In this document: one piece after another, positions 1 through 31,872 of the stretch
Layout: every line of letters starts with the position of its first letter
Position numbering within the stretch: position 1 is the stretch's first letter
Origin: a virus
Lineage: Duplodnaviria; Heunggongvirae; Uroviricota; Caudoviricetes
Length of the DNA stretch: 31,872 nucleotides
Strand: one strand, 5' to 3'
IMG/VR virus record: IMGVR_UViG_3300045988_180666
The notes under the pieces: generated by a model
What the model was told of the DNA's origin: nothing
The model's database searches: none
What the model saw: only the letters and a program-made list of their open reading frames with translations
Made by a program: the position numbers and the translations under genes

Positions 1-1362
1 CCGAAAGACCGCAAGGACCACCATAGTAAGCGTCAGCACCACGAAGGCAGACACGAAAACCGGATGTAGCACCAGACGTATTCCAGAAATAGCTAGTCCA
101 GTAGGTTGACTCGGATGCGCCCGTAGCGGTCGGGAAGTTCTCTAGATGCTCCATCGAGAGCGTCTTGATATAGCCTTCGCCCTTGGTCGGCGAGGTGCTG
201 TAAGCCACCATGCCATCGGTGGAACCTATCGTCCACGTGCCGTAGATGGACGGTGCCACGAGATGGGTCACGGAAGTGTCCTCGTTGCAACGCACCTGCT
301 CGTCATCCATGTGTCGCCACAATAAGCCGAAGCCATTTTTGTAGCCGAAGAAGGATGGTATCTTGGCGGTATAGACCACGGTGCCATCGTCTTTTTTGAC
401 CTCGTAGCTCGCCTCGCCGCAAGCGTCGCCAAGCTCGATGCCAGCCGACATCGGCACGACAGGGCGATAGCCGTTGTAACCACCCCAATCAGGCATCTGT
501 GTCACGCCAGCGCCGAGACCACCCTGGTAGAGACCGTTGGCATCTTTTTGGCTGTTGACGGCATCCTGGTCGTAGTGGGTGCCGAAGATGACCCCGAAGA
601 GCACGGAGATGGCAGAGGTGTGGCGCATGGTGGTGCAGAGCCAGCCTGTGCCGTTTTTGCGGGCAGCAGCACGCCAGTATTCGGTAGTCTGGTTGGTGGC
701 AGCCTTGCCCAGCATGGTGCGGTTGGTGTTATCTAACGTGGAGTCGTTGTTGCCGCCTCGGTAGTTTGTGCCCTCGTTGATGTAGCTCACCAGCTTGCCT
801 GTGCTGCGCTCTAGCGTGGCGAAGCCAGCGGCGGAGATGCTGCCCACAGGTATCTTGTAATTGTACTCGCCTGGTATCGGCGTAGGGCTGACCATCTCGT
901 AATGGAGTCTGCCCACGGTCTTGATGACCATGTACCACTCCTTGCCCCAGCCCCACTGGTAGTGCCCCTCTGAGCCATCGAGCTTGGCTGTCTCGCCGGT
1001 GGCATACTTGTGGTGGTCTTTGGAGTCGAGCTTGCGACGGGAGTGGTCATTCTTGACCAGATAACAGCCCAGACCCAGCTCCGTTGGTAGGGTCTGCAGT
1101 AACTCTAGCGAGCCCACATAAGTGGCGGCTTTAGGGGTTGCATTGTCGAGGTTCCACACTCGACCACACCAAGGATGCTGTCCCATTTGGACGGCGCTTT
1201 TGAGCGACATCTGCTCAGACCTGCCGGATTTTTTGTCGAAGACCTCGACAATCTTGTCAGTGGCGCTCATGTCTGACTGTGGGAGGTCGTCAACCTGTTG
1301 ACCTCCATCGAAAGCGGCTATGATAGCCTTGAGCTTACTCTCTTCTTCTGATGTTAATGCCA
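1..1362 (-). CDS. Hypothetical phage protein, N-terminal 454 codons (gene continues past window start); possibly virion/tail-associated
   Basis: Hand translation from ATG at 1362-1360 (MALTSEEESKLK...) runs stop-free to position 1. Absent from ORF track, presumably because no stop lies in-window. No recognisable domain. Confidence 0.6.
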
Positions 1363-1385
1363 TAATAAAAATTATATTTAATCGA

Positions 1386-2150
1386 TTAAACAATGCGTAA
1401 TTTATCACCAACTTTTCTAAGCTTGCCCGATGCCGACAGGCGAAGGCGAGGCTGGCGCACGGTGATGCTGACCTCTTGCCAGAGCGGTGTGTTGGCGGTG
1501 GGGATGACCCAGAACTTGGTGGTGCCCTCGCCCTTGATGATGAGGTTGCCGCTTGGGTCTGCCACGAGCGAGTCGCCCTCGGCTCGCTGGAAGAGCACGC
1601 TCTGAGGGAGGTAGCTCGGCAGGATCTGCACGGCGATGCGCAGAGCCACCTTGTTGCGTAGGCTTATCTCGGGGAGATAGGTCAGGTTCATGCGAGCTGG
1701 CGCGATGAAGCCTGTGGTTATCTGAGCGGCGAGACCATCCATCTGCGCTATCTTGGCATCGGCTCGCTTGGATGCCGCGTCAGCCTCTGCAGCCTTGGTC
1801 TCTGCCAAGGCTGCCTGTGATGCTGCAGCCTCGCCCTGCTCGCCAGCCGCCTTGGCTGCGCTCTGGGCGAGGTTAGCCGCCTTGTTGGCATCGTCGGCCG
1901 CACCCTGCGCTCTGACGGTCGGTGTCTTGTCGAGCCACAAGCGCCACTTGGCGTTGGTATCTGAAGGAGTCGTCGTGTTGCCATCCTCTAGGGAGGCGAA
2001 GACTCCTGACGATGTGTGAACGATGTCGCCCTCGTCGTAGCCCTTGACGGTCTGGCCATCCTCATCTTGATAGGAGTAGCCCGACTGCCAGGTGCCCTGG
2101 TCGGTGAAGGCGACATTGCCCACGATAATGATGTTTGTGTTATCTGCCAT
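1386..2150 (-). CDS. Hypothetical phage protein with Ala/Gln-rich coiled-coil-like centre (tail-fibre-like)
   Basis: ORF track, 254 aa. Tightly packed in minus-strand gene string. Central AAKAAGEQGEAAASQAALAETKAAEADAASKRADAKIAQ segment. Confidence 0.6.
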   Translation of the reverse strand: MADNTNIIIVGNVAFTDQGTWQSGYSYQDEDGQTVKGYDEGDIVHTSSGVFASLEDGNTTTPSDTNAKWRLWLDKTPTVRAQGAADDANKAANLAQSAAKAAGEQGEAAASQAALAETKAAEADAASKRADAKIAQMDGLAAQITTGFIAPARMNLTYLPEISLRNKVALRIAVQILPSYLPQSVLFQRAEGDSLVADPSGNLIIKGEGTTKFWVIPTANTPLWQEVSITVRQPRLRLSASGKLRKVGDKLRIV

Positions 2151-2156
2151 AATGAT

Positions 2157-2999
2157 TTATACTTTAATGACTAACTTGTTTCTGCGCTTGACAACGTGTT
2201 CAGCGACATGACTGCCGTAGTCGATCATGAGGAGTTTGTTGCGCCGTTGACGGAACGCCGGATACATGGCACCGCCTCGGGCGATGACTCCTGTATCGAC
2301 ATAGGTGTGCTTGGAGAGATCCCACTGCCACCAGTTGCCGTTGTCGCCCATCTTGGGTGGATGGTCGTTGAGCTCCTGGGCTAGGTTGGTCTGCTTCTCG
2401 CTCTCGGTGAGGGCTGTGAGCGTATCATCGATGCGCTTGTTCTCGGCGGTGACACGACCCGCCTCGGCGGCTATGCGAGCATTTTCGGCTGTCGCTCGCT
2501 TGATCTCTGAATCCATGCGAGCTTGCTCTTGGGACTGTCGGGTCTGCTCGGCAGCTTGTCTCTTGGCCTCGTTGCTCTCAATGGCAGCCTTGGAAGAGAG
2601 CGTGGCTTCGGTCGCCTGTTTGGCAGCCTCGGTCTGCGACTTGCTGGCACTGACCGCATCCTCTACCTTTTTGCGTTCGGCGGTGAGGTCAGTTGTCGCC
2701 TTGTTGACGCTAGCCGCCGCATCGTTGGCTTTGCCAGCTGCGGTGTTGGCCTCCTCTGTCGCCTGTTTCGCCTCCTCGATGCGGATATCCACATCTTTAG
2801 TCAAGAGTGACAGCGGTGCGATGACTTGCTTTTGCACACCGTCTTTGCTGTAGAGGGCGGGCATCGTACTGATGCCATCGAGCGAGGTGGCGAGCTCGCA
2901 AGAGAAGATGTTCTTGCTGTGCCGCTGTAGATATTCGTTGAACTTAGGTAAGAGCCGGGCGCATAGCGCCTCGAACTCTGTGTCATTCTCTATGCCCAT
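2157..2999 (-). CDS. Hypothetical phage protein with long charged coiled-coil-like region
   Basis: ORF track, 280 aa. EEAKQATEEANTAAGKANDAAASVNKATTDLTAERKKVEDAVSASKSQTEAAKQ heptad-like region. 6 nt gap to next gene. Confidence 0.6.
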   Translation of the reverse strand: MGIENDTEFEALCARLLPKFNEYLQRHSKNIFSCELATSLDGISTMPALYSKDGVQKQVIAPLSLLTKDVDIRIEEAKQATEEANTAAGKANDAAASVNKATTDLTAERKKVEDAVSASKSQTEAAKQATEATLSSKAAIESNEAKRQAAEQTRQSQEQARMDSEIKRATAENARIAAEAGRVTAENKRIDDTLTALTESEKQTNLAQELNDHPPKMGDNGNWWQWDLSKHTYVDTGVIARGGAMYPAFRQRRNKLLMIDYGSHVAEHVVKRRNKLVIKV

Positions 3000-3002
3000 A
3001 GG

Positions 3003-3299
3003 CTATGATTTTAAGATGTCCTGTTTCCACTCGGCAATCTTGGCGAAGACAGCCCCTGCCTCTTCATCGCTCAGCACGGCAGTGTTGATGCGACATGAGA
3101 GGTTGGTATCCATAAAGCTGATGTATCCAGCACCGCTCTCGGAGGCTGGTGCATCATCTTTGGACTCTGTACGTTTATAGACCTCACCGGAAAAAGAGAC
3201 CTTGTCATCTCGCTTTGTCTTGGTGAACTTGACGAAAACGCCTGTAACAACCTCAATCTCCTGGATGTCGGTTGTCGTAACTGTTGACTCTACCTTCAT
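3003..3299 (-). CDS. Hypothetical small phage protein
   Basis: ORF track, 98 aa. Start overlaps stop region of upstream gene (3299-3302). Confidence 0.5.
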   Translation of the reverse strand: MKVESTVTTTDIQEIEVVTGVFVKFTKTKRDDKVSFSGEVYKRTESKDDAPASESGAGYISFMDTNLSCRINTAVLSDEEAGAVFAKIAEWKQDILKS

Positions 3300-3301
3300 A
3301 A

Positions 3302-3604
3302 TTAATCTTGCTCTATTAGTTTAACAATCTGACAATATACCCCTGGCACCAAGGAAGCCTTGGCGACCTCTTTGATCATGGTTAAGTCTTCGGTCGTACA
3401 CTCGACCTCACTTGGTTTAGTGTGCATCTGCACACTCAGGTTGTAGGCTCTCTTAAGAGACTCATCATCAGCCTTGACGCTGTTATTGCTTCCGTTGAAC
3501 AGATGAAGTCCGAGCACCTCATTCATCATCTGAGGCTGTCCGTTGCTGTCTGTCATCACCCCGCCCCTGTAGTTACGGATGGCGACCTTAAAATTTCTTT
3601 TCAT
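3302..3604 (-). CDS. Hypothetical small phage protein
   Basis: ORF track, 100 aa. 18 nt downstream of the 1159-aa gene. Confidence 0.5.
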   Translation of the reverse strand: MKRNFKVAIRNYRGGVMTDSNGQPQMMNEVLGLHLFNGSNNSVKADDESLKRAYNLSVQMHTKPSEVECTTEDLTMIKEVAKASLVPGVYCQIVKLIEQD

Positions 3605-3622
3605 ATCTGTCTAAGTTTAAAA

Positions 3623-6600
3623 TTAATATGCGTGGTTCAGCTTGCGCGCTGTGTATTTGGTCGTGTAGTCACTCACCTTGTTGCCCATGGTTGAGTTATA
3701 GACCAGCAGGAACGTCGCACTGTCGCCCTGTCCCATCTCTATGTAATCTTTGTTGCCGCAGTTCTCATCGAGAATCAAAGGTAACTCCTCTTTGTTCCAT
3801 GCGTAGGAATCGCTTTTGTCTTTGATCTTGTTGCGCCCATAAATGAAGAAGTTTGTCGTGCCTGGCTCAGCGACCACCGTAAATGTCACGGCGAAGTTGG
3901 TAGATGAGCCACAGCCTAATGCGCTGCGCACCTCAGACAGTGTTGGCAGCGTTATGCCGCTTGACGAGACGTAGCTGTAGATGAGCCAGACGTTATTCTC
4001 AGAAATCTTGGCATAGCCATTATAGATGGTGTTTTTTGTGCTAAGCGCATATCTGCTATACTTATATCCACCTATCCATCCATTGAGTACGCCATTGCCA
4101 GCACCTGTGAAAGCAAAATTATAGGCACCGTTTTTAGCCGAGAGTATGGCTGCGATATTGTAACCAAGCCCCCACCAGTCGCTGCTGTCCTCATTTTCGA
4201 ATCGAGCCACCGCACGCTGTCCTGATGACGCTGGTAGTACGTTGCCACCGATGCCCGCAAAGCATTTATGGGTATCGTTGCGAAATATGATGTATGCATC
4301 ATTGGTAAATGGGTCGTTTGTCAGACCCGTGCCCTGGATAGTGAATCCAGCGATCTTGCCCGCCAATGCCTCCATGGAGCCATCTTTGTTGATTTTGAAA
4401 TTGCTGTTGGCCGTGACCACACCGTTAAGGTTGATTTGGTCTGCCGTGATGGTGGCAGAGGAGATGCCGTTGGCAATCATTGTCTTGATGGTAGCCTCGG
4501 ATAGAATCTTGCCATCGACACCCTCGATTTTTGTAGTCAGCGCATTGTAGTCTGCCGTCACAAGCAAGCCACCTTTGTTTTTGAGCGTGCCATCGGCATT
4601 GAATCGCTCGCTCATCAGGGCGTTGTAGTCAGCGGTGGTGATAAGATAGCTCGTATCTTTGAGCTTGCCATTGGCATCGAAACGAGCAACTGCCGAAGAC
4701 CACGAATCGGCGTTTTGACTGACTAACGATATAGTCGGACCATAATCGTTGCGTATGTCTGAGCCTACGCTGTCGGCGTGTCTCCTGGCTTCGGCAACGG
4801 AACTGTTGAGGGCATTGTAGTTGTCAGACATAGTCCCTTGCAAAGTGTTTTTGGCTGCATTCAGCTCGTCTTTTGTCGCAGCCTTGCCCACCGTGGTATT
4901 GATGCCATTGACCGTTATCTTTAACTCAGCGAGTGCCGCCTTGGTGCCGTTGGCAGTATTGGTGACGCTCTCGACACGTGCAGTGATGCTGTCGATGTCG
5001 GTGTAGATGCCAGAAATTTTCTCGTTTGTGCTATCCTGCCAGGTGTTGATGAGGTCGATGCGACCTGCCTCTATCTCTATTCTTGACGAGAGTGTTGTGT
5101 TGAGTTCGCCGTATCTCTTATCGACATATAGGCGTATTGCCTCTTTCTCAGCGTCCAGCTCGATGCCGAGCTGAGTTGTGGTACCATTGACCTTGTCGAT
5201 GTTTTGTCCCAGCAGCTTGATGTTTTTGGCCGTCTGAAGTATTTGTGTCGAGACGGTCTTGCTCAGGTTGTCGAGCGGCTCGTCGGTGATGGTGAGCAGC
5301 GCGACGTAGATGTCTCCTGTATATCGGAGCACGAAGTCGCCGGTGCCATTCCACTTGCCATTTAGCTCTACCGTCTGCCACTCTGCCGAGTATGGCACGC
5401 TGACGCTCTGGGCTGACAGGTCGTTGGTCTTGCCTTCGACAGCCTTGCAACCCTCGAAGCCAAAGGTGAGGGTGCCAGCAGTCTTGGCGTAGATGCGAGC
5501 ACTTATATATAAGGTGTCTTGCACCTCGGTGTAGTCATCGCCAGTGGTGTTCATGCCATCCTCGCCTTTTTCTGCCGATGGCTGGGTATATTCCTTGTGG
5601 GTACCGGGTTTGCGGATGAGATCATTGGCTTGTTTGATGCCGCTGTCCTGTATGTGCAGCATGTTGCGACCCTCGTTGTTGTCGATGCTCACTCGGTGGT
5701 TGCCACTCACGGTGGCGGCACCATTGACCATGACAGGTAAGCCATTGGCATCGACCCAGAACTGGGACTCGTCTGTATCGTCGATGGTCCAGCCATCAAT
5801 GAGCTGCTCATCGTTATAGCCTATCGCCGTCAGAAACTGACCGTTATGGAGGTAGTTGTTCTCCTCTGTCGCCTCGTAGGAGGTCTGTGCGAAGCGGGTG
5901 GCGAACTGGTTCTGCAGCATCTGTATTTTGGTGTCGATGCTCTCACCTGTGCGGCGGAGCACGAAGTCGCCCGTGGCGTAGAGGTTCTGCAGGAACTCAC
6001 CGAAGCCTGATAGTGCACCGAAGAGTGGATGGGTGATGCCCCGTAAGTTGCCGAGGCGACCTTTGAGCGCATTGTCTGGGTCTGTCTTGAGACCATAGAT
6101 GATGTCCATGTAGGGCGTATCGCTGCCCACAGTCATCATCTGTATGATGCCCTTGCGGTCGGGGTCGGTGAGGTTGTCGACCCTAACAAAAGTGTCTCGC
6201 TTGGTGATGAGCTGCTCTGCGGTGGCACCCTCCATCGATGAGGTGAAGTTCTTGAACTTGACCCATGCTAGCATATCCTCGCCACTGCCCTCGCTGCCCA
6301 CCTCTGTCACGATAAGCTCGTATCGCTTGGTGACATAGTGATTGTTTTCGGTGGAGGGCATGCCATTGTACTGCTGCACCATCACGTAGTCATCCTTGCG
6401 GAATGGGTTGTACATCCTGCCCTCGTGGGTGTCGAGATAGACCCTGCCTGTCTCTGGATCGTAGTGGTCAACCTCTAGCATCGCCGTGAAGATGCGGTTG
6501 TCATTCTCGCCCAAGAGTTGGGAGATAATCATCTCGAAGATGCGCATGGTACCACGCACGATGAGATTATCGAGCTCTAGACCATACCTATTCTCTTGCA

Positions 6601-7102
6601 CCCCGGCAGCGTTGGTCGTGGGGTTGTTGGCGAGTCGCCAGCCCTTGCCATCGAGGAAGCCCGAGACGAAGTCGGGAGAGCCTATGGTATCGTCAAAACG
6701 AGCAGCGCCCTTGACGTGCAGCGCACTGACTGTCGCCAAGCCCCACGCCAGGATCTCTTCGATGCAAAGCTTGTAACCCCCATTCTCTTTTGTGGCGAGG
6801 CAGAAGCCTTTTTGACCAGCCTCGGAGTAGTCATCAGTGGCGATGGAGTGGGCGATGATGTCGCCCTCTTTGGAGAAAGAAAAGAGGTTGCCTATCTTGA
6901 TGCCCTTGAGAAAGGTGATGAGCCCATGGGCTGTATCGTCGTTGATGGCGGAGAGTTTATCGTTGTCAGCAGAGGAAGCATAGTCGAGCAGGGACAGGAA
7001 GGCGTTGCCAATGCGGCTTGCCGTATTGGCGTGCTTGACTCTCTCGTCACGGATGCCCTCGAAAGCCTCTCTGATTTTGTTGATGTCTTTATTTTCTGCC
7101 AT
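3623..7102 (-). CDS. Large virion protein, 1159 aa; candidate tail fibre/spike or receptor-binding protein
   Basis: ORF track, longest ORF in window. ATG at 7102 lies 14-23 nt downstream of TGCAAAGATA promoter motif (7116-7125). Globular N and C regions flank a central repetitive segment (residues about 640-800). Function inferred from size and architecture only. Confidence 0.7.
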   Translation of the reverse strand: MAENKDINKIREAFEGIRDERVKHANTASRIGNAFLSLLDYASSADNDKLSAINDDTAHGLITFLKGIKIGNLFSFSKEGDIIAHSIATDDYSEAGQKGFCLATKENGGYKLCIEEILAWGLATVSALHVKGAARFDDTIGSPDFVSGFLDGKGWRLANNPTTNAAGVQENRYGLELDNLIVRGTMRIFEMIISQLLGENDNRIFTAMLEVDHYDPETGRVYLDTHEGRMYNPFRKDDYVMVQQYNGMPSTENNHYVTKRYELIVTEVGSEGSGEDMLAWVKFKNFTSSMEGATAEQLITKRDTFVRVDNLTDPDRKGIIQMMTVGSDTPYMDIIYGLKTDPDNALKGRLGNLRGITHPLFGALSGFGEFLQNLYATGDFVLRRTGESIDTKIQMLQNQFATRFAQTSYEATEENNYLHNGQFLTAIGYNDEQLIDGWTIDDTDESQFWVDANGLPVMVNGAATVSGNHRVSIDNNEGRNMLHIQDSGIKQANDLIRKPGTHKEYTQPSAEKGEDGMNTTGDDYTEVQDTLYISARIYAKTAGTLTFGFEGCKAVEGKTNDLSAQSVSVPYSAEWQTVELNGKWNGTGDFVLRYTGDIYVALLTITDEPLDNLSKTVSTQILQTAKNIKLLGQNIDKVNGTTTQLGIELDAEKEAIRLYVDKRYGELNTTLSSRIEIEAGRIDLINTWQDSTNEKISGIYTDIDSITARVESVTNTANGTKAALAELKITVNGINTTVGKAATKDELNAAKNTLQGTMSDNYNALNSSVAEARRHADSVGSDIRNDYGPTISLVSQNADSWSSAVARFDANGKLKDTSYLITTADYNALMSERFNADGTLKNKGGLLVTADYNALTTKIEGVDGKILSEATIKTMIANGISSATITADQINLNGVVTANSNFKINKDGSMEALAGKIAGFTIQGTGLTNDPFTNDAYIIFRNDTHKCFAGIGGNVLPASSGQRAVARFENEDSSDWWGLGYNIAAILSAKNGAYNFAFTGAGNGVLNGWIGGYKYSRYALSTKNTIYNGYAKISENNVWLIYSYVSSSGITLPTLSEVRSALGCGSSTNFAVTFTVVAEPGTTNFFIYGRNKIKDKSDSYAWNKEELPLILDENCGNKDYIEMGQGDSATFLLVYNSTMGNKVSDYTTKYTARKLNHAY

Positions 7103-7115
7103 ATTTTTTATTTTG

Positions 7116-7125
7116 ATGCAAAGAT
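7116..7125 (-). promoter_or_regulatory. Promoter -7 element (TATCTTTG on minus strand) for the 1159-aa gene
   Basis: Plus-strand TGCAAAGATA 14-23 nt from ATG at 7102; reverse complement matches Bacteroidetes -7 consensus TAnnTTTG. Confidence 0.55.
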
Positions 7126-7154
7126 AGGTATGATGAGAACTATATAAAAATACG

Positions 7155-7613
7155 CTAGATCGGTGTGCCGAACATCTGCTTGAAGATGTCTGCCATCAGT
7201 CCCTGGTACTCATCGCCATAGAAGTAGCCCTCCATGTCGTTGAGCTTCATGATGGAGGCGTAGTACTTGCGATTGAACCATGGACGGCGCTGTCGTGGCT
7301 CGCCGAGGTTGTGCTTGGCACGGTACTCAGGGTCGAGGAACTCTAGGTCGCCGGGGTTGCCATGGTAATAGCCATTGCCTGTGCCCGTCTCTTGGTAGAG
7401 ACCGTAGAGCAGGAACTTGTGGGCTATCTGGCGAGAGGAACCGCCAAAGGATGTGGCTTGGACAGAGCTGAAGAGGGCACCGGTATGTCGGATGCGATAG
7501 TGGATGATTTTCTCTTTCCAGATATGCACCATCTCCTCTGCCCATCCTCGCTCGTAGGCGTAGATGTCCTCTTGTGAGACGGGTTGCTTGATGTCATTCG
7601 TTCCATTCCTCAT
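7155..7613 (-). CDS. Hypothetical phage protein
   Basis: ORF track, 152 aa. 20 nt overlap with upstream gene. Confidence 0.55.
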   Translation of the reverse strand: MRNGTNDIKQPVSQEDIYAYERGWAEEMVHIWKEKIIHYRIRHTGALFSSVQATSFGGSSRQIAHKFLLYGLYQETGTGNGYYHGNPGDLEFLDPEYRAKHNLGEPRQRRPWFNRKYYASIMKLNDMEGYFYGDEYQGLMADIFKQMFGTPI

Positions 7614-8124
7614 AATTATACTCCAGGTCTAGTGGCTCGCTCACGTCAAGATGGAACTCGACGCCTGTGAGACCGTTGATGAAATAGGCACCTATCTCTC
7701 GGCTGTCTATCTGGTCGCTGAGGGTGTAGGTGTTATAGTTGTCTTGCCAGTTGTATTTGTCGATGACAATCTTGCTCAGGAACTGTCGGAATATCTTGCG
7801 GCAGGTGTTGAGCTTCTCTTGTCGGTCGTTCATGTCGAACTGTTTGTATCGCATGAGAATCCACACGGTATAGGTCATCACCTTGCGATAGCTGCCATCG
7901 CCGTTGATGGCGACGTTGCCCTCGTTGGTGTCGTCGATGACCACGAAGTTTTTGCTCTTCGCCATATTCTGTAGCATGCCCTCAAACGAGGCAGGGGTGC
8001 TGCAGGTGGTTGGAGTGAAGCCAAGCTCGGAGGTGAGCTTGTTTTGGCGGGTGAGGTCTCTAAAGTAAGAGAAGGCATCGAACCCCACCTGAGTGTCGGG
8101 AGTCTTAACATCTGTACTGATCAT
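7594..8124 (-). CDS. Hypothetical phage protein
   Basis: ORF track, 176 aa. 4 nt overlap with upstream gene (8121-8124). Confidence 0.55.
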   Translation of the reverse strand: MISTDVKTPDTQVGFDAFSYFRDLTRQNKLTSELGFTPTTCSTPASFEGMLQNMAKSKNFVVIDDTNEGNVAINGDGSYRKVMTYTVWILMRYKQFDMNDRQEKLNTCRKIFRQFLSKIVIDKYNWQDNYNTYTLSDQIDSREIGAYFINGLTGVEFHLDVSEPLDLEYNYEEWNE

Positions 8125-8918
8125 GATTTTTGTTTTAATCGTTTGTCTAACTCGTCAGCCTCGCGAGCCTTGGCATCCAGTTCGGTGAGTGCTCGCCATA
8201 CGTCTGAGTCTCTAATCTGCCCTTCTTTGGTGATGTCGCCGCCCGTGAGGGCACGGATCTGGGCGTTCATCGCCTCTATCATATCGTAGTCGCCATCAGC
8301 TGAAGCTGGCTTGAAGAGGTGTGGAAAACTTGTGGAAAAGTTTTGCTTGACCCACATGAACCACAGGAAGGCACCCATCACCTCGACTGGCGTACACTCG
8401 ATATGTTCGGGTGGGTTGCCCTTGGCATCGAGATAGAGGTAGCGCATCATCTCTCTGAGCGGTGCGTCGCTCGACTGGTCTGACTGCAGAAACTGCTGGA
8501 AGTAGTTGTCGGCGATGAGGTAATGTTGAAATGGGTACTCGTGCAGCTCGATGTCGGCGGCTTGGAAAAGCCCGATATGATCGAGGCGGTTGTCTGCGCC
8601 CTTGCCGTCGAATATGTAGTCGAAGGCTTGGCAGAAGTCTTGCACTTGCCATAGCTGAAGGAAGAAGCGCACAGTCTTGCCACTGTCTAGCTGGGTTTGG
8701 CAGAGCCAGCCGTCTTTTTTCTCGTTGAGCACCTCGATGCCAGCGAAGCGAGCGAAGAGGTAGGTGCGCACCTGCCACTCTTGCCACCCTTGGGTGAGGA
8801 GGTAGAGCACGTAGCGCAGCTGGTCTTGGGTGAGCTCGCCCCAGGAGTGAGGCACGTGGAGGTTGAGCGTGCCGTCAGCCAGCAAAGAAGAAGGTTGTGT
8901 CGTCAGCATTGTTTTCAT
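8121..8918 (-). CDS. Hypothetical phage protein
   Basis: ORF track, 265 aa. Trp/Gln-rich, no recognisable motif. Confidence 0.55.
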   Translation of the reverse strand: MKTMLTTQPSSLLADGTLNLHVPHSWGELTQDQLRYVLYLLTQGWQEWQVRTYLFARFAGIEVLNEKKDGWLCQTQLDSGKTVRFFLQLWQVQDFCQAFDYIFDGKGADNRLDHIGLFQAADIELHEYPFQHYLIADNYFQQFLQSDQSSDAPLREMMRYLYLDAKGNPPEHIECTPVEVMGAFLWFMWVKQNFSTSFPHLFKPASADGDYDMIEAMNAQIRALTGGDITKEGQIRDSDVWRALTELDAKAREADELDKRLKQKS

Positions 8919-9762
8919 AAGCTATATTGTGGCTAGCCTTGTAGGCGGTGGAATCTCTATATTTGGCGAAGTCATCGATGTTATCGTCTATGAGGGAGAG
9001 TAGGCTGAAGAAGAGTTTGTCTCTCGCCCTGAGGTCGATGGAATCGCCGTTTTTTGTGATATGGCACCCGATGAAATCGTAGATGCGCATGATGGCGACC
9101 CGATGGGAGGTGGTCGGGAACTGAGCCTTGCGCTCCTCTTCGAGCAACTGGTCTATCTGTGCATCGGAGAGCTCTCGGCGCAGGAAGGTCTCGGCTTGGT
9201 CTATCTCGCCCTTGTGCGCCACGAGGTCATCGAAGGTAAGCTTGCCGGGGATGCCGCAGAACTTGTTGAGGATGTATGGCGACCAAATGAAGGAGCGGAT
9301 GGTGTTGAAGGCTTGCAAGCTGTCAGCCCAGCCCTCGACCTGTCGCAATCGGTTGATGACGTTGTGCTGGGCGTAGTCTCGCCTGTAGGCAAGCTCGTGC
9401 TCCATGGCATCGACACGAGCCTGTGAGGCTGGGGCGATGTTGTCGTTGGAGACCACCCCGAAGCCGTTGTCGGTCATGATGATGTCGTGGGAGTGGAGAC
9501 TATCGAGGAAGGTGGCCAGTATGACATAGTCTCTGGCGTAGCGCTGCAGGGGCGAGTCTTCGGTCGAGACCGCTTGCTCGGCATCTGCGCCCACGACGGT
9601 GGCGATAAGATCGTCAAAATGGTTCTCGAAGGATGGCTGCATCTTGGTGAAGACATCCTCGGAGGCTGCCGCCACGAATGGCAGCAGCTGCTCGAACTGG
9701 TTTATATCAATCTGTATCATCTTGTTGCTTTGATTTTTGGTTGTTGGAAACTTGCTTGGCAT
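8875..9762 (-). CDS. Hypothetical phage protein (start may be the ATG at about 9720, MIQIDINQF...)
   Basis: ORF track, 295 aa. Track start appears to be an upstream alternative start; first in-frame ATG about 42 nt downstream. Confidence 0.55.
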   Translation of the reverse strand: MPSKFPTTKNQSNKMIQIDINQFEQLLPFVAAASEDVFTKMQPSFENHFDDLIATVVGADAEQAVSTEDSPLQRYARDYVILATFLDSLHSHDIIMTDNGFGVVSNDNIAPASQARVDAMEHELAYRRDYAQHNVINRLRQVEGWADSLQAFNTIRSFIWSPYILNKFCGIPGKLTFDDLVAHKGEIDQAETFLRRELSDAQIDQLLEEERKAQFPTTSHRVAIMRIYDFIGCHITKNGDSIDLRARDKLFFSLLSLIDDNIDDFAKYRDSTAYKASHNIAYENNADDTTFFFAG

Positions 9763-11113
9763 CCTTGTTCTCGTCGAGGGTGGTGAGCATGATGAGCGGC
9801 ACGTCTGGATAGACCTTCTGCTCCCAGTGGTTGAAGTAGATGACCACCCAGTGAACGGTCTCCATGAGGTCGTGGAACGCCTTCTCTATCGACTGCTTGA
9901 GGGTGAAGAGCTCTCGCTTGTCTGAGCCAGAGTTGTTGGTTTGGCTCTTGCCCGGTGTGGCGCCCACGAGATTAGGGTGGATGTTGTCGGCATAACACTG
10001 CATGTTGTTGCTCTCGGCGATGTCGTCGCTGTAGTCACCGCCATCCTTTGAGGTGTCGATGCGCGTGATGCGCACCATCTTTACCTCTTTGCCATCAGGT
10101 GTGGTGTAATAGCCCGCTATCCAGAGCTTGCCGCTATTCTCGATGCCTGAGATGAAGGAGCGGATTTTTTCTTTCTCCTTCAGCTTGCGCTCCTTTTGCT
10201 TTGCCTTGTCGGTGATGTGCTCCTCTTGGAAGATGCCACGCCAATAGTCGTTGTGTATCTCTACGAGGTAAGGGATGGCAGCGTGGTTTTTGAGCTTTGC
10301 CATCTTGCCGATGGCGATGAGCCGGGAGATGTCGTACCACTTGTCTCGGAAGATGGCGCTGTAGTAGGGCACGGGGTAGTATTGACTGCCAGGAGTAGGG
10401 AAGCGAGTCACGATGGCGAAGACTCTGTCTTTGCACTTTGCTCCACCCGTCTGTCTGGTCAGGGTCTGTCCGCTTTGACCGTCGAGCCCCATGCGCTGCT
10501 GTAGGTCGCCCAGTGGGTCTAGCTCGTCGAGGAGTGGCAGCACCTCGATGTTGTCGGGTTTGACGGCATTGCGCCAGTTGGTATAGAGCACGTATTCGGA
10601 GCGACCGTTTTTGCTCTGGGTGAACCGACAGTAGCACGCCTCTTTGTGCCGGATGCCCACGATGCGATCGCCCTTTTTGTTGAGGATGATGGCTGAGACA
10701 CAAAAGAAGAAGTACTTCATGTCTGTGATTTGCTCGAGGAAGAAGCGCGAGAGGTTGTTGTGCATCTTGAAGAGGTTGACCTCTTTGTCTTGTGTCGGAA
10801 GCTTTGTCTTGATGTCGTTGTACTGGAAGCCCATGCCGTAGCAGGTGAGCACGTTGAAGAGCTTGTTTTGCGCCATCACGCTGCTCTCGCCGATGTTTTT
10901 GATGAGCTGGTAGGGCAGCTTGTTGTCTGCCCCGAAGGGGATGTAGGTGTATCTTTGCTTGTCCACCTCTACGGAGACGGTGGGTGTGGTACCATCATCA
11001 TCGAAGATGGATGAGGACTCGACGAAGCCGCTGGTGGGCGACGAGGTCTGGTAATCGAGCACCTCGCCCATGGTGGCGTATGTGATGTCTATGTTATTGC
11101 TTTTGTCTGCCAT
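9707..11113 (-). CDS. Hypothetical large virion protein (about 468 aa); portal is a possibility by size only
   Basis: Track ORF 9707..11284. Its first 57 codons (Pro/His/Arg-rich) overlap the upstream 86-aa gene and look non-coding; ATG at 11113 (MADKSNNIDITY...) taken as start. Portal suggestion is size-based only. Confidence 0.55.
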   Translation of the reverse strand: MADKSNNIDITYATMGEVLDYQTSSPTSGFVESSSIFDDDGTTPTVSVEVDKQRYTYIPFGADNKLPYQLIKNIGESSVMAQNKLFNVLTCYGMGFQYNDIKTKLPTQDKEVNLFKMHNNLSRFFLEQITDMKYFFFCVSAIILNKKGDRIVGIRHKEACYCRFTQSKNGRSEYVLYTNWRNAVKPDNIEVLPLLDELDPLGDLQQRMGLDGQSGQTLTRQTGGAKCKDRVFAIVTRFPTPGSQYYPVPYYSAIFRDKWYDISRLIAIGKMAKLKNHAAIPYLVEIHNDYWRGIFQEEHITDKAKQKERKLKEKEKIRSFISGIENSGKLWIAGYYTTPDGKEVKMVRITRIDTSKDGGDYSDDIAESNNMQCYADNIHPNLVGATPGKSQTNNSGSDKRELFTLKQSIEKAFHDLMETVHWVVIYFNHWEQKVYPDVPLIMLTTLDENKDAKQVSNNQKSKQQDDTD

Positions 11114-11118
11114 AATCT

Positions 11119-11379
11119 TTATAAGTATATTGAATGGTCGTTGTATCTGAAGATGAAAATGTCTCTCACCTTGCGTATCTGGTGGTTGACTGGGTTGTAG
11201 AGGGTGTGGGTGCCGTTTTGCCAGGATGAGGACTTGACGAGCCATCCCCTGTACTGGATGATGGAACCATCGCCGCCCTTCCAACAGTCGATGTCAACGG
11301 GCGAGCGGTCGATGCGCGAGATGTCGAGGGCACGGCGCAGCTCGTTGATGTGTATTGCCTTGGGTGTCTTGTCTGCCAT
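11119..11379 (-). CDS. Hypothetical small phage protein
   Basis: ORF track, 86 aa. ATG at 11379; stop 5 nt before next gene. Confidence 0.5.
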   Translation of the reverse strand: MADKTPKAIHINELRRALDISRIDRSPVDIDCWKGGDGSIIQYRGWLVKSSSWQNGTHTLYNPVNHQIRKVRDIFIFRYNDHSIYL

Positions 11380-11396
11380 ATATCTGAAGATGTTTT

Positions 11397-12458
11397 TTAG
11401 TTGAACGTATCGTCGAAGGAGTCGTCGAAGATGCGACCGCCCGTATTGTCGATGTTTTTGAACACGACATTCTGGACTCGCTGGGCATATTGGTAGCTGA
11501 AGGTGAACTCAGCCATGTCATCCAGCTCGTTGGTGCGCTCGCTCTTGGAGTCGGTGAAGGTAATCTCTTTGTCCTGTGTGTAGTCACGGAACAGATAGAT
11601 CTCATCGGAGCGCAGCAGGTCTTCGGCGAAGTGTGCCATGGACGGAGGAATAACACCTGTGTCGCCCTCGAAGGTGCGGGTCTCTTTGACGGAGTAGTTG
11701 ATCTTTTTGCCGCTGATGACGGCGCTCTTGCGCTCGAAGGTAGGTGCAATCTTCTTTTTGCCTAGGCAATAGAAGATCTCTTGGCACCCGAAGGAGTTGG
11801 TGAAGAGGAGCACCGGGTCGGCGACCGCCTCGGTATGGTCTATCTGGAAGTCTTGCACTCGCTTGCCCACGGTGACGGTGTAGGCGAAGAGGTCGCCACG
11901 GTCGGCATCGTAGTAACGGTCGGGCGAGACATCGAAGGTGGTGATGTTATTCACCGTATGGGTAGGGGTGGCATCGGCGGCGATATTGCCCTCCACGACC
12001 TTGCCGTCTTTGTAATATCGGGCTGTGACGGCGGCAGTGGTTCTGTCGGCACCTGCGGCATGGAGATATTCACGGTGTCCGAGCTGTGTGAGCTTGGCAC
12101 CATCGAGGAGGGTGAGGAAGTATTGGTCGAGGAACGACTGGCACGACATGTTGATGTCAACGGTGGCGTAGTAGGCGGTGAACTCGCACGACCAGTTGGC
12201 GACATCGCTCTCGCCATTGTGCTCGACAATCTTGATGGCGCACTTGGCGACCACGGTCGTGCGCACGGCATCGGAGATGAGCGTGCCGAGGTCGTAGATG
12301 GTGATGGTGCCAGCCACTGGGTAGTAAGTCTCGCTGAGCAGCTCTTCGCCCTCGCAGGTGATGGTAACGGTAGCGCGCTCGCCACCTATCTTGAAGGAGA
12401 AGGAGTCGAGCGCACTGGTGAACAATGGCGAAGATGGTTGGTTGGTAACTGTAATCAT
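11397..12458 (-). CDS. Hypothetical phage structural protein
   Basis: ORF track, 353 aa. ATG at 12458 is about 22 nt downstream of TGCAAAGATA motif (12480-12489). Confidence 0.6.
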   Translation of the reverse strand: MITVTNQPSSPLFTSALDSFSFKIGGERATVTITCEGEELLSETYYPVAGTITIYDLGTLISDAVRTTVVAKCAIKIVEHNGESDVANWSCEFTAYYATVDINMSCQSFLDQYFLTLLDGAKLTQLGHREYLHAAGADRTTAAVTARYYKDGKVVEGNIAADATPTHTVNNITTFDVSPDRYYDADRGDLFAYTVTVGKRVQDFQIDHTEAVADPVLLFTNSFGCQEIFYCLGKKKIAPTFERKSAVISGKKINYSVKETRTFEGDTGVIPPSMAHFAEDLLRSDEIYLFRDYTQDKEITFTDSKSERTNELDDMAEFTFSYQYAQRVQNVVFKNIDNTGGRIFDDSFDDTFN

Positions 12459-12479
12459 ATCAATGTCTCATTAAAACGA

Positions 12480-12489
12480 TGCAAAGATA
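12480..12489 (-). promoter_or_regulatory. Promoter -7 element for the 353-aa gene operon
   Basis: TGCAAAGATA about 22 nt from ATG at 12458; preceded (on minus strand) by hairpin + T-run. Confidence 0.55.
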
Positions 12490-12501
12490 GGAAGGAAGGG
12501 G

Positions 12502-12584
12502 AGAAAATAAAAATACCTGATTGTCATCACGACAACCAGGTATCGACTCATGGAGCGGACCACGCCTTGTTAAGCCTAAGGCTC
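12502..12584 (-). terminator. Tandem hairpins with T-run between the 103-aa gene and the 353-aa gene promoter
   Basis: Hairpin ATGGAGC (12549-12555) / GCTCCAT (12578-12584). Imperfect 12 bp inverted repeat TACCTGATTGTC (12514-12525) / GACAACCAGGTA (12531-12542) followed on minus strand by TTTTTATTTTCT. Confidence 0.45.
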
Positions 12585-12635
12585 CATTCCGAGACTGTTT
12601 TATGTTGTAAATGAAAAAAAATGTGCTTGTCTTGC

Positions 12636-12947
12636 TTACTCTTCGGGCTGTGCGCAGTTGATTATCCAGACGAGTCTGCCACCCTCGACAGACTTCATCT
12701 TGAAGCCGTGCTCGACCATGTACTCGGTGATGACGGGGATGGGAGCGACGACCATGCCGCTGATGGCCTCTTGTATATCTTTGGAGGATAGGAAGTCAAC
12801 GCATTGGCTGTATGGGTCATCGCCCGGTGTGTCGCCCTCGAAGTAAGCGTCGAGCGCCATGCGCACATAGTCGATCTTGCTCTCTTGCTCTGACTGTTGC
12901 TGCTCGTCGCTGTTAGCACTGAAGCCCATCACACGCATACGTTTCAT
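12636..12947 (-). CDS. Hypothetical small acidic phage protein
   Basis: ORF track, 103 aa. 4 nt overlap with upstream gene. Followed by tandem hairpins and a T-run. Confidence 0.5.
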   Translation of the reverse strand: MKRMRVMGFSANSDEQQQSEQESKIDYVRMALDAYFEGDTPGDDPYSQCVDFLSSKDIQEAISGMVVAPIPVITEYMVEHGFKMKSVEGGRLVWIINCAQPEE

Positions 12948-13213
12948 GCCTCACCTCCTTTCGTCTCCAGTGCTATGTTGATGGTCTTGAAGAGCTTGCT
13001 CATGTGGTCGAAGTTGTTGAGCATGAGTAGCACTTTGTCGGCACCGCCGAGGTCTTCGACACAGTTGGTCACCACCTCGTCTGAGATAAGCACCTTTTTG
13101 ACTTGCTCTAGGTACTCGATGAAGTAGCTGAGCTGGTTGACATCCATCATTTCTACGAGCGCATTCCAGACCTCTGCTGTCATGTGCATATTTGTTGCGT
13201 TGTTTGTGTTCAT
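12944..13213 (-). CDS. Hypothetical small phage protein
   Basis: ORF track, 89 aa. Overlaps upstream and downstream genes by 4 nt each. Confidence 0.5.
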   Translation of the reverse strand: MNTNNATNMHMTAEVWNALVEMMDVNQLSYFIEYLEQVKKVLISDEVVTNCVEDLGGADKVLLMLNNFDHMSKLFKTINIALETKGGEA

Positions 13214-13575
13214 GCTACGACTCCTCCCATCAGATAACCACCAAAGAAAACCACTGCCATGAAGGCTGCGAAGCCTAGTGTGGCCTTGACCACCTCGCCG
13301 TAGGTCACGCTCTCGTCGCAGAGTGCGGTGAAGGTCTCGCTCTCGGTCTTGGCGAGCTTCTTGATTTCACACTTGAGGGTATTGATACCCTCCTCTACGC
13401 TGATGCCTGCAGGTCTCACCTGCGCATCACTAATTAAAATTGAATTCTGCATAATTGCCATCTTATAACCATTATAGACCGACCTTGATGTATAAATACA
13501 ATGGTGGCGGTCACATTCACCGTTGGTTATAAGATGGTAGCTTTCCCAGCGAAGGGCAAGTATCTTACGGATCAT
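13210..13575 (-). CDS. Small membrane protein with single C-terminal transmembrane helix; holin/spanin-like candidate
   Basis: ORF track, 121 aa. Extreme C-terminus ATLGFAAFMAVVFFGGYLMGGVVA is one hydrophobic helix. Internal ATG at about 13461 is an alternative start. Function inferred from topology only. Confidence 0.45.
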   Translation of the reverse strand: MIRKILALRWESYHLITNGECDRHHCIYTSRSVYNGYKMAIMQNSILISDAQVRPAGISVEEGINTLKCEIKKLAKTESETFTALCDESVTYGEVVKATLGFAAFMAVVFFGGYLMGGVVA

Positions 13576-13814
13576 GCAACCGCCATATTGAAAAGACCTT
13601 TTTCCCGCTGCCGGGAAAATGATACTTTATAGGCATAAAAAAAGCCCACGGCGTGAAGCCTAGGCGAAACAGTCGCCATCGCTGAGTAGATTACTACTAT
13701 CTTATAACCGATGGCAAAAGTACGAAGAATAATTGGAACCGCCAAAAAAAAAGCGAGAAATTTTGAAATAAATGACTTTTTTATGTTTTAGAGCATAAAA
13801 CAAGGGGGTGAGGA

Positions 13815-13848
13815 ACGAAAAAGCCCCGGATGCTCACGCACCCGAGGC
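13815..13848 (-). terminator. Terminator after lower-GC three-gene cassette
   Basis: Stem GCCCCGG (13823-13829) / CCGAGGC (13842-13848) with one wobble; plus-strand A-run 13816-13822 gives T-run on minus strand; begins 7 nt after the stop at 13855. Confidence 0.5.
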
Positions 13849-13854
13849 TGACAG

Positions 13855-14247
13855 TTATTTTTGGAAATAAACTTTTAAAGGGATTGAATTCTCCACATTG
13901 CCAATTTTGAAAGAGAACTGATAGTTGCCCTCTGCAGGGAACTGGAGGTCGGAGAACTCAAAGATGAAGTTGCTGAAGAGAAACTCATCTGAAGGGTGTG
14001 GCTCAATCTTGGAATTGATGGGCTGGCCAAGAATCATCTTGCCAGTGCTCATCTCTGTAACCTCTGCCGAGAACTCTTGCTGAAGTTTGCTTTCCTCGCT
14101 GTTCATCTTAACTCTCGCTACCATGAAGAGGTTGCTCTTAGGCAGCGGTGCTTTTCTTACCACATAGTGGTCAAAAGTGCCCACGATGGTAAGTTTGCCG
14201 TCATTATCTTGTGCAAAGTCACACAATGCAAGAATATCTATGTTCAT
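13855..14247 (-). CDS. Hypothetical protein, gene 3 of lower-GC three-gene cassette
   Basis: ORF track, 130 aa. GC visibly lower than flanking structural genes. Stop directly followed by hairpin + T-run (13815-13848). Confidence 0.55.
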   Translation of the reverse strand: MNIDILALCDFAQDNDGKLTIVGTFDHYVVRKAPLPKSNLFMVARVKMNSEESKLQQEFSAEVTEMSTGKMILGQPINSKIEPHPSDEFLFSNFIFEFSDLQFPAEGNYQFSFKIGNVENSIPLKVYFQK

Positions 14248-14684
14248 TTTATATGTCCTTTAATGTTAGACTCGATAGCCGAGTGTTTGAAAAGTTTTTT
14301 ATAATTGTCGAATGAATATTTGAGTTTGCTCACCGTGCGCTTGTTTGTGCTCACTAGGTTGGCTCCATGTCTGCCAGAGATGCCTTCCTTGGTATTGAAC
14401 TTCAGAGAATTTCTTTTGGAGTCAACCCAAAGCCTGATGGCATCGCCTTGTATCTTGTCACCCACATTGCCATGGACGTTGAGATCTTCTCGTATTTTCT
14501 TGTCCTCTTCGTTGAGCTCAAGAGCTTCGGTGATTTCTACGGAACTATTTCGGTCTAGTTCGTATAATGTCATCTTTTTGCCCGTGATAGGTTCCTCTTT
14601 GAGTCCCTTCCACTCAGCCCTTCTGGCAATGACATCAGCTTTTTTGCCCTCTATGATTTCACCTTCTTTGATATATATAGCCAT
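14244..14684 (-). CDS. Hypothetical protein, gene 2 of lower-GC cassette
   Basis: ORF track, 146 aa. Lys-rich. 4 nt overlap with gene 3. Confidence 0.55.
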   Translation of the reverse strand: MAIYIKEGEIIEGKKADVIARRAEWKGLKEEPITGKKMTLYELDRNSSVEITEALELNEEDKKIREDLNVHGNVGDKIQGDAIRLWVDSKRNSLKFNTKEGISGRHGANLVSTNKRTVSKLKYSFDNYKKLFKHSAIESNIKGHIK

Positions 14685-15112
14685 TATTGGATACTTTTTT
14701 GCATTGATTTTTCACTGAAAGAGAATACCTCAGCCATATCATCAGGCGAGGTGATGCTCATGAGCGATGGGCTGACCTCAAGAGCCACCTCAATGTCTTC
14801 AATGGAAGCATCTTTATCTTGTTTGATGATGTACTTATCCTCATGCTCTTCAATCTCTTTATCAAACTCTTCTTCGGTAATATTGCCGTCAAGCATTTCG
14901 CAATATAGTTTGAAGTAGTTGCGCTCACGTGTGCGGTTGTTAACGGCACGAGTCATCAACTCCTTGAGTCTGTCGGCAGTACTGATGTTGAAAAAGTTAG
15001 CCTTATTGGTAACACCAGCGAATGCAACCTTGCCAGTACCTTTGTCTTGTATAGCCACAACAGGGCTGCCATCAGTTTGGTATGTTGTATATATAGTCGT
15101 TGTATTGCTCAT
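14684..15112 (-). CDS. Hypothetical protein, gene 1 of lower-GC cassette
   Basis: ORF track, 142 aa. ATG at 15112 is about 29 nt downstream of TGCAAAGATA motif (15141-15150). Acidic C-terminal half. Confidence 0.55.
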   Translation of the reverse strand: MSNTTTIYTTYQTDGSPVVAIQDKGTGKVAFAGVTNKANFFNISTADRLKELMTRAVNNRTRERNYFKLYCEMLDGNITEEEFDKEIEEHEDKYIIKQDKDASIEDIEVALEVSPSLMSITSPDDMAEVFSFSEKSMQKSIQ

Positions 15113-15140
15113 AATTCACATCCTGTTTATATTAACACGG

Positions 15141-15150
15141 TGCAAAGATA
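15141..15150 (-). promoter_or_regulatory. Promoter -7 element for the lower-GC three-gene cassette
   Basis: TGCAAAGATA about 29 nt from ATG at 15112; lies downstream of the radC terminator. Confidence 0.55.
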
Positions 15151-15266
15151 CGGATATTTTTTGTAAATCGCAAATTTAATGATAAATTTAACAACAAAAA
15201 TTGCAATAAAGATTGGAAAATGGTATATAAAAAATGCTCGACCGCTTTTTGGCTCTTGCCAGACGC

Positions 15267-15291
15267 TTTCGCCGCAGGCGAAAATTTTTGG
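15267..15291 (+). terminator. Possible plus-strand terminator hairpin adjacent to the radC terminator
   Basis: Stem TTTCGCC (15267-15273) / GGCGAAA (15277-15283), loop GCA, then ATTTTTGG on plus strand. No plus-strand gene ends here, so function unclear. Confidence 0.3.
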
Positions 15292-15320
15292 AAAATGAGG
15301 GGGAAGGTTTTAGCCTTCCC
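15283..15320 (-). terminator. Rho-independent terminator after radC
   Basis: Stem GGGGAAGG (15299-15306) / CCTTCCCC (15313-15320), loop TTTTAG; minus strand continues TCATTTTCCAAAAATT. Confidence 0.6.
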
Positions 15321-15323
15321 CTT

Positions 15324-15338
15324 ACCTTATTATATATA
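15324..15338 (-). repeat. Copy c (15 nt, inverted) of the AT-rich repeat
   Basis: Plus strand ACCTTATTATATATA = reverse complement of TATATATAATAAGGT; between radC stop and its terminator. Confidence 0.65.
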
Positions 15339-15340
15339 TA

Positions 15341-16024
15341 TTATAGCTTTCCTTTGTCGTGGTAGCTGTAGAAGCCATCCTCAGCCAAGATGATATGGTC
15401 CATCAAGAAAAGTCTCATCACCTCGCACGCCTTGGCTATCTTCTGCGTGAGCATATCGTCCGCCTTGCTCGGCTGCGTGCTGTTCGATGGGTGGTTGTGT
15501 GCCACGGCGATGATGGTTGCATTGTTGAGCACGGCTTCTTTCATTATCAGTCGAACGTCCACCGCTGTCTCGGTGATGCCTCCCTCGCTGAGCTTGGTGC
15601 ACTTTATCAGCCTAAAGTTTTGGTTCATCAGCACTACCCAAAAGCCCTCTGTCTCATTGCAGCCTATCATTGGGCGAAGATAGTTGTAGAGTGCCAGGCT
15701 GCTGCCTAGGTCGGTGTTTCTCGCTACCTTTTCCATTTGGTAGCGTCTGCCTAGCTCGATGGCTGCCTGTAGGGCTATCGCCTTGCAGTCTCCAATTCCT
15801 GGTACCACTTCCAGGTCTTCTATTCTCGCCTTGCCGATGTTGCGAAGCGAGTTGCCCATGATGTTATAAATCTGTCGTGCCTGCTCTTGGCTGTCCTTGG
15901 TACCTGCCCCTCTGTTGATTACCAAAGAAATCAAGTCAACGTTGGTAAGGGTGTCGAAACCTTGGTTATAGGCTCTGTACTGCGGTCTCTCCTCCATACA
16001 AAGATTGTTATAATTTTGTCTCAT
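15341..16024 (-). CDS. radC: RadC-like JAB/MPN-domain protein (UPF0758 family)
   Basis: 227 aa. N-terminal helix-hairpin-helix-like VVPGIGDCKAIALQAAIELG. C-terminal AVAHNHPSNSTQPSKADD matches the JAMM motif HxHx7Sx2D typical of RadC family. Confidence 0.8.
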   Translation of the reverse strand: MRQNYNNLCMEERPQYRAYNQGFDTLTNVDLISLVINRGAGTKDSQEQARQIYNIMGNSLRNIGKARIEDLEVVPGIGDCKAIALQAAIELGRRYQMEKVARNTDLGSSLALYNYLRPMIGCNETEGFWVVLMNQNFRLIKCTKLSEGGITETAVDVRLIMKEAVLNNATIIAVAHNHPSNSTQPSKADDMLTQKIAKACEVMRLFLMDHIILAEDGFYSYHDKGKL

Positions 16025-16039
16025 ATCTTTTGTTATTTG

Positions 16040-16564
16040 TTAGTTATACATTCTCTTTGTTCTCGCTAGGAACATCGCTCCCATCACTTGTGCGCCACAT
16101 TCGGCTAGCTCGTTGGCGAACTCTCGGGCGGTCGCTCCGCTCGTCACCACGTCGTCGAAGATGATGACTTTCTTTCCGCTGAAGTACTCTCTATCGAGTG
16201 CCACTCTGTAGTCGAAGCTCTCACACACTCTGTCTGTGCTGAAGTGCTTGGCTGTGCGCTCTCCATAGATGGAAATGTGCTCGTTTCCGTTCTGTACCTT
16301 TGCGCCTTGGCTCACCTTTTGGGCGAAGCGAGAAAAGCGCTTGGTGTACTTCTTTGAGTTGGCTGCTGGAGCGCAAACCATCACGAAGTCGCTGGCTTTG
16401 TCGCCATAGGTGTTGACGAAAGAGCTGACCACCATATCGGCAGCTGCGTCTGTCGCCCACTGCTTTCCATCCTTGAAGGCAAAGATGAAGTTTCTCACTT
16501 GCTCTGCTTGTGCTGAGCGGTCGAAACGCTTGGAGCTGTACTCGTAATAATTGAAAGTTTTCAT
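16040..16564 (-). CDS. Phosphoribosyltransferase (PRTase) domain protein, ComF-like
   Basis: 174 aa. KKVIIFDDVVTSGATAREFANELAECGA matches the PRPP-binding loop of type I PRTases. No N-terminal zinc-ribbon. 15 nt upstream of radC. Confidence 0.7.
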   Translation of the reverse strand: MKTFNYYEYSSKRFDRSAQAEQVRNFIFAFKDGKQWATDAAADMVVSSFVNTYGDKASDFVMVCAPAANSKKYTKRFSRFAQKVSQGAKVQNGNEHISIYGERTAKHFSTDRVCESFDYRVALDREYFSGKKVIIFDDVVTSGATAREFANELAECGAQVMGAMFLARTKRMYN

Positions 16565-17360
16565 ACGCTTAAAATTTTTATTCTAGCCAGAGGGAGGAAG
16601 GAGCTTTTTTATTTGAACTCGTCTTTGCCTGCCCGTCTGAGAGTTTTTTTTATTCTGTCCGTCGGTCGTTTTTGTCGCTTTTTACGGTGCGATGCAGACG
16701 AGCGGAGAAGAGGTATGAAAGCCAAGGAATTTTGCAAAAAGTTTATGGAAAACCGTCATCTCTGATTGCGGAAGGCTGCCGAAAAGTTTTTGGAAAATAG
16801 ATTTATCGGTACTTGGTGCATGCCGTCCGCCGTACCTTTGCACCCGAAAAAGAGATAATGACCGATGGATAACCGATAAAGGGAAAAGCTCTCGGACAGG
16901 AAAAGCGGGCAAAGAAAAGGCTCTGCCTTACCTTGGTGGTTAAGCCTTAGCGACGTTTGAGCGCCATCACGGTCACCACCGCTTGAAAATTCGCAAATTT
17001 TAACCCTAGCGTATGAAATGAAAGATGGAAAATTTGCGTCATCAAAAACACCATGTTTTTCAGACTTCAGGAGGAAAAACATACCTTGGAGCGATGAAAT
17101 CGCAGCATTTGGCATGCTTCGACCCCGAGGTTGAAGATGCCGAATGTGTCGTTTTGCGACAGGTTTTCCACACCCACGGATTGGAAAACCCCGATTTTAT
17201 CGTGGTTTTAGGGATTCAAAGGGAAAATAATTCCCCTTTGTCGGCGATAGCACCCCCCACCGCCCTACGCCCGAGCGCGCCTTCCGCCCCCTTGGAAAAG
17301 ACGGAATATGTAAAAGACCGTTAACGTTTTTGTAGGAATGTAAAAAGCCAAAAGGCACGA

Positions 17361-17394
17361 AAAAAGGGAACACGCTTCGCAGCGCACTCCCCTT
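17361..17394 (-). terminator. Putative terminator after terL
   Basis: Minus strand GGGAGTGCGC-TGCGAA-GCGTGTTCCC (10 bp stem incl. 3 G-U pairs) followed by TTTTTTCG. Confidence 0.45.
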
Positions 17395-17462
17395 ATCGGC
17401 GGTCAAGCAAGAATGCCAGCCACCTAACTTATATAAGAATCGTACTATCTAAAGAAATCAAA

Positions 17463-19064
17463 CTATAGCATGGAACCCGTGGCGATGTAGCCATCAGCCT
17501 GAGGGTATTTCTCCATGCCAATCATGAGCGTGTCGTAGGCATCGGAGCCATCGGTGCGAGCCTCCAACTTATCCTCCTCGGTCTCAGCCAGCTTCTCGCC
17601 TCGCTTATCCTTCTTGCCGTTGTAGACCCCGGCCAGGCGGATGGAGATGAGCAGGTCTTCGTTGTTCTCGCTGTTGATCATCGAGCGATGCTCAGCCTTG
17701 CCGAGGAACATGCGGTTGAGCAGAAGCATCTTTTCGAGATGTCCCATCGGGTTGCCCAGATAGACCTCGTTGACATACCAGCCATGGTCGGTGAGGTAGT
17801 CGGTGATGAAGGTATGGAAGTCATCGTTCATCAGGGCGTAGTTGTTGCCCACGAAGGTGGAGTCGTAGTAGAAGTTGACCTCTTTGCACCGATGGTACTC
17901 ATAGTACTGCATGAACTTGTCGAGCAGGGCTGGCAGCTTCTCCTCATACTTCACGAAGATGCTCTTGAGGCAGCGTGCCTCGCCCCGCAGGTTGTCTTGT
18001 CCGACGGCTATCCAGTTGATGAGGGCGTTGGCATCGAAGGCGATGCAGAGCGGACGGTCGGGGTCAACGTCGGCATCCATTCTGGAATCTACATGCTTGA
18101 GCTTGTCGATGTCGTAGCCCAAGCCATCGAGGTAGGCGAGGTTGGGCGCCGTGTATAGGTTGGCATCCCTGAGGTTGGAGTAGAAGCCATCGAGCGAGAT
18201 GGAAGGTCGCTTGCACATGATGGAGGTCTGGAAGGTGAGGGCAGGGAGGTCTCGCTTCATCTGCTTGATGAACTCCATGCCGAGCACCTCGATGTTATAG
18301 ACCGATGAGTACTCTTTATAGAAGAGTGCCTTGGAGCGCAGTTGCGCCAGGAGCTGACCAATCTCTCGGAGTCGGCGCTGGGCATAGCCTGAGACATGGC
18401 CCGAGGTCTTGATGCGGTTGCGTATGTCATACTCCTCTACCACGAGCGAGGCGATGGCGTCGATGAGCAGCTGGTCGCAGTCTTTCTTGTAGTTGAGGAA
18501 CCAGGAGCCCTTCTTGGTCACGGGCATATCAGAGGTGATGAGCATGCCATGGTGGTAGTAGTGCTGGCCGAAGAGGTTGACGTTGCCTCGATTGGCAGGG
18601 AAGGTCTCGTCTTTGAGCTGTTCGAAGTTGATGAACTTCGCCTCGTCGATGTCGAGGTAGTCGAGCGAGAGGGAGTTGGAGGTACCCTTGCGGTCTTGCG
18701 AGATGATGGTACCGATGGAGCCGTTATAGAAAGAGATGGTGTTCTCCCAGTTGCTGGGCGGTATGACCGGGTCGGGCCATCCCAGTTTTTTGGGAGGCTT
18801 GACCCCGATGAGATAATGCTTGCCCCGGTGGAAGCCCCATCGCTCCCAGTGCTGAAGCATCGACGGTATGGTGTTGGTGAGGCATCGCTTGGTGTTGGCG
18901 GATACGAAGCCGCCGTTGCTGCCAGGCATGCGCTGCATGTTGCGCAGGTTGAAGGTGGCGTGGAGAATGCTCTTGCCGATGCCTCGACCGCCCACGACCA
19001 CGTTGTCGCGGGCGGAGATGAGGTTGACCTCCATCTGGGCTGGGTTGAGATATTGATCTATCAT
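17463..19064 (-). CDS. terL: Terminase large subunit
   Basis: 533 aa. Walker A-like VVVGGRGIGKS near N-terminus, Walker B-like LDYLDIDEA. Size and position beside a small upstream gene with ATGA overlap fit a phage TerL. Confidence 0.75.
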   Translation of the reverse strand: MIDQYLNPAQMEVNLISARDNVVVGGRGIGKSILHATFNLRNMQRMPGSNGGFVSANTKRCLTNTIPSMLQHWERWGFHRGKHYLIGVKPPKKLGWPDPVIPPSNWENTISFYNGSIGTIISQDRKGTSNSLSLDYLDIDEAKFINFEQLKDETFPANRGNVNLFGQHYYHHGMLITSDMPVTKKGSWFLNYKKDCDQLLIDAIASLVVEEYDIRNRIKTSGHVSGYAQRRLREIGQLLAQLRSKALFYKEYSSVYNIEVLGMEFIKQMKRDLPALTFQTSIMCKRPSISLDGFYSNLRDANLYTAPNLAYLDGLGYDIDKLKHVDSRMDADVDPDRPLCIAFDANALINWIAVGQDNLRGEARCLKSIFVKYEEKLPALLDKFMQYYEYHRCKEVNFYYDSTFVGNNYALMNDDFHTFITDYLTDHGWYVNEVYLGNPMGHLEKMLLLNRMFLGKAEHRSMINSENNEDLLISIRLAGVYNGKKDKRGEKLAETEEDKLEARTDGSDAYDTLMIGMEKYPQADGYIATGSML

Positions 19065-19690
19065 AGTGCTTTGTCCTCCTTGACTTCTTCTGTAGGTGTA
19101 TATTCCAAGAGCTGTTCGTCGTAGTCCTCGGCCTCGATCTTGACGAGATCCATGGAGTTGTCGGTGTATTTCTTGACGAGCTTCTTGATGGTCTGCATCA
19201 CGTTAGGGATGCGCTTGAGACCCAAGTGTCGTGGGTCGGTGGTAGGGATGAAGACCTGAGGCTGAATCTGGTCGTAGCCGTTGTCGGTAGGATCCTCTTT
19301 GTCGAGCAGGTGATATTTGCCGTATGCAGCTGCGGCGGCAGCCATGGCTCGGGCATCGCCCATGGAGTCGGCCTTGTCGTAGGTGCGCTGTATCATCTGG
19401 TCGAAGCGATAGCGGGCGAAGTCTTTTGACACTTTTTGCAGGTTGCCCAATATGAGCTTGATGAGGTGCAGGTCGTTGTAAGCCATCATGCGCTGCACCT
19501 TGTAGTCGTGCATATCTTTATAGACCAGCTCTTGGTCGCTCTTGCGAGGGTTGATGAGCCACCAGGCATAGAGGGCACGGATGCGCAAAATGCGGTCGCG
19601 CACTGGGGCGGGCACATTTTGCGCATCCATCTCTTCGGGTGTGCGGTCCATCAGTTCGATGATGGCATCGATGTTGGCGGGTTCTCTCAT
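19061..19690 (-). CDS. Putative terminase small subunit
   Basis: ORF track, 209 aa. Directly upstream of terL with 4 nt overlap. Call is positional only. Confidence 0.45.
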   Translation of the reverse strand: MREPANIDAIIELMDRTPEEMDAQNVPAPVRDRILRIRALYAWWLINPRKSDQELVYKDMHDYKVQRMMAYNDLHLIKLILGNLQKVSKDFARYRFDQMIQRTYDKADSMGDARAMAAAAAAYGKYHLLDKEDPTDNGYDQIQPQVFIPTTDPRHLGLKRIPNVMQTIKKLVKKYTDNSMDLVKIEAEDYDEQLLEYTPTEEVKEDKAL

Positions 19691-19968
19691 ATTCTAATCT
19701 CCTCTAACATTTGGTTCAGATATTCGTGTGTGCGCTGCACCGCCTGTGGCGAGCCAGCCGCAGCCAGGTCTAGCTTGTTTTTGCGTATCTGCTGGCGCAC
19801 CGTCGCCATGCCCAAGTAATAGACACGGTGAAGCTCGGAGTCGGGCTTCAGTATCTCGTCACGCAGATCGTCCTCGCTAATATCCAAAAGGACGGACATC
19901 TCGGATATCGGAGTCAACGTCTCCGCGAAGTCTTGCACTTTTTTGAGTAATTCCTGAGAAATTTCCAT
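19687..19968 (-). CDS. Hypothetical small helical protein (start uncertain; possible DNA-binding)
   Basis: ORF track, 93 aa. Charged helical composition. Overlaps the upstream 191-aa ORF by about 92 nt unless translation starts at internal Met (about 19899). Confidence 0.45.
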   Translation of the reverse strand: MEISQELLKKVQDFAETLTPISEMSVLLDISEDDLRDEILKPDSELHRVYYLGMATVRQQIRKNKLDLAAAGSPQAVQRTHEYLNQMLEEIRI

Positions 19969-20452
19969 TGATTCTTAAGCTTTGAGTGTCACAATGAAGG
20001 GTATATCCGCCGAAGAGGTCGGCGAAGACCTGCGGGTCGGTGGTGATGATGGTTGACTCGTCACGGCTGCCGTAGGTCTGGTTTTGCGAGGTGACGACCG
20101 ACACGACGTGCTGGTCGTTGCGGAAGAGTGTCACCTTGGAGTGGTTTTGCCCCAGGAACACATCGTTGAAGCAGGTCTGCATCATGCGCCACAGCTGCAC
20201 GGTCTTTTTGCTCGCCTTGACATCGAGCAGCATCGTTGCCGACAGGATGCTGCCCGACTGGCGCATCAGGCGGAAGCCTCGCAGGAACTCCTCGGAGGTG
20301 GAGTAGGAAGACACCCACACATCTGCAGGGCCTATCTGGGAGAGAATCCACTTGATGAGACCGAGGGTGTGGAGGTGCCGCCCGAAGTAGGCTTGCGTCT
20401 GGGCATCGGCGATAGGACGGAGCAGGTCACTGACCTTGACCTTGGTCGGCAT
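19877..20452 (-). CDS. Hypothetical phage protein
   Basis: ORF track, 191 aa. No recognisable motif. Confidence 0.5.
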   Translation of the reverse strand: MPTKVKVSDLLRPIADAQTQAYFGRHLHTLGLIKWILSQIGPADVWVSSYSTSEEFLRGFRLMRQSGSILSATMLLDVKASKKTVQLWRMMQTCFNDVFLGQNHSKVTLFRNDQHVVSVVTSQNQTYGSRDESTIITTDPQVFADLFGGYTLHCDTQSLRINGNFSGITQKSARLRGDVDSDIRDVRPFGY

Positions 20453-21170
20453 TGGCGGCTAGCTTAGCCTTGGCTACACGGTCACGGTCGGCATTGGTAA
20501 CCTGGTATGAGTCGTAGGTGAGCATGTCGGCACGATAGCGCTTGTCGAGGTCGGAGAGTATCTTGAGAAGCTCGTATCGGTCGCATGGCTCAAGGCGCTC
20601 CATCGTCTTGAGCGTCTCGAAGGTCGATTTAATCTGCTTGTATCGCTTGGCGTTGGCATCCCAGAGAGCGGCAACCTCGGCAGGAAGGAACTCATGGTCG
20701 CTGCGCTTGCCCTTGCGGATGACCGCCACGCCATCGCTCTCGGAGGAAGGCAGCTCGGCATCATCGGTCGAGCCATCATCGTCGATGGAATCGGCATTTT
20801 TTGCGATTTCATTGCCATTTTCGTCGGTTTCATCGGTCTTTTTGGTCGTTTTCTCGGTCGTATCGGTCGTTTCTTCGGTCGTTGCCACAGGTACGCCCTC
20901 ACTGATGATGGCTTGCGCCTCTGGTATGACGATGGCATCCATCTGCTTGACCTCTTCGATGGTCATGCCATCGAGACGAATCTTCAGGAACTTATTCAGC
21001 TCATACTCGATGTTGGTGCGATAAACCTGTGGCTGTCGGGTGGCACGGAAATGGTAGAAGCGATTGCGGTTGAGACGGAAGAGCATGTCTGCGCCCTTGA
21101 TGATGTCAGCGTCGCTCTCGTGCTTGGCATTGAGCCACGCCTGTATCTGTTTGGTGAATTGATGATCCAT
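20427..21170 (-). CDS. Hypothetical phage protein with acidic Thr/Glu/Asp-rich low-complexity segment
   Basis: Track ORF 20427..21302. Start moved to ATG at 21170 (MDHQFTKQ...) because the track's upstream extension spans a terminator hairpin (21201-21229). Confidence 0.5.
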   Translation of the reverse strand: MDHQFTKQIQAWLNAKHESDADIIKGADMLFRLNRNRFYHFRATRQPQVYRTNIEYELNKFLKIRLDGMTIEEVKQMDAIVIPEAQAIISEGVPVATTEETTDTTEKTTKKTDETDENGNEIAKNADSIDDDGSTDDAELPSSESDGVAVIRKGKRSDHEFLPAEVAALWDANAKRYKQIKSTFETLKTMERLEPCDRYELLKILSDLDKRYRADMLTYDSYQVTNADRDRVAKAKLAANADQGQGQ

Positions 21171-21187
21171 ATATAAGAATGTTTTTG

Positions 21188-21229
21188 ATGAAAAGAACAA
21201 AGGTGGCTCAGGCACGAAGCGAGAGCCAC
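21188..21229 (-). terminator. Rho-independent terminator after capsid-region operon
   Basis: 8 bp stem GGTGGCTC (21201-21208) / GAGCCACC (21222-21229); plus-strand A-rich tract gives TTTGTTCTTTTCA on minus strand. Confidence 0.6.
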
Positions 21230-21286
21230 CTAAGCTTTGAAGTTTAAACCGTATGTAGTTATGCAAAAATTTGGGCAAATGAACGT

Positions 21287-21883
21287 TTATGCCGCCTCCC
21301 ATACAGAGCCATCGGAACCCTTGATGTCTCCGGACTCAGTCTCGATCTTGCCAGGATAGAACGGTGTAGGGCAGAAGTCTGTCGCCTCGGTGTTGACGGT
21401 CGTGGTGCAAGCATCGGTCACGCCGCTGCCTGATGCCTGGCTGACGGTAATCTTAGGTGCGAATGCCTCGCAGCCGATGAGACGGGCACGACCCTTGCGG
21501 TCTTGCACCATCATGATGAGCTCGTCGTTGATAGCCATGGTAGCGAAGCCACTGATGTCCTCGTCGGTACCACCCACCACGAACTCGCCTTTGTTGAGGA
21601 ACGTAGCGGAAGGTGCCTCGCCCTGAGTCTCTGCAGTAAAATTGCTCTTGGCATCTACGAGGTCGAGACTGTGCCACTTGGCATCGCTCGCCAAGGTGAA
21701 GTCGCCTGTATATTGAGCCAGCTTAGCTGGGTCTGTGGTCTCGTCAGTTGCCGCTGGCAATGTTGGCCAAGTCAGAATCTGACTCTTCAAGATGAAGAAA
21801 ACACGAGGGCGAACGCCTGGGGCTATGCGAGCCCCAGGACATTTCTTAACTGATTTATATAAATCTTTTGTATTACAAGCCAT
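21287..21883 (-). CDS. Hypothetical phage protein (possible head-associated protein)
   Basis: ORF track, 198 aa. Immediately downstream of putative major capsid gene. Followed by strong terminator. Confidence 0.55.
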   Translation of the reverse strand: MACNTKDLYKSVKKCPGARIAPGVRPRVFFILKSQILTWPTLPAATDETTDPAKLAQYTGDFTLASDAKWHSLDLVDAKSNFTAETQGEAPSATFLNKGEFVVGGTDEDISGFATMAINDELIMMVQDRKGRARLIGCEAFAPKITVSQASGSGVTDACTTTVNTEATDFCPTPFYPGKIETESGDIKGSDGSVWEAA

Positions 21884-21895
21884 AATTTTATCTCC

Positions 21896-21911
21896 TATAT
21901 ATAATAAGGTG
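21896..21911 (+). repeat. Copy a of 16 nt AT-rich repeat TATATATAATAAGGTG
   Basis: Exact 16-mer shared with 30310-30325; lies between capsid candidate stop and next gene start. Confidence 0.7.
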
Positions 21912-21916
21912 AAACT

Positions 21917-23035
21917 TTACTCCTTGCCCTCAGCTCCGGTATCGTCTGCAGAAGAATTCTTCTGCTCTGCATCGCTAGCTGTGTTGCTGCTTGCAGGATC
22001 AGCACCTGAACCCTTTGTGATGAGCGATGTGGTACCATCGTTTGTGATGAACAGGGCTCGTTCTTTATTGATGCTCTCGTACTGGCAACCTAAGAACTTG
22101 GTGGCGATGAAGTCGAGCTTCCAAGGGTGGTACTTTTCTACGCTGATCTTCTCCTCGTCGCTGTTGTTTGCCTCGTTGACACCCACGAGCATATTGTTGC
22201 GAGTGGTGAGCTGGAAGAACGGAGCGTTCTTCTTGTTGATGAGTGGTACCATCTCAACGTTGTCGAAACCCTCGACGGTGTTGTGGTTGTAACCGGTATT
22301 GTATGGCACATTGCCAAACTTATTGAGGTAGTTGCGGTTGTAGAGATTGATGAACGCCTGTGGAACGTAGAGATAAAGCTTCTCTTCGCCAATCAGTTCT
22401 TCGTCAGCCTCCTCGCAAATGGCCTGTGCGAAGTCAACGGCGTTATCGCTGCTGATATTCTTACCACTGCCCAAAATATCTGAAACTTTGATGAGGTTGC
22501 CGAGGTCTCGAGACAGCTTGCCATTAGTCAACTCAGTCTTGGCGATGGTATCGAAACCATTGAAGAGGTCTTTTGAGCCTTTGCCCTCGTCGTTGCGCAC
22601 GGCATCGAAGAGGTGGAGGTTGAGGTTCTTGCCCAGCTTGAGCGCCAAGAGCTGCAGCACCTGAAGGGTGATTGGCACGTTCTTAAGCGCTTCGCCATTC
22701 ATGGCGTTGGCCCCCCAAATGGTGGAATAAACTGAGTTCGGGGAGAACTTGATGTCAACGTTGCCGAGGAACACCTGCAAAGTGCGAGGTGTAATCTTTA
22801 CGCCACCATCGCCCACGCGGTTCTCGTCGTATGGACCAAACTCTGCGTTGCCGAGCAACTCGCCCACGGTCTCTGAAACTCTGATGCCCGGGCGCAGGGT
22901 CATGTACTTGAGTGACTGAGCCAAGCCTTTGGTAGGCATCGTAATCAACTTCGAACGGTAAGTTTTCGCAGTGTTCTGCAGCTGTACATCGACATCTACA
23001 GGCACAATGAATTTATTATCTGCCATATTATGCAA
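21917..23035 (-). CDS. Putative major capsid protein
   Basis: ORF track, 372 aa. Immediately downstream of the ClpP-like protease gene, which is the usual capsid position. Size fits HK97-fold capsids. No motif confirmation. Confidence 0.45.
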   Translation of the reverse strand: MHNMADNKFIVPVDVDVQLQNTAKTYRSKLITMPTKGLAQSLKYMTLRPGIRVSETVGELLGNAEFGPYDENRVGDGGVKITPRTLQVFLGNVDIKFSPNSVYSTIWGANAMNGEALKNVPITLQVLQLLALKLGKNLNLHLFDAVRNDEGKGSKDLFNGFDTIAKTELTNGKLSRDLGNLIKVSDILGSGKNISSDNAVDFAQAICEEADEELIGEEKLYLYVPQAFINLYNRNYLNKFGNVPYNTGYNHNTVEGFDNVEMVPLINKKNAPFFQLTTRNNMLVGVNEANNSDEEKISVEKYHPWKLDFIATKFLGCQYESINKERALFITNDGTTSLITKGSGADPASSNTASDAEQKNSSADDTGAEGKE

Positions 23036-24053
23036 ACTGATTTAAAACATCCAACACTTGATCTGAGCAGAAATCCTCGACCTTGGTGTCATCGACAGCA
23101 GTGTGCGTGTCGCCACCAGGCTCTCCCTCCAGATCCTTCACTTTATCCTTCAGGTCATCTCTCTCCTTTTCGAGATTCTTGACCTTAGTCTCTAACTCCT
23201 TCTTCTCGTCCTTGACCTTCTGAAGCTCTGTGTCTTTGTCGGTCACGGCCTTGGAGTCGGCAGCGATCTTATCCTCCAGTTTCTGCATCTGCTCCTGTGA
23301 GATTGTGCAGTTCTTTGCGGAATCTTCTGCCTCAATGCCCTCGATATTGAGGACATTGTTGATGTGAGTCCATTTTTTGATCATATTAATAATTTTATTT
23401 TGTGATTTATCTTTGCCGAATAATCGGTCGATGATGCTTGGCTTTTTATCATACCAGGAGTTAACAACCTCTGGGAGAACAGGAAGGTTGTTGTACTTGA
23501 TGAAGTCTTGCGTCTGCTCGGTGATGTCGGCAGGCTTGCCATCCATGGCTTCATCGACGAGACCCAGTTCGATGCACTCATCGACGGTGTGCCACATCGC
23601 TTCGGACATCACCTTGACGATGTCCTCGTGCTTCTTGCCCGAGCGATCGCAGTAAACGTTGGCGATGATGTTGTCGATTTTCTGCTGGTTCTCTTGCTGT
23701 TTTTGAAGTTGCTCGATGAGCGAGCCTATCTGCTCCTCGTTGAGCGCAGACCACACAAACTGCTCGGTAGAGCACTTGTGTACCAGGAGCAAGCTATATT
23801 TGCTCATGCGAATCTTGCTGGCACCCATCGCACAGATGGTGGCAGCAGAGGCAGAGAAGCCCGCCTGGAAGTCAACGGTCACGTCGCCATGGGACTTGAA
23901 CATCTGACAGATGGCGAGACCTGCGGAGACCTCGCCACCCAAGGAGTCGATGGCAACATCGACGTGCTTATCTTTGTTGGCCTTAAGAACATCGCGAACC
24001 ATGAGCTTGGTCCACGAGCCAATATATCCTGTGATAGAAATTTGGTACTTCAT
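23028..24053 (-). CDS. ClpP-like prohead serine protease with C-terminal coiled-coil (scaffold-like) extension
   Basis: 341 aa. DSLGGEVSAGLAI, GFSASAATICAMGA and LLLVHK resemble ClpP/S14 catalytic regions. C-terminal 100 aa is Lys/Glu/Asp-rich heptad-like (KVKDEKKELETKVKNLEKERDDLKDKVKDLE). Confidence 0.75.
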   Translation of the reverse strand: MKYQISITGYIGSWTKLMVRDVLKANKDKHVDVAIDSLGGEVSAGLAICQMFKSHGDVTVDFQAGFSASAATICAMGASKIRMSKYSLLLVHKCSTEQFVWSALNEEQIGSLIEQLQKQQENQQKIDNIIANVYCDRSGKKHEDIVKVMSEAMWHTVDECIELGLVDEAMDGKPADITEQTQDFIKYNNLPVLPEVVNSWYDKKPSIIDRLFGKDKSQNKIINMIKKWTHINNVLNIEGIEAEDSAKNCTISQEQMQKLEDKIAADSKAVTDKDTELQKVKDEKKELETKVKNLEKERDDLKDKVKDLEGEPGGDTHTAVDDTKVEDFCSDQVLDVLNQFA

Positions 24054-24074
24054 ATATCTTTGCGATTTTTACGG

Positions 24075-24084
24075 CGCAAAGATA
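24075..24084 (-). promoter_or_regulatory. Promoter -7 element for protease-capsid operon, embedded in a 12 bp-arm inverted repeat
   Basis: CGCAAAGATA about 22 nt from ATG at 24053; forms right arm of palindrome TATATCTTTGCG (24053-24064) / CGCAAAGATATA (24075-24086). Confidence 0.5.
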
Positions 24085-24113
24085 TATAATAATGTATAAG
24101 GATAAAAAAACTT

Positions 24114-24533
24114 TTATTGGATGATTTGGAGCGGTTTTATCACGTCAGACCATGTCACGGTATAAGTGATGAGCGATGAGTCTGTGTGTGAGCTTGGCAT
24201 ATTTTCGGTGCGAGTGAGCACCGGGAAGGGACGCTGGTCTCTGCCCAGAAGATAGGCGCACCCATCGGCGGTAGTCACCTTGTAGGCGAGCGGGTGAACC
24301 TCTGAGTCTATCTGCTCGCTCGACTTGAAGGTGAGCTTTGAAGTGAAAATGCGAACCTTGGACTCAATTTTGTCGGTGATTTCACAACTCGACGGCATTT
24401 TGCACTTTATCTGCTGGAAGACTGCACTTGCAGGAATGATGCAAAGATTTTTGGCTGGGAAGATGACAGCCTTGAGGTCATCGGCTCTCACGACCTCAAT
24501 CTTGATGATGTTTTTGATGTATGACATAAGCAT
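24114..24533 (-). CDS. Hypothetical phage protein
   Basis: ORF track, 139 aa. No recognisable motif. Confidence 0.5.
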   Translation of the reverse strand: MLMSYIKNIIKIEVVRADDLKAVIFPAKNLCIIPASAVFQQIKCKMPSSCEITDKIESKVRIFTSKLTFKSSEQIDSEVHPLAYKVTTADGCAYLLGRDQRPFPVLTRTENMPSSHTDSSLITYTVTWSDVIKPLQIIQ

Positions 24534-24612
24534 GAAAATTTATCTTTTTGTTTGGAATCGACGGATATTTCGGTTTTGTTCGGAGTTGTTTGCAGAGACG
24601 GAAAAATTTGTA

Positions 24613-25197
24613 TTAATCTTTGCTAAATCTTGTTGTAGATGTTAAATTTACGCCTCTTTTTGCGTGTTGATCACGCATTCTGTAGAAACATTGGCGTACG
24701 GTATCCTCGTAATCGATGCCAATGCCATGCTGTTCGCACCATGCCGAAATGAGCGATGAAAGCTTGCATGAGCGGTCGGCGATGTCTTTGAGCGAAGCCC
24801 AGAGATCCATCTTGAAGAGGTCGGAAATCATCTCTTTGACGGCACGTCTGGCACGTGGCCCGAGGTAGTTGTACTCTCGCACAGGCTTAGCCTTGGAGTC
24901 AGGCAGCTCGATGGCAAGATACTCTTCGGGATGGGTGAGCCATCGGCTCTGCTCGAACTCCTCGTCGTGGAAGGTATGCTTGACACTTTGGTGCAGTTGG
25001 CTGGCATCAGCCTGCTGCATCTCTTGGATGTTCTCTTGGTCGATAGGCGATAGGTTGACAACGGGAGGTCTGCTGGTGAACTTGCGGAGCACAGCCACCT
25101 CGTTGCCGATGGCAGGGAAGACCACTGGGTTGCCATAAGCTCGGTAAGCCCATTGTCTGATGTGGGTAGGAACTTTGATGTAAACAATTGGATTCAT
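24613..25197 (-). CDS. Hypothetical phage protein (about 194 aa)
   Basis: Track ORF 24613..25209 begins with a non-ATG start; first ATG at about 25197 (MNPIVYIKV...) lies about 20 nt downstream of TGCAAAGATA motif (25216-25225). Confidence 0.55.
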   Translation of the reverse strand: MNPIVYIKVPTHIRQWAYRAYGNPVVFPAIGNEVAVLRKFTSRPPVVNLSPIDQENIQEMQQADASQLHQSVKHTFHDEEFEQSRWLTHPEEYLAIELPDSKAKPVREYNYLGPRARRAVKEMISDLFKMDLWASLKDIADRSCKLSSLISAWCEQHGIGIDYEDTVRQCFYRMRDQHAKRGVNLTSTTRFSKD

Positions 25198-25215
25198 ATA
25201 GCTATGCAATTTTCG

Positions 25216-25225
25216 TGCAAAGATA
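25216..25225 (-). promoter_or_regulatory. Promoter -7 element for the 194-aa gene
   Basis: TGCAAAGATA about 20 nt from ATG at about 25197. Confidence 0.55.
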
Positions 25226-25339
25226 CAAAGAAAATTTGAAATAACTAACGATAATCGGTAAAAACTAACTTTTATCAGTAAATTTGGTGTGATATAATTT
25301 CGTCCGAAAAGTTTGTATTTTTGTATCGTACAAACAAGG

Positions 25340-25593
25340 CTCTGTAACTAGCTGATAATCAATACTATTTTTGTGATACAATTTTCTGATACAGAAATTG
25401 TAACTCTTTAGCTTTTGTAACTTGGGGTTTTGTCGAGGTCGAAGACCTGTAGGAGAAGGGGCTTGTTACAAACTTGAAAAACTTTGTAACAGAGTTGTAA
25501 CGCAACTTTGTAAACATCGGCAAGGCGGCTTAACTCCATCTTTTATAATTATTTACCTCTTTTGCCAACATTATGTTACAGAGTTACAAAGGA
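25340..25593. repeat. Iteron-like array of at least 9 TTGTAAC / GTTACAA elements in both orientations
   Basis: Copies at about 25343, 25399, 25416, 25464 (rev), 25485, 25496, 25507 (variant), 25576 (rev), 25584 (rev). Includes near-repeats TGTAACAGAGTTGTAAC and TGTTACAGAGTTACAAAG. Downstream of primase gene. Confidence 0.6.
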
Positions 25594-25733
25594 TTTGTAT
25601 AAAATAAAAGAAAGGGGTGTGGGGAAAACGATGGCACGGGGCGTGAAGGAGGATAGGGAAGGCCCATCGAGACACCCAGGACACCCCCATTGGCCAATGG
25701 AGGGGTAGCGAGACGAAACATCGCCCATGGCAA

Positions 25734-25770
25734 CGAAAAAAGGGAGCGACGGCCAATGCGCATCGCTCCC
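25734..25770 (-). terminator. Rho-independent terminator after primase-helicase gene
   Basis: 8 bp GC stem GGGAGCGA (25742-25749) / TCGCTCCC (25763-25770); plus-strand A-run 25736-25741 gives TTTTTT on minus strand. Confidence 0.65.
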
Positions 25771-25951
25771 TCGTAACATGGGAAAAGAATTATAAATCAG
25801 CAAAAATCTGCCTATGAAATCAGCCCTCGTCTGCTTGCAAAAATAGTGAAAAATTGCTTGAAAATTTAGCCGAAAATATTTGCATAATTCAGATATTTTT
25901 TGTACCTTTGCACTATAACTTGGGGCTATCTATTCTATTATATATGGATGG

Positions 25952-28906
25952 CTAGAAAGGTTTATCACTATCTTTATCTACCTTGCTCCAGTCAATGGTA
26001 GATTGATATTCACCCCCAGCTGCAGGGACATCAGCCTTGGCAGCTTGTTTATCCTCTTTTTTATCATCACTCTTCTTGCTTCGGAGATAGATCATCTCGA
26101 CAGGGCTGCCGTCTGGGTTAGCTGGATCGCGTCTGATGATGCGGTGCTGGCTGTTGCAGAGATCAGCTGGGTTCAGCTCTTGGATGTATGGACACAGCTC
26201 GACGAAGGCTCTGAGCTTTTTGGTGAAGCTCTGTGTGGTCGCCTTGTTGATGCCTGAGAACTGCTTGAAGTCATTGAACGCACGCTCTCTCACGATAAAT
26301 GTATCGAGTCGCTCGCTCTCTTCTGAGAAGTAGGATGCAGCCCAGTCTTCGAAGTTGACACCCATGTCGGCCTTGAACTTGCGCTTGATGATGTTATCCA
26401 TCGGTGGCATGATCTTGATAGGTTCGCCAGCCAAGGAGAGATAGAAACGACAGCACTGCAGGAAAAAGTTGATGTCAGCATTCCACTCATCCTCAGTGTA
26501 TGTCTTTGAGAAGAGATCTTCGTCGAAGTCATCACGGATGCTTCGGGTCTCTTGGTAATCATTCTCCTCTGTGCGCTGATGGTAATAGTCGGAGAACACC
26601 ATATAGAGCAGTCTCGCCTCTGAGGAAGGGTCGAAGTCTGCCGGCACGTAGTTGGTGGTGAAGGCAATCTTCGGGCTATCCTCGAAAGGAATTGTGAAGC
26701 TCTGGTTGTTCTTTGGGTTGACTGTCATATCTGAAGTAATGTTATCGTAAAATAAACCTGTGTTGAGATAGCGGTCACAGTCATCGAGGAGCAGCATCTG
26801 GGTGTGCTGTGTCACCTGATCGAAGACGTGTGGGTTGTCCATCAGCTTAGGGTTGCGTCCGGAAAGCTTGACTGTTTTCATCAGCAGTGAAAGCGTCTTG
26901 AAGAAGAAACTCTTACCGGAACGGCCGTTGCACTCGTTGTTTTCACCAATCTTGTTGTCCATCGCCATCGGAGCCCAAGCCCTGGATGGTGCCTTGTAAT
27001 GATGGAGCATGTAGCCGAAGGTGAAAATCTTGTTTATCAAGTTCTGCTTTTGCTCTTGTATCTCGTTGTCGGCAAGCCCTTCGCCAGCGATGTCGAAGAG
27101 GTGTGCCTTGTGGTATGCCTCTTTCTCCTCGATGCTCTTGTCCTCAAAAGCATACTCTAGCTCTTTGCGCCAGTAGGTGCGAGAGGCGTTGATGAGATAG
27201 CCGAAGAAGTGGGACTTCACGTTCTTGACCTCGATGTCGAACTTCGGCCTGCCATCCTCGTCGATGGTTCGGGTGATGGAGAACATGTCATCCAACTTCT
27301 TGAAGTTGTGGTTGATGACATTCTCTTGCCAAACATAGTTTTTGAGCGAGCTGCCCTCACGCTGGTACTCGTTTAGTCCATCTTTGGTGACCTCGACGCT
27401 GACACGAGGGAAGAAGAACAACTGCGAGTGGTTGGTGTAGCTGGTGAAGTCTAGCGTAATCTCTTGGAGCGAGTCGAGCGCCGATGCCGACAGCTTTGGC
27501 GTGTTGAGCACCAAGTTAAGGATGTCACGCTTCTCAGCTCTCTCGATGACCCATTGGCGGCAGAACTCACGGATGTCTCTCGTGGTGATGAGCTTGACGA
27601 TGTTGCCCGTGATGCGAACATATTTGGTGATGGTCGAGTTGTCATCGTGCAAGGTATAGAAACCATTGAGACGAAGAAAATTGTAGAGGCACGCCGTGTC
27701 GATGTAGTGGTCCCAGGTGTTAGCCTTTTTGTTGAGCTTGCTCACCCAAAATCGGGCTGGCATCGCCAGTGTCATGAGGTTGCGGAAGTCTTTGCGAGTA
27801 TTGCGCAGCTCCATCCAGTCTCGCAGGTCTTTGCGCCCCTTGCCACGGTTGTCGTGGTAGGTGCGAAGCCAAGAAGGCAACCATATCGTATGGATGTCGA
27901 TGAAGCGCAGGGCAAGCTCTGTGCCCTTGGCGATGCCCGTCTCGTCGATGTCGGGTATATTGTAGAGCACCTCGACATACTTCATAATCTCTCGGTACTC
28001 CTCGTCGCTGAGCTTGTAGGTCTCGGAGTTGAACCATAACGGGTTGTAGCCCATGGAACGGCAGCAGAGACTGTCACGCTCGCCACTGCAGATGAAAGCC
28101 TCGGGAAGTTTCTTCTCCTTGTAAGGCTTGGACTCGTCTGTGTTGGTCTTGTTGTACTCAGCCTCTTCACGGCGGTTGAACTCGTGATAGGCAGCCTTCA
28201 GCTCAGCTAGGCCATTGATGTATTGCTTAGGCTTGATGCCGTCTGGGGTGTAAGAGAATCGCCACTGCTTTTGGTAGTTGAGAGGCTCATATATCTTGTA
28301 GAACTTAACCTCAGGCTTGTCGCCTTCAGCTGGGCGAACCAAGCACTCACGCATAAAGATAGGGTAGTGCTCGTTGCTGTGCTTAATCTTGACCTTGCGG
28401 TCTTTGACGTATCCTATCCACTTGGCGGAATGCCAGTTGAGCGCATCGACGTGCTCTTGCTTGACGTTTGGACCCAGTACCTTCAGTTCATCTTCGGTGA
28501 ACTTCTCGTTCAGCTCGAAAGGTCTGGTACCATCTTTCTCGTTGATGGTGGCATCACGCTCTGTGAACGTAGGCTTGTTGACCTCTTTTTTGAGTTCATC
28601 GCTAACGTTGTATTCGGAAGCCAGTCGCAGGATAGCATCAGGAAAGCGGTCGATGCACTTCTCTCTCATGTAGAGGTCGATAGGTGACTCGGCAGATCCG
28701 TCGCCGCCGAAGTCTGTCACTCGCCAGCAGTCTTTGAACTTTTTGAGACTGCAGGAAGGTGTTTTCTCATTGCGGATGGCAAAGTGCTTTTTAGGCGTGC
28801 CAGTCGTGCAATATTTCTGGATGCATTCTTTTGCGTCCGGGTATAGTGAGATGATGATGTCGAGACCATCATCTGTAGCTTGATAAATTTGTTCTGCTTT
28901 GATCAT
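25952..28906 (-). CDS. Replicative primase / SF3 (D5/P4-like) helicase
   Basis: Track ORF of 994 aa. P-loop NGRSGKSF followed about 45 aa later by Walker B-like MLLLDDCD in C-terminal third. Track start overlaps the promoter -7 element, so the ATG at about 28906 (MIKAEQIYQ...) is the likely start. Confidence 0.7.
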   Translation of the reverse strand: MIKAEQIYQATDDGLDIIISLYPDAKECIQKYCTTGTPKKHFAIRNEKTPSCSLKKFKDCWRVTDFGGDGSAESPIDLYMREKCIDRFPDAILRLASEYNVSDELKKEVNKPTFTERDATINEKDGTRPFELNEKFTEDELKVLGPNVKQEHVDALNWHSAKWIGYVKDRKVKIKHSNEHYPIFMRECLVRPAEGDKPEVKFYKIYEPLNYQKQWRFSYTPDGIKPKQYINGLAELKAAYHEFNRREEAEYNKTNTDESKPYKEKKLPEAFICSGERDSLCCRSMGYNPLWFNSETYKLSDEEYREIMKYVEVLYNIPDIDETGIAKGTELALRFIDIHTIWLPSWLRTYHDNRGKGRKDLRDWMELRNTRKDFRNLMTLAMPARFWVSKLNKKANTWDHYIDTACLYNFLRLNGFYTLHDDNSTITKYVRITGNIVKLITTRDIREFCRQWVIERAEKRDILNLVLNTPKLSASALDSLQEITLDFTSYTNHSQLFFFPRVSVEVTKDGLNEYQREGSSLKNYVWQENVINHNFKKLDDMFSITRTIDEDGRPKFDIEVKNVKSHFFGYLINASRTYWRKELEYAFEDKSIEEKEAYHKAHLFDIAGEGLADNEIQEQKQNLINKIFTFGYMLHHYKAPSRAWAPMAMDNKIGENNECNGRSGKSFFFKTLSLLMKTVKLSGRNPKLMDNPHVFDQVTQHTQMLLLDDCDRYLNTGLFYDNITSDMTVNPKNNQSFTIPFEDSPKIAFTTNYVPADFDPSSEARLLYMVFSDYYHQRTEENDYQETRSIRDDFDEDLFSKTYTEDEWNADINFFLQCCRFYLSLAGEPIKIMPPMDNIIKRKFKADMGVNFEDWAASYFSEESERLDTFIVRERAFNDFKQFSGINKATTQSFTKKLRAFVELCPYIQELNPADLCNSQHRIIRRDPANPDGSPVEMIYLRSKKSDDKKEDKQAAKADVPAAGGEYQSTIDWSKVDKDSDKPF

Positions 28907-28932
28907 AATTCTTTTCCATTGTAAATTTGCTT

Positions 28933-28940
28933 GCAAAATT
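28933..28940 (-). promoter_or_regulatory. Promoter -7 element for primase-helicase gene
   Basis: Plus-strand CAAAATTA = reverse complement TAATTTTG, about 28 nt upstream of ATG at about 28906. Confidence 0.45.
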
Positions 28941-29074
28941 ATTGCAAAGCGAGTTCAAAACAAAATACTTATTTTTTGTCGCATAGAGCCTTTGGCTCAT
29001 ACTCGACGTATCTGTGGAGAGGGTGGCAGTATCTGCCATTGATGCAGTTGCTGCCATCCTCGCACTTTTGGCAT

Positions 29075-29386
29075 TTAATCGGTGGCATCGACTTTTATAT
29101 CAAAAGTGTCGTTGTGTAGCAACATCTTGGTATGAACATAAATTGGCTTTTGCTCATCCTCATCCCATCCAACCTCTCGGAAGTCTCTGCCATCGATATA
29201 GCATTCGGTGGCGTATCCTTTGTCGGTCCACTCTACGATATGGTCTTTGTCGAACTCGTCTCTTGCTGGCACTGTAGCCAGAACACGAGTGCCAAACTTG
29301 CTGTAGCTAATCTCGTGTATGGTTACGTTAGGATATTTCTCGATGATTGCCTCCTCGATAGATTTTGTCTTAGTCTTCTTTTTCAT
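29075..29386 (-). CDS. Hypothetical early-region protein
   Basis: ORF track, 103 aa. Third gene of minus-strand early operon. Confidence 0.5.
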   Translation of the reverse strand: MKKKTKTKSIEEAIIEKYPNVTIHEISYSKFGTRVLATVPARDEFDKDHIVEWTDKGYATECYIDGRDFREVGWDEDEQKPIYVHTKMLLHNDTFDIKVDATD

Positions 29387-29576
29387 TGTTCTTCATTCTG
29401 AATTTAACAATACCTGCCACGATGCCGTCTTCTTGGTCATCGTAGAACATATTTAAATCTGTTGTGCCCTTATGGAGTGTACCATAGGACACGTCAACGG
29501 CAACGCTGGCATCCTCGAAATCTTTGAGGATGGCTTGAAGCTGTTTGCTGTTGCATCTGACTGTCATTTTTCCCAT
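29370..29576 (-). CDS. Hypothetical small early-region protein
   Basis: ORF track, 68 aa. Confidence 0.45.
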   Translation of the reverse strand: MGKMTVRCNSKQLQAILKDFEDASVAVDVSYGTLHKGTTDLNMFYDDQEDGIVAGIVKFRMKNNEKED

Positions 29577-29788
29577 GATCCATCATTGATAATTTGCTCG
29601 ATGACCTCTCTGTCGATGGCACGCCAAGTATTGGTGCGCATCTTATTGTAGATGGTGTTCTGGCTCATCTCTAGCTTTAGCTGCAGTGTGGCCATGAACT
29701 TGCTTCTCTTTTTGCGTGGTATCTCATTATACCATGCGAGGATGATATTTTCATCATCATTTTTTTGTTTTTTTCTTGCATATTCCAA
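29564..29788 (-). CDS. Small basic protein, first gene of early lytic operon (Cro-like role possible); start uncertain
   Basis: ORF track, 74 aa with apparent non-ATG start at 29788; first in-frame ATG at about 29695. Divergent from repressor gene. -7 element about 22 nt upstream. Confidence 0.45.
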   Translation of the reverse strand: MEYARKKQKNDDENIILAWYNEIPRKKRSKFMATLQLKLEMSQNTIYNKMRTNTWRAIDREVIEQIINDGSWEK

Positions 29789-29798
29789 TATTTATTAT

Positions 29799-29806
29799 TA
29801 ATTTTG
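29799..29806 (+). promoter_or_regulatory. Repressor promoter -7 element (plus strand), back-to-back with early lytic promoter
   Basis: TAATTTTG on plus strand about 97 nt upstream of repressor ATG (29903); adjacent to the minus-strand element. Confidence 0.4.
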
Positions 29807-29809
29807 TTG

Positions 29810-29817
29810 CAAAGTTA
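29810..29817 (-). promoter_or_regulatory. Early lytic promoter -7 element (minus strand) in divergent switch region
   Basis: Plus CAAAGTTA = reverse complement TAACTTTG, 22 nt upstream of the 74-aa gene start at 29788. Confidence 0.5.
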
Positions 29818-29902
29818 GTAATAAAAATCGGAAAATACTAACGAAAGTAAGTAAAAACACCTACGATAATAGGTTAAATATTATTAATTAAATTAGGTAA
29901 TT

Positions 29903-30280
29903 ATGTTTAATGGTCAGATAATCAGAAAGTTAATGTCGGATGCTGGCTTAACTAAAAAAGAGTTTGAAAGACGTATGTTCGGTAGTAAATCGACCGACCT
30001 CAACCATTTGGAAAAAGCGAAGAATCTTCGCAGTGACACTCTCGAACGTCTGCGTGATGTGTTGAAGTGCTCTATGGATGACTTCTTTACAGCACCCTCA
30101 TGGGCTGAGAACGGAAAGGGGACAGTCGTAGGCTCTAACAATGTGCTGTCAACAGTAGCCATCGGCAACGAAGTGATGGAAGCCCAATATCTCAAGGAGT
30201 TGCTCTTGGAGAAGGACAAACGCATCAGCACTTTGGAAAATTATATCAAGCTTCTGGAGACTAACTTAAATAAGGACTAA
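29903..30280 (+). CDS. XRE-family helix-turn-helix transcriptional repressor (phage CI-like), with C-terminal coiled-coil
   Basis: 125 aa. N-terminal IRKLMSDAGLTKKEFERRMFGSKSTDLNHLEKAKNLRSDTLERLRDVLKCSMDDFF is a typical HTH_XRE. No S24 peptidase domain. Only phage gene on plus strand. Confidence 0.65.
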   Translation: MFNGQIIRKLMSDAGLTKKEFERRMFGSKSTDLNHLEKAKNLRSDTLERLRDVLKCSMDDFFTAPSWAENGKGTVVGSNNVLSTVAIGNEVMEAQYLKELLLEKDKRISTLENYIKLLETNLNKD

Positions 30281-30309
30281 TACGAAACATAATTCGTAAG
30301 ATGAATCCT

Positions 30310-30325
30310 TATATATAATAAGGTG
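30310..30325 (+). repeat. Copy b of 16 nt AT-rich repeat TATATATAATAAGGTG
   Basis: Exact 16-mer, 30 nt downstream of repressor stop, near presumed prophage right boundary. Confidence 0.7.
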
Positions 30326-30486
30326 TATAAAATATATCGTATAATCTCAGCAGTGATATCCAACTCGTTAGTCCTGCCGCCGCAACTAGTTTCGGGTAAG
30401 AAGTTGGTAAACAACATCTTATCCGATTTCTGTTTTTCTATTGGAACTATATCAGAACGAAATACTTTCCATTCCACATTCCTTTG

Positions 30487-30527
30487 ATATTCAATATTTA
30501 ACACTTATTATTTGCGTATATTGAATA
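30487..30527. promoter_or_regulatory. Inverted repeat ATATTCAATAT / ATATTGAATA upstream of TetR gene (candidate operator)
   Basis: Arms at 30488-30497 and 30518-30527. A related palindrome ATTCAA-AGTATA-TTGAAT lies at 31229-31246 upstream of fabG, sharing the 11-mer GTATATTGAAT. Confidence 0.4.
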
Positions 30528-30542
30528 AAAGTGCTACTTTTG
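30511..30542 (+). promoter_or_regulatory. Bacteroidetes-type promoter of TetR gene (-33 TTTG, -7 TACTTTTG) overlapping an inverted repeat
   Basis: TTTG at 30511-30514 and TACTTTTG at 30535-30542, 20 nt apart. Inverted repeat TTGCACA (30540-30546) / TGTGCAA (30559-30565) overlaps the predicted start site. Confidence 0.5.
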
Positions 30543-30591
30543 CACATTGATAATTTATTGTGCAACCAAATCTCGATGGAGGTACTTCGTT

Positions 30592-31188
30592 ATGTCAATA
30601 TCAAAAACTAGACAGAAATTAGTGGATGTCGCTCGACAACTCTTTGCAAAGAACGGAATCGCCAATACAACGATGAATGACATCGCTGTGGCTTCTGGTA
30701 AGGGACGTCGCACGCTTTATACCTATTTTAGTCGTAAGGAGGACGTCTATTACGCAGTGATAGAGTCGGAATTGGAGCGCCTTTCTGACAAACTTGACGA
30801 AGTGGCCGCCAGTAAGATTCGACCTCAAGACAAAATCATCGAATTGATTTATACCCACTTGAGCATGATCAAGGAGACTGTTGTCAGAAATGGAAATCTG
30901 AGAGCTGAGTTCTTCCGCAATATTTGGATGGTGGAAAAGGCTCGCAAGAATTTCGATGAAGACGAGATAGAACTTCTCAGGAAGGTTTATTCCGAGGGCA
31001 AGGCGGACGGCGAGTTTGACATCGATAATGTAGATTTGGTGGCTGACATCACACACTATTGCATCAAAGGTCTCGAAGTTCCGTTTATCTATGGGCGATT
31101 GGGACATGGCTTGAACGTGGAGTCGAGCAAACCGCTGGTTGCCAAGGTTGTCTATGGTGCTTTAGGAAAGTCGGGAATGAAGTTGTAA
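30592..31188 (+). CDS. TetR/AcrR-family transcriptional regulator (host-type)
   Basis: Track ORF starts at 30547; ATG at 30592 (MSISKTRQKLVDVARQLFAKNGIANTTMNDIAVASGKGRRTLYTYF) gives the canonical TetR N-terminal HTH. Bacteroidetes-type promoter upstream. Confidence 0.8.
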   Translation: MSISKTRQKLVDVARQLFAKNGIANTTMNDIAVASGKGRRTLYTYFSRKEDVYYAVIESELERLSDKLDEVAASKIRPQDKIIELIYTHLSMIKETVVRNGNLRAEFFRNIWMVEKARKNFDEDEIELLRKVYSEGKADGEFDIDNVDLVADITHYCIKGLEVPFIYGRLGHGLNVESSKPLVAKVVYGALGKSGMKL

Positions 31189-31331
31189 GAGATTGCTTGC
31201 TAGAATAGCGAAATGCTCTTTTTCTGTTATTCAAAGTATATTGAATGATGGACTAAACTTTCTTGCAAATTCTCAGCAAATCACAAATTGAATAATATAA
31301 AGTGTTAAATATCAAATAAATAAAAAGAAAA

Positions 31332-31872
31332 TGGGATTATTAACAGGTAAGACAGCCCTTATTACAGGTGCTGCACGCGGCATCGGTAAAGCTGTCGCAA
31401 TGAAATTCGCATCAGAAGGTGCTAACATCGCATTCACAGACCTAGTTCTCAATGACGACATGGCTGCTGGTTTGGAAGCTACTCGTAAGGAAATCGAGGC
31501 TCTTGGCGTAACATGCCGTGCTTATGCTGGTAACGCTGCTGATTTCGCGGAGACAGACAAGACTGTTAAGCAGATTCATGCTGACTTCGGTTCTATCGAT
31601 ATTTTGGTTAACAACGCTGGTATCACTAAGGATGGTTTGATGCTCCGTATGAGCGAGGCTCAGTGGGATGCTGTGTTGAACGTTAACTTGAAGTCTGCTT
31701 TCAACTTCATCCACGCTTGTTCTCCTATCATGCTCCGTCAGCGCAGCGGTTCTATCATCAACATGGCTTCTGTAGTAGGTGTTCATGGTAACGCAGGTCA
31801 GTGCAACTATGCAGCTTCTAAGGCTGGTATGATTGCTTTGGCTAAGTCTATCGCTCAGGAGTTGGGTCCTAA
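31332..31872 (+). CDS. fabG: 3-oxoacyl-ACP reductase-like short-chain dehydrogenase, N-terminal 180 codons (gene continues past window end)
   Basis: Hand translation MGLLTGKTALITGAARGIGKAVAMKFASEGANIAF...NNAGITKDG...YAASKAG shows Rossmann TGxxxGIG, NNAG and YxxxK motifs of classical SDR/FabG. Not in ORF track (no stop in-window). Confidence 0.8.

What the first reader, a model, noticed from the sequence alone, without database searches (positions are those of the whole stretch)
25340..25770. Iteron-like TTGTAAC array plus GC-rich palindromic island next to the primase-helicase gene: candidate replication origin
Within about 250 bp there are at least nine copies of a 7-9 bp element (consensus about TTTGTAAC) in both orientations, including longer near-repeats (TGTAACAGAGTTGTAAC vs TGTTACAGAGTTACAAAG; CTCTGTAAC at 25340 is the inverse of GTTACAGAG at 25576). 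An AT-rich stretch (25230-25330) and a GC-rich island with the perfect 14 bp palindrome CCATTGGCCAATGG (25687-25700) flank it. This layout of repeated initiator-binding sites next to an AT-rich unwinding region, beside the initiator/primase gene, is typical of phage and plasmid origins.
Basis: partly seen in the sequence, partly recalled or inferred. Interest (0 to 1): 0.6.

Follow-up and report, generated by a model that had tools for sequence, protein, structure and literature searches.

The report
Phage replication origin beside primase-helicase gene
A cluster of nine short TTTGTAAC repeats just downstream of a gut Bacteroidales phage's primase-helicase gene is real, is conserved across a large phage family, and is most likely the phage's replication origin; this is an ordinary kind of origin, but it had not been described in this phage group.

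Summary
The repeats are real. Eight of the window's 14 TGTAAC copies, plus one TTTGTAAA, lie in 25340-25590, far above chance. The 994-aa neighbour is a primase-helicase at fold level, with a DnaG-type primase, a D5/SF3 helicase and a winged helix. Its best structural matches include SaPI5 PriRep and the phage P4 origin-binding domain.

In about 160 related viral loci and Bacteroides phage BT-TP2, the same non-coding gap follows this gene. It always holds 5-11 copies of a short repeat. The repeat sequence differs between clades (GTTACAAA, ATCACAAA, GTAACAAA, GTTGCAAA, GATACAAA and others).

The layout is the same in every clade examined: two repeats, a 48-88 bp AT-rich spacer, then repeats facing the other way. 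This matches the SaPI origin layout.

A natural recombinant pair keeps primase and repeats about 99% identical while the late-operon promoter and next gene are swapped. The repeats therefore belong to the replication module.

- The GC-rich island follows the early-operon terminator and is poorly conserved. Its 14-bp palindrome is private to the closest relatives.
- The 25230-25330 AT-rich stretch is the late-operon promoter region. The likelier unwinding element is 25540-25574.

Verdict: probable iteron origin, a new member of a known kind, untested experimentally.

The parts
25952..28936 (-). Primase-helicase gene. The mechanical ORF starts at TTG 28936; the likely start is ATG 28906, where relatives begin to align. 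Domain order: DnaG-type zinc-binding and Toprim primase domains, a D5/SF3-type helicase (Walker A G671-S676, Walker B D718-D719), and a C-terminal winged-helix-like domain at about residues 846-953.
25879..25910 (+). Bacteroidetes-type promoter (TTTG, 20 nt, TAccTTTG) pointing into the 3' end of the primase gene, so antisense. It is an accessory element, present only in some clades.
   Evidence: Sequence. Conservation is 100% across 42 close relatives. The boxes and spacing are kept with diverged spacer sequences in the L137, L141 and L160 clades, and the element is absent from other clades.
25735..25770 (-). Intrinsic terminator of the early (primase) operon: GGGAGCGATG..CGTCGCTCCC followed by a T run.
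   Evidence: Sequence. RNA fold of 25595-25800, -63.7 kcal/mol, z -3.5, with this hairpin. Conserved, with G-U-compatible changes, in relatives. Analogous hairpins occur in all clades inspected.
25633..25734 (.). Variable GC-rich island, including the 14-bp palindrome CCATTGGCCAATGG (25687-25700). It is not a conserved element.
   Evidence: Column conservation is 0.09-0.6. A 38-nt indel holding the palindrome is present only in the closest relatives. No Rfam match.
25610..25632 (-). Conserved C-rich polypyrimidine tract (CCCCACACCCC on the primase-sense strand; GGGGTGTGGGG at 25614-25624 on the + strand). It borders the repeat array.
   Evidence: Conservation 0.87-0.90. Equivalent C/T-rich tracts lie upstream of the first repeat pair in most clades. 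The upstream 50 nt is 72-82% pyrimidine in 6 of the 8 representatives that could be scored.
25575..25590 (-). Right-hand iteron pair: CTGTAAC and TTTGTAAC on the minus strand, 8 bp apart.
   Evidence: Conservation 0.91-0.93. A tandem pair at the same relative position occurs in all clades examined.
25516..25574 (.). Spacer between oppositely oriented iterons. Its AT-rich part, 25540-25574, is the proposed unwinding element.
   Evidence: The 40-bp duplex stability of 25540-25579 is -43.5 kcal/mol, against a window mean of -55.3 with sd 4.7. A spacer of 48-88 bp, 58-74% AT and 61-77% purine on the primase-sense strand is present across clades although its sequence is not conserved.
25397..25514 (+). 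Main iteron cluster. TTGTAAC on the + strand at 25398, 25415, 25484 and 25495, plus TTTGTAAA at 25507. One copy on the minus strand at 25465-25471.
   Evidence: Iteron columns have conservation 0.91, against 0.71 for neighbouring columns. Phasing of 10-13 bp in the central cluster is conserved across clades.
25340..25348 (+). Outlying iteron copy, CTCTGTAAC.
   Evidence: conservation 0.74.
25286..25330 (-). Highly conserved block GATACAAAAATACAAACTTTTCGGACGAAATTATATCA (read on the minus strand). It marks the distal end of the replication module. Its own function is unknown.
   Evidence: Conservation 0.94-1.0. Also present in the L048 and L138 clades. In L138 versus L140, homology ends immediately after this block.
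25218..25225 (-). The -7 box (TAtcTTTG) of the late-operon promoter, in front of the 194-aa gene.
   Evidence: Sequence. Conserved as TTTGTATCTTTGC.
24613..25197 (-). 194-aa first gene of the late operon ('p194'). Function unknown, with a possible helix-turn-helix. It is not the likely reader of the repeats.

Best explanation
The TTTGTAAC array (25340-25590) is the phage's origin of replication, of the iteron type served by a self-loading primase-helicase.

Inferred mechanism:
1. The early operon is transcribed leftwards on the minus strand. It ends with the 994-aa primase-helicase gene and an intrinsic terminator at 25735-25770.
2. The protein's winged-helix domain binds the 7-8 bp repeats. 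These converge from both sides on a 59-bp spacer whose AT-rich part is 25540-25574.
3. Oligomerisation on the two repeat sets melts the spacer and loads the D5/SF3 helicase ring.
4. The DnaG-type primase domain of the same protein then primes synthesis.

What is shown here:
- the repeats, their statistics and their conservation;
- the clade-specific change of repeat sequence;
- the conserved layout;
- the fold-level identity of the protein;
- the inheritance of the array together with the primase gene.

What is inferred: binding, melting, and the array's use as an origin.

The GC-rich island and its palindrome are not part of the mechanism. Only the conserved C-rich tract at 25610-25632 that borders the array may be.
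For: 1. Non-random and unique. Six of the window's ten TTGTAAC lie in 192 bp. Local shuffles never reach this. It is the only cluster in the window, and the equivalent is the only cluster in the complete 45-kb BT-TP2 genome.

2. Conserved. The synteny primase gene, then a 550-850 bp gap (occasionally up to 1.4 kb), then the p194 gene holds in 75 loci with both genes. Iteron columns score 0.91 against 0.71 for their neighbours.

3. Clade-specific specificity. In about 100 distinct loci, every clade carries 5-11 copies of its own heptamer at the same place. The types seen are GTTACAAA, ATTACAAA, GTAACAAA, ATCACAAA, GTCACAAA, GTTGCAAA, GATACAAA, GATACGG and GTTACAC. This is what a co-evolving phage-encoded reader predicts, and not what a host factor predicts.

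4. Layout. Two repeats, a 48-88 bp AT-rich and purine-skewed spacer, then repeats in the opposite orientation phased at 10-13 bp, in all clades examined. SaPI origins are described in the same terms. They have 6-12 short iterons immediately downstream of rep, an AT-rich centre, and at least two iterons on each side pointing in opposite directions. They are read by a winged helix in the Rep C-terminal domain (PMC9371898).

5. The protein. Structural matches are DnaG-type primase, D5/SF3 helicase and a winged helix. They include SaPI5 PriRep, the phage P4 origin-binding domain, and the RepE and Pi iteron initiators.

6. Module linkage. L138 and L140 are about 99% identical from the primase through the whole array. 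They then diverge abruptly, with different late promoters and p194 proteins only 28% identical. BT-TP2 keeps GTTACAAA although its p194 is 16-21% identical to the window's. L056 and L149 share the same putative p194 recognition helix but have different repeats (ATCACAAA against GTTGCAAA). In contrast, the primase wing segment (GRIxxx...DMIY) differs between most repeat classes, although it is the same in the GTTACAAA and GTTACAC classes. Repeat-type distance correlates better with primase distance (Spearman 0.44-0.48) than with p194 distance (0.27).
Against: - There is no experimental or read-depth evidence of initiation here.
- GC skew shows no polarity change at the site, either in the window or in BT-TP2. 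All genes are co-oriented, so this is uninformative rather than negative.
- The covariation evidence rests on few independent contrasts and is confounded by phylogeny and physical linkage. The winged-helix domain correlates with repeat type no better than the adjacent part of the primase does (0.48 against 0.44).
- The array begins about 360 bp after the stop codon, beyond a terminator, not directly at the gene end.
Confidence: 0.62

Rival explanations
1. The repeats are operator or enhancer sites for a phage transcription factor that controls the early-to-late switch. It would act by activating or repressing the late promoter in front of p194, or by modulating read-through of the early terminator. 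The reader would be p194 itself or another early-operon protein.
For: The array lies between the early terminator and the late promoter. It is bracketed by two outward-facing Bacteroidetes-type promoters. The model of p194 has a possible helix-turn-helix, and its BT-TP2 counterpart is annotated 'transcriptional regulator'. One helix of p194 shows RQ..Y against KM..Q changes that partly follow the repeat type. An activator encoded in the early module, together with its sites, would also be inherited as a unit with the primase.
Against: The p194 sequence does not track the repeat type. L138 and L140 have the same array but p194 proteins only 28% identical. BT-TP2 has the same repeat with a p194 16-21% identical to the window's. 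L056 and L149 have the same p194 helix but different repeats. The recombination junction separates the array from the late promoter. The array spans about 250 bp and its far end is about 390 bp from the p194 start, which is far for a bacterial activator. The convergent repeats around an AT-rich spacer and the winged-helix primase-helicase fit an origin better.
Confidence: 0.22
2. The repeats are recognition sites for another DNA transaction: terminase (pac/cos), integrase arm-type sites (attP), or a partition centromere.
For: Short repeats in both orientations also occur in cosB/pac regions, attP arms and parS sites. This rests on general knowledge only; no tool result here points specifically to any of them.
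Against: The candidate large terminase (17463-19064, a weak phrog_2 hit) is about 6 kb away. In BT-TP2 the terminase is about 8 kb from the array and the integrase is at the other end of the genome. Many IMG/VR contigs end 0.5-6 kb upstream of the primase gene, and none ends in the array. Phage genes flank the array on both sides in the window and in all relatives, so it is not a split att site. No ParA or ParB genes were seen.
Confidence: 0.05
3. The repeats are a chance feature of AT-rich, TTTG-rich Bacteroidetes intergenic DNA. Promoter-like TTTG and TAnnTTTG words would create apparent repeats.
For: The region is AT-rich and carries genuine TTTG/TAnnTTTG promoter boxes. Where two repeats are tandem 8 bp apart they spell TAACTTTG, which mimics a -7 box.
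Against: Dinucleotide-preserving shuffles of the region itself never reproduce the count. The repeats are more conserved than their surroundings. The repeat word changes between clades while the layout stays the same.
Confidence: 0.01

Closest known systems
SaPI replication origins served by Rep / PriRep self-loading helicases (Staphylococcus aureus pathogenicity islands; PMC9371898 and the Ubeda et al. 2007 and 2012 papers cited there)
   Same: The initiator is a primase fused to an SF3-type helicase with a DNA-reading winged helix, and SaPI5 PriRep is the best Foldseek match. The origin lies downstream of the initiator ORF. It has 6-12 very short repeats, an AT-rich centre, and at least two repeats on each side pointing in opposite directions. 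The repeat sequence is specific to each element.
   Different: There is no detectable sequence homology. The primase domain here is DnaG/Toprim-type with a zinc-binding domain. The repeats are 7-8 bp rather than 5-6. The array is separated from the gene by a terminator and a variable GC-rich segment of about 360 bp. The element is a complete temperate Bacteroidales phage, not a satellite.
Phage P4 alpha protein with ori and crr (from my own knowledge of Ziegelin et al. 1993/1995 and Yeo et al. 2002; PDB 1KA8)
   Different: P4 needs a second repeat cluster (crr) several kb from ori. Only one cluster exists here and in the complete BT-TP2 genome. The repeat sequence is different, and there is no sequence-level homology.
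pRN1 ORF904 replicon (PMC4234260)
   Same: A multifunctional primase-helicase gene is followed by a terminator and then by the origin element, in the non-coding DNA downstream.
   Different: The pRN1 origin is a 100-nt stem-loop, not a repeat array. Its primase is of the prim-pol (AEP) type, and the host is an archaeon.
Iteron plasmids (RepE/mini-F, Pi/R6K)
   Different: Plasmid iterons are about 17-22 bp, direct and evenly spaced. Their initiators are not helicases and need DnaA and DnaB-DnaC. Here the repeats are 7-8 bp, in both orientations, and the initiator carries its own helicase and primase.

Membership tests
Iteron origin of a self-loading primase-helicase (SaPI Rep/PriRep type) | The initiator is an SF3/D5-type helicase, with or without a fused primase, that has a winged-helix DNA-binding domain | tested here: met
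Iteron origin of a self-loading primase-helicase (SaPI Rep/PriRep type) | Six to twelve short repeats in the non-coding DNA downstream of the initiator ORF | tested here: met
   Nine copies lie in 25340-25590, starting 362 nt after the stop codon. Every related clade has 5-11 copies. The array is not immediately adjacent to the gene: a terminator and a GC-rich segment intervene.
Iteron origin of a self-loading primase-helicase (SaPI Rep/PriRep type) | An AT-rich centre with at least two repeats on each side pointing in opposite directions | tested here: met
   The pair at 25575-25590 (minus strand) faces the + strand copies at 25484, 25495 and 25507 across 25516-25574. The AT-rich part of this spacer is among the least stable duplex segments locally. 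The same pattern was found in 8 of 10 clade representatives by an automatic rule, and by eye in the remaining two.
Iteron origin of a self-loading primase-helicase (SaPI Rep/PriRep type) | Cognate specificity: the repeat sequence differs between elements together with the initiator | tested here: inconclusive
   At least nine repeat types exist. They follow the primase better than they follow p194 (Spearman 0.48 and 0.44 against 0.27), and the primase wing differs between most types, though it is shared by the GTTACAAA and GTTACAC types. The L138/L140 pair links the array to the primase. However, the independent contrasts are few and the genes are physically linked.
Iteron origin of a self-loading primase-helicase (SaPI Rep/PriRep type) | The initiator binds and melts the repeat region, and the region supports replication | not testable with these tools
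   Requires EMSA or footprinting, a plasmid replication assay, or marker-frequency data.
Phage P4 alpha / ori-crr system | Domain order: DnaG-type primase, SF3 helicase, C-terminal winged-helix origin-binding domain | tested here: met
Phage P4 alpha / ori-crr system | A second, distant repeat cluster (crr) required in cis | tested here: not met
   There is only one cluster in the 31.9-kb window and only one in the complete BT-TP2 genome.
Phage P4 alpha / ori-crr system | Sequence homology to P4 alpha or the P4-family primase models | tested here: not met
   There are no Pfam, NCBIfam or PDB sequence or profile hits, apart from a sub-threshold DUF5906 match.
Classical iteron plasmid origin (RepE/Pi type) | Direct repeats of 17-22 bp in one orientation, read by a non-helicase Rep | tested here: not met
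   The repeats are 7-8 bp, extending at most to about 12 bp (AAGTTTGTnACA), and lie in both orientations. The only initiator candidate is a helicase-primase.
Bacteroidetes sigma-A promoter (TTTG at -33, TAnnTTTG at -7; from my own knowledge of Bayley et al. 2000) | TTTG, 19-21 nt, then TAnnTTTG, upstream of a transcription unit | tested here: met
   This applies to the flanking promoters, not to the repeats. TTTG-N20-TAccTTTG lies at 25879-25910 on the + strand. TAtcTTTG lies at 25218-25225 on the minus strand, 20 nt before the p194 ATG region. The match is by sequence only; no transcript data are available.

The most novel reading that the evidence does not exclude
This phage family may carry a natural set of at least nine mutually orthogonal initiator/origin pairs. 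Specificity would be set by a few residues in the recognition helix and wing of the primase-helicase's winged helix. Examples are GRIIRR for GTTACAAA, GRIQ(K/R)(S/A) for (A/G)TCACAAA, GRIQQR for GTAACAAA, GRIQRK for GTTGCAAA and GRISRR for GATACAAA.

The replication module ends at a conserved boundary block (25286-25330). At this block, modules appear to be exchanged by recombination with different late operons.

If true, the diversification would reflect replicon-level incompatibility or competition between co-resident gut prophages. It would also give a ready-made toolkit of orthogonal origins for Bacteroides and Prevotella genetics.
Probability: 0.35. Interest if true: 0.55.

Novelty: new member of a known kind. 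Interest (0 to 1): 0.36.

Why it matters
No replication origin appears to have been described for these phages. They are BT-TP2-like temperate phages of Bacteroides and Prevotella. BT-TP2 homologues were found in the genomes of 24 strains from 8 species, and it has many hits in gut phage databases (PMC12694917). A literature search for Bacteroides temperate-phage iteron origins found nothing.

Locating the origin and its probable initiator has three uses:
- It gives a testable handle on how these phages replicate after induction.
- It explains a 620-850 bp non-coding gap that is conserved in about 160 metagenomic viral contigs.
- It could supply replicons, or origin decoys that inhibit the phage, for gut Bacteroidales.

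Mechanistically it is an expected arrangement, so specialists would not be surprised. The clade-specific change of repeat sequence is the most useful new observation.

Tried and rejected
- Rfam, at gathering and at permissive thresholds, and tRNA/tmRNA scans found nothing in the region. The GC-rich island is therefore not a known RNA. Apart from the terminator hairpin its fold is unremarkable and its sequence is not conserved.
- Pfam, NCBIfam and PDB sequence and profile searches of the primase-helicase, of its C-terminal domain and of p194 gave no significant hits. Identification rests on predicted structure.
- GC skew of the window and of the complete BT-TP2 genome shows no switch at the site. 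I set it aside as uninformative because all genes share one strand.
- The sigma-70 promoter and terminator scan missed both the Bacteroidetes-type promoters and the main terminator, because of its loop-length limit. These were found by eye and by regular expression.
- The idea that p194 reads the repeats was considered because of its position and possible helix-turn-helix. It was down-weighted.
- Packaging, attP and partition-site readings were rejected on gene context and contig ends.
- The idea that the 54-nt imperfect inverted repeat (25210-25263 against 25865-25918) marks an invertible segment was rejected. The two arms are simply two similar outward-facing promoters, and the match is only 70%.

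Full report
**What is there.** The finding lies in a 754-bp non-coding gap (25198-25951) between two minus-strand genes. Upstream in the direction of transcription is a 994-aa ORF (25952-28936; the likely start is ATG 28906). Downstream is a 194-aa ORF (24613-25197, 'p194'). It is followed by a 139-aa ORF, a ClpP-like head maturation protease (23028-24053) and further structural genes. The window is a temperate siphophage-like genome of Bacteroidales. One homologue of the 994-aa protein is named from Prevotella. The only cultured relative found is Bacteroides phage BT-TP2 (PMC12694917).

**Checking the observation.**
- TTGTAAC occurs 10 times in the window and 6 of those lie in 25398-25589. 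Whole-window shuffles expect 2.3 and never give 10.
- TGTAAC occurs 8 times in 25343-25588.
- A degenerate TTTGTAAA at 25507 brings the total to nine copies, six on the + strand and three on the - strand.
- When only the AT-rich intergenic region is shuffled with its dinucleotides kept, no heptamer reaches six copies in 1000 trials. TGTAAC averages 0.34 copies against 8 observed.

**The neighbouring protein.** It has no Pfam, NCBIfam or PDB sequence hit. The only exception is a sub-threshold DUF5906 match over the Walker A/B region. An AlphaFold2 model built on 19 homologues has moderate confidence (pLDDT 69.6).
- Its best Foldseek match in the PDB is the SaPI5 primase-helicase (E 7e-5). Monkeypox E5, vaccinia D5, Twinkle and papillomavirus E1 follow.

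So 'primase-helicase' is correct at fold level, and the domain order is that of P4 alpha and SaPI PriRep.

**Comparative evidence.** Two scans of IMG/VR returned about 160 loci encoding relatives at 51-100% identity.
- In the 75 loci where both flanking genes could be located, the order is the same as in the window. It runs primase-helicase gene, a non-coding gap of mostly 550-850 bp (up to 1.4 kb in one clade), then a p194 homologue.
- The 54% clade shows the same order by profile comparison.
- Within the 88-100% clade the repeats sit at the same alignment positions. They are more conserved than their surroundings, 0.91 against 0.71 across 42 distinct sequences.
- More distant clades still carry an array at the same place, but of a different word. 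The words are GTTACAAA, ATTACAAA, GTAACAAA, ATCACAAA, GTCACAAA, GTTGCAAA, GATACAAA, GATACGG and GTTACAC, each in 5-11 copies.
- A repeat whose sequence changes by lineage while its number, place and layout stay the same points to a phage-encoded sequence-specific DNA-binding protein that co-evolves with it.
- The cluster is unique in the window and in the complete 45-kb BT-TP2 genome.

**Anatomy, read in the primase-sense direction (right to left in the window).** The order is the same in every clade examined:
1. The stop codon.
2. In some clades only, a Bacteroidetes-type promoter on the opposite strand.
3. A strong intrinsic terminator (window 25735-25770).
4. A GC-rich segment of variable sequence and length.
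5. A conserved C-rich polypyrimidine tract (25610-25632).
6. A tandem pair of repeats (25575-25590).
7. A spacer of 48-88 bp that is AT-rich and purine-skewed but not conserved in sequence (25516-25574).
8. A cluster of repeats in the opposite orientation, with 10-13 bp phasing, followed by further copies in both orientations (25340-25514).
9. A highly conserved block (25286-25330).
10. The late promoter (-7 box TAtcTTTG at 25218-25225) and p194.

The 40-mer at 25540-25579, which covers the AT-rich part of the spacer, is about 2.5 sd less stable than the window average.

**Comparison with known origins.** SaPI origins are described as follows. They have six to twelve short iterons immediately downstream of rep. 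They have an AT-rich centre with at least two iterons on each side pointing in opposite directions. They are read, without ATP, by a winged helix in the C-terminal domain of the self-loading Rep helicase (PMC9371898). The window matches each sequence-level feature of that description. The pRN1 replicon is another case in which a primase-helicase gene is followed by a terminator and then the origin (PMC4234260).

**Which protein reads the repeats?** The two obvious candidates flank the array, so I looked for contrasts.
- L138 and L140 are about 99% identical from the primase through the entire array, up to the block CTTTTTCGGACAGAATTAYATCAGACGCTG. Homology then stops abruptly. Their late promoters differ and their p194 proteins are only 28% identical.
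- BT-TP2 uses the same GTTACAAA repeat as the window, although its p194 is only 16-21% identical.
- L056 (ATCACAAA) and L149 (GTTGCAAA) share the same putative recognition helix in p194.
- The primase wing segment differs between most repeat classes. It reads IIRR, IIRK, IQ(K/R/H)(S/A), IQQR, IQRK, IQQK or ISRR. The GTTACAAA and GTTACAC classes are an exception: they share the IIRR wing and differ instead in the recognition helix.
- Repeat-type distance correlates better with primase distance (Spearman 0.48 for the winged-helix region, 0.44 for the preceding 100 residues) than with p194 distance (0.27).

These contrasts are few and phylogenetically confounded. Even so, they consistently place the array in the replication module and not in the late-operon module. 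They cannot exclude another early-operon protein.

- The GC-rich island is not a conserved origin element. It begins with the early-operon terminator. The remainder is the least conserved part of the gap (0.09-0.6). The 14-bp palindrome lies in a 38-nt segment present only in the window's closest relatives. Only the C-rich tract next to the repeats is conserved.
- The AT-rich stretch at 25230-25330 lies beyond the module boundary and contains the late promoter region. The AT-rich element flanked by convergent repeats is 25516-25574.

**Rivals.**
- A transcriptional operator or enhancer array for the early-to-late switch remains possible (about 0.2). The array sits between the early terminator and the late promoter, and p194 may be a helix-turn-helix protein.
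- Packaging, attP and partition readings are unlikely on gene context and contig ends.
- Chance is excluded.

**Verdict.** This is a probable iteron-type replication origin served by a P4-alpha/SaPI-PriRep-like primase-helicase, with confidence about 0.6. It is a new member of a known kind, in a widespread but little-studied family of gut Bacteroidales temperate phages. Nothing about the mechanism is unexpected. The useful additions are the family-wide conservation, the clade-specific repeat words, and the mapped module boundary.

Noticed in passing
window 25879-25910 (+ strand), transcription start expected near 25916-25920: A textbook Bacteroidetes promoter (TTTG, 20 nt, TAccTTTG) points into the 3' end of the primase-helicase gene, so it is antisense. 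It is 100% conserved in 42 close relatives, more than the coding sequence. Three more distant clades keep the boxes and spacing with diverged spacer sequence, and other clades lack it. It could drive an antisense RNA that limits the initiator, or transcription that activates the origin.
   Followed up: partly
window 25286-25330; L138 and L140 about 500-560 nt after the primase stop: The block GATACAAAAATACAAACTTTTCGGACGAAATTATATCA (minus strand) is the most conserved part of the gap. It is shared across clades whose primases are only about 65% identical. In the L138/L140 pair, homology ends exactly after it, so it behaves as a boundary where replication modules and late operons are recombined.
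   Followed up: partly
window 24613-25197 (-): The 194-aa first gene of the late operon belongs to a family with no Pfam, PHROG, NCBIfam or PDB match. It is present after the array in every clade. It has an invariant IPDSKAKP motif and an AWCE.HGI...TVRQ.YYRMR C-terminal helix pair. Its confident AF2 model (pLDDT 84) gives only weak winged-helix and homeodomain matches. Function unknown.
   Followed up: partly
window 25218-25232, 25312-25327, 25374-25395: A second repeat family, TTTGTATC/TGATACA-like with about five copies, occupies the promoter-proximal half of the gap and overlaps the late -7 box. The same word (GATACAAA) is the main repeat of the distant L077/L089 clades.
   Followed up: no
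window 25614-25658 (+ strand): On the + strand, the conserved C-rich tract and the adjacent island give four G-runs (GGGG TGT GGGG ..13.. GGGG ..14.. GGG). This is a possible G-quadruplex or polypurine tract bordering the array. Only the first two runs are conserved.
   Followed up: no
L072 1-400 and L065 (intergenic 1430 bp): In these clades the segment around the early terminator carries a further, different repeat family (CAACTTGTRAACTCAT / GTTCACAAGTT / CTCGTCAACT, 6-7 copies) in addition to the TTTGTTAC array.
   Followed up: no
window 29903-30280 (+), 30547-31188 (+): A Cro/C1-type HTH gene lies divergent from the early operon and is the likely phage repressor. It is followed by a TetR-family gene. 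Identical IMG/VR contigs end at positions corresponding to window coordinates of about 30282-30424. The phage genome or prophage boundary is therefore probably between these two genes, and the right end of the window may be host DNA.
   Followed up: no
window 15341-16024 (-), within a low-GC stretch at 13000-17000: A RadC-like JAB-domain gene (Pfam E 1e-35) sits in a segment whose GC content drops to 42-46%, against 50-58% around it. This suggests an accessory or moron region in the middle of the structural genes.
   Followed up: no

What the first reader, a model, noticed from the sequence alone, without database searches (positions are those of the whole stretch)
29789..29902. Divergent repressor / early-lytic switch with back-to-back -7 elements; leader motifs shared with the 25216-25275 promoter region (candidate operators)
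The only plus-strand phage gene is an XRE-type repressor, divergent from a minus-strand early operon. The 114 bp intergenic region holds TAATTTTG (plus, 29799-29806) and TAACTTTG (minus-strand sense, 29810-29817) separated by 3 bp, and an inverted repeat GTTAGTA (29815-29821) / TACTAAC (29837-29843). Short motifs in this leader (GCAAAG, ACTAACGA, AATCGG, GTAAAAAC, CGATAAT) recur in shuffled order in the leader of the 25216 promoter, which suggests a second operator set for the same repressor. The repressor has a coiled-coil C-terminus rather than an S24 autopeptidase domain, so induction may not be by LexA-like self-cleavage.
Basis: partly seen in the sequence, partly recalled or inferred. Interest (0 to 1): 0.5.

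Follow-up and report, generated by a model that had tools for sequence, protein, structure and literature searches.

The report
Prophage repressor switch with two operator sets
This is the lysogeny switch of a common Segatella (Prevotella) copri prophage: a small helix-turn-helix repressor whose 16-bp palindromic binding sites sit on the early promoter and again, 4.6 kb away, on a duplicated promoter before the head genes; the type is ordinary, but these sites are not described in the papers I searched.

Summary

**Shared words.** The k-mer overlap between 29789-29902 and 25210-25290 is not above chance (P about 0.14-0.2).

**What the words are.** Comparison with 32 related phages shows they are fragments of one motif, the 16-bp palindrome ACTAA-N6-TTAGT.
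- It occurs as a tandem pair upstream of the leftward -7 box at both places.
- Its proximal half-site sits in the -33 slot of each promoter.
- A matrix trained only on relatives ranks 25264-25279, 29837-29852 and 25244-25259 as the top three sites in the 31.9-kb window.
- In 263 kb of related loci, all 128 near-perfect matches fall at three positions: the switch, region B, and just 3' of the repressor gene.

**The repressor.** It is 125 aa: an XRE-type helix-turn-helix domain, a low-confidence linker and one long amphipathic helix. It has no S24 domain.

**The -7 boxes.** They face each other rather than standing back to back, so RNA polymerase probably cannot occupy both.

It is not conserved in relatives.

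**What is missing.** Binding, transcription starts and the induction trigger are all inferred. I judge this a new member of the CI/Cro-type switch, of moderate interest.

The parts
29903..30280 (+). Repressor gene, 125 aa: XRE-type HTH (residues 3-62), low-confidence linker (67-90) carrying the conserved motif VGSNNVLSxVxI, and a C-terminal amphipathic helix (89-124).
   Evidence: Pfam HTH_26 at 29.8 bits against a cut-off of 22, with no S24 hit. PHROG 3, transcriptional repressor. AlphaFold2 model. Foldseek neighbours are CapH N-terminal domain, C-proteins, SinR, Stl and 434 repressor, with weak E-values of 0.02-0.1. Alignment and heptad pattern.
29564..29788 (-). First early gene, in the position that cro holds in lambda. 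It is 74 aa from TTG 29788. The ATG at 29781 that starts it in all relatives is out of frame here, because the homopolymer at 29760-29766 is one base short.
29810..29817 (-). -7 box TAACTTTG of the leftward early promoter.
   Evidence: Matches the Bacteroidota consensus TAnnTTTG. Near-invariant in 15 distinct relatives, and the one change seen among these 15 falls at an 'n' position.
29799..29806 (+). -7 box TAATTTTG, candidate promoter of the repressor gene. Together with the early -7 box it forms the 19-bp near-palindrome 29799-29817.
   Evidence: Relatives read TAACTTTG. The window differs at an 'n' position, which fits a promoter constraint better than a strict palindrome. Its -33 slot is poor (CTTG).
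29837..29852 (.). Strong operator ACTAACGAAAGTAAGT. Its TTAG half-site, read on the minus strand, lies 20 nt upstream of the early -7 box, in the -33 slot.
   Evidence: Matrix score 16.0, rank 2 of 31.9 kb, and rank 1 with the matrix trained on switch-region sites only. The arms CTAA and T.AGT are invariant while the 6-nt spacer varies.
29859..29874 (.). Second operator of the pair, a symmetric variant ACCTACGATAATAGGT, centred 22 bp from the first.
   Evidence: It is the positional homologue of the -44 site, which reads ACTAA-N6-TTAGT in most relatives. It scores low here: 3.9 and 8.8.
29817..29832 (.). Weak candidate third site AGTAATAAAAATCGGA, between the -7 and -33 positions of the early promoter.
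   Evidence: Relatives L006, L007, L009, L010 and L027 read ACTAATAAAAATTAGA there, one mismatch from the motif. The window copy scores only 3.1.
29873..29893 (+). Near-invariant AT-rich block GTTAAATATTATTAATTAAAT just upstream of the repressor ATG. Its role is unknown; it may be a translation leader or another binding site.
30282..30297 (.). Candidate distal site ACGAAACATAATTCGT, 2 nt after the repressor stop codon.
   Evidence: Relatives carry one or two operator-like sites at this position, at +380 and +400. The window copy scores only 3.6.
25218..25225 (-). -7 box TATCTTTG of promoter B, about 20 nt upstream of the 194-aa gene.
   Evidence: GCAAAGATA is invariant in relatives.
25244..25259 (.). 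Operator B1, ACTAACGATAATCGGT. Its TTAG half-site, read on the minus strand, lies 19 nt upstream of the -7 box of promoter B.
   Evidence: Matrix score 13.9, rank 3, and 12.0, rank 3. Conserved in relatives.
25264..25279 (.). Operator B2, ACTAACTTTTATCAGT, centred 20 bp from B1.
   Evidence: Matrix score 16.4, rank 1, and 12.8, rank 2. Conserved in relatives.
24613..25197 (-). First gene downstream of promoter B: 194 aa, function unknown. It is followed by a 139-aa gene and the head protease and capsid block.
   Evidence: No family in Pfam, PHROGs or NCBIfam. Homologues carry no informative name (the only one given is 'hypothetical protein'). The head maturation protease is at 23028-24053.
25736..25770 (-). 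Intrinsic terminator ending the early operon after the 994-aa primase-like gene.
   Evidence: The hairpin GGGAGCGA...TCGCUCCC followed by U6 folds at -29.2 kcal/mol, z -4.8. The stem is conserved in relatives.

Best explanation
This is the immunity region of a temperate phage integrated in Segatella copri, next to the host TetR and FabG genes. It works as a CI/Cro-type switch adapted to Bacteroidota promoters.

**The repressor.** The 125-aa protein probably dimerises through its C-terminal coiled-coil helix. It probably binds the 16-bp palindrome ACTAA-N6-TTAGT.

**The switch region.** Two sites, centred 22 bp apart, lie upstream of the leftward early promoter. There may be a third, weak site. 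The half-site nearest the promoter occupies the -33 slot, so bound repressor would keep RNA polymerase off the early operon. That operon holds a 72-aa Cro-position protein, small ORFs and a primase-like gene, and ends at the terminator at 25736-25770.

**Region B.** The same module is duplicated 4.6 kb away: distal site, A-tract, proximal site, 19-20 nt, then TA(A/T)CTTTGCA. It stands before a 194-aa and a 139-aa gene that lead into the head genes. One repressor would therefore lock two leftward promoters.

**The repressor's own promoter.** It is probably the rightward -7 box, 3 bp from the early box and facing it. Occupancy of the two promoters would then be mutually exclusive. The operators would lie in the repressor's 90-nt leader, which allows autoregulation.

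**Induction.** There is no S24 domain, so induction must use another route. Possible routes are an antirepressor, or proteolysis aimed at the conserved linker motif.

**Shown versus inferred.** Shown: the motif, its positions, its conservation and the domain make-up of the protein. Inferred: binding by this protein, the transcription starts, any looping between the two sets, and the induction route.
For: **Protein**
- HTH_26 above the Pfam cut-off, and no S24 hit.
- The model gives an HTH domain, a linker and a helix at residues 89-124 with pLDDT about 90.
- Heptad positions L97, L101, K104, I108, L111, I115 and L118 are conserved.

**Motif**
- At one mismatch or fewer, the 32 relatives have hits only at -66/-44 (sometimes -86), at about -4770/-4750, and at +380/+400.
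- That is 128 hits in 263 kb, with none anywhere else.
- A matrix trained without the window's close relatives gives a clean gap in the window: 16.4, 16.0 and 13.9, then 6.8. About 0.02-0.4 such sites are expected by chance.
- A matrix trained on switch-region sites alone finds the region-B sites as the best matches elsewhere in the window.

**Selection**
- In a gap-free alignment the arms are invariant and the 6-nt spacers vary.

**Promoter architecture**
- Promoters A and B align over about 59 nt with one gap.
- TTAG sits 20 and 19 nt upstream of the -7 TA. That is the spacing at which canonical promoters of this window carry TTTG: the host TetR promoter, promoter C, and those at 13715, 15143 and 28934.
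- A terminator separates the two operons.

**Host**
- The family is named from Segatella copri.
Against: - No binding or expression data exist for this phage, and no transcription start has been mapped.
- In this window the second switch site is a diverged palindrome that scores low. Only one strong site sits at the switch itself.
- Region A and region B are paralogous, so part of their similarity is common descent rather than common function.
- The half-site is nearly the same in all clades, so repressor-operator covariation could not be tested with any power.
- A distant syntenic phage (L033) does not carry the motif. No replacement motif could be resolved there.
- The Cro-position protein, or another factor, could bind the same sites.
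- The rightward -7 box has a poor -33 slot and could be only the mirror half of a palindromic site.
- The function of the genes behind promoter B is unknown.
Confidence: 0.7

Rival explanations
1. The ACTAA-N6-TTAGT sites are bound by a host SOS regulator rather than by the phage protein. Bacteroidota have a non-canonical LexA that binds CTAA-N5-TTAG. The phage promoters would then be wired directly to DNA damage, as in phages that borrow host LexA.
For: The half-sites match those of the published motif CTAA-N5-TTAG. That motif is bound by XRE-HTH plus S24 regulators of Bacteroidetes, and it often occurs in tandem in their promoters (PMC8565304). This would explain induction without an S24 domain on the phage repressor.
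Against: The same paper states that both groups of these regulators are absent from the order Bacteroidales, which contains Segatella. The spacer here is 6 nt, not 5, and the paper reports that changing the spacer length abolished binding. The motif travels with the phage and stands next to a phage HTH gene in every relative.
Confidence: 0.07
2. The palindromes are read mainly by the 72-aa first early protein, acting as Cro or as a modulator of repression of the TP901-1 MOR kind, or by another phage protein. The 125-aa HTH protein would bind something else, for example the 19-bp palindrome made by the two -7 boxes.
Against: The changes seen in the 19-bp element fall at the free 'n' positions of TAnnTTTG or at its centre. 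That fits promoter boxes better than a protein-read palindrome. XRE-type dimers typically read sites of 14-18 bp with arms of 4-5 bp, like the motif found here (own knowledge). The fold match of the 72-aa protein is below usual thresholds. In this window that gene is frameshifted at its conserved start, yet the element is still carried as a prophage.
Confidence: 0.13
3. The similarity of the two regions is only a relic of a promoter duplication and has no shared regulator. Region B would be an ordinary constitutive or late promoter.
For: Promoters A and B, and a third copy at 25865-25918, are paralogous. The raw k-mer overlap is not above chance.
Against: The third paralogue (C) has lost the palindromes and carries a canonical TTTG at -33, so the sites are not an obligatory part of the promoter. 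Within both A and B the arms are kept across clades while the spacers diverge. The three late-type promoters of the window share a different upstream motif.
Confidence: 0.08

Closest known systems
Phage lambda CI/Cro switch with OR and OL
   Same: The repressor gene is divergent from the early operon. Palindromic operators stand in tandem about two helical turns apart and overlap the early promoter. A second operator set lies kilobases away (2.4 kb in lambda, 4.6 kb here), which in lambda permits looping.
   Different: There is no S24 self-cleavage domain, and oligomerisation is by a single helix. The promoters are of the Bacteroidota -33/-7 type. The two -7 boxes face each other, whereas PR and PRM are back to back. 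Both repressed promoters point the same way, and the second one precedes the head genes. No sequence similarity was found beyond the HTH fold class.
Lactococcal phage TP901-1 CI/MOR switch (own knowledge, not tested by sequence here)
   Same: The repressor is an XRE-type HTH followed by a flexible linker and a helical oligomerisation region, with no recognisable self-cleavage site. It has several palindromic operators, including a distal one. The first gene of the divergent lytic operon encodes a protein of about 72 aa.
   Different: No sequence or fold match to MOR or to TP901-1 CI appeared in the PDB searches. The distance to the distal set is much larger here, and that set sits on a second promoter.
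Coliphages 186 and P2 (own knowledge)
   Same: The lytic and lysogenic promoters face each other, so transcription or polymerase occupancy at one interferes with the other. 186 has flanking distal operator sites, and its induction works through an antirepressor rather than through repressor self-cleavage.
   Different: In those phages the starts are tens of bp apart and the genes are convergent. Here the boxes are 3 bp apart and the genes are divergent. The protein families are unrelated.
Non-canonical LexA of Bacteroidetes, binding CTAA-N5-TTAG (PMC8565304)
   Same: The half-sites CTAA/TTAG are the same. The DNA-binding domain is a lambda-CI-like multi-helical HTH. Sites often occur in tandem.
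   Different: The spacer is 6 nt here, not 5. The protein has no S24 domain and is phage-encoded. The LexA-like regulators are reported absent from Bacteroidales.
NTD-only CI-like repressors of Bacteroidales prophages (bioRxiv 10.64898/2026.06.25.734096)
   Same: The repressor sits at the end of the prophage and has an HTH domain without the self-inactivating C-terminal domain. That study found this class in 429 Bacteroidota prophages, against 197 of 902 Bacteroidales prophages with a complete CI. Its induction trigger is unknown.
   Different: That study reports no operators or promoter architecture, and it included only one Prevotella isolate. Membership of this particular protein in their set was not checked.
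SinR/SinI of Bacillus subtilis
   Same: An XRE HTH domain is followed by a helical multimerisation region. SinR is among the top fold matches. SinR is switched off by a small partner protein that pairs with that region, not by cleavage.
   Different: SinR is a chromosomal biofilm regulator. The match covers only the HTH domain. No SinI-like partner was identified here.

Membership tests
XRE / Cro-C1 type HTH regulators (Pfam HTH_26, HTH_3) | Five-helix HTH domain that matches the family profile above the curated cut-off. | tested here: met
   HTH_26 scores 29.8 bits against a cut-off of 22 over residues 7-63. The model has helices at 3-13, 18-26, 33-38, 44-54 and 58-62. Fold neighbours are all XRE-type domains.
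Self-cleaving CI/LexA-type repressors | C-terminal S24 peptidase domain with a Ser-Lys dyad and an Ala-Gly cleavage site. | tested here: not met
   No Peptidase_S24 hit at E up to 0.1. The protein is only 125 aa, and residues 89-124 form one helix.
ImmR/ImmA-type (or CapH/CapP, DdrO/IrrE) repressor-protease pairs | A metalloprotease gene of the ImmA/IrrE (M78) type adjacent to the HTH repressor gene. | tested here: not met
   The repressor is flanked by the att region on one side. On the other side are 74-, 68- and 103-aa ORFs with no Pfam or NCBIfam family. A RadC-like JAB protein lies 14 kb away, but it belongs to a different family. The part of the prophage left of the window was not seen.
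Bacteroidota housekeeping promoters (-33 TTTG / -7 TAnnTTTG; own knowledge of the consensus) | A TAnnTTTG box close to the start, with TTTG 19-21 nt upstream. | tested here: inconclusive
   Exact -7 boxes occur at 29799-29806 (+), 29810-29817 (-) and 25218-25225 (-). The -33 slots hold TTAG (both leftward promoters) or CTTG (rightward), not TTTG. Canonical TTTG-N19/20 promoters do exist elsewhere in the window. No transcription starts are known.
Lambda-type multipartite operators | Repeated dyad-symmetric sites overlapping promoter elements, conserved in related phages. | tested here: met
   Searches show tandem pairs at fixed positions, conserved arms, variable spacers, and overlap with the -33 slot.
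Lambda-type multipartite operators | Specific binding of the cognate repressor, and cooperative binding or looping between the sets. | not testable with these tools
   This needs EMSA or footprinting, plus in vivo reporters or chromosome-conformation assays.
Bacteroidetes LexA-like SOS boxes (CTAA-N5-TTAG) | A fixed 5-nt spacer, and a host S24-HTH regulator. | tested here: not met
   All sites found here have a 6-nt spacer. The regulators are reported absent from Bacteroidales. The host genome itself was not searched.
Cro or MOR-type first lytic gene product | Detectable homology, or an HTH fold match, to Cro, MOR or Xre proteins. | tested here: inconclusive

The most novel reading that the evidence does not exclude
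A single coiled-coil XRE repressor of a widespread S. copri prophage family holds two duplicated promoter-operator modules 4.6 kb apart. One fires the replication operon and the other fires the genes that open the head-morphogenesis block. The repressor may bridge them, together with a third site set just 3' of its own gene, by higher-order assembly. It would be released by a trigger unrelated to SOS that acts on the invariant VGSNNVLSxVxI motif in its otherwise unstructured linker. This would be the first operator-level model for the large class of Bacteroidales prophages whose repressors lack a self-cleavage domain.
Probability: 0.25. Interest if true: 0.55.

Novelty: new member of a known kind. 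Interest (0 to 1): 0.4.

Why it matters
Segatella copri is a dominant human gut bacterium, and this repressor family is seen on hundreds to thousands of contigs.

A recent survey reports HTH-only CI-like repressors in 429 Bacteroidota gut prophages, and says their induction mechanism is unknown.

This analysis gives a concrete and testable map:
- the operator sequence;
- two repressed promoters;
- facing -7 boxes;
- a conserved linker motif as a candidate target for induction.

That map provides defined DNA probes and point mutations for EMSA, reporter and induction experiments in this group. It could also help predict immunity groups among S. copri phages. The logic of the switch itself is classical, so this is useful detail and not a new principle.

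Tried and rejected
The count is not significant against dinucleotide shuffles or against other AT-rich stretches of the window. I dropped it in favour of a comparative motif model.
It is not conserved in relatives.
3. **Known RNA families.** Rfam found nothing in the window or in 25150-26000. There are no tRNA genes.
4. **The sigma-70 promoter scan.** It gave no more hits than shuffles and is not appropriate for this host.
5. **Annotated phage genomes.** Only a 60-bp match outside the switch was found.
6. **Naming the first early protein and the 194-aa protein.** Pfam, PHROGs, NCBIfam, PDB sequence search and fold search gave no reliable assignment.
7. **Host LexA-like control.** I considered it because of the CTAA/TTAG half-sites. 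I ranked it low because the spacer differs and the regulators are reported absent from Bacteroidales.
8. **Covariation in a distant syntenic phage (L033).** The motif is absent there, and I could not resolve a replacement shared by its two regions.
9. **Mu-like transposable phage.** I thought of this because the repressor sits at the very end of the prophage. I rejected it because the large early protein has homologues with DnaG-type primase domains and a conserved att core follows the repressor.

Full report
**What is in the window**

The window (GC 50.5%) is the right part of a prophage. All phage genes lie on the minus strand except one. They include:
- a head maturation protease at 23028-24053;
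- a large terminase at 17463-19064;
- a 994-aa gene at 25952-28936. A distant syntenic phage carries at this position a 1075-aa protein with DnaG-type primase domains.

Host genes for a TetR regulator (30547-31188) and FabG follow on the right. A 16-bp core, GTCCTGCCGCCGCAAC at 30371-30386, is shared by all relatives. After it the sequences diverge or run into the same TetR gene, so it marks the attachment site.

Homologues of the plus-strand gene are named from Segatella copri and occur on hundreds to thousands of contigs.

**Checking the observation**

The inverted repeat is one base lower than stated, at 29814-29820 / 29836-29842. All five short words occur in both regions.

The word overlap does not beat chance:
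- Against 5000 dinucleotide shuffles, the probability of as many shared 6-, 7- or 8-mers is 0.14-0.2.
- Other AT-rich stretches, including the host fabG upstream region, share as many 8-mers with the switch region.

**What comparison shows**

A scan of viral contigs gave 32 loci whose repressor is 64-100% identical. Their switch regions align without gaps over 121 nt between the two start codons. Four things are conserved.

1. The 19-bp element TAACTTTG-TTG-CAAAGTTA. The few changes fall at the free positions of TAnnTTTG or in the centre. That is what promoter boxes predict, and not what a protein-read palindrome predicts.
2. An AT-rich block just before the repressor ATG.
3. A site at -66 relative to the repressor ATG.
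4. A site at -44.

Sites 3 and 4 both have the form ACTAA-N6-TTAGT. Their arms are invariant or nearly so, and their 6-nt spacers differ between clades.

Its other arm is simply the left arm of the -66 site.

**The second set**

I searched the relatives with ACTAA-N6-TTAGT, allowing one mismatch.
- There are 128 hits in 263 kb.
- Every hit is at one of three places: the switch, a pair about 4.75 kb upstream, or just 3' of the repressor stop codon.

It lies upstream of an invariant TATCTTTG box in all 30 relatives whose locus reaches that far. In four of them (L011-L014) the sites are more degenerate.

Two matrix tests used training sets that excluded the window and its near-identical relatives.
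- A matrix from the remaining relatives ranks 25264-25279 (16.4), 29837-29852 (16.0) and 25244-25259 (13.9) first in the window. The next site scores 6.8. Between 0.02 and 0.4 sites at 13.9 or above are expected, depending on the background used.
- A matrix built only from switch-region sites, taken by position and not by pattern, still ranks the two region-B sites second and third in the window.

The 'shuffled' words ACTAACGA, CGATAAT, AATCGG and GTAAAAAC are pieces of the palindromes and of the A-tract that joins them. GCAAAG is the -7 box.

**Architecture**

Read on the minus strand, promoters A and B align over about 59 nt with a single gap. The order is: distal site, TTTTT, proximal site ending CGTTAGT, 19-20 nt, then TA(A/T)CTTTGCA.

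The TTAG of the proximal arm lies 20 nt (A) and 19 nt (B) upstream of the -7 box. Canonical promoters in this window carry TTTG at that spacing. Examples are the host TetR promoter and those at 13715, 15143, 25879-25910 and 28934. A bound repressor would therefore cover the -33 position.

A third paralogous promoter at 25865-25918 points the other way. It has TTTG in that slot and no palindromes, so the sites are an addition to the promoter and not a fixed part of it.

A strong hairpin with a U-run at 25736-25770 on the minus strand folds at -29.2 kcal/mol, z -4.8. It ends the early operon, so promoter B is needed for what follows.

At the switch, the two -7 boxes have their TTTG ends facing each other, 3 bp apart. 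If starts lie a few bases downstream of each box, the transcripts cross by about 9 nt, and polymerase at one promoter would exclude the other. The operators would then fall in the 90-nt leader of the repressor transcript. These start sites are inferred from the consensus and have not been observed.

**This copy in particular**

- Only one switch site is strong (29837-29852).
- Its partner at 29859-29874 is a symmetric variant, ACCTA-N6-TAGGT. It scores 3.9 or 8.8 depending on the matrix.
- A possible third site at 29817-29832 is weak.
- The site after the repressor stop is ACGAA-N6-TTCGT, also weak.
- The A8 run near the start of the first early gene is A7 here. The ATG used by all 32 relatives is therefore out of frame, and only the TTG at 29788 or an internal ATG gives the protein.
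- A 43-aa internal-start version is on record from three contigs.
- I cannot tell whether this is a sequencing error, a real defect or a tolerated variant.

**The proteins**

*Repressor.* It matches HTH_26 above threshold and nothing else.
- The model gives a five-helix domain, a low-confidence linker (67-90) and one long helix (89-124, pLDDT about 90).
- The helix has a conserved 3-4 hydrophobic repeat.
- The linker, though predicted to be disordered, contains the near-invariant motif VGSNNVLSxVxI. That makes it a candidate docking or cleavage site; this is inference.
- Fold neighbours are XRE-type domains only, such as CapH, C-proteins, SinR, Stl and 434 repressor, with weak E-values.

*The 194-aa protein behind promoter B.* It has no annotation anywhere I could search.

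**Comparison with what is known**

The logic is that of lambda: divergent genes, tandem dyad operators on the early promoter, and a second distant set.
- The protein design resembles TP901-1 CI or SinR more than lambda CI.
- The facing promoters recall 186 and P2.
- The half-sites equal those of the CTAA-N5-TTAG box of the non-canonical LexA of Bacteroidetes. However, the spacer differs by one base, and those regulators are reported absent from Bacteroidales. I therefore rank host-LexA control low.
- A 2026 preprint finds HTH-only CI-like repressors in 429 Bacteroidota gut prophages and leaves their induction open. This repressor fits that class.
- I found no paper describing operators for a Segatella or Prevotella phage in three searches. 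That is weak negative evidence.

**Verdict**

The finding is a real lysogeny switch, and the second operator set is real at the level of comparative sequence evidence. The kind of system is well known, and the member and its promoter-operator layout are new. Binding, transcription starts, looping and the induction trigger are all untested.

Noticed in passing
window 7119-7150, 12482-12513, 24077-24108 (minus strand): Three exact copies of TTTTTAT-N17-TATCTTTG, each just upstream of a gene start (a 1159-aa gene, a 353-aa gene and the head protease). None is expected by chance. This looks like a separate late promoter class, perhaps needing a phage-encoded activator.
   Followed up: partly
window 25230-25735: About 500 bp of non-coding DNA lie between the early-operon terminator and promoter B. 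It is highly conserved in relatives and holds six TTGTAAC/GTTACAA copies plus a variable GC-rich piece. There is no Rfam match. It could be a replication origin, a packaging site or a regulatory region.
   Followed up: partly
window 25879-25910 (plus strand): A canonical promoter, TTTG-N20-TACCTTTG, that is paralogous to promoter B but lacks operators. It points antisense into the 3' end of the 994-aa primase-like gene and is near-invariant in relatives. It may drive an antisense RNA.
   Followed up: no
window 29760-29766: A homopolymer of 7 where L001-L003 have 8. It puts the conserved ATG start of the first early gene out of frame. A 43-aa internal-start product of this allele is on record from three contigs.
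   Followed up: partly
window 30371-30386: GTCCTGCCGCCGCAAC is shared by all relatives about 90-170 bp after the repressor stop. Flanks diverge after it, or continue into the same host TetR gene. This is the likely attachment core and marks the right end of the prophage.
   Followed up: partly
window 15341-16024 and 16040-16564 (minus strand): A RadC-like JAB-domain protein (E 1e-35) and a phosphoribosyltransferase-domain protein lie inside the phage, between the terminase and tail genes. They may be accessory or anti-defence genes. RadC is also listed in the Bacteroidetes SOS regulon.
   Followed up: no
L016-L032, +380 and +400 after the repressor start; window 30282-30297: Relatives carry a tandem pair of operator-like sites directly after the repressor stop codon, for example TCAAACGAAAATTAGT followed by ACTGATTTTTTTTAGT. 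The window keeps only a weak symmetric variant. This may be a third operator set near the prophage end.
   Followed up: partly
L033 18037-19538: A distant phage with the same gene order carries proteins with P22_AR_N and Bro-N domains, which are typical of antirepressors. No such domains were found in the ORFs of this window that I scanned, but its left part is missing.
   Followed up: no
window 1407-1422: TCACCAACTTTTCTAAGCTT is the fourth-best match to the operator matrix, scoring 6.8 and 9.1. It lies within the 3' end of the 254-aa gene (1386-2150). It is probably chance.
   Followed up: no

What the first reader, a model, noticed from the sequence alone, without database searches (positions are those of the whole stretch)
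30281..30546. Presumed prophage right boundary lacks integrase, tRNA or an obvious direct repeat within the window
Phage-type genes stop at the repressor (30280) and host-type genes begin at about 30590, but the 265 bp between holds no tRNA-like sequence and no integrase is encoded anywhere in the 30 kb of phage DNA seen. The integrase may lie beyond the left end, or the element may be an unintegrated phage contig carrying TetR/FabG-like cargo. The AT-rich 16-mer at 30310-30325 and a small hairpin with an AACTAGTT centre are the only candidate junction features.
Basis: inference. Interest (0 to 1): 0.4.

Follow-up and report, generated by a model that had tools for sequence, protein, structure and literature searches.

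The report
Prophage end at a tRNA-Met remnant
The gap between the phage repressor and the host TetR gene holds the last 17 bases of a host tRNA-Met gene, which is the ordinary right-hand attachment site of a ~43 kb prophage whose integrase lies about 12 kb beyond the left edge of the window.

Summary
Window 30370-30386 (AGTCCTGCCGCCGCAAC) is identical to the last 17 nt of a host tRNA-Met(CAT) gene. In phage-free genomes of the same species (identical TetR protein; Prevotella sp. CAG:732 / Segatella copri complex), that tRNA sits intact about 205 bp upstream of TetR.

Everything to the right of 30370 is collinear with the empty site, including the tRNA's own terminator hairpin. Everything to the left is phage.

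An essentially identical phage (99.8-99.9% nt over the overlapping stretches) in an IMG/VR contig shows the other end: SLT gene, intact tRNA-Met, then a 387-aa tyrosine integrase. That places the integrase about 11.6-12.8 kb left of window position 1 and gives a prophage of about 43.3 kb.

Across all fetched loci I counted 30 attB, 28 attR, 17 attL and 3 attP junctions (two independent attP contigs). One attP contig carries the window-type phage arm.

"No tRNA-like sequence / no direct repeat" is wrong in detail. "Unintegrated phage carrying TetR/FabG cargo" is refuted. This is a textbook tRNA-targeting temperate phage and of low novelty.

The parts
29903..30280 (+). Phage Cro/CI-type HTH repressor (125 aa), the last phage gene before the attachment site. 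It is transcribed toward the junction.
   Evidence: Pfam HTH_26, 7e-07. PHROG transcriptional repressor families. Homologues at 65-100% identity sit about 90-140 nt from the same 17-nt core in 30 IMG/VR contigs.
30281..30369 (+). Phage arm of the attachment site (P arm of attR), 89 nt. It contains the AT-rich stretch 30310-30325 and a small CCTTAT-ATATA-ATAAGG inverted repeat at 30307-30323.
   Evidence: Identical in other copies of the same phage that sit next to different host alleles (L009, L060, L172, L173) and in an attP-form contig (L174). It is unrelated to the empty-site sequence. Its fold is no more stable than shuffled sequence (z = -0.41).
30370..30386 (+). att core: the displaced 3'-terminal 17 nt of the host tRNA-Met(CAT) gene. 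It covers the last 3 nt of the T loop, the 3' strand of the T stem, the 3' strand of the acceptor stem, the discriminator and one C. The right prophage/host junction is at 30369|30370.
   Evidence: Exact match to the 3' end of the ARAGORN-called tRNA-Met in empty sites L015-L017 and L092. One copy in the window. It is present at the same 205-nt distance from TetR in all occupied loci, and three different phage arm types converge on it. The same 17 nt end the intact tRNA at the other prophage end.
30387..30438 (+). Host sequence downstream of the tRNA (B' arm). It holds the tRNA gene's intrinsic-terminator-like hairpin (stem-loop 30392-30426) and a T-rich tract (30427-30438). The strain-specific near-palindrome 30380-30395 (AACTAGTT centre) overlaps the core/B' border.
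   Evidence: Collinear with the empty sites apart from a few SNPs. The RNA fold is -21.2 kcal/mol, z = -2.5; the empty-site version is -24.3 kcal/mol, z = -3.3. The palindrome was found and is absent in other strains (CTAATG instead of CTAGTT).
30592..31188 (+). Host TetR-family regulator (198 aa), the first host gene to the right of the prophage.
   Evidence: Pfam TetR_N, 2.4e-12. 100% identical protein in the phage-free Prevotella sp. CAG:732 scaffold and in empty-site metagenome contigs.
31331..31872 (+). Host FabG-like short-chain dehydrogenase, truncated by the window end.
   Evidence: Pfam adh_short, 1.1e-48. The order TetR-FabG-pseudouridine synthase-TamB-Omp85 is the same in occupied and empty loci.
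1..29788 (-). Phage body in the window. In order along the minus strand: early genes, a 994-aa primase/helicase-like protein, head protease, capsid region, large terminase, tail genes. The window's left edge cuts a 490-aa tail protein gene, so the phage continues beyond position 1.
   Evidence: PHROG hits: head maturation protease, terminase large subunit, tail protein. The ORF starting near 1362 runs off the left edge. L003 is 99.86% identical to window 2-12150 and continues leftwards for 8.6 kb more.

Best explanation
Window 30281-30546 contains attR, the right-hand attachment site of a ~43.3 kb temperate siphovirus-like prophage. The phage integrated by tyrosine-integrase site-specific recombination into the 3' end of a tRNA-Met(CAT) gene in a Segatella copri-complex bacterium (Prevotella sp. 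CAG:732-like).

The phage attP carries a 17-bp copy of the tRNA's 3' end (AGTCCTGCCGCCGCAAC), followed by its own copy of a terminator hairpin. Recombination within this 17-bp identity splits the tRNA gene.
- At the left end (attL, about 12.9 kb beyond the window), the host 5' part joins the phage-borne 17 nt and phage terminator. This regenerates an intact tRNA-Met next to the 387-aa integrase gene.
- At the right end (attR, in the window), the phage arm next to the repressor gene is joined at 30369|30370 to the displaced original 17-nt tRNA end, its terminator and the TetR-FabG host genes.

Shown here: the junction position, the tRNA identity of the core, the empty sites, the int/tRNA end in a 99.8-99.9% identical phage, and attP-form contigs.

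Inferred: that the window's own genome has the same left end; that the integrase shown is the enzyme responsible; where inside the 17 bp the strands are cut; and that the retained terminator stops read-through from the repressor gene.
For: - Empty sites. Contigs encoding the identical TetR protein carry an intact tRNA-Met(CAT) about 205 bp upstream (L015-L017). So does the Prevotella sp. CAG:732 scaffold (L092). Twenty-two genome loci from the Segatella/Prevotella search have the tRNA directly upstream of TetR and one is occupied.
- Junction. Alignments A1 and A2 show the window collinear with the empty site from 30370 rightwards. Three unrelated phage-arm types converge at the same base.
- Same phage arm, different hosts. 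The identical phage arm is joined to three other host alleles (L060, L172, L173). So sequence right of ...GCAAC follows the host and sequence left of AGTCC follows the phage.
- Other end. In L036/L021 the tape-measure protein is 100% identical to that of L003, the contig that extends the window leftwards. L036 is 99.9% identical to window 2-4737, and L061, from the same contig, is 99.8% identical to window 26904-30280. That contig shows int (Pfam Phage_integrase 1.7e-11 plus SAM-like domain), an intact tRNA-Met and the SLT gene.
- Complete att quartet for a sister phage. attP L074, attB L095, and attL L038 with attR L066 on one contig, have arms that match pairwise.
- attP form with the window-type P arm joined to the int upstream region (L174).
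- Census over all fetched loci: 30 attB, 28 attR, 17 attL, 3 attP.
- The architecture (regenerated tRNA plus displaced fragment marking the ends) is the standard one described for tRNA-integrating islands (PMC4383910 abstract).
Against: - The left end was not seen in the window's own contig. It is inferred from near-identical copies (L003 at 99.86%, L036 at 99.9%), and phages of this group are mosaic. For example, L021 shares the tail end but has a 65%-identical repressor.
- No experiment shows that this integrase acts on this site or that this particular prophage is still excision-competent.
- The identity between attP and attB starts only at the 5th base of the T loop, so the usual symmetric T-loop crossover model does not obviously fit. 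The cleavage positions are unknown.
- The hairpin segment next to the core looks exchanged between phage and host alleles. A crossover confined to the 17 bp does not explain that.
Confidence: 0.93

Rival explanations
1. The window is part of an unintegrated (linear or circular) phage genome, and TetR/FabG are phage-borne cargo genes. On this reading there is no host junction in 30281-30546.
For: No integrase or tRNA is detectable within the window. A GenBank record labelled 'Bacteriophage sp.' (MT835698.1) contains TetR-FabG homologues.
Against: - TetR-FabG-pseudouridine synthase-TamB-Omp85 occur without any phage next to an intact tRNA-Met, in metagenome contigs encoding the identical TetR and in isolate or MAG genomes of Segatella/Prevotella.
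- GC content drops from about 50-55% in the phage to about 40% at the right end.
- The attP-form contigs join the repressor arm to int, not to TetR.
- MT835698.1 itself starts inside the tRNA-Met and then carries only host-type genes.
Confidence: 0.01
2. The element is a Mu-like transposable phage, or otherwise integrase-less. It would have inserted by transposition, so no tRNA or att repeat is expected and the end would be a transposase-binding terminus.
For: The layout resembles the Mu left end: an outward-facing repressor at the very end, divergent small early genes, then a large 994-aa protein. No integrase lies in 30 kb.
Against: - The 994-aa protein has no transposase domain: no Pfam hit, and only an unknown-function PHROG with a P-loop region.
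- Every copy, of several arm types, sits at exactly the same base of the same tRNA gene. That is site-specific insertion, not transposition.
- A tyrosine integrase lies at the other end.
- The flanking repeat is a 17-nt tRNA segment, not a short target-site duplication.
Confidence: 0.01
3. The window's copy is a decayed prophage remnant whose left part (integrase, attL) has been deleted or rearranged. On this reading the junction at 30370 would be a fossil that can no longer excise.
For: The left end was not observed on the window's own contig. Prophage decay is common (general knowledge).
Against: - Four metagenome contigs whose sequence, where checked (L003), is 99.86% identical to window 2-12150 continue through the DGR, the lysis genes and the tape-measure gene. 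Their lengths place the contig ends about 1.1-1.2 kb past the expected tRNA, the same host position where the empty-site contigs break.
- All window ORFs are intact, and long uninterrupted ORFs occur throughout.
- An attP-form contig with this P arm exists.
Confidence: 0.05

Closest known systems
tRNA/tmRNA-gene-integrating prophages and genomic islands with tyrosine integrases (the class catalogued by Islander; PMC4383910)
   Same: Site-specific insertion into the 3' part of a tRNA gene. The element carries a copy of the tRNA 3' end, so the gene is regenerated at the integrase-proximal end. The displaced 3' fragment forms a direct repeat at the other end. The integrase gene lies next to the regenerated tRNA. 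All of this was seen here.
   Different: The target is a tRNA-Met(CAT) with initiator-like features (C1xA72, A11:U24; my reading of the sequence). The identity block is only 17 bp and starts inside the T loop. The phage also carries a look-alike of the tRNA's terminator hairpin.
Porphyromonas gingivalis prophages (GenBank BK068097-BK068111, PP754931), the closest annotated phages by integrase
   Same: Temperate Bacteroidota phages of 42-50 kb with an end-located tyrosine integrase. The integrases align over 96-99% of their length.
   Different: Only 33-34% integrase identity. There is no nucleotide similarity to the window in GenBank phages: the only 'near' hit was to the host FabG part. I did not examine their att sites.
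Bacteroides NBU1/NBU2-type mobilizable elements, which integrate into the 3' ends of tRNA-Leu/tRNA-Ser (from my own knowledge, not tested here)
   Same: A Bacteroidota tyrosine integrase that uses a short (13-14 bp) identity with the 3' end of a tRNA gene.
   Different: Those are small mobilizable elements, not phages. The relationship between the integrases was not tested.

Membership tests
tRNA-gene-integrating temperate phage (tyrosine-integrase tDNA island) | Displaced 3' fragment of a tRNA gene at one end of the element | tested here: met
   Window 30370-30386 equals the last 17 nt of the tRNA-Met(CAT) called by ARAGORN in the empty sites.
tRNA-gene-integrating temperate phage (tyrosine-integrase tDNA island) | Regenerated, intact tRNA gene at the other end, forming a direct repeat with the fragment | tested here: met
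   Not in the window. Shown in L036, which is 99.9% identical to window 2-4737, and in L021 and others: tRNA-Met ending in the same 17 nt. Same-contig attL+attR pairs exist: L021/L083, L038/L066, L026/L067.
tRNA-gene-integrating temperate phage (tyrosine-integrase tDNA island) | Tyrosine integrase gene encoded by the element, next to the att site | tested here: met
   A 387-aa ORF lies 117 nt from the tRNA in L021/L036. Pfam Phage_integrase 1.7e-11 plus Phage_int_SAM_1; NCBIfam Xer-like hits. It is absent from the window itself. Catalytic residues were not checked individually.
tRNA-gene-integrating temperate phage (tyrosine-integrase tDNA island) | Uninterrupted target (attB) in related genomes, collinear with both flanks | tested here: met
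   L015-L017 and L092 (TetR 100% identical) show SLT-tRNA-Met-TetR-FabG. In all, 30 attB loci were counted.
tRNA-gene-integrating temperate phage (tyrosine-integrase tDNA island) | Excised/circular form with the attP junction (P arm-core-P' arm) | tested here: met
   L074/L023, a 40,998-nt IMG/VR contig, reads repressor-core-int. L174 joins the window-type P arm to the int upstream region. These are assemblies, not experiments.
tRNA-gene-integrating temperate phage (tyrosine-integrase tDNA island) | Integrase-dependent integration and excision demonstrated experimentally | not testable with these tools
   Needs induction and PCR, or in vitro recombination.
Mu-like transposable phage | DDE transposase, and insertion at many different sites with short target duplications | tested here: not met
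   No transposase domain in the window ORFs. All copies sit at one tRNA position.
Phage-borne cargo (TetR/FabG as moron genes) | Cargo genes travel with the phage and are absent from phage-free chromosomes | tested here: not met
   TetR-FabG are present in all empty sites and absent from the attP-form contigs.

The most novel reading that the evidence does not exclude
The roughly 45-nt terminator-hairpin segment immediately right of the 17-bp core may be exchanged between phage and host during lysogeny cycles, so that the phage P' arm carries the tRNA-terminator allele of a previous host.

Two observations suggest this. L174, the attP form of the window-type phage, carries the exact S. copri-type host allele. 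L038 carries the exact CAG:732-type allele although it sits in an S. hominis-type host. This would imply a second crossover zone near CTTATCCGATTT, or frequent homologous recombination or gene conversion between the imperfect ~65-nt repeats. It would also give a sequence record of host switching within the Segatella copri complex.
Probability: 0.3. Interest if true: 0.35.

Novelty: new member of a known kind. Interest (0 to 1): 0.15.

Why it matters
The result fixes the prophage boundary to the base (30369|30370). It gives the element's true size (about 43.3 kb) and explains why the window shows no integrase, tRNA or repeat. That allows clean annotation: TetR/FabG are host genes, not phage cargo, and the short minus-strand ORF 30277-30504 that spans the junction is probably spurious.

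It also identifies a widespread family of Segatella copri-complex temperate phages that all use one tRNA-Met site. That could be useful for prophage typing and for designing attB/attP PCR assays in this abundant but poorly tractable gut genus. Mechanistically it adds nothing new to the standard model of tRNA-targeted integration.

Tried and rejected
- **Mu-like transposable phage.** My first guess from the end-located repressor and the 994-aa neighbour. I rejected it because there is no transposase domain, the P-loop protein looks like a primase/helicase, the insertion point is fixed, and an integrase lies at the far end.
- **tRNA and RNA finders on the window.** ARAGORN on the window and Rfam on 29700-30700 at E<=10 found nothing useful. 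The remnant is too short for them.
- **Repeat search inside 29700-30700.** It returned only short, chance-level repeats. No second core copy exists in the window, even at up to 3 mismatches.
- **megablast of window 7000-31872 against GenBank phages.** The only hit was the host FabG part in MT835698.1. This turned out to be the lead to the tRNA, not a related phage.
- **Tandem second prophage.** I considered this as an explanation for a tape-measure gene lying after the lysis genes. I rejected it because no core copy lies between them in L002-L005.
- **Exact-pattern search for the predicted window-type attP** (P arm + core + NAATATCGGG) in IMG/VR and in JGI metagenomes found nothing. A shorter pattern (P arm + core) found L174, whose hairpin segment is a host allele.
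- **Consensus terminator scan.** It did not flag the tRNA terminator because the stem has an internal mismatch. The ViennaRNA fold shows it.
- **Literature searches** for Prevotella/Segatella copri prophages at tRNA sites returned nothing specific.
- **Arm-type integrase sites.** Some other arm types have a GGCGG..AGG inverted copy of the core and a CTTATC(CG) direct repeat. The window-type arm lacks a clean version, so I make no claim.

Full report
**What is in the interval**

The window carries minus-strand phage genes from its left edge to 29788. These are followed by a plus-strand Cro/CI-type HTH repressor (29903-30280; Pfam HTH_26), a TetR-family gene (30592-31188) and a FabG-like gene (31331 onwards).

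ARAGORN finds no tRNA in the window. Rfam finds nothing credible in 29700-30700. None of the window ORFs I scanned is an integrase or transposase, and tblastn with the family's own integrase also finds nothing in the window. The window's left edge lies inside a long minus-strand ORF, so the phage is truncated by the window.

**The lead**

A megablast of the window against GenBank phages hit only the FabG part, in MT835698.1, an unannotated "Bacteriophage sp." record. That record begins in the 3' half of a tRNA (…CTCATAA…TTCGAGTCCTGCCGCCGCAAC) and continues with TetR-FabG. The window contains the same AGTCCTGCCGCCGCAAC at 30370-30386, and the downstream sequence is homologous.

**Empty sites**

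Looking up the exact TetR protein returned two kinds of contig.
- Seven metagenome contigs had a related prophage directly upstream (L008-L014).
- Three had no phage (L015-L017). In these, ARAGORN calls an intact tRNA-Met(CAT) about 205 bp upstream of TetR, preceded by an SLT-domain gene.

Alignment A1 shows that the window is collinear with the empty sites from 30370 rightwards, apart from a few SNPs. To the left of 30370 it is unrelated. The 17-mer is the end of the tRNA: the last three T-loop bases, the 3' strand of the T stem, the 3' strand of the acceptor stem, the discriminator and one C.

Alignment A2 shows that three unrelated phage-arm types in L008-L014 all switch to host sequence at exactly this base (motif positions). 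The 17-mer occurs once in the window. Even allowing three mismatches, only 0.09 matches are expected by chance.

A species-representative genome scan identifies the host as Prevotella sp. CAG:732, in the Segatella copri complex. Its TetR is 100% identical and its site is empty (locus L092). In that scan, 22 loci carry the intact tRNA upstream of TetR and one is occupied.

**The other end**

Looking up the leftmost complete window protein gave contigs that extend the window leftwards (L002-L005; L003 is 99.86% identical to window 2-12150). They carry, in order, the rest of the tail protein, a reverse transcriptase, an amidase, DUF6549 and a 1448-aa tape-measure protein. There is no tRNA or integrase within 10 kb of that protein, about 8.6 kb beyond the window's left edge.

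Using the tape-measure fragment as a query in IMG/VR gave contigs with 100% identical tape-measure protein. L036 is 99.9% identical to window 2-4737. L061, from the same 43,882-nt contig, is 99.8% identical to window 26904-30280. So this contig is essentially the window's phage.

In L021 and L036 the order is: tape-measure protein, a 632-aa ORF, a 387-aa ORF on the opposite strand, tRNA-Met, then the SLT gene. The 387-aa protein has Phage_integrase and SAM-like domains and Xer-like NCBIfam hits.

Mapped to window coordinates:
- the integrase lies at about -12,760 to -11,600;
- the attL core lies at about -12,900 to -12,880;
- the prophage is about 43.3 kb.

The metagenome contigs that extend the window end about 1.1-1.2 kb past the expected tRNA position. 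That is the same host position at which the empty-site contigs break.

**The att quartet**

For a sister phage, all four sites are available and their arms match pairwise: attP (L074, repressor-core-int on a 40,998-nt contig), attB (L095, Segatella hominis), and attL (L038) with attR (L066) on one contig.

The window-type phage arm is found joined to three other host alleles (L060, L172, L173). It is also joined to the integrase upstream region in a 1,084-nt gut-metagenome contig (L174), which is an attP form.

Over all fetched loci I counted 30 attB, 28 attR, 17 attL and 3 attP junctions. The three attP loci come from two contigs.

In the window's phage, the phage-side sequence after the core (P') reads CAATATC…, and the host-side sequence (B') reads TAGTTTC…. 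The exact repeat is therefore the 17 bp. In S. hominis-type hosts it is 20 bp.

**Mechanism**

This is the standard architecture of tRNA-targeted integration by a tyrosine integrase. The element restores the split gene, and the regenerated tRNA and its displaced fragment mark the two ends (PMC4383910 abstract).

The phage also supplies a look-alike of the tRNA terminator hairpin at attL. The original host hairpin (30392-30426) and its T-rich tract (30427-30438) remain at attR. There it plausibly terminates read-through from the repressor gene; this is inference.

The positions of strand cleavage inside the 17 bp are unknown. Identity between attP and attB begins only at the fifth T-loop base, so a simple symmetric T-loop model does not obviously apply.

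From my own reading, the tRNA has C1xA72 and A11:U24. These features suggest an initiator tRNA. This was not tested.

The AT-rich 16-mer (30310-30325) lies in the phage arm, 45-60 nt from the junction. It is part of a small inverted repeat (30307-30323) whose fold is no more stable than shuffled sequence.

The AACTAGTT near-palindrome (30380-30395) straddles the right edge of the core. It depends on SNPs private to this strain, because other strains read CTAATG. It is therefore a coincidence of position, not a conserved junction element.

**Comparison and novelty**

The closest annotated phages by integrase are Porphyromonas gingivalis prophages, at 33-34% identity. The large terminase is at most 34% identical to any GenBank phage. 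Literature searches found no description of this phage group.

The group is common in IMG/VR and in gut metagenomes. It is thus an undescribed but ordinary member of a very well known kind. The finding itself (a boundary without integrase, tRNA or repeat) is explained by window truncation and by the shortness of the tRNA remnant.

**Rejected alternatives**

TetR/FabG as phage cargo, a Mu-like transposable phage and a junction elsewhere are all refuted by the empty sites, the fixed insertion point and the integrase at attL. A decayed remnant lacking its left end cannot be excluded for this particular genome, but it is unlikely.

Noticed in passing
window 2-63 (minus strand) and beyond the left edge; L003 12088-12206 (VR), 12498-12616 (TR), 12828-14402 (reverse transcriptase): The phage carries a diversity-generating retroelement. 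A 119-nt variable region at the 3' end of the 490-aa tail-protein gene (its first ~62 nt are the window's first bases) matches a template repeat upstream of a reverse transcriptase (phrog_1423, 2e-53). All 11 differences fall at template adenines.
   Followed up: yes
L174 (whole, 1084 nt); L038 about 17470-17515 (minus strand); compare window 30387-30430: The ~45-nt terminator-hairpin segment right of the core appears to be swapped between phage and host. The attP-form contig L174 carries the exact S. copri-type host allele. The P' arm of L038 carries the exact CAG:732-type host allele while sitting in an S. hominis-type host. A crossover confined to the 17-bp core does not explain this.
   Followed up: partly
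L083 3485-3530; L074 3456-3547; L089, L070 (P arms): In other phage-arm types, a GGCGG(T/C)AG.AGG motif about 12 nt left of the core is an inverted copy of the core's CCTGCCGCC. A CTTATC(CG) motif is directly repeated in the P arm and in the hairpin's 3' half. These could be integrase-binding sites. The window-type arm lacks a clean version.
   Followed up: partly
L001 (MT835698.1 1-21402): This GenBank record is labelled 'UNVERIFIED: Bacteriophage sp.'. It starts inside the tRNA-Met gene and then shows TetR, FabG and long ORFs matching in size and position the host genes (pseudouridine synthase, TamB, Omp85) seen downstream in L008-L017. It looks like a Segatella chromosomal fragment that broke at the att site, not a phage.
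   Followed up: partly
L003 15158-20765 (left of the window): A 1448-aa tape-measure-like gene (PhageMin_Tail; phrog_25337) lies after the lysis genes (Amidase_2, DUF6549) and next to the integrase end. The window's own tail region contains a separate 1159-aa protein (3623-7102). This is an unusual gene order for a siphovirus-like phage. No att core lies between them, so it is not a tandem prophage.
   Followed up: partly
L063 3001-4431: In one IMG/VR contig the repressor and core are followed by the SLT-domain gene in inverted orientation instead of TetR. This suggests a host rearrangement, or an inversion between att sites, in that genome.
   Followed up: no
window 30277-30504 (minus strand): A 75-aa GTG-started ORF spans the phage/host junction. 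Gene callers report ORFs of 35-64 aa here in different contigs. Because it crosses the att site and has no family hit, it is probably spurious.
   Followed up: partly
L036 17617-17692 versus L015 1405-1478: With the window-type phage, the regenerated tRNA at attL reads ...GCAAC|CA, so the gene now encodes a full CCA end and ARAGORN nt. The uninterrupted host gene encodes only ...GCAAC|TA and is called at 74 nt.
   Followed up: no

What the first reader, a model, noticed from the sequence alone, without database searches (positions are those of the whole stretch)
30487..31246. Related palindromes upstream of both the TetR-family gene and fabG suggest the regulator controls itself and fabG
Upstream of the TetR gene: ATATTCAATAT (30488-30497) / ATATTGAATA (30518-30527) and TTGCACA / TGTGCAA (30540-30565) overlapping the -7 element. 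Upstream of fabG: ATTCAA-AGTATA-TTGAAT (31229-31246). The two regions share the 11-mer GTATATTGAAT. TetR-family regulators typically bind palindromic operators and often regulate adjacent lipid-metabolism genes.
Basis: partly seen in the sequence, partly recalled or inferred. Interest (0 to 1): 0.4.

Follow-up and report, generated by a model that had tools for sequence, protein, structure and literature searches.

The report
Conserved TetR operator on tetR-fabG promoter

Summary
They are not equivalent. The ATTCAAT/ATTGAAT palindromes and the shared 11-mer occur only in this strain and its closest relatives. The fabG-proximal palindrome lies in a roughly 110-nt lineage-specific insert, and a genome with a 99%-identical TetR lacks it. 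On its own that palindrome is no better than chance.

The palindrome TTGCACA-N12-TGTGCAA (30540-30565) is different. Its left arm overlaps a Bacteroidetes-type -7 box (TACTTTTG). An exact copy lies upstream of tetR in 75 of 80 Prevotellaceae loci, and the other five carry 1-nt variants. The arms are invariant while the spacer varies. Recognisable versions occur in Phocaeicola, Bacteroides and Parabacteroides.

The tetR-fabG spacer is usually 12-63 nt and has no promoter, so fabG is most likely controlled by co-transcription rather than by a site of its own.

The same core (TGCACA-N13-TGTGCA) lies upstream of acpP-fabF in four genera. In 1.05 Mb of one Prevotella genome it occurs three times, at tetR-fabG, at etfBA-acyl-CoA dehydrogenase and at a fatty-acid-CoA-ligase-like gene.

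This looks like an uncharacterised TetR-family fatty-acid regulator.

The parts
30511..30514 (+). -33 element TTTG of the tetR promoter (Bacteroidetes type)
   Evidence: It lies 20 nt upstream of the -7 box. The T-T-G is nearly invariant in 69 distinct orthologous upstream sequences.
30535..30542 (+). -7 element TACTTTTG (consensus TAnnTTTG)
   Evidence: TA and TTTG are invariant in 69 of 69 distinct sequences. The inferred transcription start is near 30547. That position is inferred from the published Bacteroides promoter consensus, recalled from memory, and was not measured.
30540..30546 (.). Left half-site TTGCACA of the candidate TetR operator, overlapping the -7 element
   Evidence: Invariant or 1-nt variant in all 80 loci.
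30559..30565 (.). Right half-site TGTGCAA, inferred to lie at about +13 to +19 of the transcript
   Evidence: TGTGCA is essentially invariant in 69 distinct sequences, while the 11-13 nt between the arms is not conserved. It is the only such palindrome in the window.
30592..31188 (+). tetR, a 198-aa TetR/AcrR-family regulator
   Evidence: Pfam TetR_N scores 46.9 bits against a cut-off of 24. It is 88-100% identical across Prevotellaceae. The predicted nine-helix fold has pLDDT 88.8.
31189..31330 (+). tetR-fabG spacer of 142 nt, expanded in this lineage; no consensus promoter and no terminator found
   Evidence: The median of 61 distinct orthologous spacers is 55 nt, and 44 of 61 are 63 nt or shorter. 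Only L001 shares this sequence. No terminator-like site was found in 30200-31400. No TAnnTTTG is present.
31331..31872 (+). fabG (3-oxoacyl-ACP reductase), running off the end of the window
   Evidence: Pfam adh_short 1e-48. The full-length L001 orthologue, 99.4% identical over the 180 aa in the window, scores 321.5 bits against the TIGR01830 cut-off of 297.75.
30488..30527 (.). Lineage-specific 10-nt inverted repeat TATTCAATAT / ATATTGAATA flanking the -33 element; not judged part of the conserved operator
   Evidence: It is present only in the window, L001 and L002.
31229..31246 (.). Lineage-specific palindrome ATTCAA-AGTATA-TTGAAT, containing the second copy of the 11-mer GTATATTGAAT
   Evidence: It is not beyond chance on its own and is absent from every orthologous spacer except L001.
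31300..31312 (-). Inverted copy of ATATTTAACACTT; the direct copy is at 30494-30506
   Evidence: (I1).

Best explanation
The window carries a tetR-fabG operon; relatives show it continues into an RluA-type pseudouridine synthase gene. Its single Bacteroidetes-type promoter (-33 TTTG at 30511-14, -7 TACTTTTG at 30535-42) is overlapped by a palindromic operator, TTGCACA-N12-TGTGCAA (30540-30565).

The most likely mechanism is that the TetR protein encoded just downstream binds this operator. The site covers the -7 element and the transcription start, so binding would repress the regulator's own transcription and, by co-transcription, that of fabG. The two 7-bp half-sites are 18-20 bp apart centre to centre. 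That is too far for one canonical TetR dimer, so binding by two dimers, as in QacR, is the favoured geometry. This step is inferred only.

The same core palindrome occurs upstream of acpP-fabF, upstream of etfB-etfA-acyl-CoA dehydrogenase, and on the promoter of a long-chain-fatty-acid-CoA-ligase-like gene in other Bacteroidales. The protein is therefore probably a regulator of a fatty-acid metabolism regulon and not only a local repressor. A fatty-acyl thioester (acyl-CoA or acyl-ACP) is the most plausible ligand. The ligand and the sign of its effect are not shown.

The ATTCAAT/ATTGAAT palindromes and the shared 11-mer are recent, lineage-specific sequence in and near the promoter spacer and in an expanded tetR-fabG spacer. 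They are not the operator.

What is shown: sequence conservation, position and co-occurrence. What is inferred: which protein binds, repression, co-transcription, stoichiometry and ligand.
For: (1) An exact TTGCACA-N11..13-TGTGCA lies 40-101 nt before the tetR ATG in 75 of 80 Prevotellaceae loci, once per locus, and nowhere else within +-3 kb. The other five loci carry 1-nt variants.

(2) In 69 distinct sequences both arms are invariant and the spacer is not. The left arm is fused to an invariant TAnnTTTG, with TTTG 20 nt upstream.

(3) The palindrome follows tetR, not fabG.
- It is present in the 9 loci where no fabG was detected downstream.
- It is present upstream of 45%- and 34%-identical TetR homologues that have no fabG (L083, L169).
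- Of 15 metagenome matches in which the palindrome is fused to a -7 box, 9 sit directly upstream of a tetR homologue.

(4) The helix-turn-helix (NTTMNDIA...GKGRRTLYTYF) is the most conserved part of the family down to 30% identity.

(5) tetR-fabG synteny holds in 71 of 80 loci, in Bacteroides finegoldii (annotated TetR-fabG-pseudouridine synthase) and in Parabacteroides distasonis (annotated TetR-KAS III-fabG-RluA). 44 of 61 distinct spacers are 63 nt or shorter, and only the three longest (346-599 nt) contain a consensus promoter. No terminator was found in the window's spacer.

(6) tetR upstream regions of Prevotella oral taxon 299, Phocaeicola, Bacteroides and Parabacteroides all keep TGTGCAA, with a left arm TTGCACA, TTGCTCA or GCGCACA at N11-13.

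(7) [A/G]TGCACA-N13-TGTGCA[A/G] lies 110-140 nt before acpP in those four genera and in metagenome contigs. In 635 kb of loci that were not selected by the pattern, the core occurs only at tetR and acpP.

(8) 1,048,000 nt of Prevotella oral taxon 299 hold 3 perfect-core sites against 0.2 expected. All three are intergenic although 87% of the sequence lies in ORFs. They are at etfB-etfA-acyl-CoA dehydrogenase, at a fatty-acid-CoA-ligase-like gene (fused to the -7 box TATCTTTG) and at tetR. The etfB site is kept in Parabacteroides as ATGCTCA-N13-TGTGCAA.

(9) The best fold matches include the TetR-type fatty-acid regulators 6azh, 3whb (B. subtilis FadR) and 5gpa, and also QacR.
Against: - No binding, transcript or ligand data exist for this protein. 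Nothing was found in the searchable literature, and that library is incomplete.
- The half-site spacing varies: N11-13 at most sites and N2 in one 40%-identical homologue (L082). It differs between tetR (N11) and acpP (N13) within one genome, which is awkward for a rigid binder.
- The left arm largely coincides with the common promoter string TTTGCA, so only its last two bases are independent evidence.
- In Hoylesella shahii and H. loescheii, fabG has its own consensus promoter with no operator. fabG is therefore not tied to the operator everywhere.
- One 47%-identical homologue that keeps tetR-fabG-rluA synteny (L081) and several at 37-45% lack the motif.
- At acpP and etfB the site lies upstream of the -33 element, which is not a classical repressor position. 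In Bacteroides and Parabacteroides the acpP site also abuts the divergent purN start.
- The regulon rests on 59% of one replicon plus spot checks. The window's own species could not be scanned.
- The metagenome pattern scan yielded no additional regulon members.
Confidence: 0.7

Rival explanations
1. The ATTCAAT/ATTGAAT-type palindromes, including the shared 11-mer GTATATTGAAT, are the TetR operators. One set lies at the tetR promoter and one upstream of fabG, giving parallel control from two sites.
For: Within this genome the two non-coding stretches share more than chance allows: an 11-mer (a word that long in 98 of 2000 shuffles) and an inverted 13-mer (5 of 2000). A 10-nt inverted repeat appeared in 21 of 2000 shuffles. 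The 10-mer TATATTGAAT occurs only 4 times in 436 kb of related loci, always in tetR or fabG non-coding DNA of L001, L002 and L008.
Against: The motifs are absent from orthologous loci. The inverted repeat is found in only 3 of 71 distinct upstream regions. The fabG palindrome is found only in L001, and L002 with a 99%-identical TetR has a 31-nt spacer without it. The TetR helix-turn-helix is nearly invariant across the family while these motifs come and go. The fabG palindrome is not significant by itself. ATATTGAATA coincides with a promoter-spacer pattern that the tRNA-Met promoter also shows.
Confidence: 0.06
2. The TTGCACA/TGTGCAA palindrome is a real regulatory site but is bound by a different protein. 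tetR-fabG, acpP-fabF, etfBA and the ligase gene would then be co-targets of that factor, and the TetR protein would recognise something else.
For: Nothing here shows which protein binds. The site also occurs upstream of the -33 element at acpP and etfB, which is unusual for a TetR repressor. The 18-20 bp centre-to-centre spacing is atypical for one TetR dimer.
Against: The palindrome accompanies tetR homologues in unrelated gene contexts (L083, L169, L082) and sits on the tetR promoter in about 80 species. Autoregulation through an operator on the regulator's own promoter is the norm for this family (established knowledge). The motif degrades in step with TetR divergence.
Confidence: 0.12
3. 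The TetR protein is only a local autoregulator of tetR-fabG. The similar palindromes at acpP, etfB and the ligase gene are unrelated or serve another function, for example the divergent purN promoter in Bacteroides.
For: Spacing differs (N13 against N11-12). The first base of the left arm differs (A or G instead of T). The position relative to the promoter differs. In Bacteroides and Parabacteroides the acpP site lies 13 nt from the purN start codon.
Against: Chance expectation is 0.2 perfect-core sites per 1.05 Mb. All sites found are intergenic and all precede fatty-acid genes. The acpP site is kept in four genera, including Prevotella oral taxon 299, where ORF listing shows no divergent ORF next to the site, so no adjacent purN. 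The etfB site is kept between Prevotella and Parabacteroides. The ligase-gene site has the same -7-fused architecture as tetR.
Confidence: 0.2
4. The palindrome acts as an RNA hairpin in the tetR leader, as an attenuator or stability element, rather than as a DNA operator.
For: If transcribed, 30536-30595 folds with the two arms paired at -14.4 kcal/mol, z = -2.5.
Against: The left arm overlaps the invariant -7 box and so should lie upstream of the transcription start. The arms are invariant in 69 sequences with no compensatory changes, which indicates sequence-specific recognition rather than pairing. There is no Rfam match. At acpP and etfB the site lies upstream of the promoter.
Confidence: 0.03

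Closest known systems
FadR (YsiA) of Bacillus subtilis and other TetR-type FadR proteins (B. halodurans, Thermus thermophilus)
   Same: It is a TetR-family protein of about 195 aa. These are among the best fold matches (3whb, 5gpa, 6azh). The candidate regulon includes a fatty-acid-CoA ligase and etfB-etfA with an acyl-CoA dehydrogenase, which mirrors the B. subtilis lcfA-fadR-fadB-etfB-etfA operon (from memory). It has a palindromic operator on its own promoter.
   Different: It is not an orthologue: NCBIfam FadR scores 38 bits against a cut-off of 200, and identity to the fold matches is 16-19%. The regulator gene is linked to biosynthetic genes (fabG, acpP-fabF, and KAS III in Parabacteroides) in organisms that, to my knowledge, are not known for beta-oxidation. 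The operator sequence and spacing differ. The ligand is unknown.
FabR (E. coli) and DesT (Pseudomonas aeruginosa)
   Same: These are TetR-family regulators of type II fatty-acid synthesis genes that bind palindromes at fab promoters. Acyl thioesters modulate their DNA binding (established knowledge).
   Different: They are gammaproteobacterial, control unsaturated fatty-acid genes (fabA/fabB, desCB), and have compact operators (from memory). Neither appeared among the NCBIfam matches at E <= 1e-5.
FasR (mycobacteria, Streptomyces)
   Same: It is a TetR-family regulator of fatty-acid synthase genes that binds upstream of the promoter and activates, and it is released by long-chain acyl-CoA (PMC5541348 reviews this field; details from memory). 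It is a possible analogue for the upstream-positioned acpP and etfB sites.
   Different: NCBIfam FasR scores 33.5 bits against a cut-off of 330. At its own promoter the protein here occupies a repressor position.
QacR (Staphylococcus aureus)
   Same: It is the closest characterised sequence relative in the PDB, at E about 1e-10 over residues 7-161, with TM-score 0.70-0.75. QacR binds a 28-bp inverted repeat overlapping the transcription start as a pair of dimers (1jt0, listed as a cooperative QacR-DNA complex). The 26-27-bp site here has a similar footprint and position.
   Different: QacR is a multidrug sensor controlling an efflux pump. Here only the outer 7 bp of each side are conserved and the centre is free. 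Stoichiometry was not tested.
PsrA (Pseudomonas)
   Same: It is a TetR-family, fatty-acid-responsive regulator involved in fatty-acid metabolism (PMC13104628 abstract). Its control of beta-oxidation and etf genes is recalled from memory.
   Different: It has a different operator and is linked to rpoS and virulence. No sequence relationship closer than the family level was seen.

Membership tests
TetR/AcrR family transcriptional regulators | N-terminal TetR-type helix-turn-helix domain | tested here: met
   Pfam PF00440 at residues 10-54, 46.9 bits against a cut-off of 24.
TetR/AcrR family transcriptional regulators | All-helical two-domain fold of about nine helices | tested here: met
   The AlphaFold2 model has pLDDT 88.8 and nine helices. 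All top Foldseek PDB matches are TetR-family proteins.
TetR/AcrR family transcriptional regulators | Palindromic operator at the regulator's own or an adjacent promoter | tested here: met
   A conserved inverted repeat overlaps the -7 box in about 80 species. This is met by comparative sequence only.
TetR/AcrR family transcriptional regulators | Sequence-specific DNA binding that is modulated by a small-molecule ligand | not testable with these tools
   Requires EMSA or DAP-seq and ligand assays.
FadR (YsiA-type, TetR family; NCBIfam NF053878) | Score above the curated equivalog cut-off | tested here: not met
   38.3 bits against a cut-off of 200.
FadR (YsiA-type, TetR family; NCBIfam NF053878) | Regulon of fatty-acid activation and oxidation genes (acyl-CoA ligase, etfBA, acyl-CoA dehydrogenase) | tested here: inconclusive
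   Motif sites precede such genes in Prevotella oral taxon 299, and etfB in Parabacteroides. The gene names are family-level only, because all scores fall below the curated cut-offs. Regulation itself was not measured.
FadR (YsiA-type, TetR family; NCBIfam NF053878) | Long-chain acyl-CoA as the ligand that releases DNA | not testable with these tools
   No ligand assay is available here.
FasR (NCBIfam NF053731) | Score above the curated cut-off | tested here: not met
   33.5 bits against a cut-off of 330.
QacR-type binding (pair of dimers on a long inverted repeat) | Two dimers per operator of about 28 bp overlapping the transcription start | not testable with these tools
   Only the operator length (26-27 bp) and position fit. 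Stoichiometry is unknown.
Bacteroidetes primary-sigma promoter | -33 TTTG and -7 TAnnTTTG separated by about 19-21 nt | tested here: met
   TTTG at 30511-14, 20 nt, then TACTTTTG at 30535-42. The pattern is invariant in 69 orthologous sequences. The consensus itself is taken from memory of published Bacteroides promoter studies.
FabG, 3-oxoacyl-ACP reductase (TIGR01830) | Score above the equivalog cut-off | tested here: met
   The full-length L001 orthologue scores 321.5 bits against 297.75. It is 99.4% identical to the 180 aa present in the window.

The most novel reading that the evidence does not exclude
This TetR protein is the so far unrecognised master regulator of fatty-acid metabolism in Bacteroidales. 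It would act in two modes from one motif. It would repress promoters whose -7 box it overlaps (its own tetR-fabG operon and an acyl-CoA/ACP-ligase gene). It would act from an upstream position, possibly as an activator, at acpP-fabF and etfBA-acyl-CoA dehydrogenase. It would bind widely spaced half-sites as two dimers and would sense an acyl thioester. This would couple synthesis to the use of exogenous fatty acids in gut and oral anaerobes.
Probability: 0.4. Interest if true: 0.7.

Novelty: new member of a known kind. Interest (0 to 1): 0.5.

Why it matters
Transcriptional control of type II fatty-acid synthesis is well described for Proteobacteria (FadR, FabR, DesT), Firmicutes (FapR, FabT) and Actinobacteria (FasR, MabR). 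I found no description for Bacteroidota, in the searchable library or in my own knowledge. These organisms dominate the gut, the rumen and much of the oral cavity.

This analysis gives a specific, testable regulator-operator pair:
- a 198-aa TetR protein that is more than 88% identical across Prevotellaceae;
- a defined operator, TTGCACA-N11..13-TGTGCAA;
- four candidate target operons.

A small set of experiments (EMSA, DAP-seq, deletion followed by RNA-seq) in genetically tractable Bacteroides, Parabacteroides or Segatella could show how these bacteria set membrane-lipid synthesis and respond to host or dietary fatty acids.

For genome annotation the result is also a caution. In AT-rich intergenic DNA, strain-specific palindromes can look like operators, and phylogenetic footprinting separates them from the real site.

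Tried and rejected
1. Sigma-70-style promoter scan. It found only a TTGATA/TATTAT match and is not applicable to Bacteroidetes. I replaced it with the TTTG/TAnnTTTG analysis.

2. Metagenome pattern scan for TTGCACA-N11,12-TGTGCAA. Of 120 matches most were chance hits in unrelated organisms, including a termite mariner-like element. It recovered 9 further tetR promoters but no new targets. It could not have found the acpP-type sites, which have N13 and A or G as the first base.

3. Search with a Bacteroides ACP sequence written from memory, intended to reach Prevotella acpP. It returned only Bacteroides and Phocaeicola variants. Their contigs nevertheless revealed the acpP-upstream palindrome.

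4. Search with the Parabacteroides KAS III from the tetR operon. It has no close homologue in the other accessible genomes, so it gave no further loci.

5. Search with the oral taxon 299 ligase-like protein. All 120 listed hits are 96-99% identical, and every hit that carries a source name is Hoylesella nanceiensis. This gave no phylogenetic depth, so conservation of the ligase-gene site outside that species is untested.

6. MAFFT alignment of the expanded spacers with the prophage end was uninformative. Pairwise local alignment supports only the link between L008 and the prophage end.

7. A background promoter set to test whether the promoter-spacer pattern is generic. It is dominated by one orthologous tRNA-Met promoter, so the conclusion is only suggestive.

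8. RNA explanations: no Rfam match, and the hairpin model was rejected on the lack of covariation.

9. I considered whether the shared 11-mer is a phage att or arm site, because a third copy lies in the prophage (11125). That copy falls inside a long open reading frame that may be coding, and L001, which has no prophage, carries the other two copies. Rejected as an att explanation.
Full report
**Setting.** The window is mostly a prophage-like block of minus-strand genes (1386-28936) plus a Cro/C1-type HTH gene (29903-30280). Three of six large ORFs match PHROG families of unknown function. Two core genes follow on the plus strand. The first is a 198-aa TetR-family gene (ATG 30592, stop 31188). 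The second is fabG, starting at 31331 and running off the end of the window. The closest genome is Prevotella sp. CAG:732 (L001), with 100% TetR identity. L001 has no prophage. It carries an intact tRNA-Met(CAT) gene there, and homology to the window resumes inside the 3' end of that tRNA, at window position 30371-30386.

**Checking the observation.**
- TATTCAATAT (30488-97) and ATATTGAATA (30518-27) form a perfect 10-nt inverted repeat.
- ATTCAAAGTATATTGAAT is at 31229-46.
- GTATATTGAAT is at 30516 and 31236, with a third copy at 11125.

I tested these against 2000 dinucleotide-preserving shuffles.
- The 10-nt repeat is moderately unusual (21 of 2000).
- The fabG palindrome is not unusual (1745 of 2000).
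- A shared word of at least 11 nt is borderline (98 of 2000).
- The two regions also share an inverted 13-mer, ATATTTAACACTT (5 of 2000).

Within this genome the two non-coding stretches are therefore related beyond chance.

**Comparative test.** A scan of species-representative genomes returned 80 Prevotellaceae loci from Segatella, Hoylesella, Hallella and Prevotella, with TetR identity of 88-100%. fabG follows tetR in 71 of the 80 loci.

The tetR-fabG spacer is short in most of them. There are 61 distinct spacers with a median of 55 nt, and 44 of them are 63 nt or shorter. It shows no conserved palindrome. The window's 142-nt spacer is shared only with L001. L002, with a 99%-identical TetR, has a 31-nt spacer. 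The 10-nt inverted repeat upstream of tetR is found only in the window, in L001 and (as 9 nt) in L002, out of 71 distinct upstream regions.

**What is conserved.** An exact TTGCACA-N11..13-TGTGCA lies 40-101 nt before the tetR ATG in 75 of 80 loci. The spacer is 12 nt in 59 sequences, 11 nt in 15 and 13 nt in 2, counting the window with the 75 loci. The remaining five loci have 1-nt variants. It occurs once per locus and nowhere else within +-3 kb.

In 69 distinct sequences the pattern TA-n-T-TTTGCACA ... TGTGCAA is invariant, while the bases between the arms are free. A TTTG lies 20 nt upstream of the TA. This is the Bacteroidetes -33 TTTG / -7 TAnnTTTG promoter (consensus taken from memory of the Bacteroides promoter literature), with the left arm of the palindrome fused to the -7 box. 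The right arm would fall at about +13 to +19. A protein bound there would block RNA polymerase.

Arms that stay invariant with no compensatory changes, together with a left arm that overlaps the -7 box, argue for protein-DNA recognition and against an RNA hairpin.

ATATTGAATA lies in the promoter spacer. The moderately conserved pattern there (T-C-R-A-A-T-A-A-A at -14 to -5 relative to the TA) also appears in the adjacent tRNA-Met promoter. It is more likely a promoter feature than an operator, although that background set is not independent.

**Which protein binds.** No tool here can show binding. The palindrome tracks tetR rather than fabG.
- It is present in the nine loci where no fabG was detected downstream.
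- It is present before a 45%-identical homologue next to tilS (L083).
- It is present before a 34%-identical homologue next to a dihydroorotate-dehydrogenase-like gene (L169).
- It is present, with the arms only 2 nt apart, before a 40%-identical homologue followed by a pseudouridine synthase (L082).

Variants persist at 58-60% identity (L204, L205). The motif fades in more distant clades (L081, L207, L209-L214). The helix-turn-helix is the best conserved segment of the family. In a capped metagenome scan, 9 of the 15 matches in which the palindrome is fused to a -7 box lie directly before a tetR homologue.

**Control of fabG.** No copy of the operator lies before fabG in any locus. Only the three longest spacers (346-599 nt) contain a consensus promoter. 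In Hoylesella shahii and H. loescheii that promoter has no operator. In Hallella faecis it carries TATATTTGCACG with a degenerate right arm. No terminator-like site was found between tetR and fabG in the window. Co-transcription is therefore the best-supported route of control, and it is an inference.

The synteny is broad. Annotated records show TetR-fabG-pseudouridine synthase in Bacteroides finegoldii and TetR-KAS III-fabG-RluA in Parabacteroides distasonis.

**A wider regulon.** PLSDB contains chromosomal pieces of Bacteroidales that are mislabelled as plasmids, and this made further loci readable.
- The tetR upstream regions of Prevotella sp. oral taxon 299, Phocaeicola massiliensis, B. 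finegoldii and P. distasonis all keep TGTGCAA, with a left arm TTGCACA, TTGCTCA or GCGCACA at N11-13.
- In the same four genera, and in metagenome contigs, [A/G]TGCACA-N13-TGTGCA[A/G] lies 110-140 nt before acpP-fabF, upstream of the acpP -33 element.
- In 635 kb of loci not selected by the pattern, the core TGCACA-N10..14-TGTGCA occurs only at tetR and acpP.

I then read 1,048,000 nt, 59% of the oral taxon 299 replicon. It holds three perfect-core sites against 0.2 expected. All three are intergenic although 87% of the sequence lies in ORFs.
- One is 80 nt before etfB-etfA-acyl-CoA dehydrogenase.
- One is fused to the -7 box TATCTTTG of a long-chain-fatty-acid-CoA-ligase-like gene.
- One is at tetR.

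The gene names are family-level, because the scores are below the curated cut-offs. The etfB site is kept in P. distasonis as ATGCTCA-N13-TGTGCAA, about 45 nt before the -7 box. Conservation of the ligase-gene site elsewhere could not be tested.

The sites fall into two classes. Some overlap the -7 box and the start (tetR, ligase gene). Others lie upstream of the -33 element (acpP, etfB). The second class leaves open activation or another mode of action.

**Comparison with known systems.** The protein is a TetR/AcrR-family member. It fails the curated thresholds of every named NCBIfam subfamily, including FadR (38 against 200) and FasR (33.5 against 330). The closest PDB sequences are two uncharacterised structural-genomics proteins and QacR. 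The best fold matches include the TetR-type fatty-acid regulators (6azh, 3whb, 5gpa) and QacR, all at similar scores, so this is only a hint.

In function it most resembles the YsiA-type FadR (ligase, etfBA, acyl-CoA dehydrogenase) combined with a FabR- or FasR-like hold on synthesis genes. In operator length and position it resembles QacR. Six literature searches found no description of it, and that library is incomplete.

**The AT-rich repeats.** They remain partly unexplained. TATATTGAAT is rare: 4 copies in 436 kb, all in tetR or fabG non-coding DNA of L001, L002 and L008. The expanded spacers in this clade are heterogeneous. The L008 spacer contains 20 nt identical to the non-coding right end of the window's prophage (30310-30329). 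This suggests that mobile-element scars or local rearrangements built these spacers. A lineage-specific binding site for another factor cannot be excluded.

**Verdict.** The biological conclusion, autoregulation and control of fabG, is probably right, through a different and strongly conserved operator and through co-transcription. The follow-up points to an apparently undescribed fatty-acid regulon in Bacteroidales: a new member of a known kind, of moderate interest and directly testable.

Noticed in passing
window 1386-30386; L001:1001-1074: The window's prophage-like block is inserted into the 3' end of a tRNA-Met(CAT) gene. L001 (Prevotella sp. CAG:732) has the intact tRNA and no prophage. 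Homology resumes at the 16-nt core GTCCTGCCGCCGCAAC (30371-30386), presumably the right attachment site. No second copy of the core and no tRNA lie inside the window, so the left end lies outside it. Three of six large ORFs match PHROG families of unknown function.
   Followed up: partly
window 11125-11135: A third exact copy of the 11-mer GTATATTGAAT lies inside the prophage, within the long minus-strand open reading frame 9707-11284, just upstream of an in-frame ATG at 11116. With up to one mismatch, 0.41 matches are expected in the window and 3 were found. It is probably chance but remains unexplained.
   Followed up: partly
L008:2203-2222 versus window 30310-30329: The 140-nt tetR-fabG spacer of Prevotella sp. 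B2-R-102 contains 20 nt identical to the non-coding right end of the window's prophage, with weaker similarity around it. Expanded tetR-fabG spacers in this clade may contain scars of related mobile elements.
   Followed up: partly
L082:~700-770: In a 40%-identical TetR homologue the two half-sites are 2 nt apart (TTGCACAAATGTGCAA) instead of 11-13 nt. The difference is about one helical turn.
   Followed up: no
L117:2965-3059; L079 and L080 upstream of tetR: Some loci carry a second full operator about 70 nt upstream of the promoter-proximal one (L117), or extra half-sites or imperfect copies (L079, L080).
   Followed up: no
L227:2995-5992 (Parabacteroides distasonis NZ_OY725823.1): Here the tetR operon is annotated as TetR, ketoacyl-ACP synthase III, fabG, RluA. 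This KAS III is a divergent paralogue, about 31% identical to the best non-self hits listed in PLSDB.
   Followed up: partly
L001-L080, 150-450 nt upstream of tetR: In many of the loci a tRNA-Met promoter lies next to tetR. Most promoters found in these loci continue the -7 box with CA (TAnnTTTGCA), so part of the operator's left arm coincides with a common promoter string. Many MAG contigs also end 0.2-2 kb upstream of tetR, consistent with a variable, insertion-prone region at the tRNA.
   Followed up: partly
NC_022111.1; OY7257xx-OY7260xx records in the 'plasmids' collection: Several PLSDB 'plasmid' records are chromosomal. One is a 1.77-Mb Prevotella sp. oral taxon 299 replicon carrying tetR-fabG, acpP-fabF and etfBA. 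Others are dozens of contigs of the B. finegoldii, P. distasonis and P. massiliensis TSDC17.2-1.1 assemblies. They were useful here but are a trap for plasmid studies.
   Followed up: no
L229:2651-2748; L230:2589-2742: In Bacteroides and Parabacteroides the acpP-upstream palindrome lies in the short divergent purN-acpP intergenic region, close to the purN start (13 nt from it in the metagenome contigs L215-L217). It could therefore also affect purN. In Prevotella oral taxon 299 no divergent ORF, and so no purN, lies next to the site.
   Followed up: partly
L063 and L074, between tetR and fabG: In Hoylesella shahii and H. loescheii about 600 nt lie between tetR and fabG. They appear to encode a small protein (not examined further), and fabG has its own consensus promoter without the operator.
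   Followed up: no
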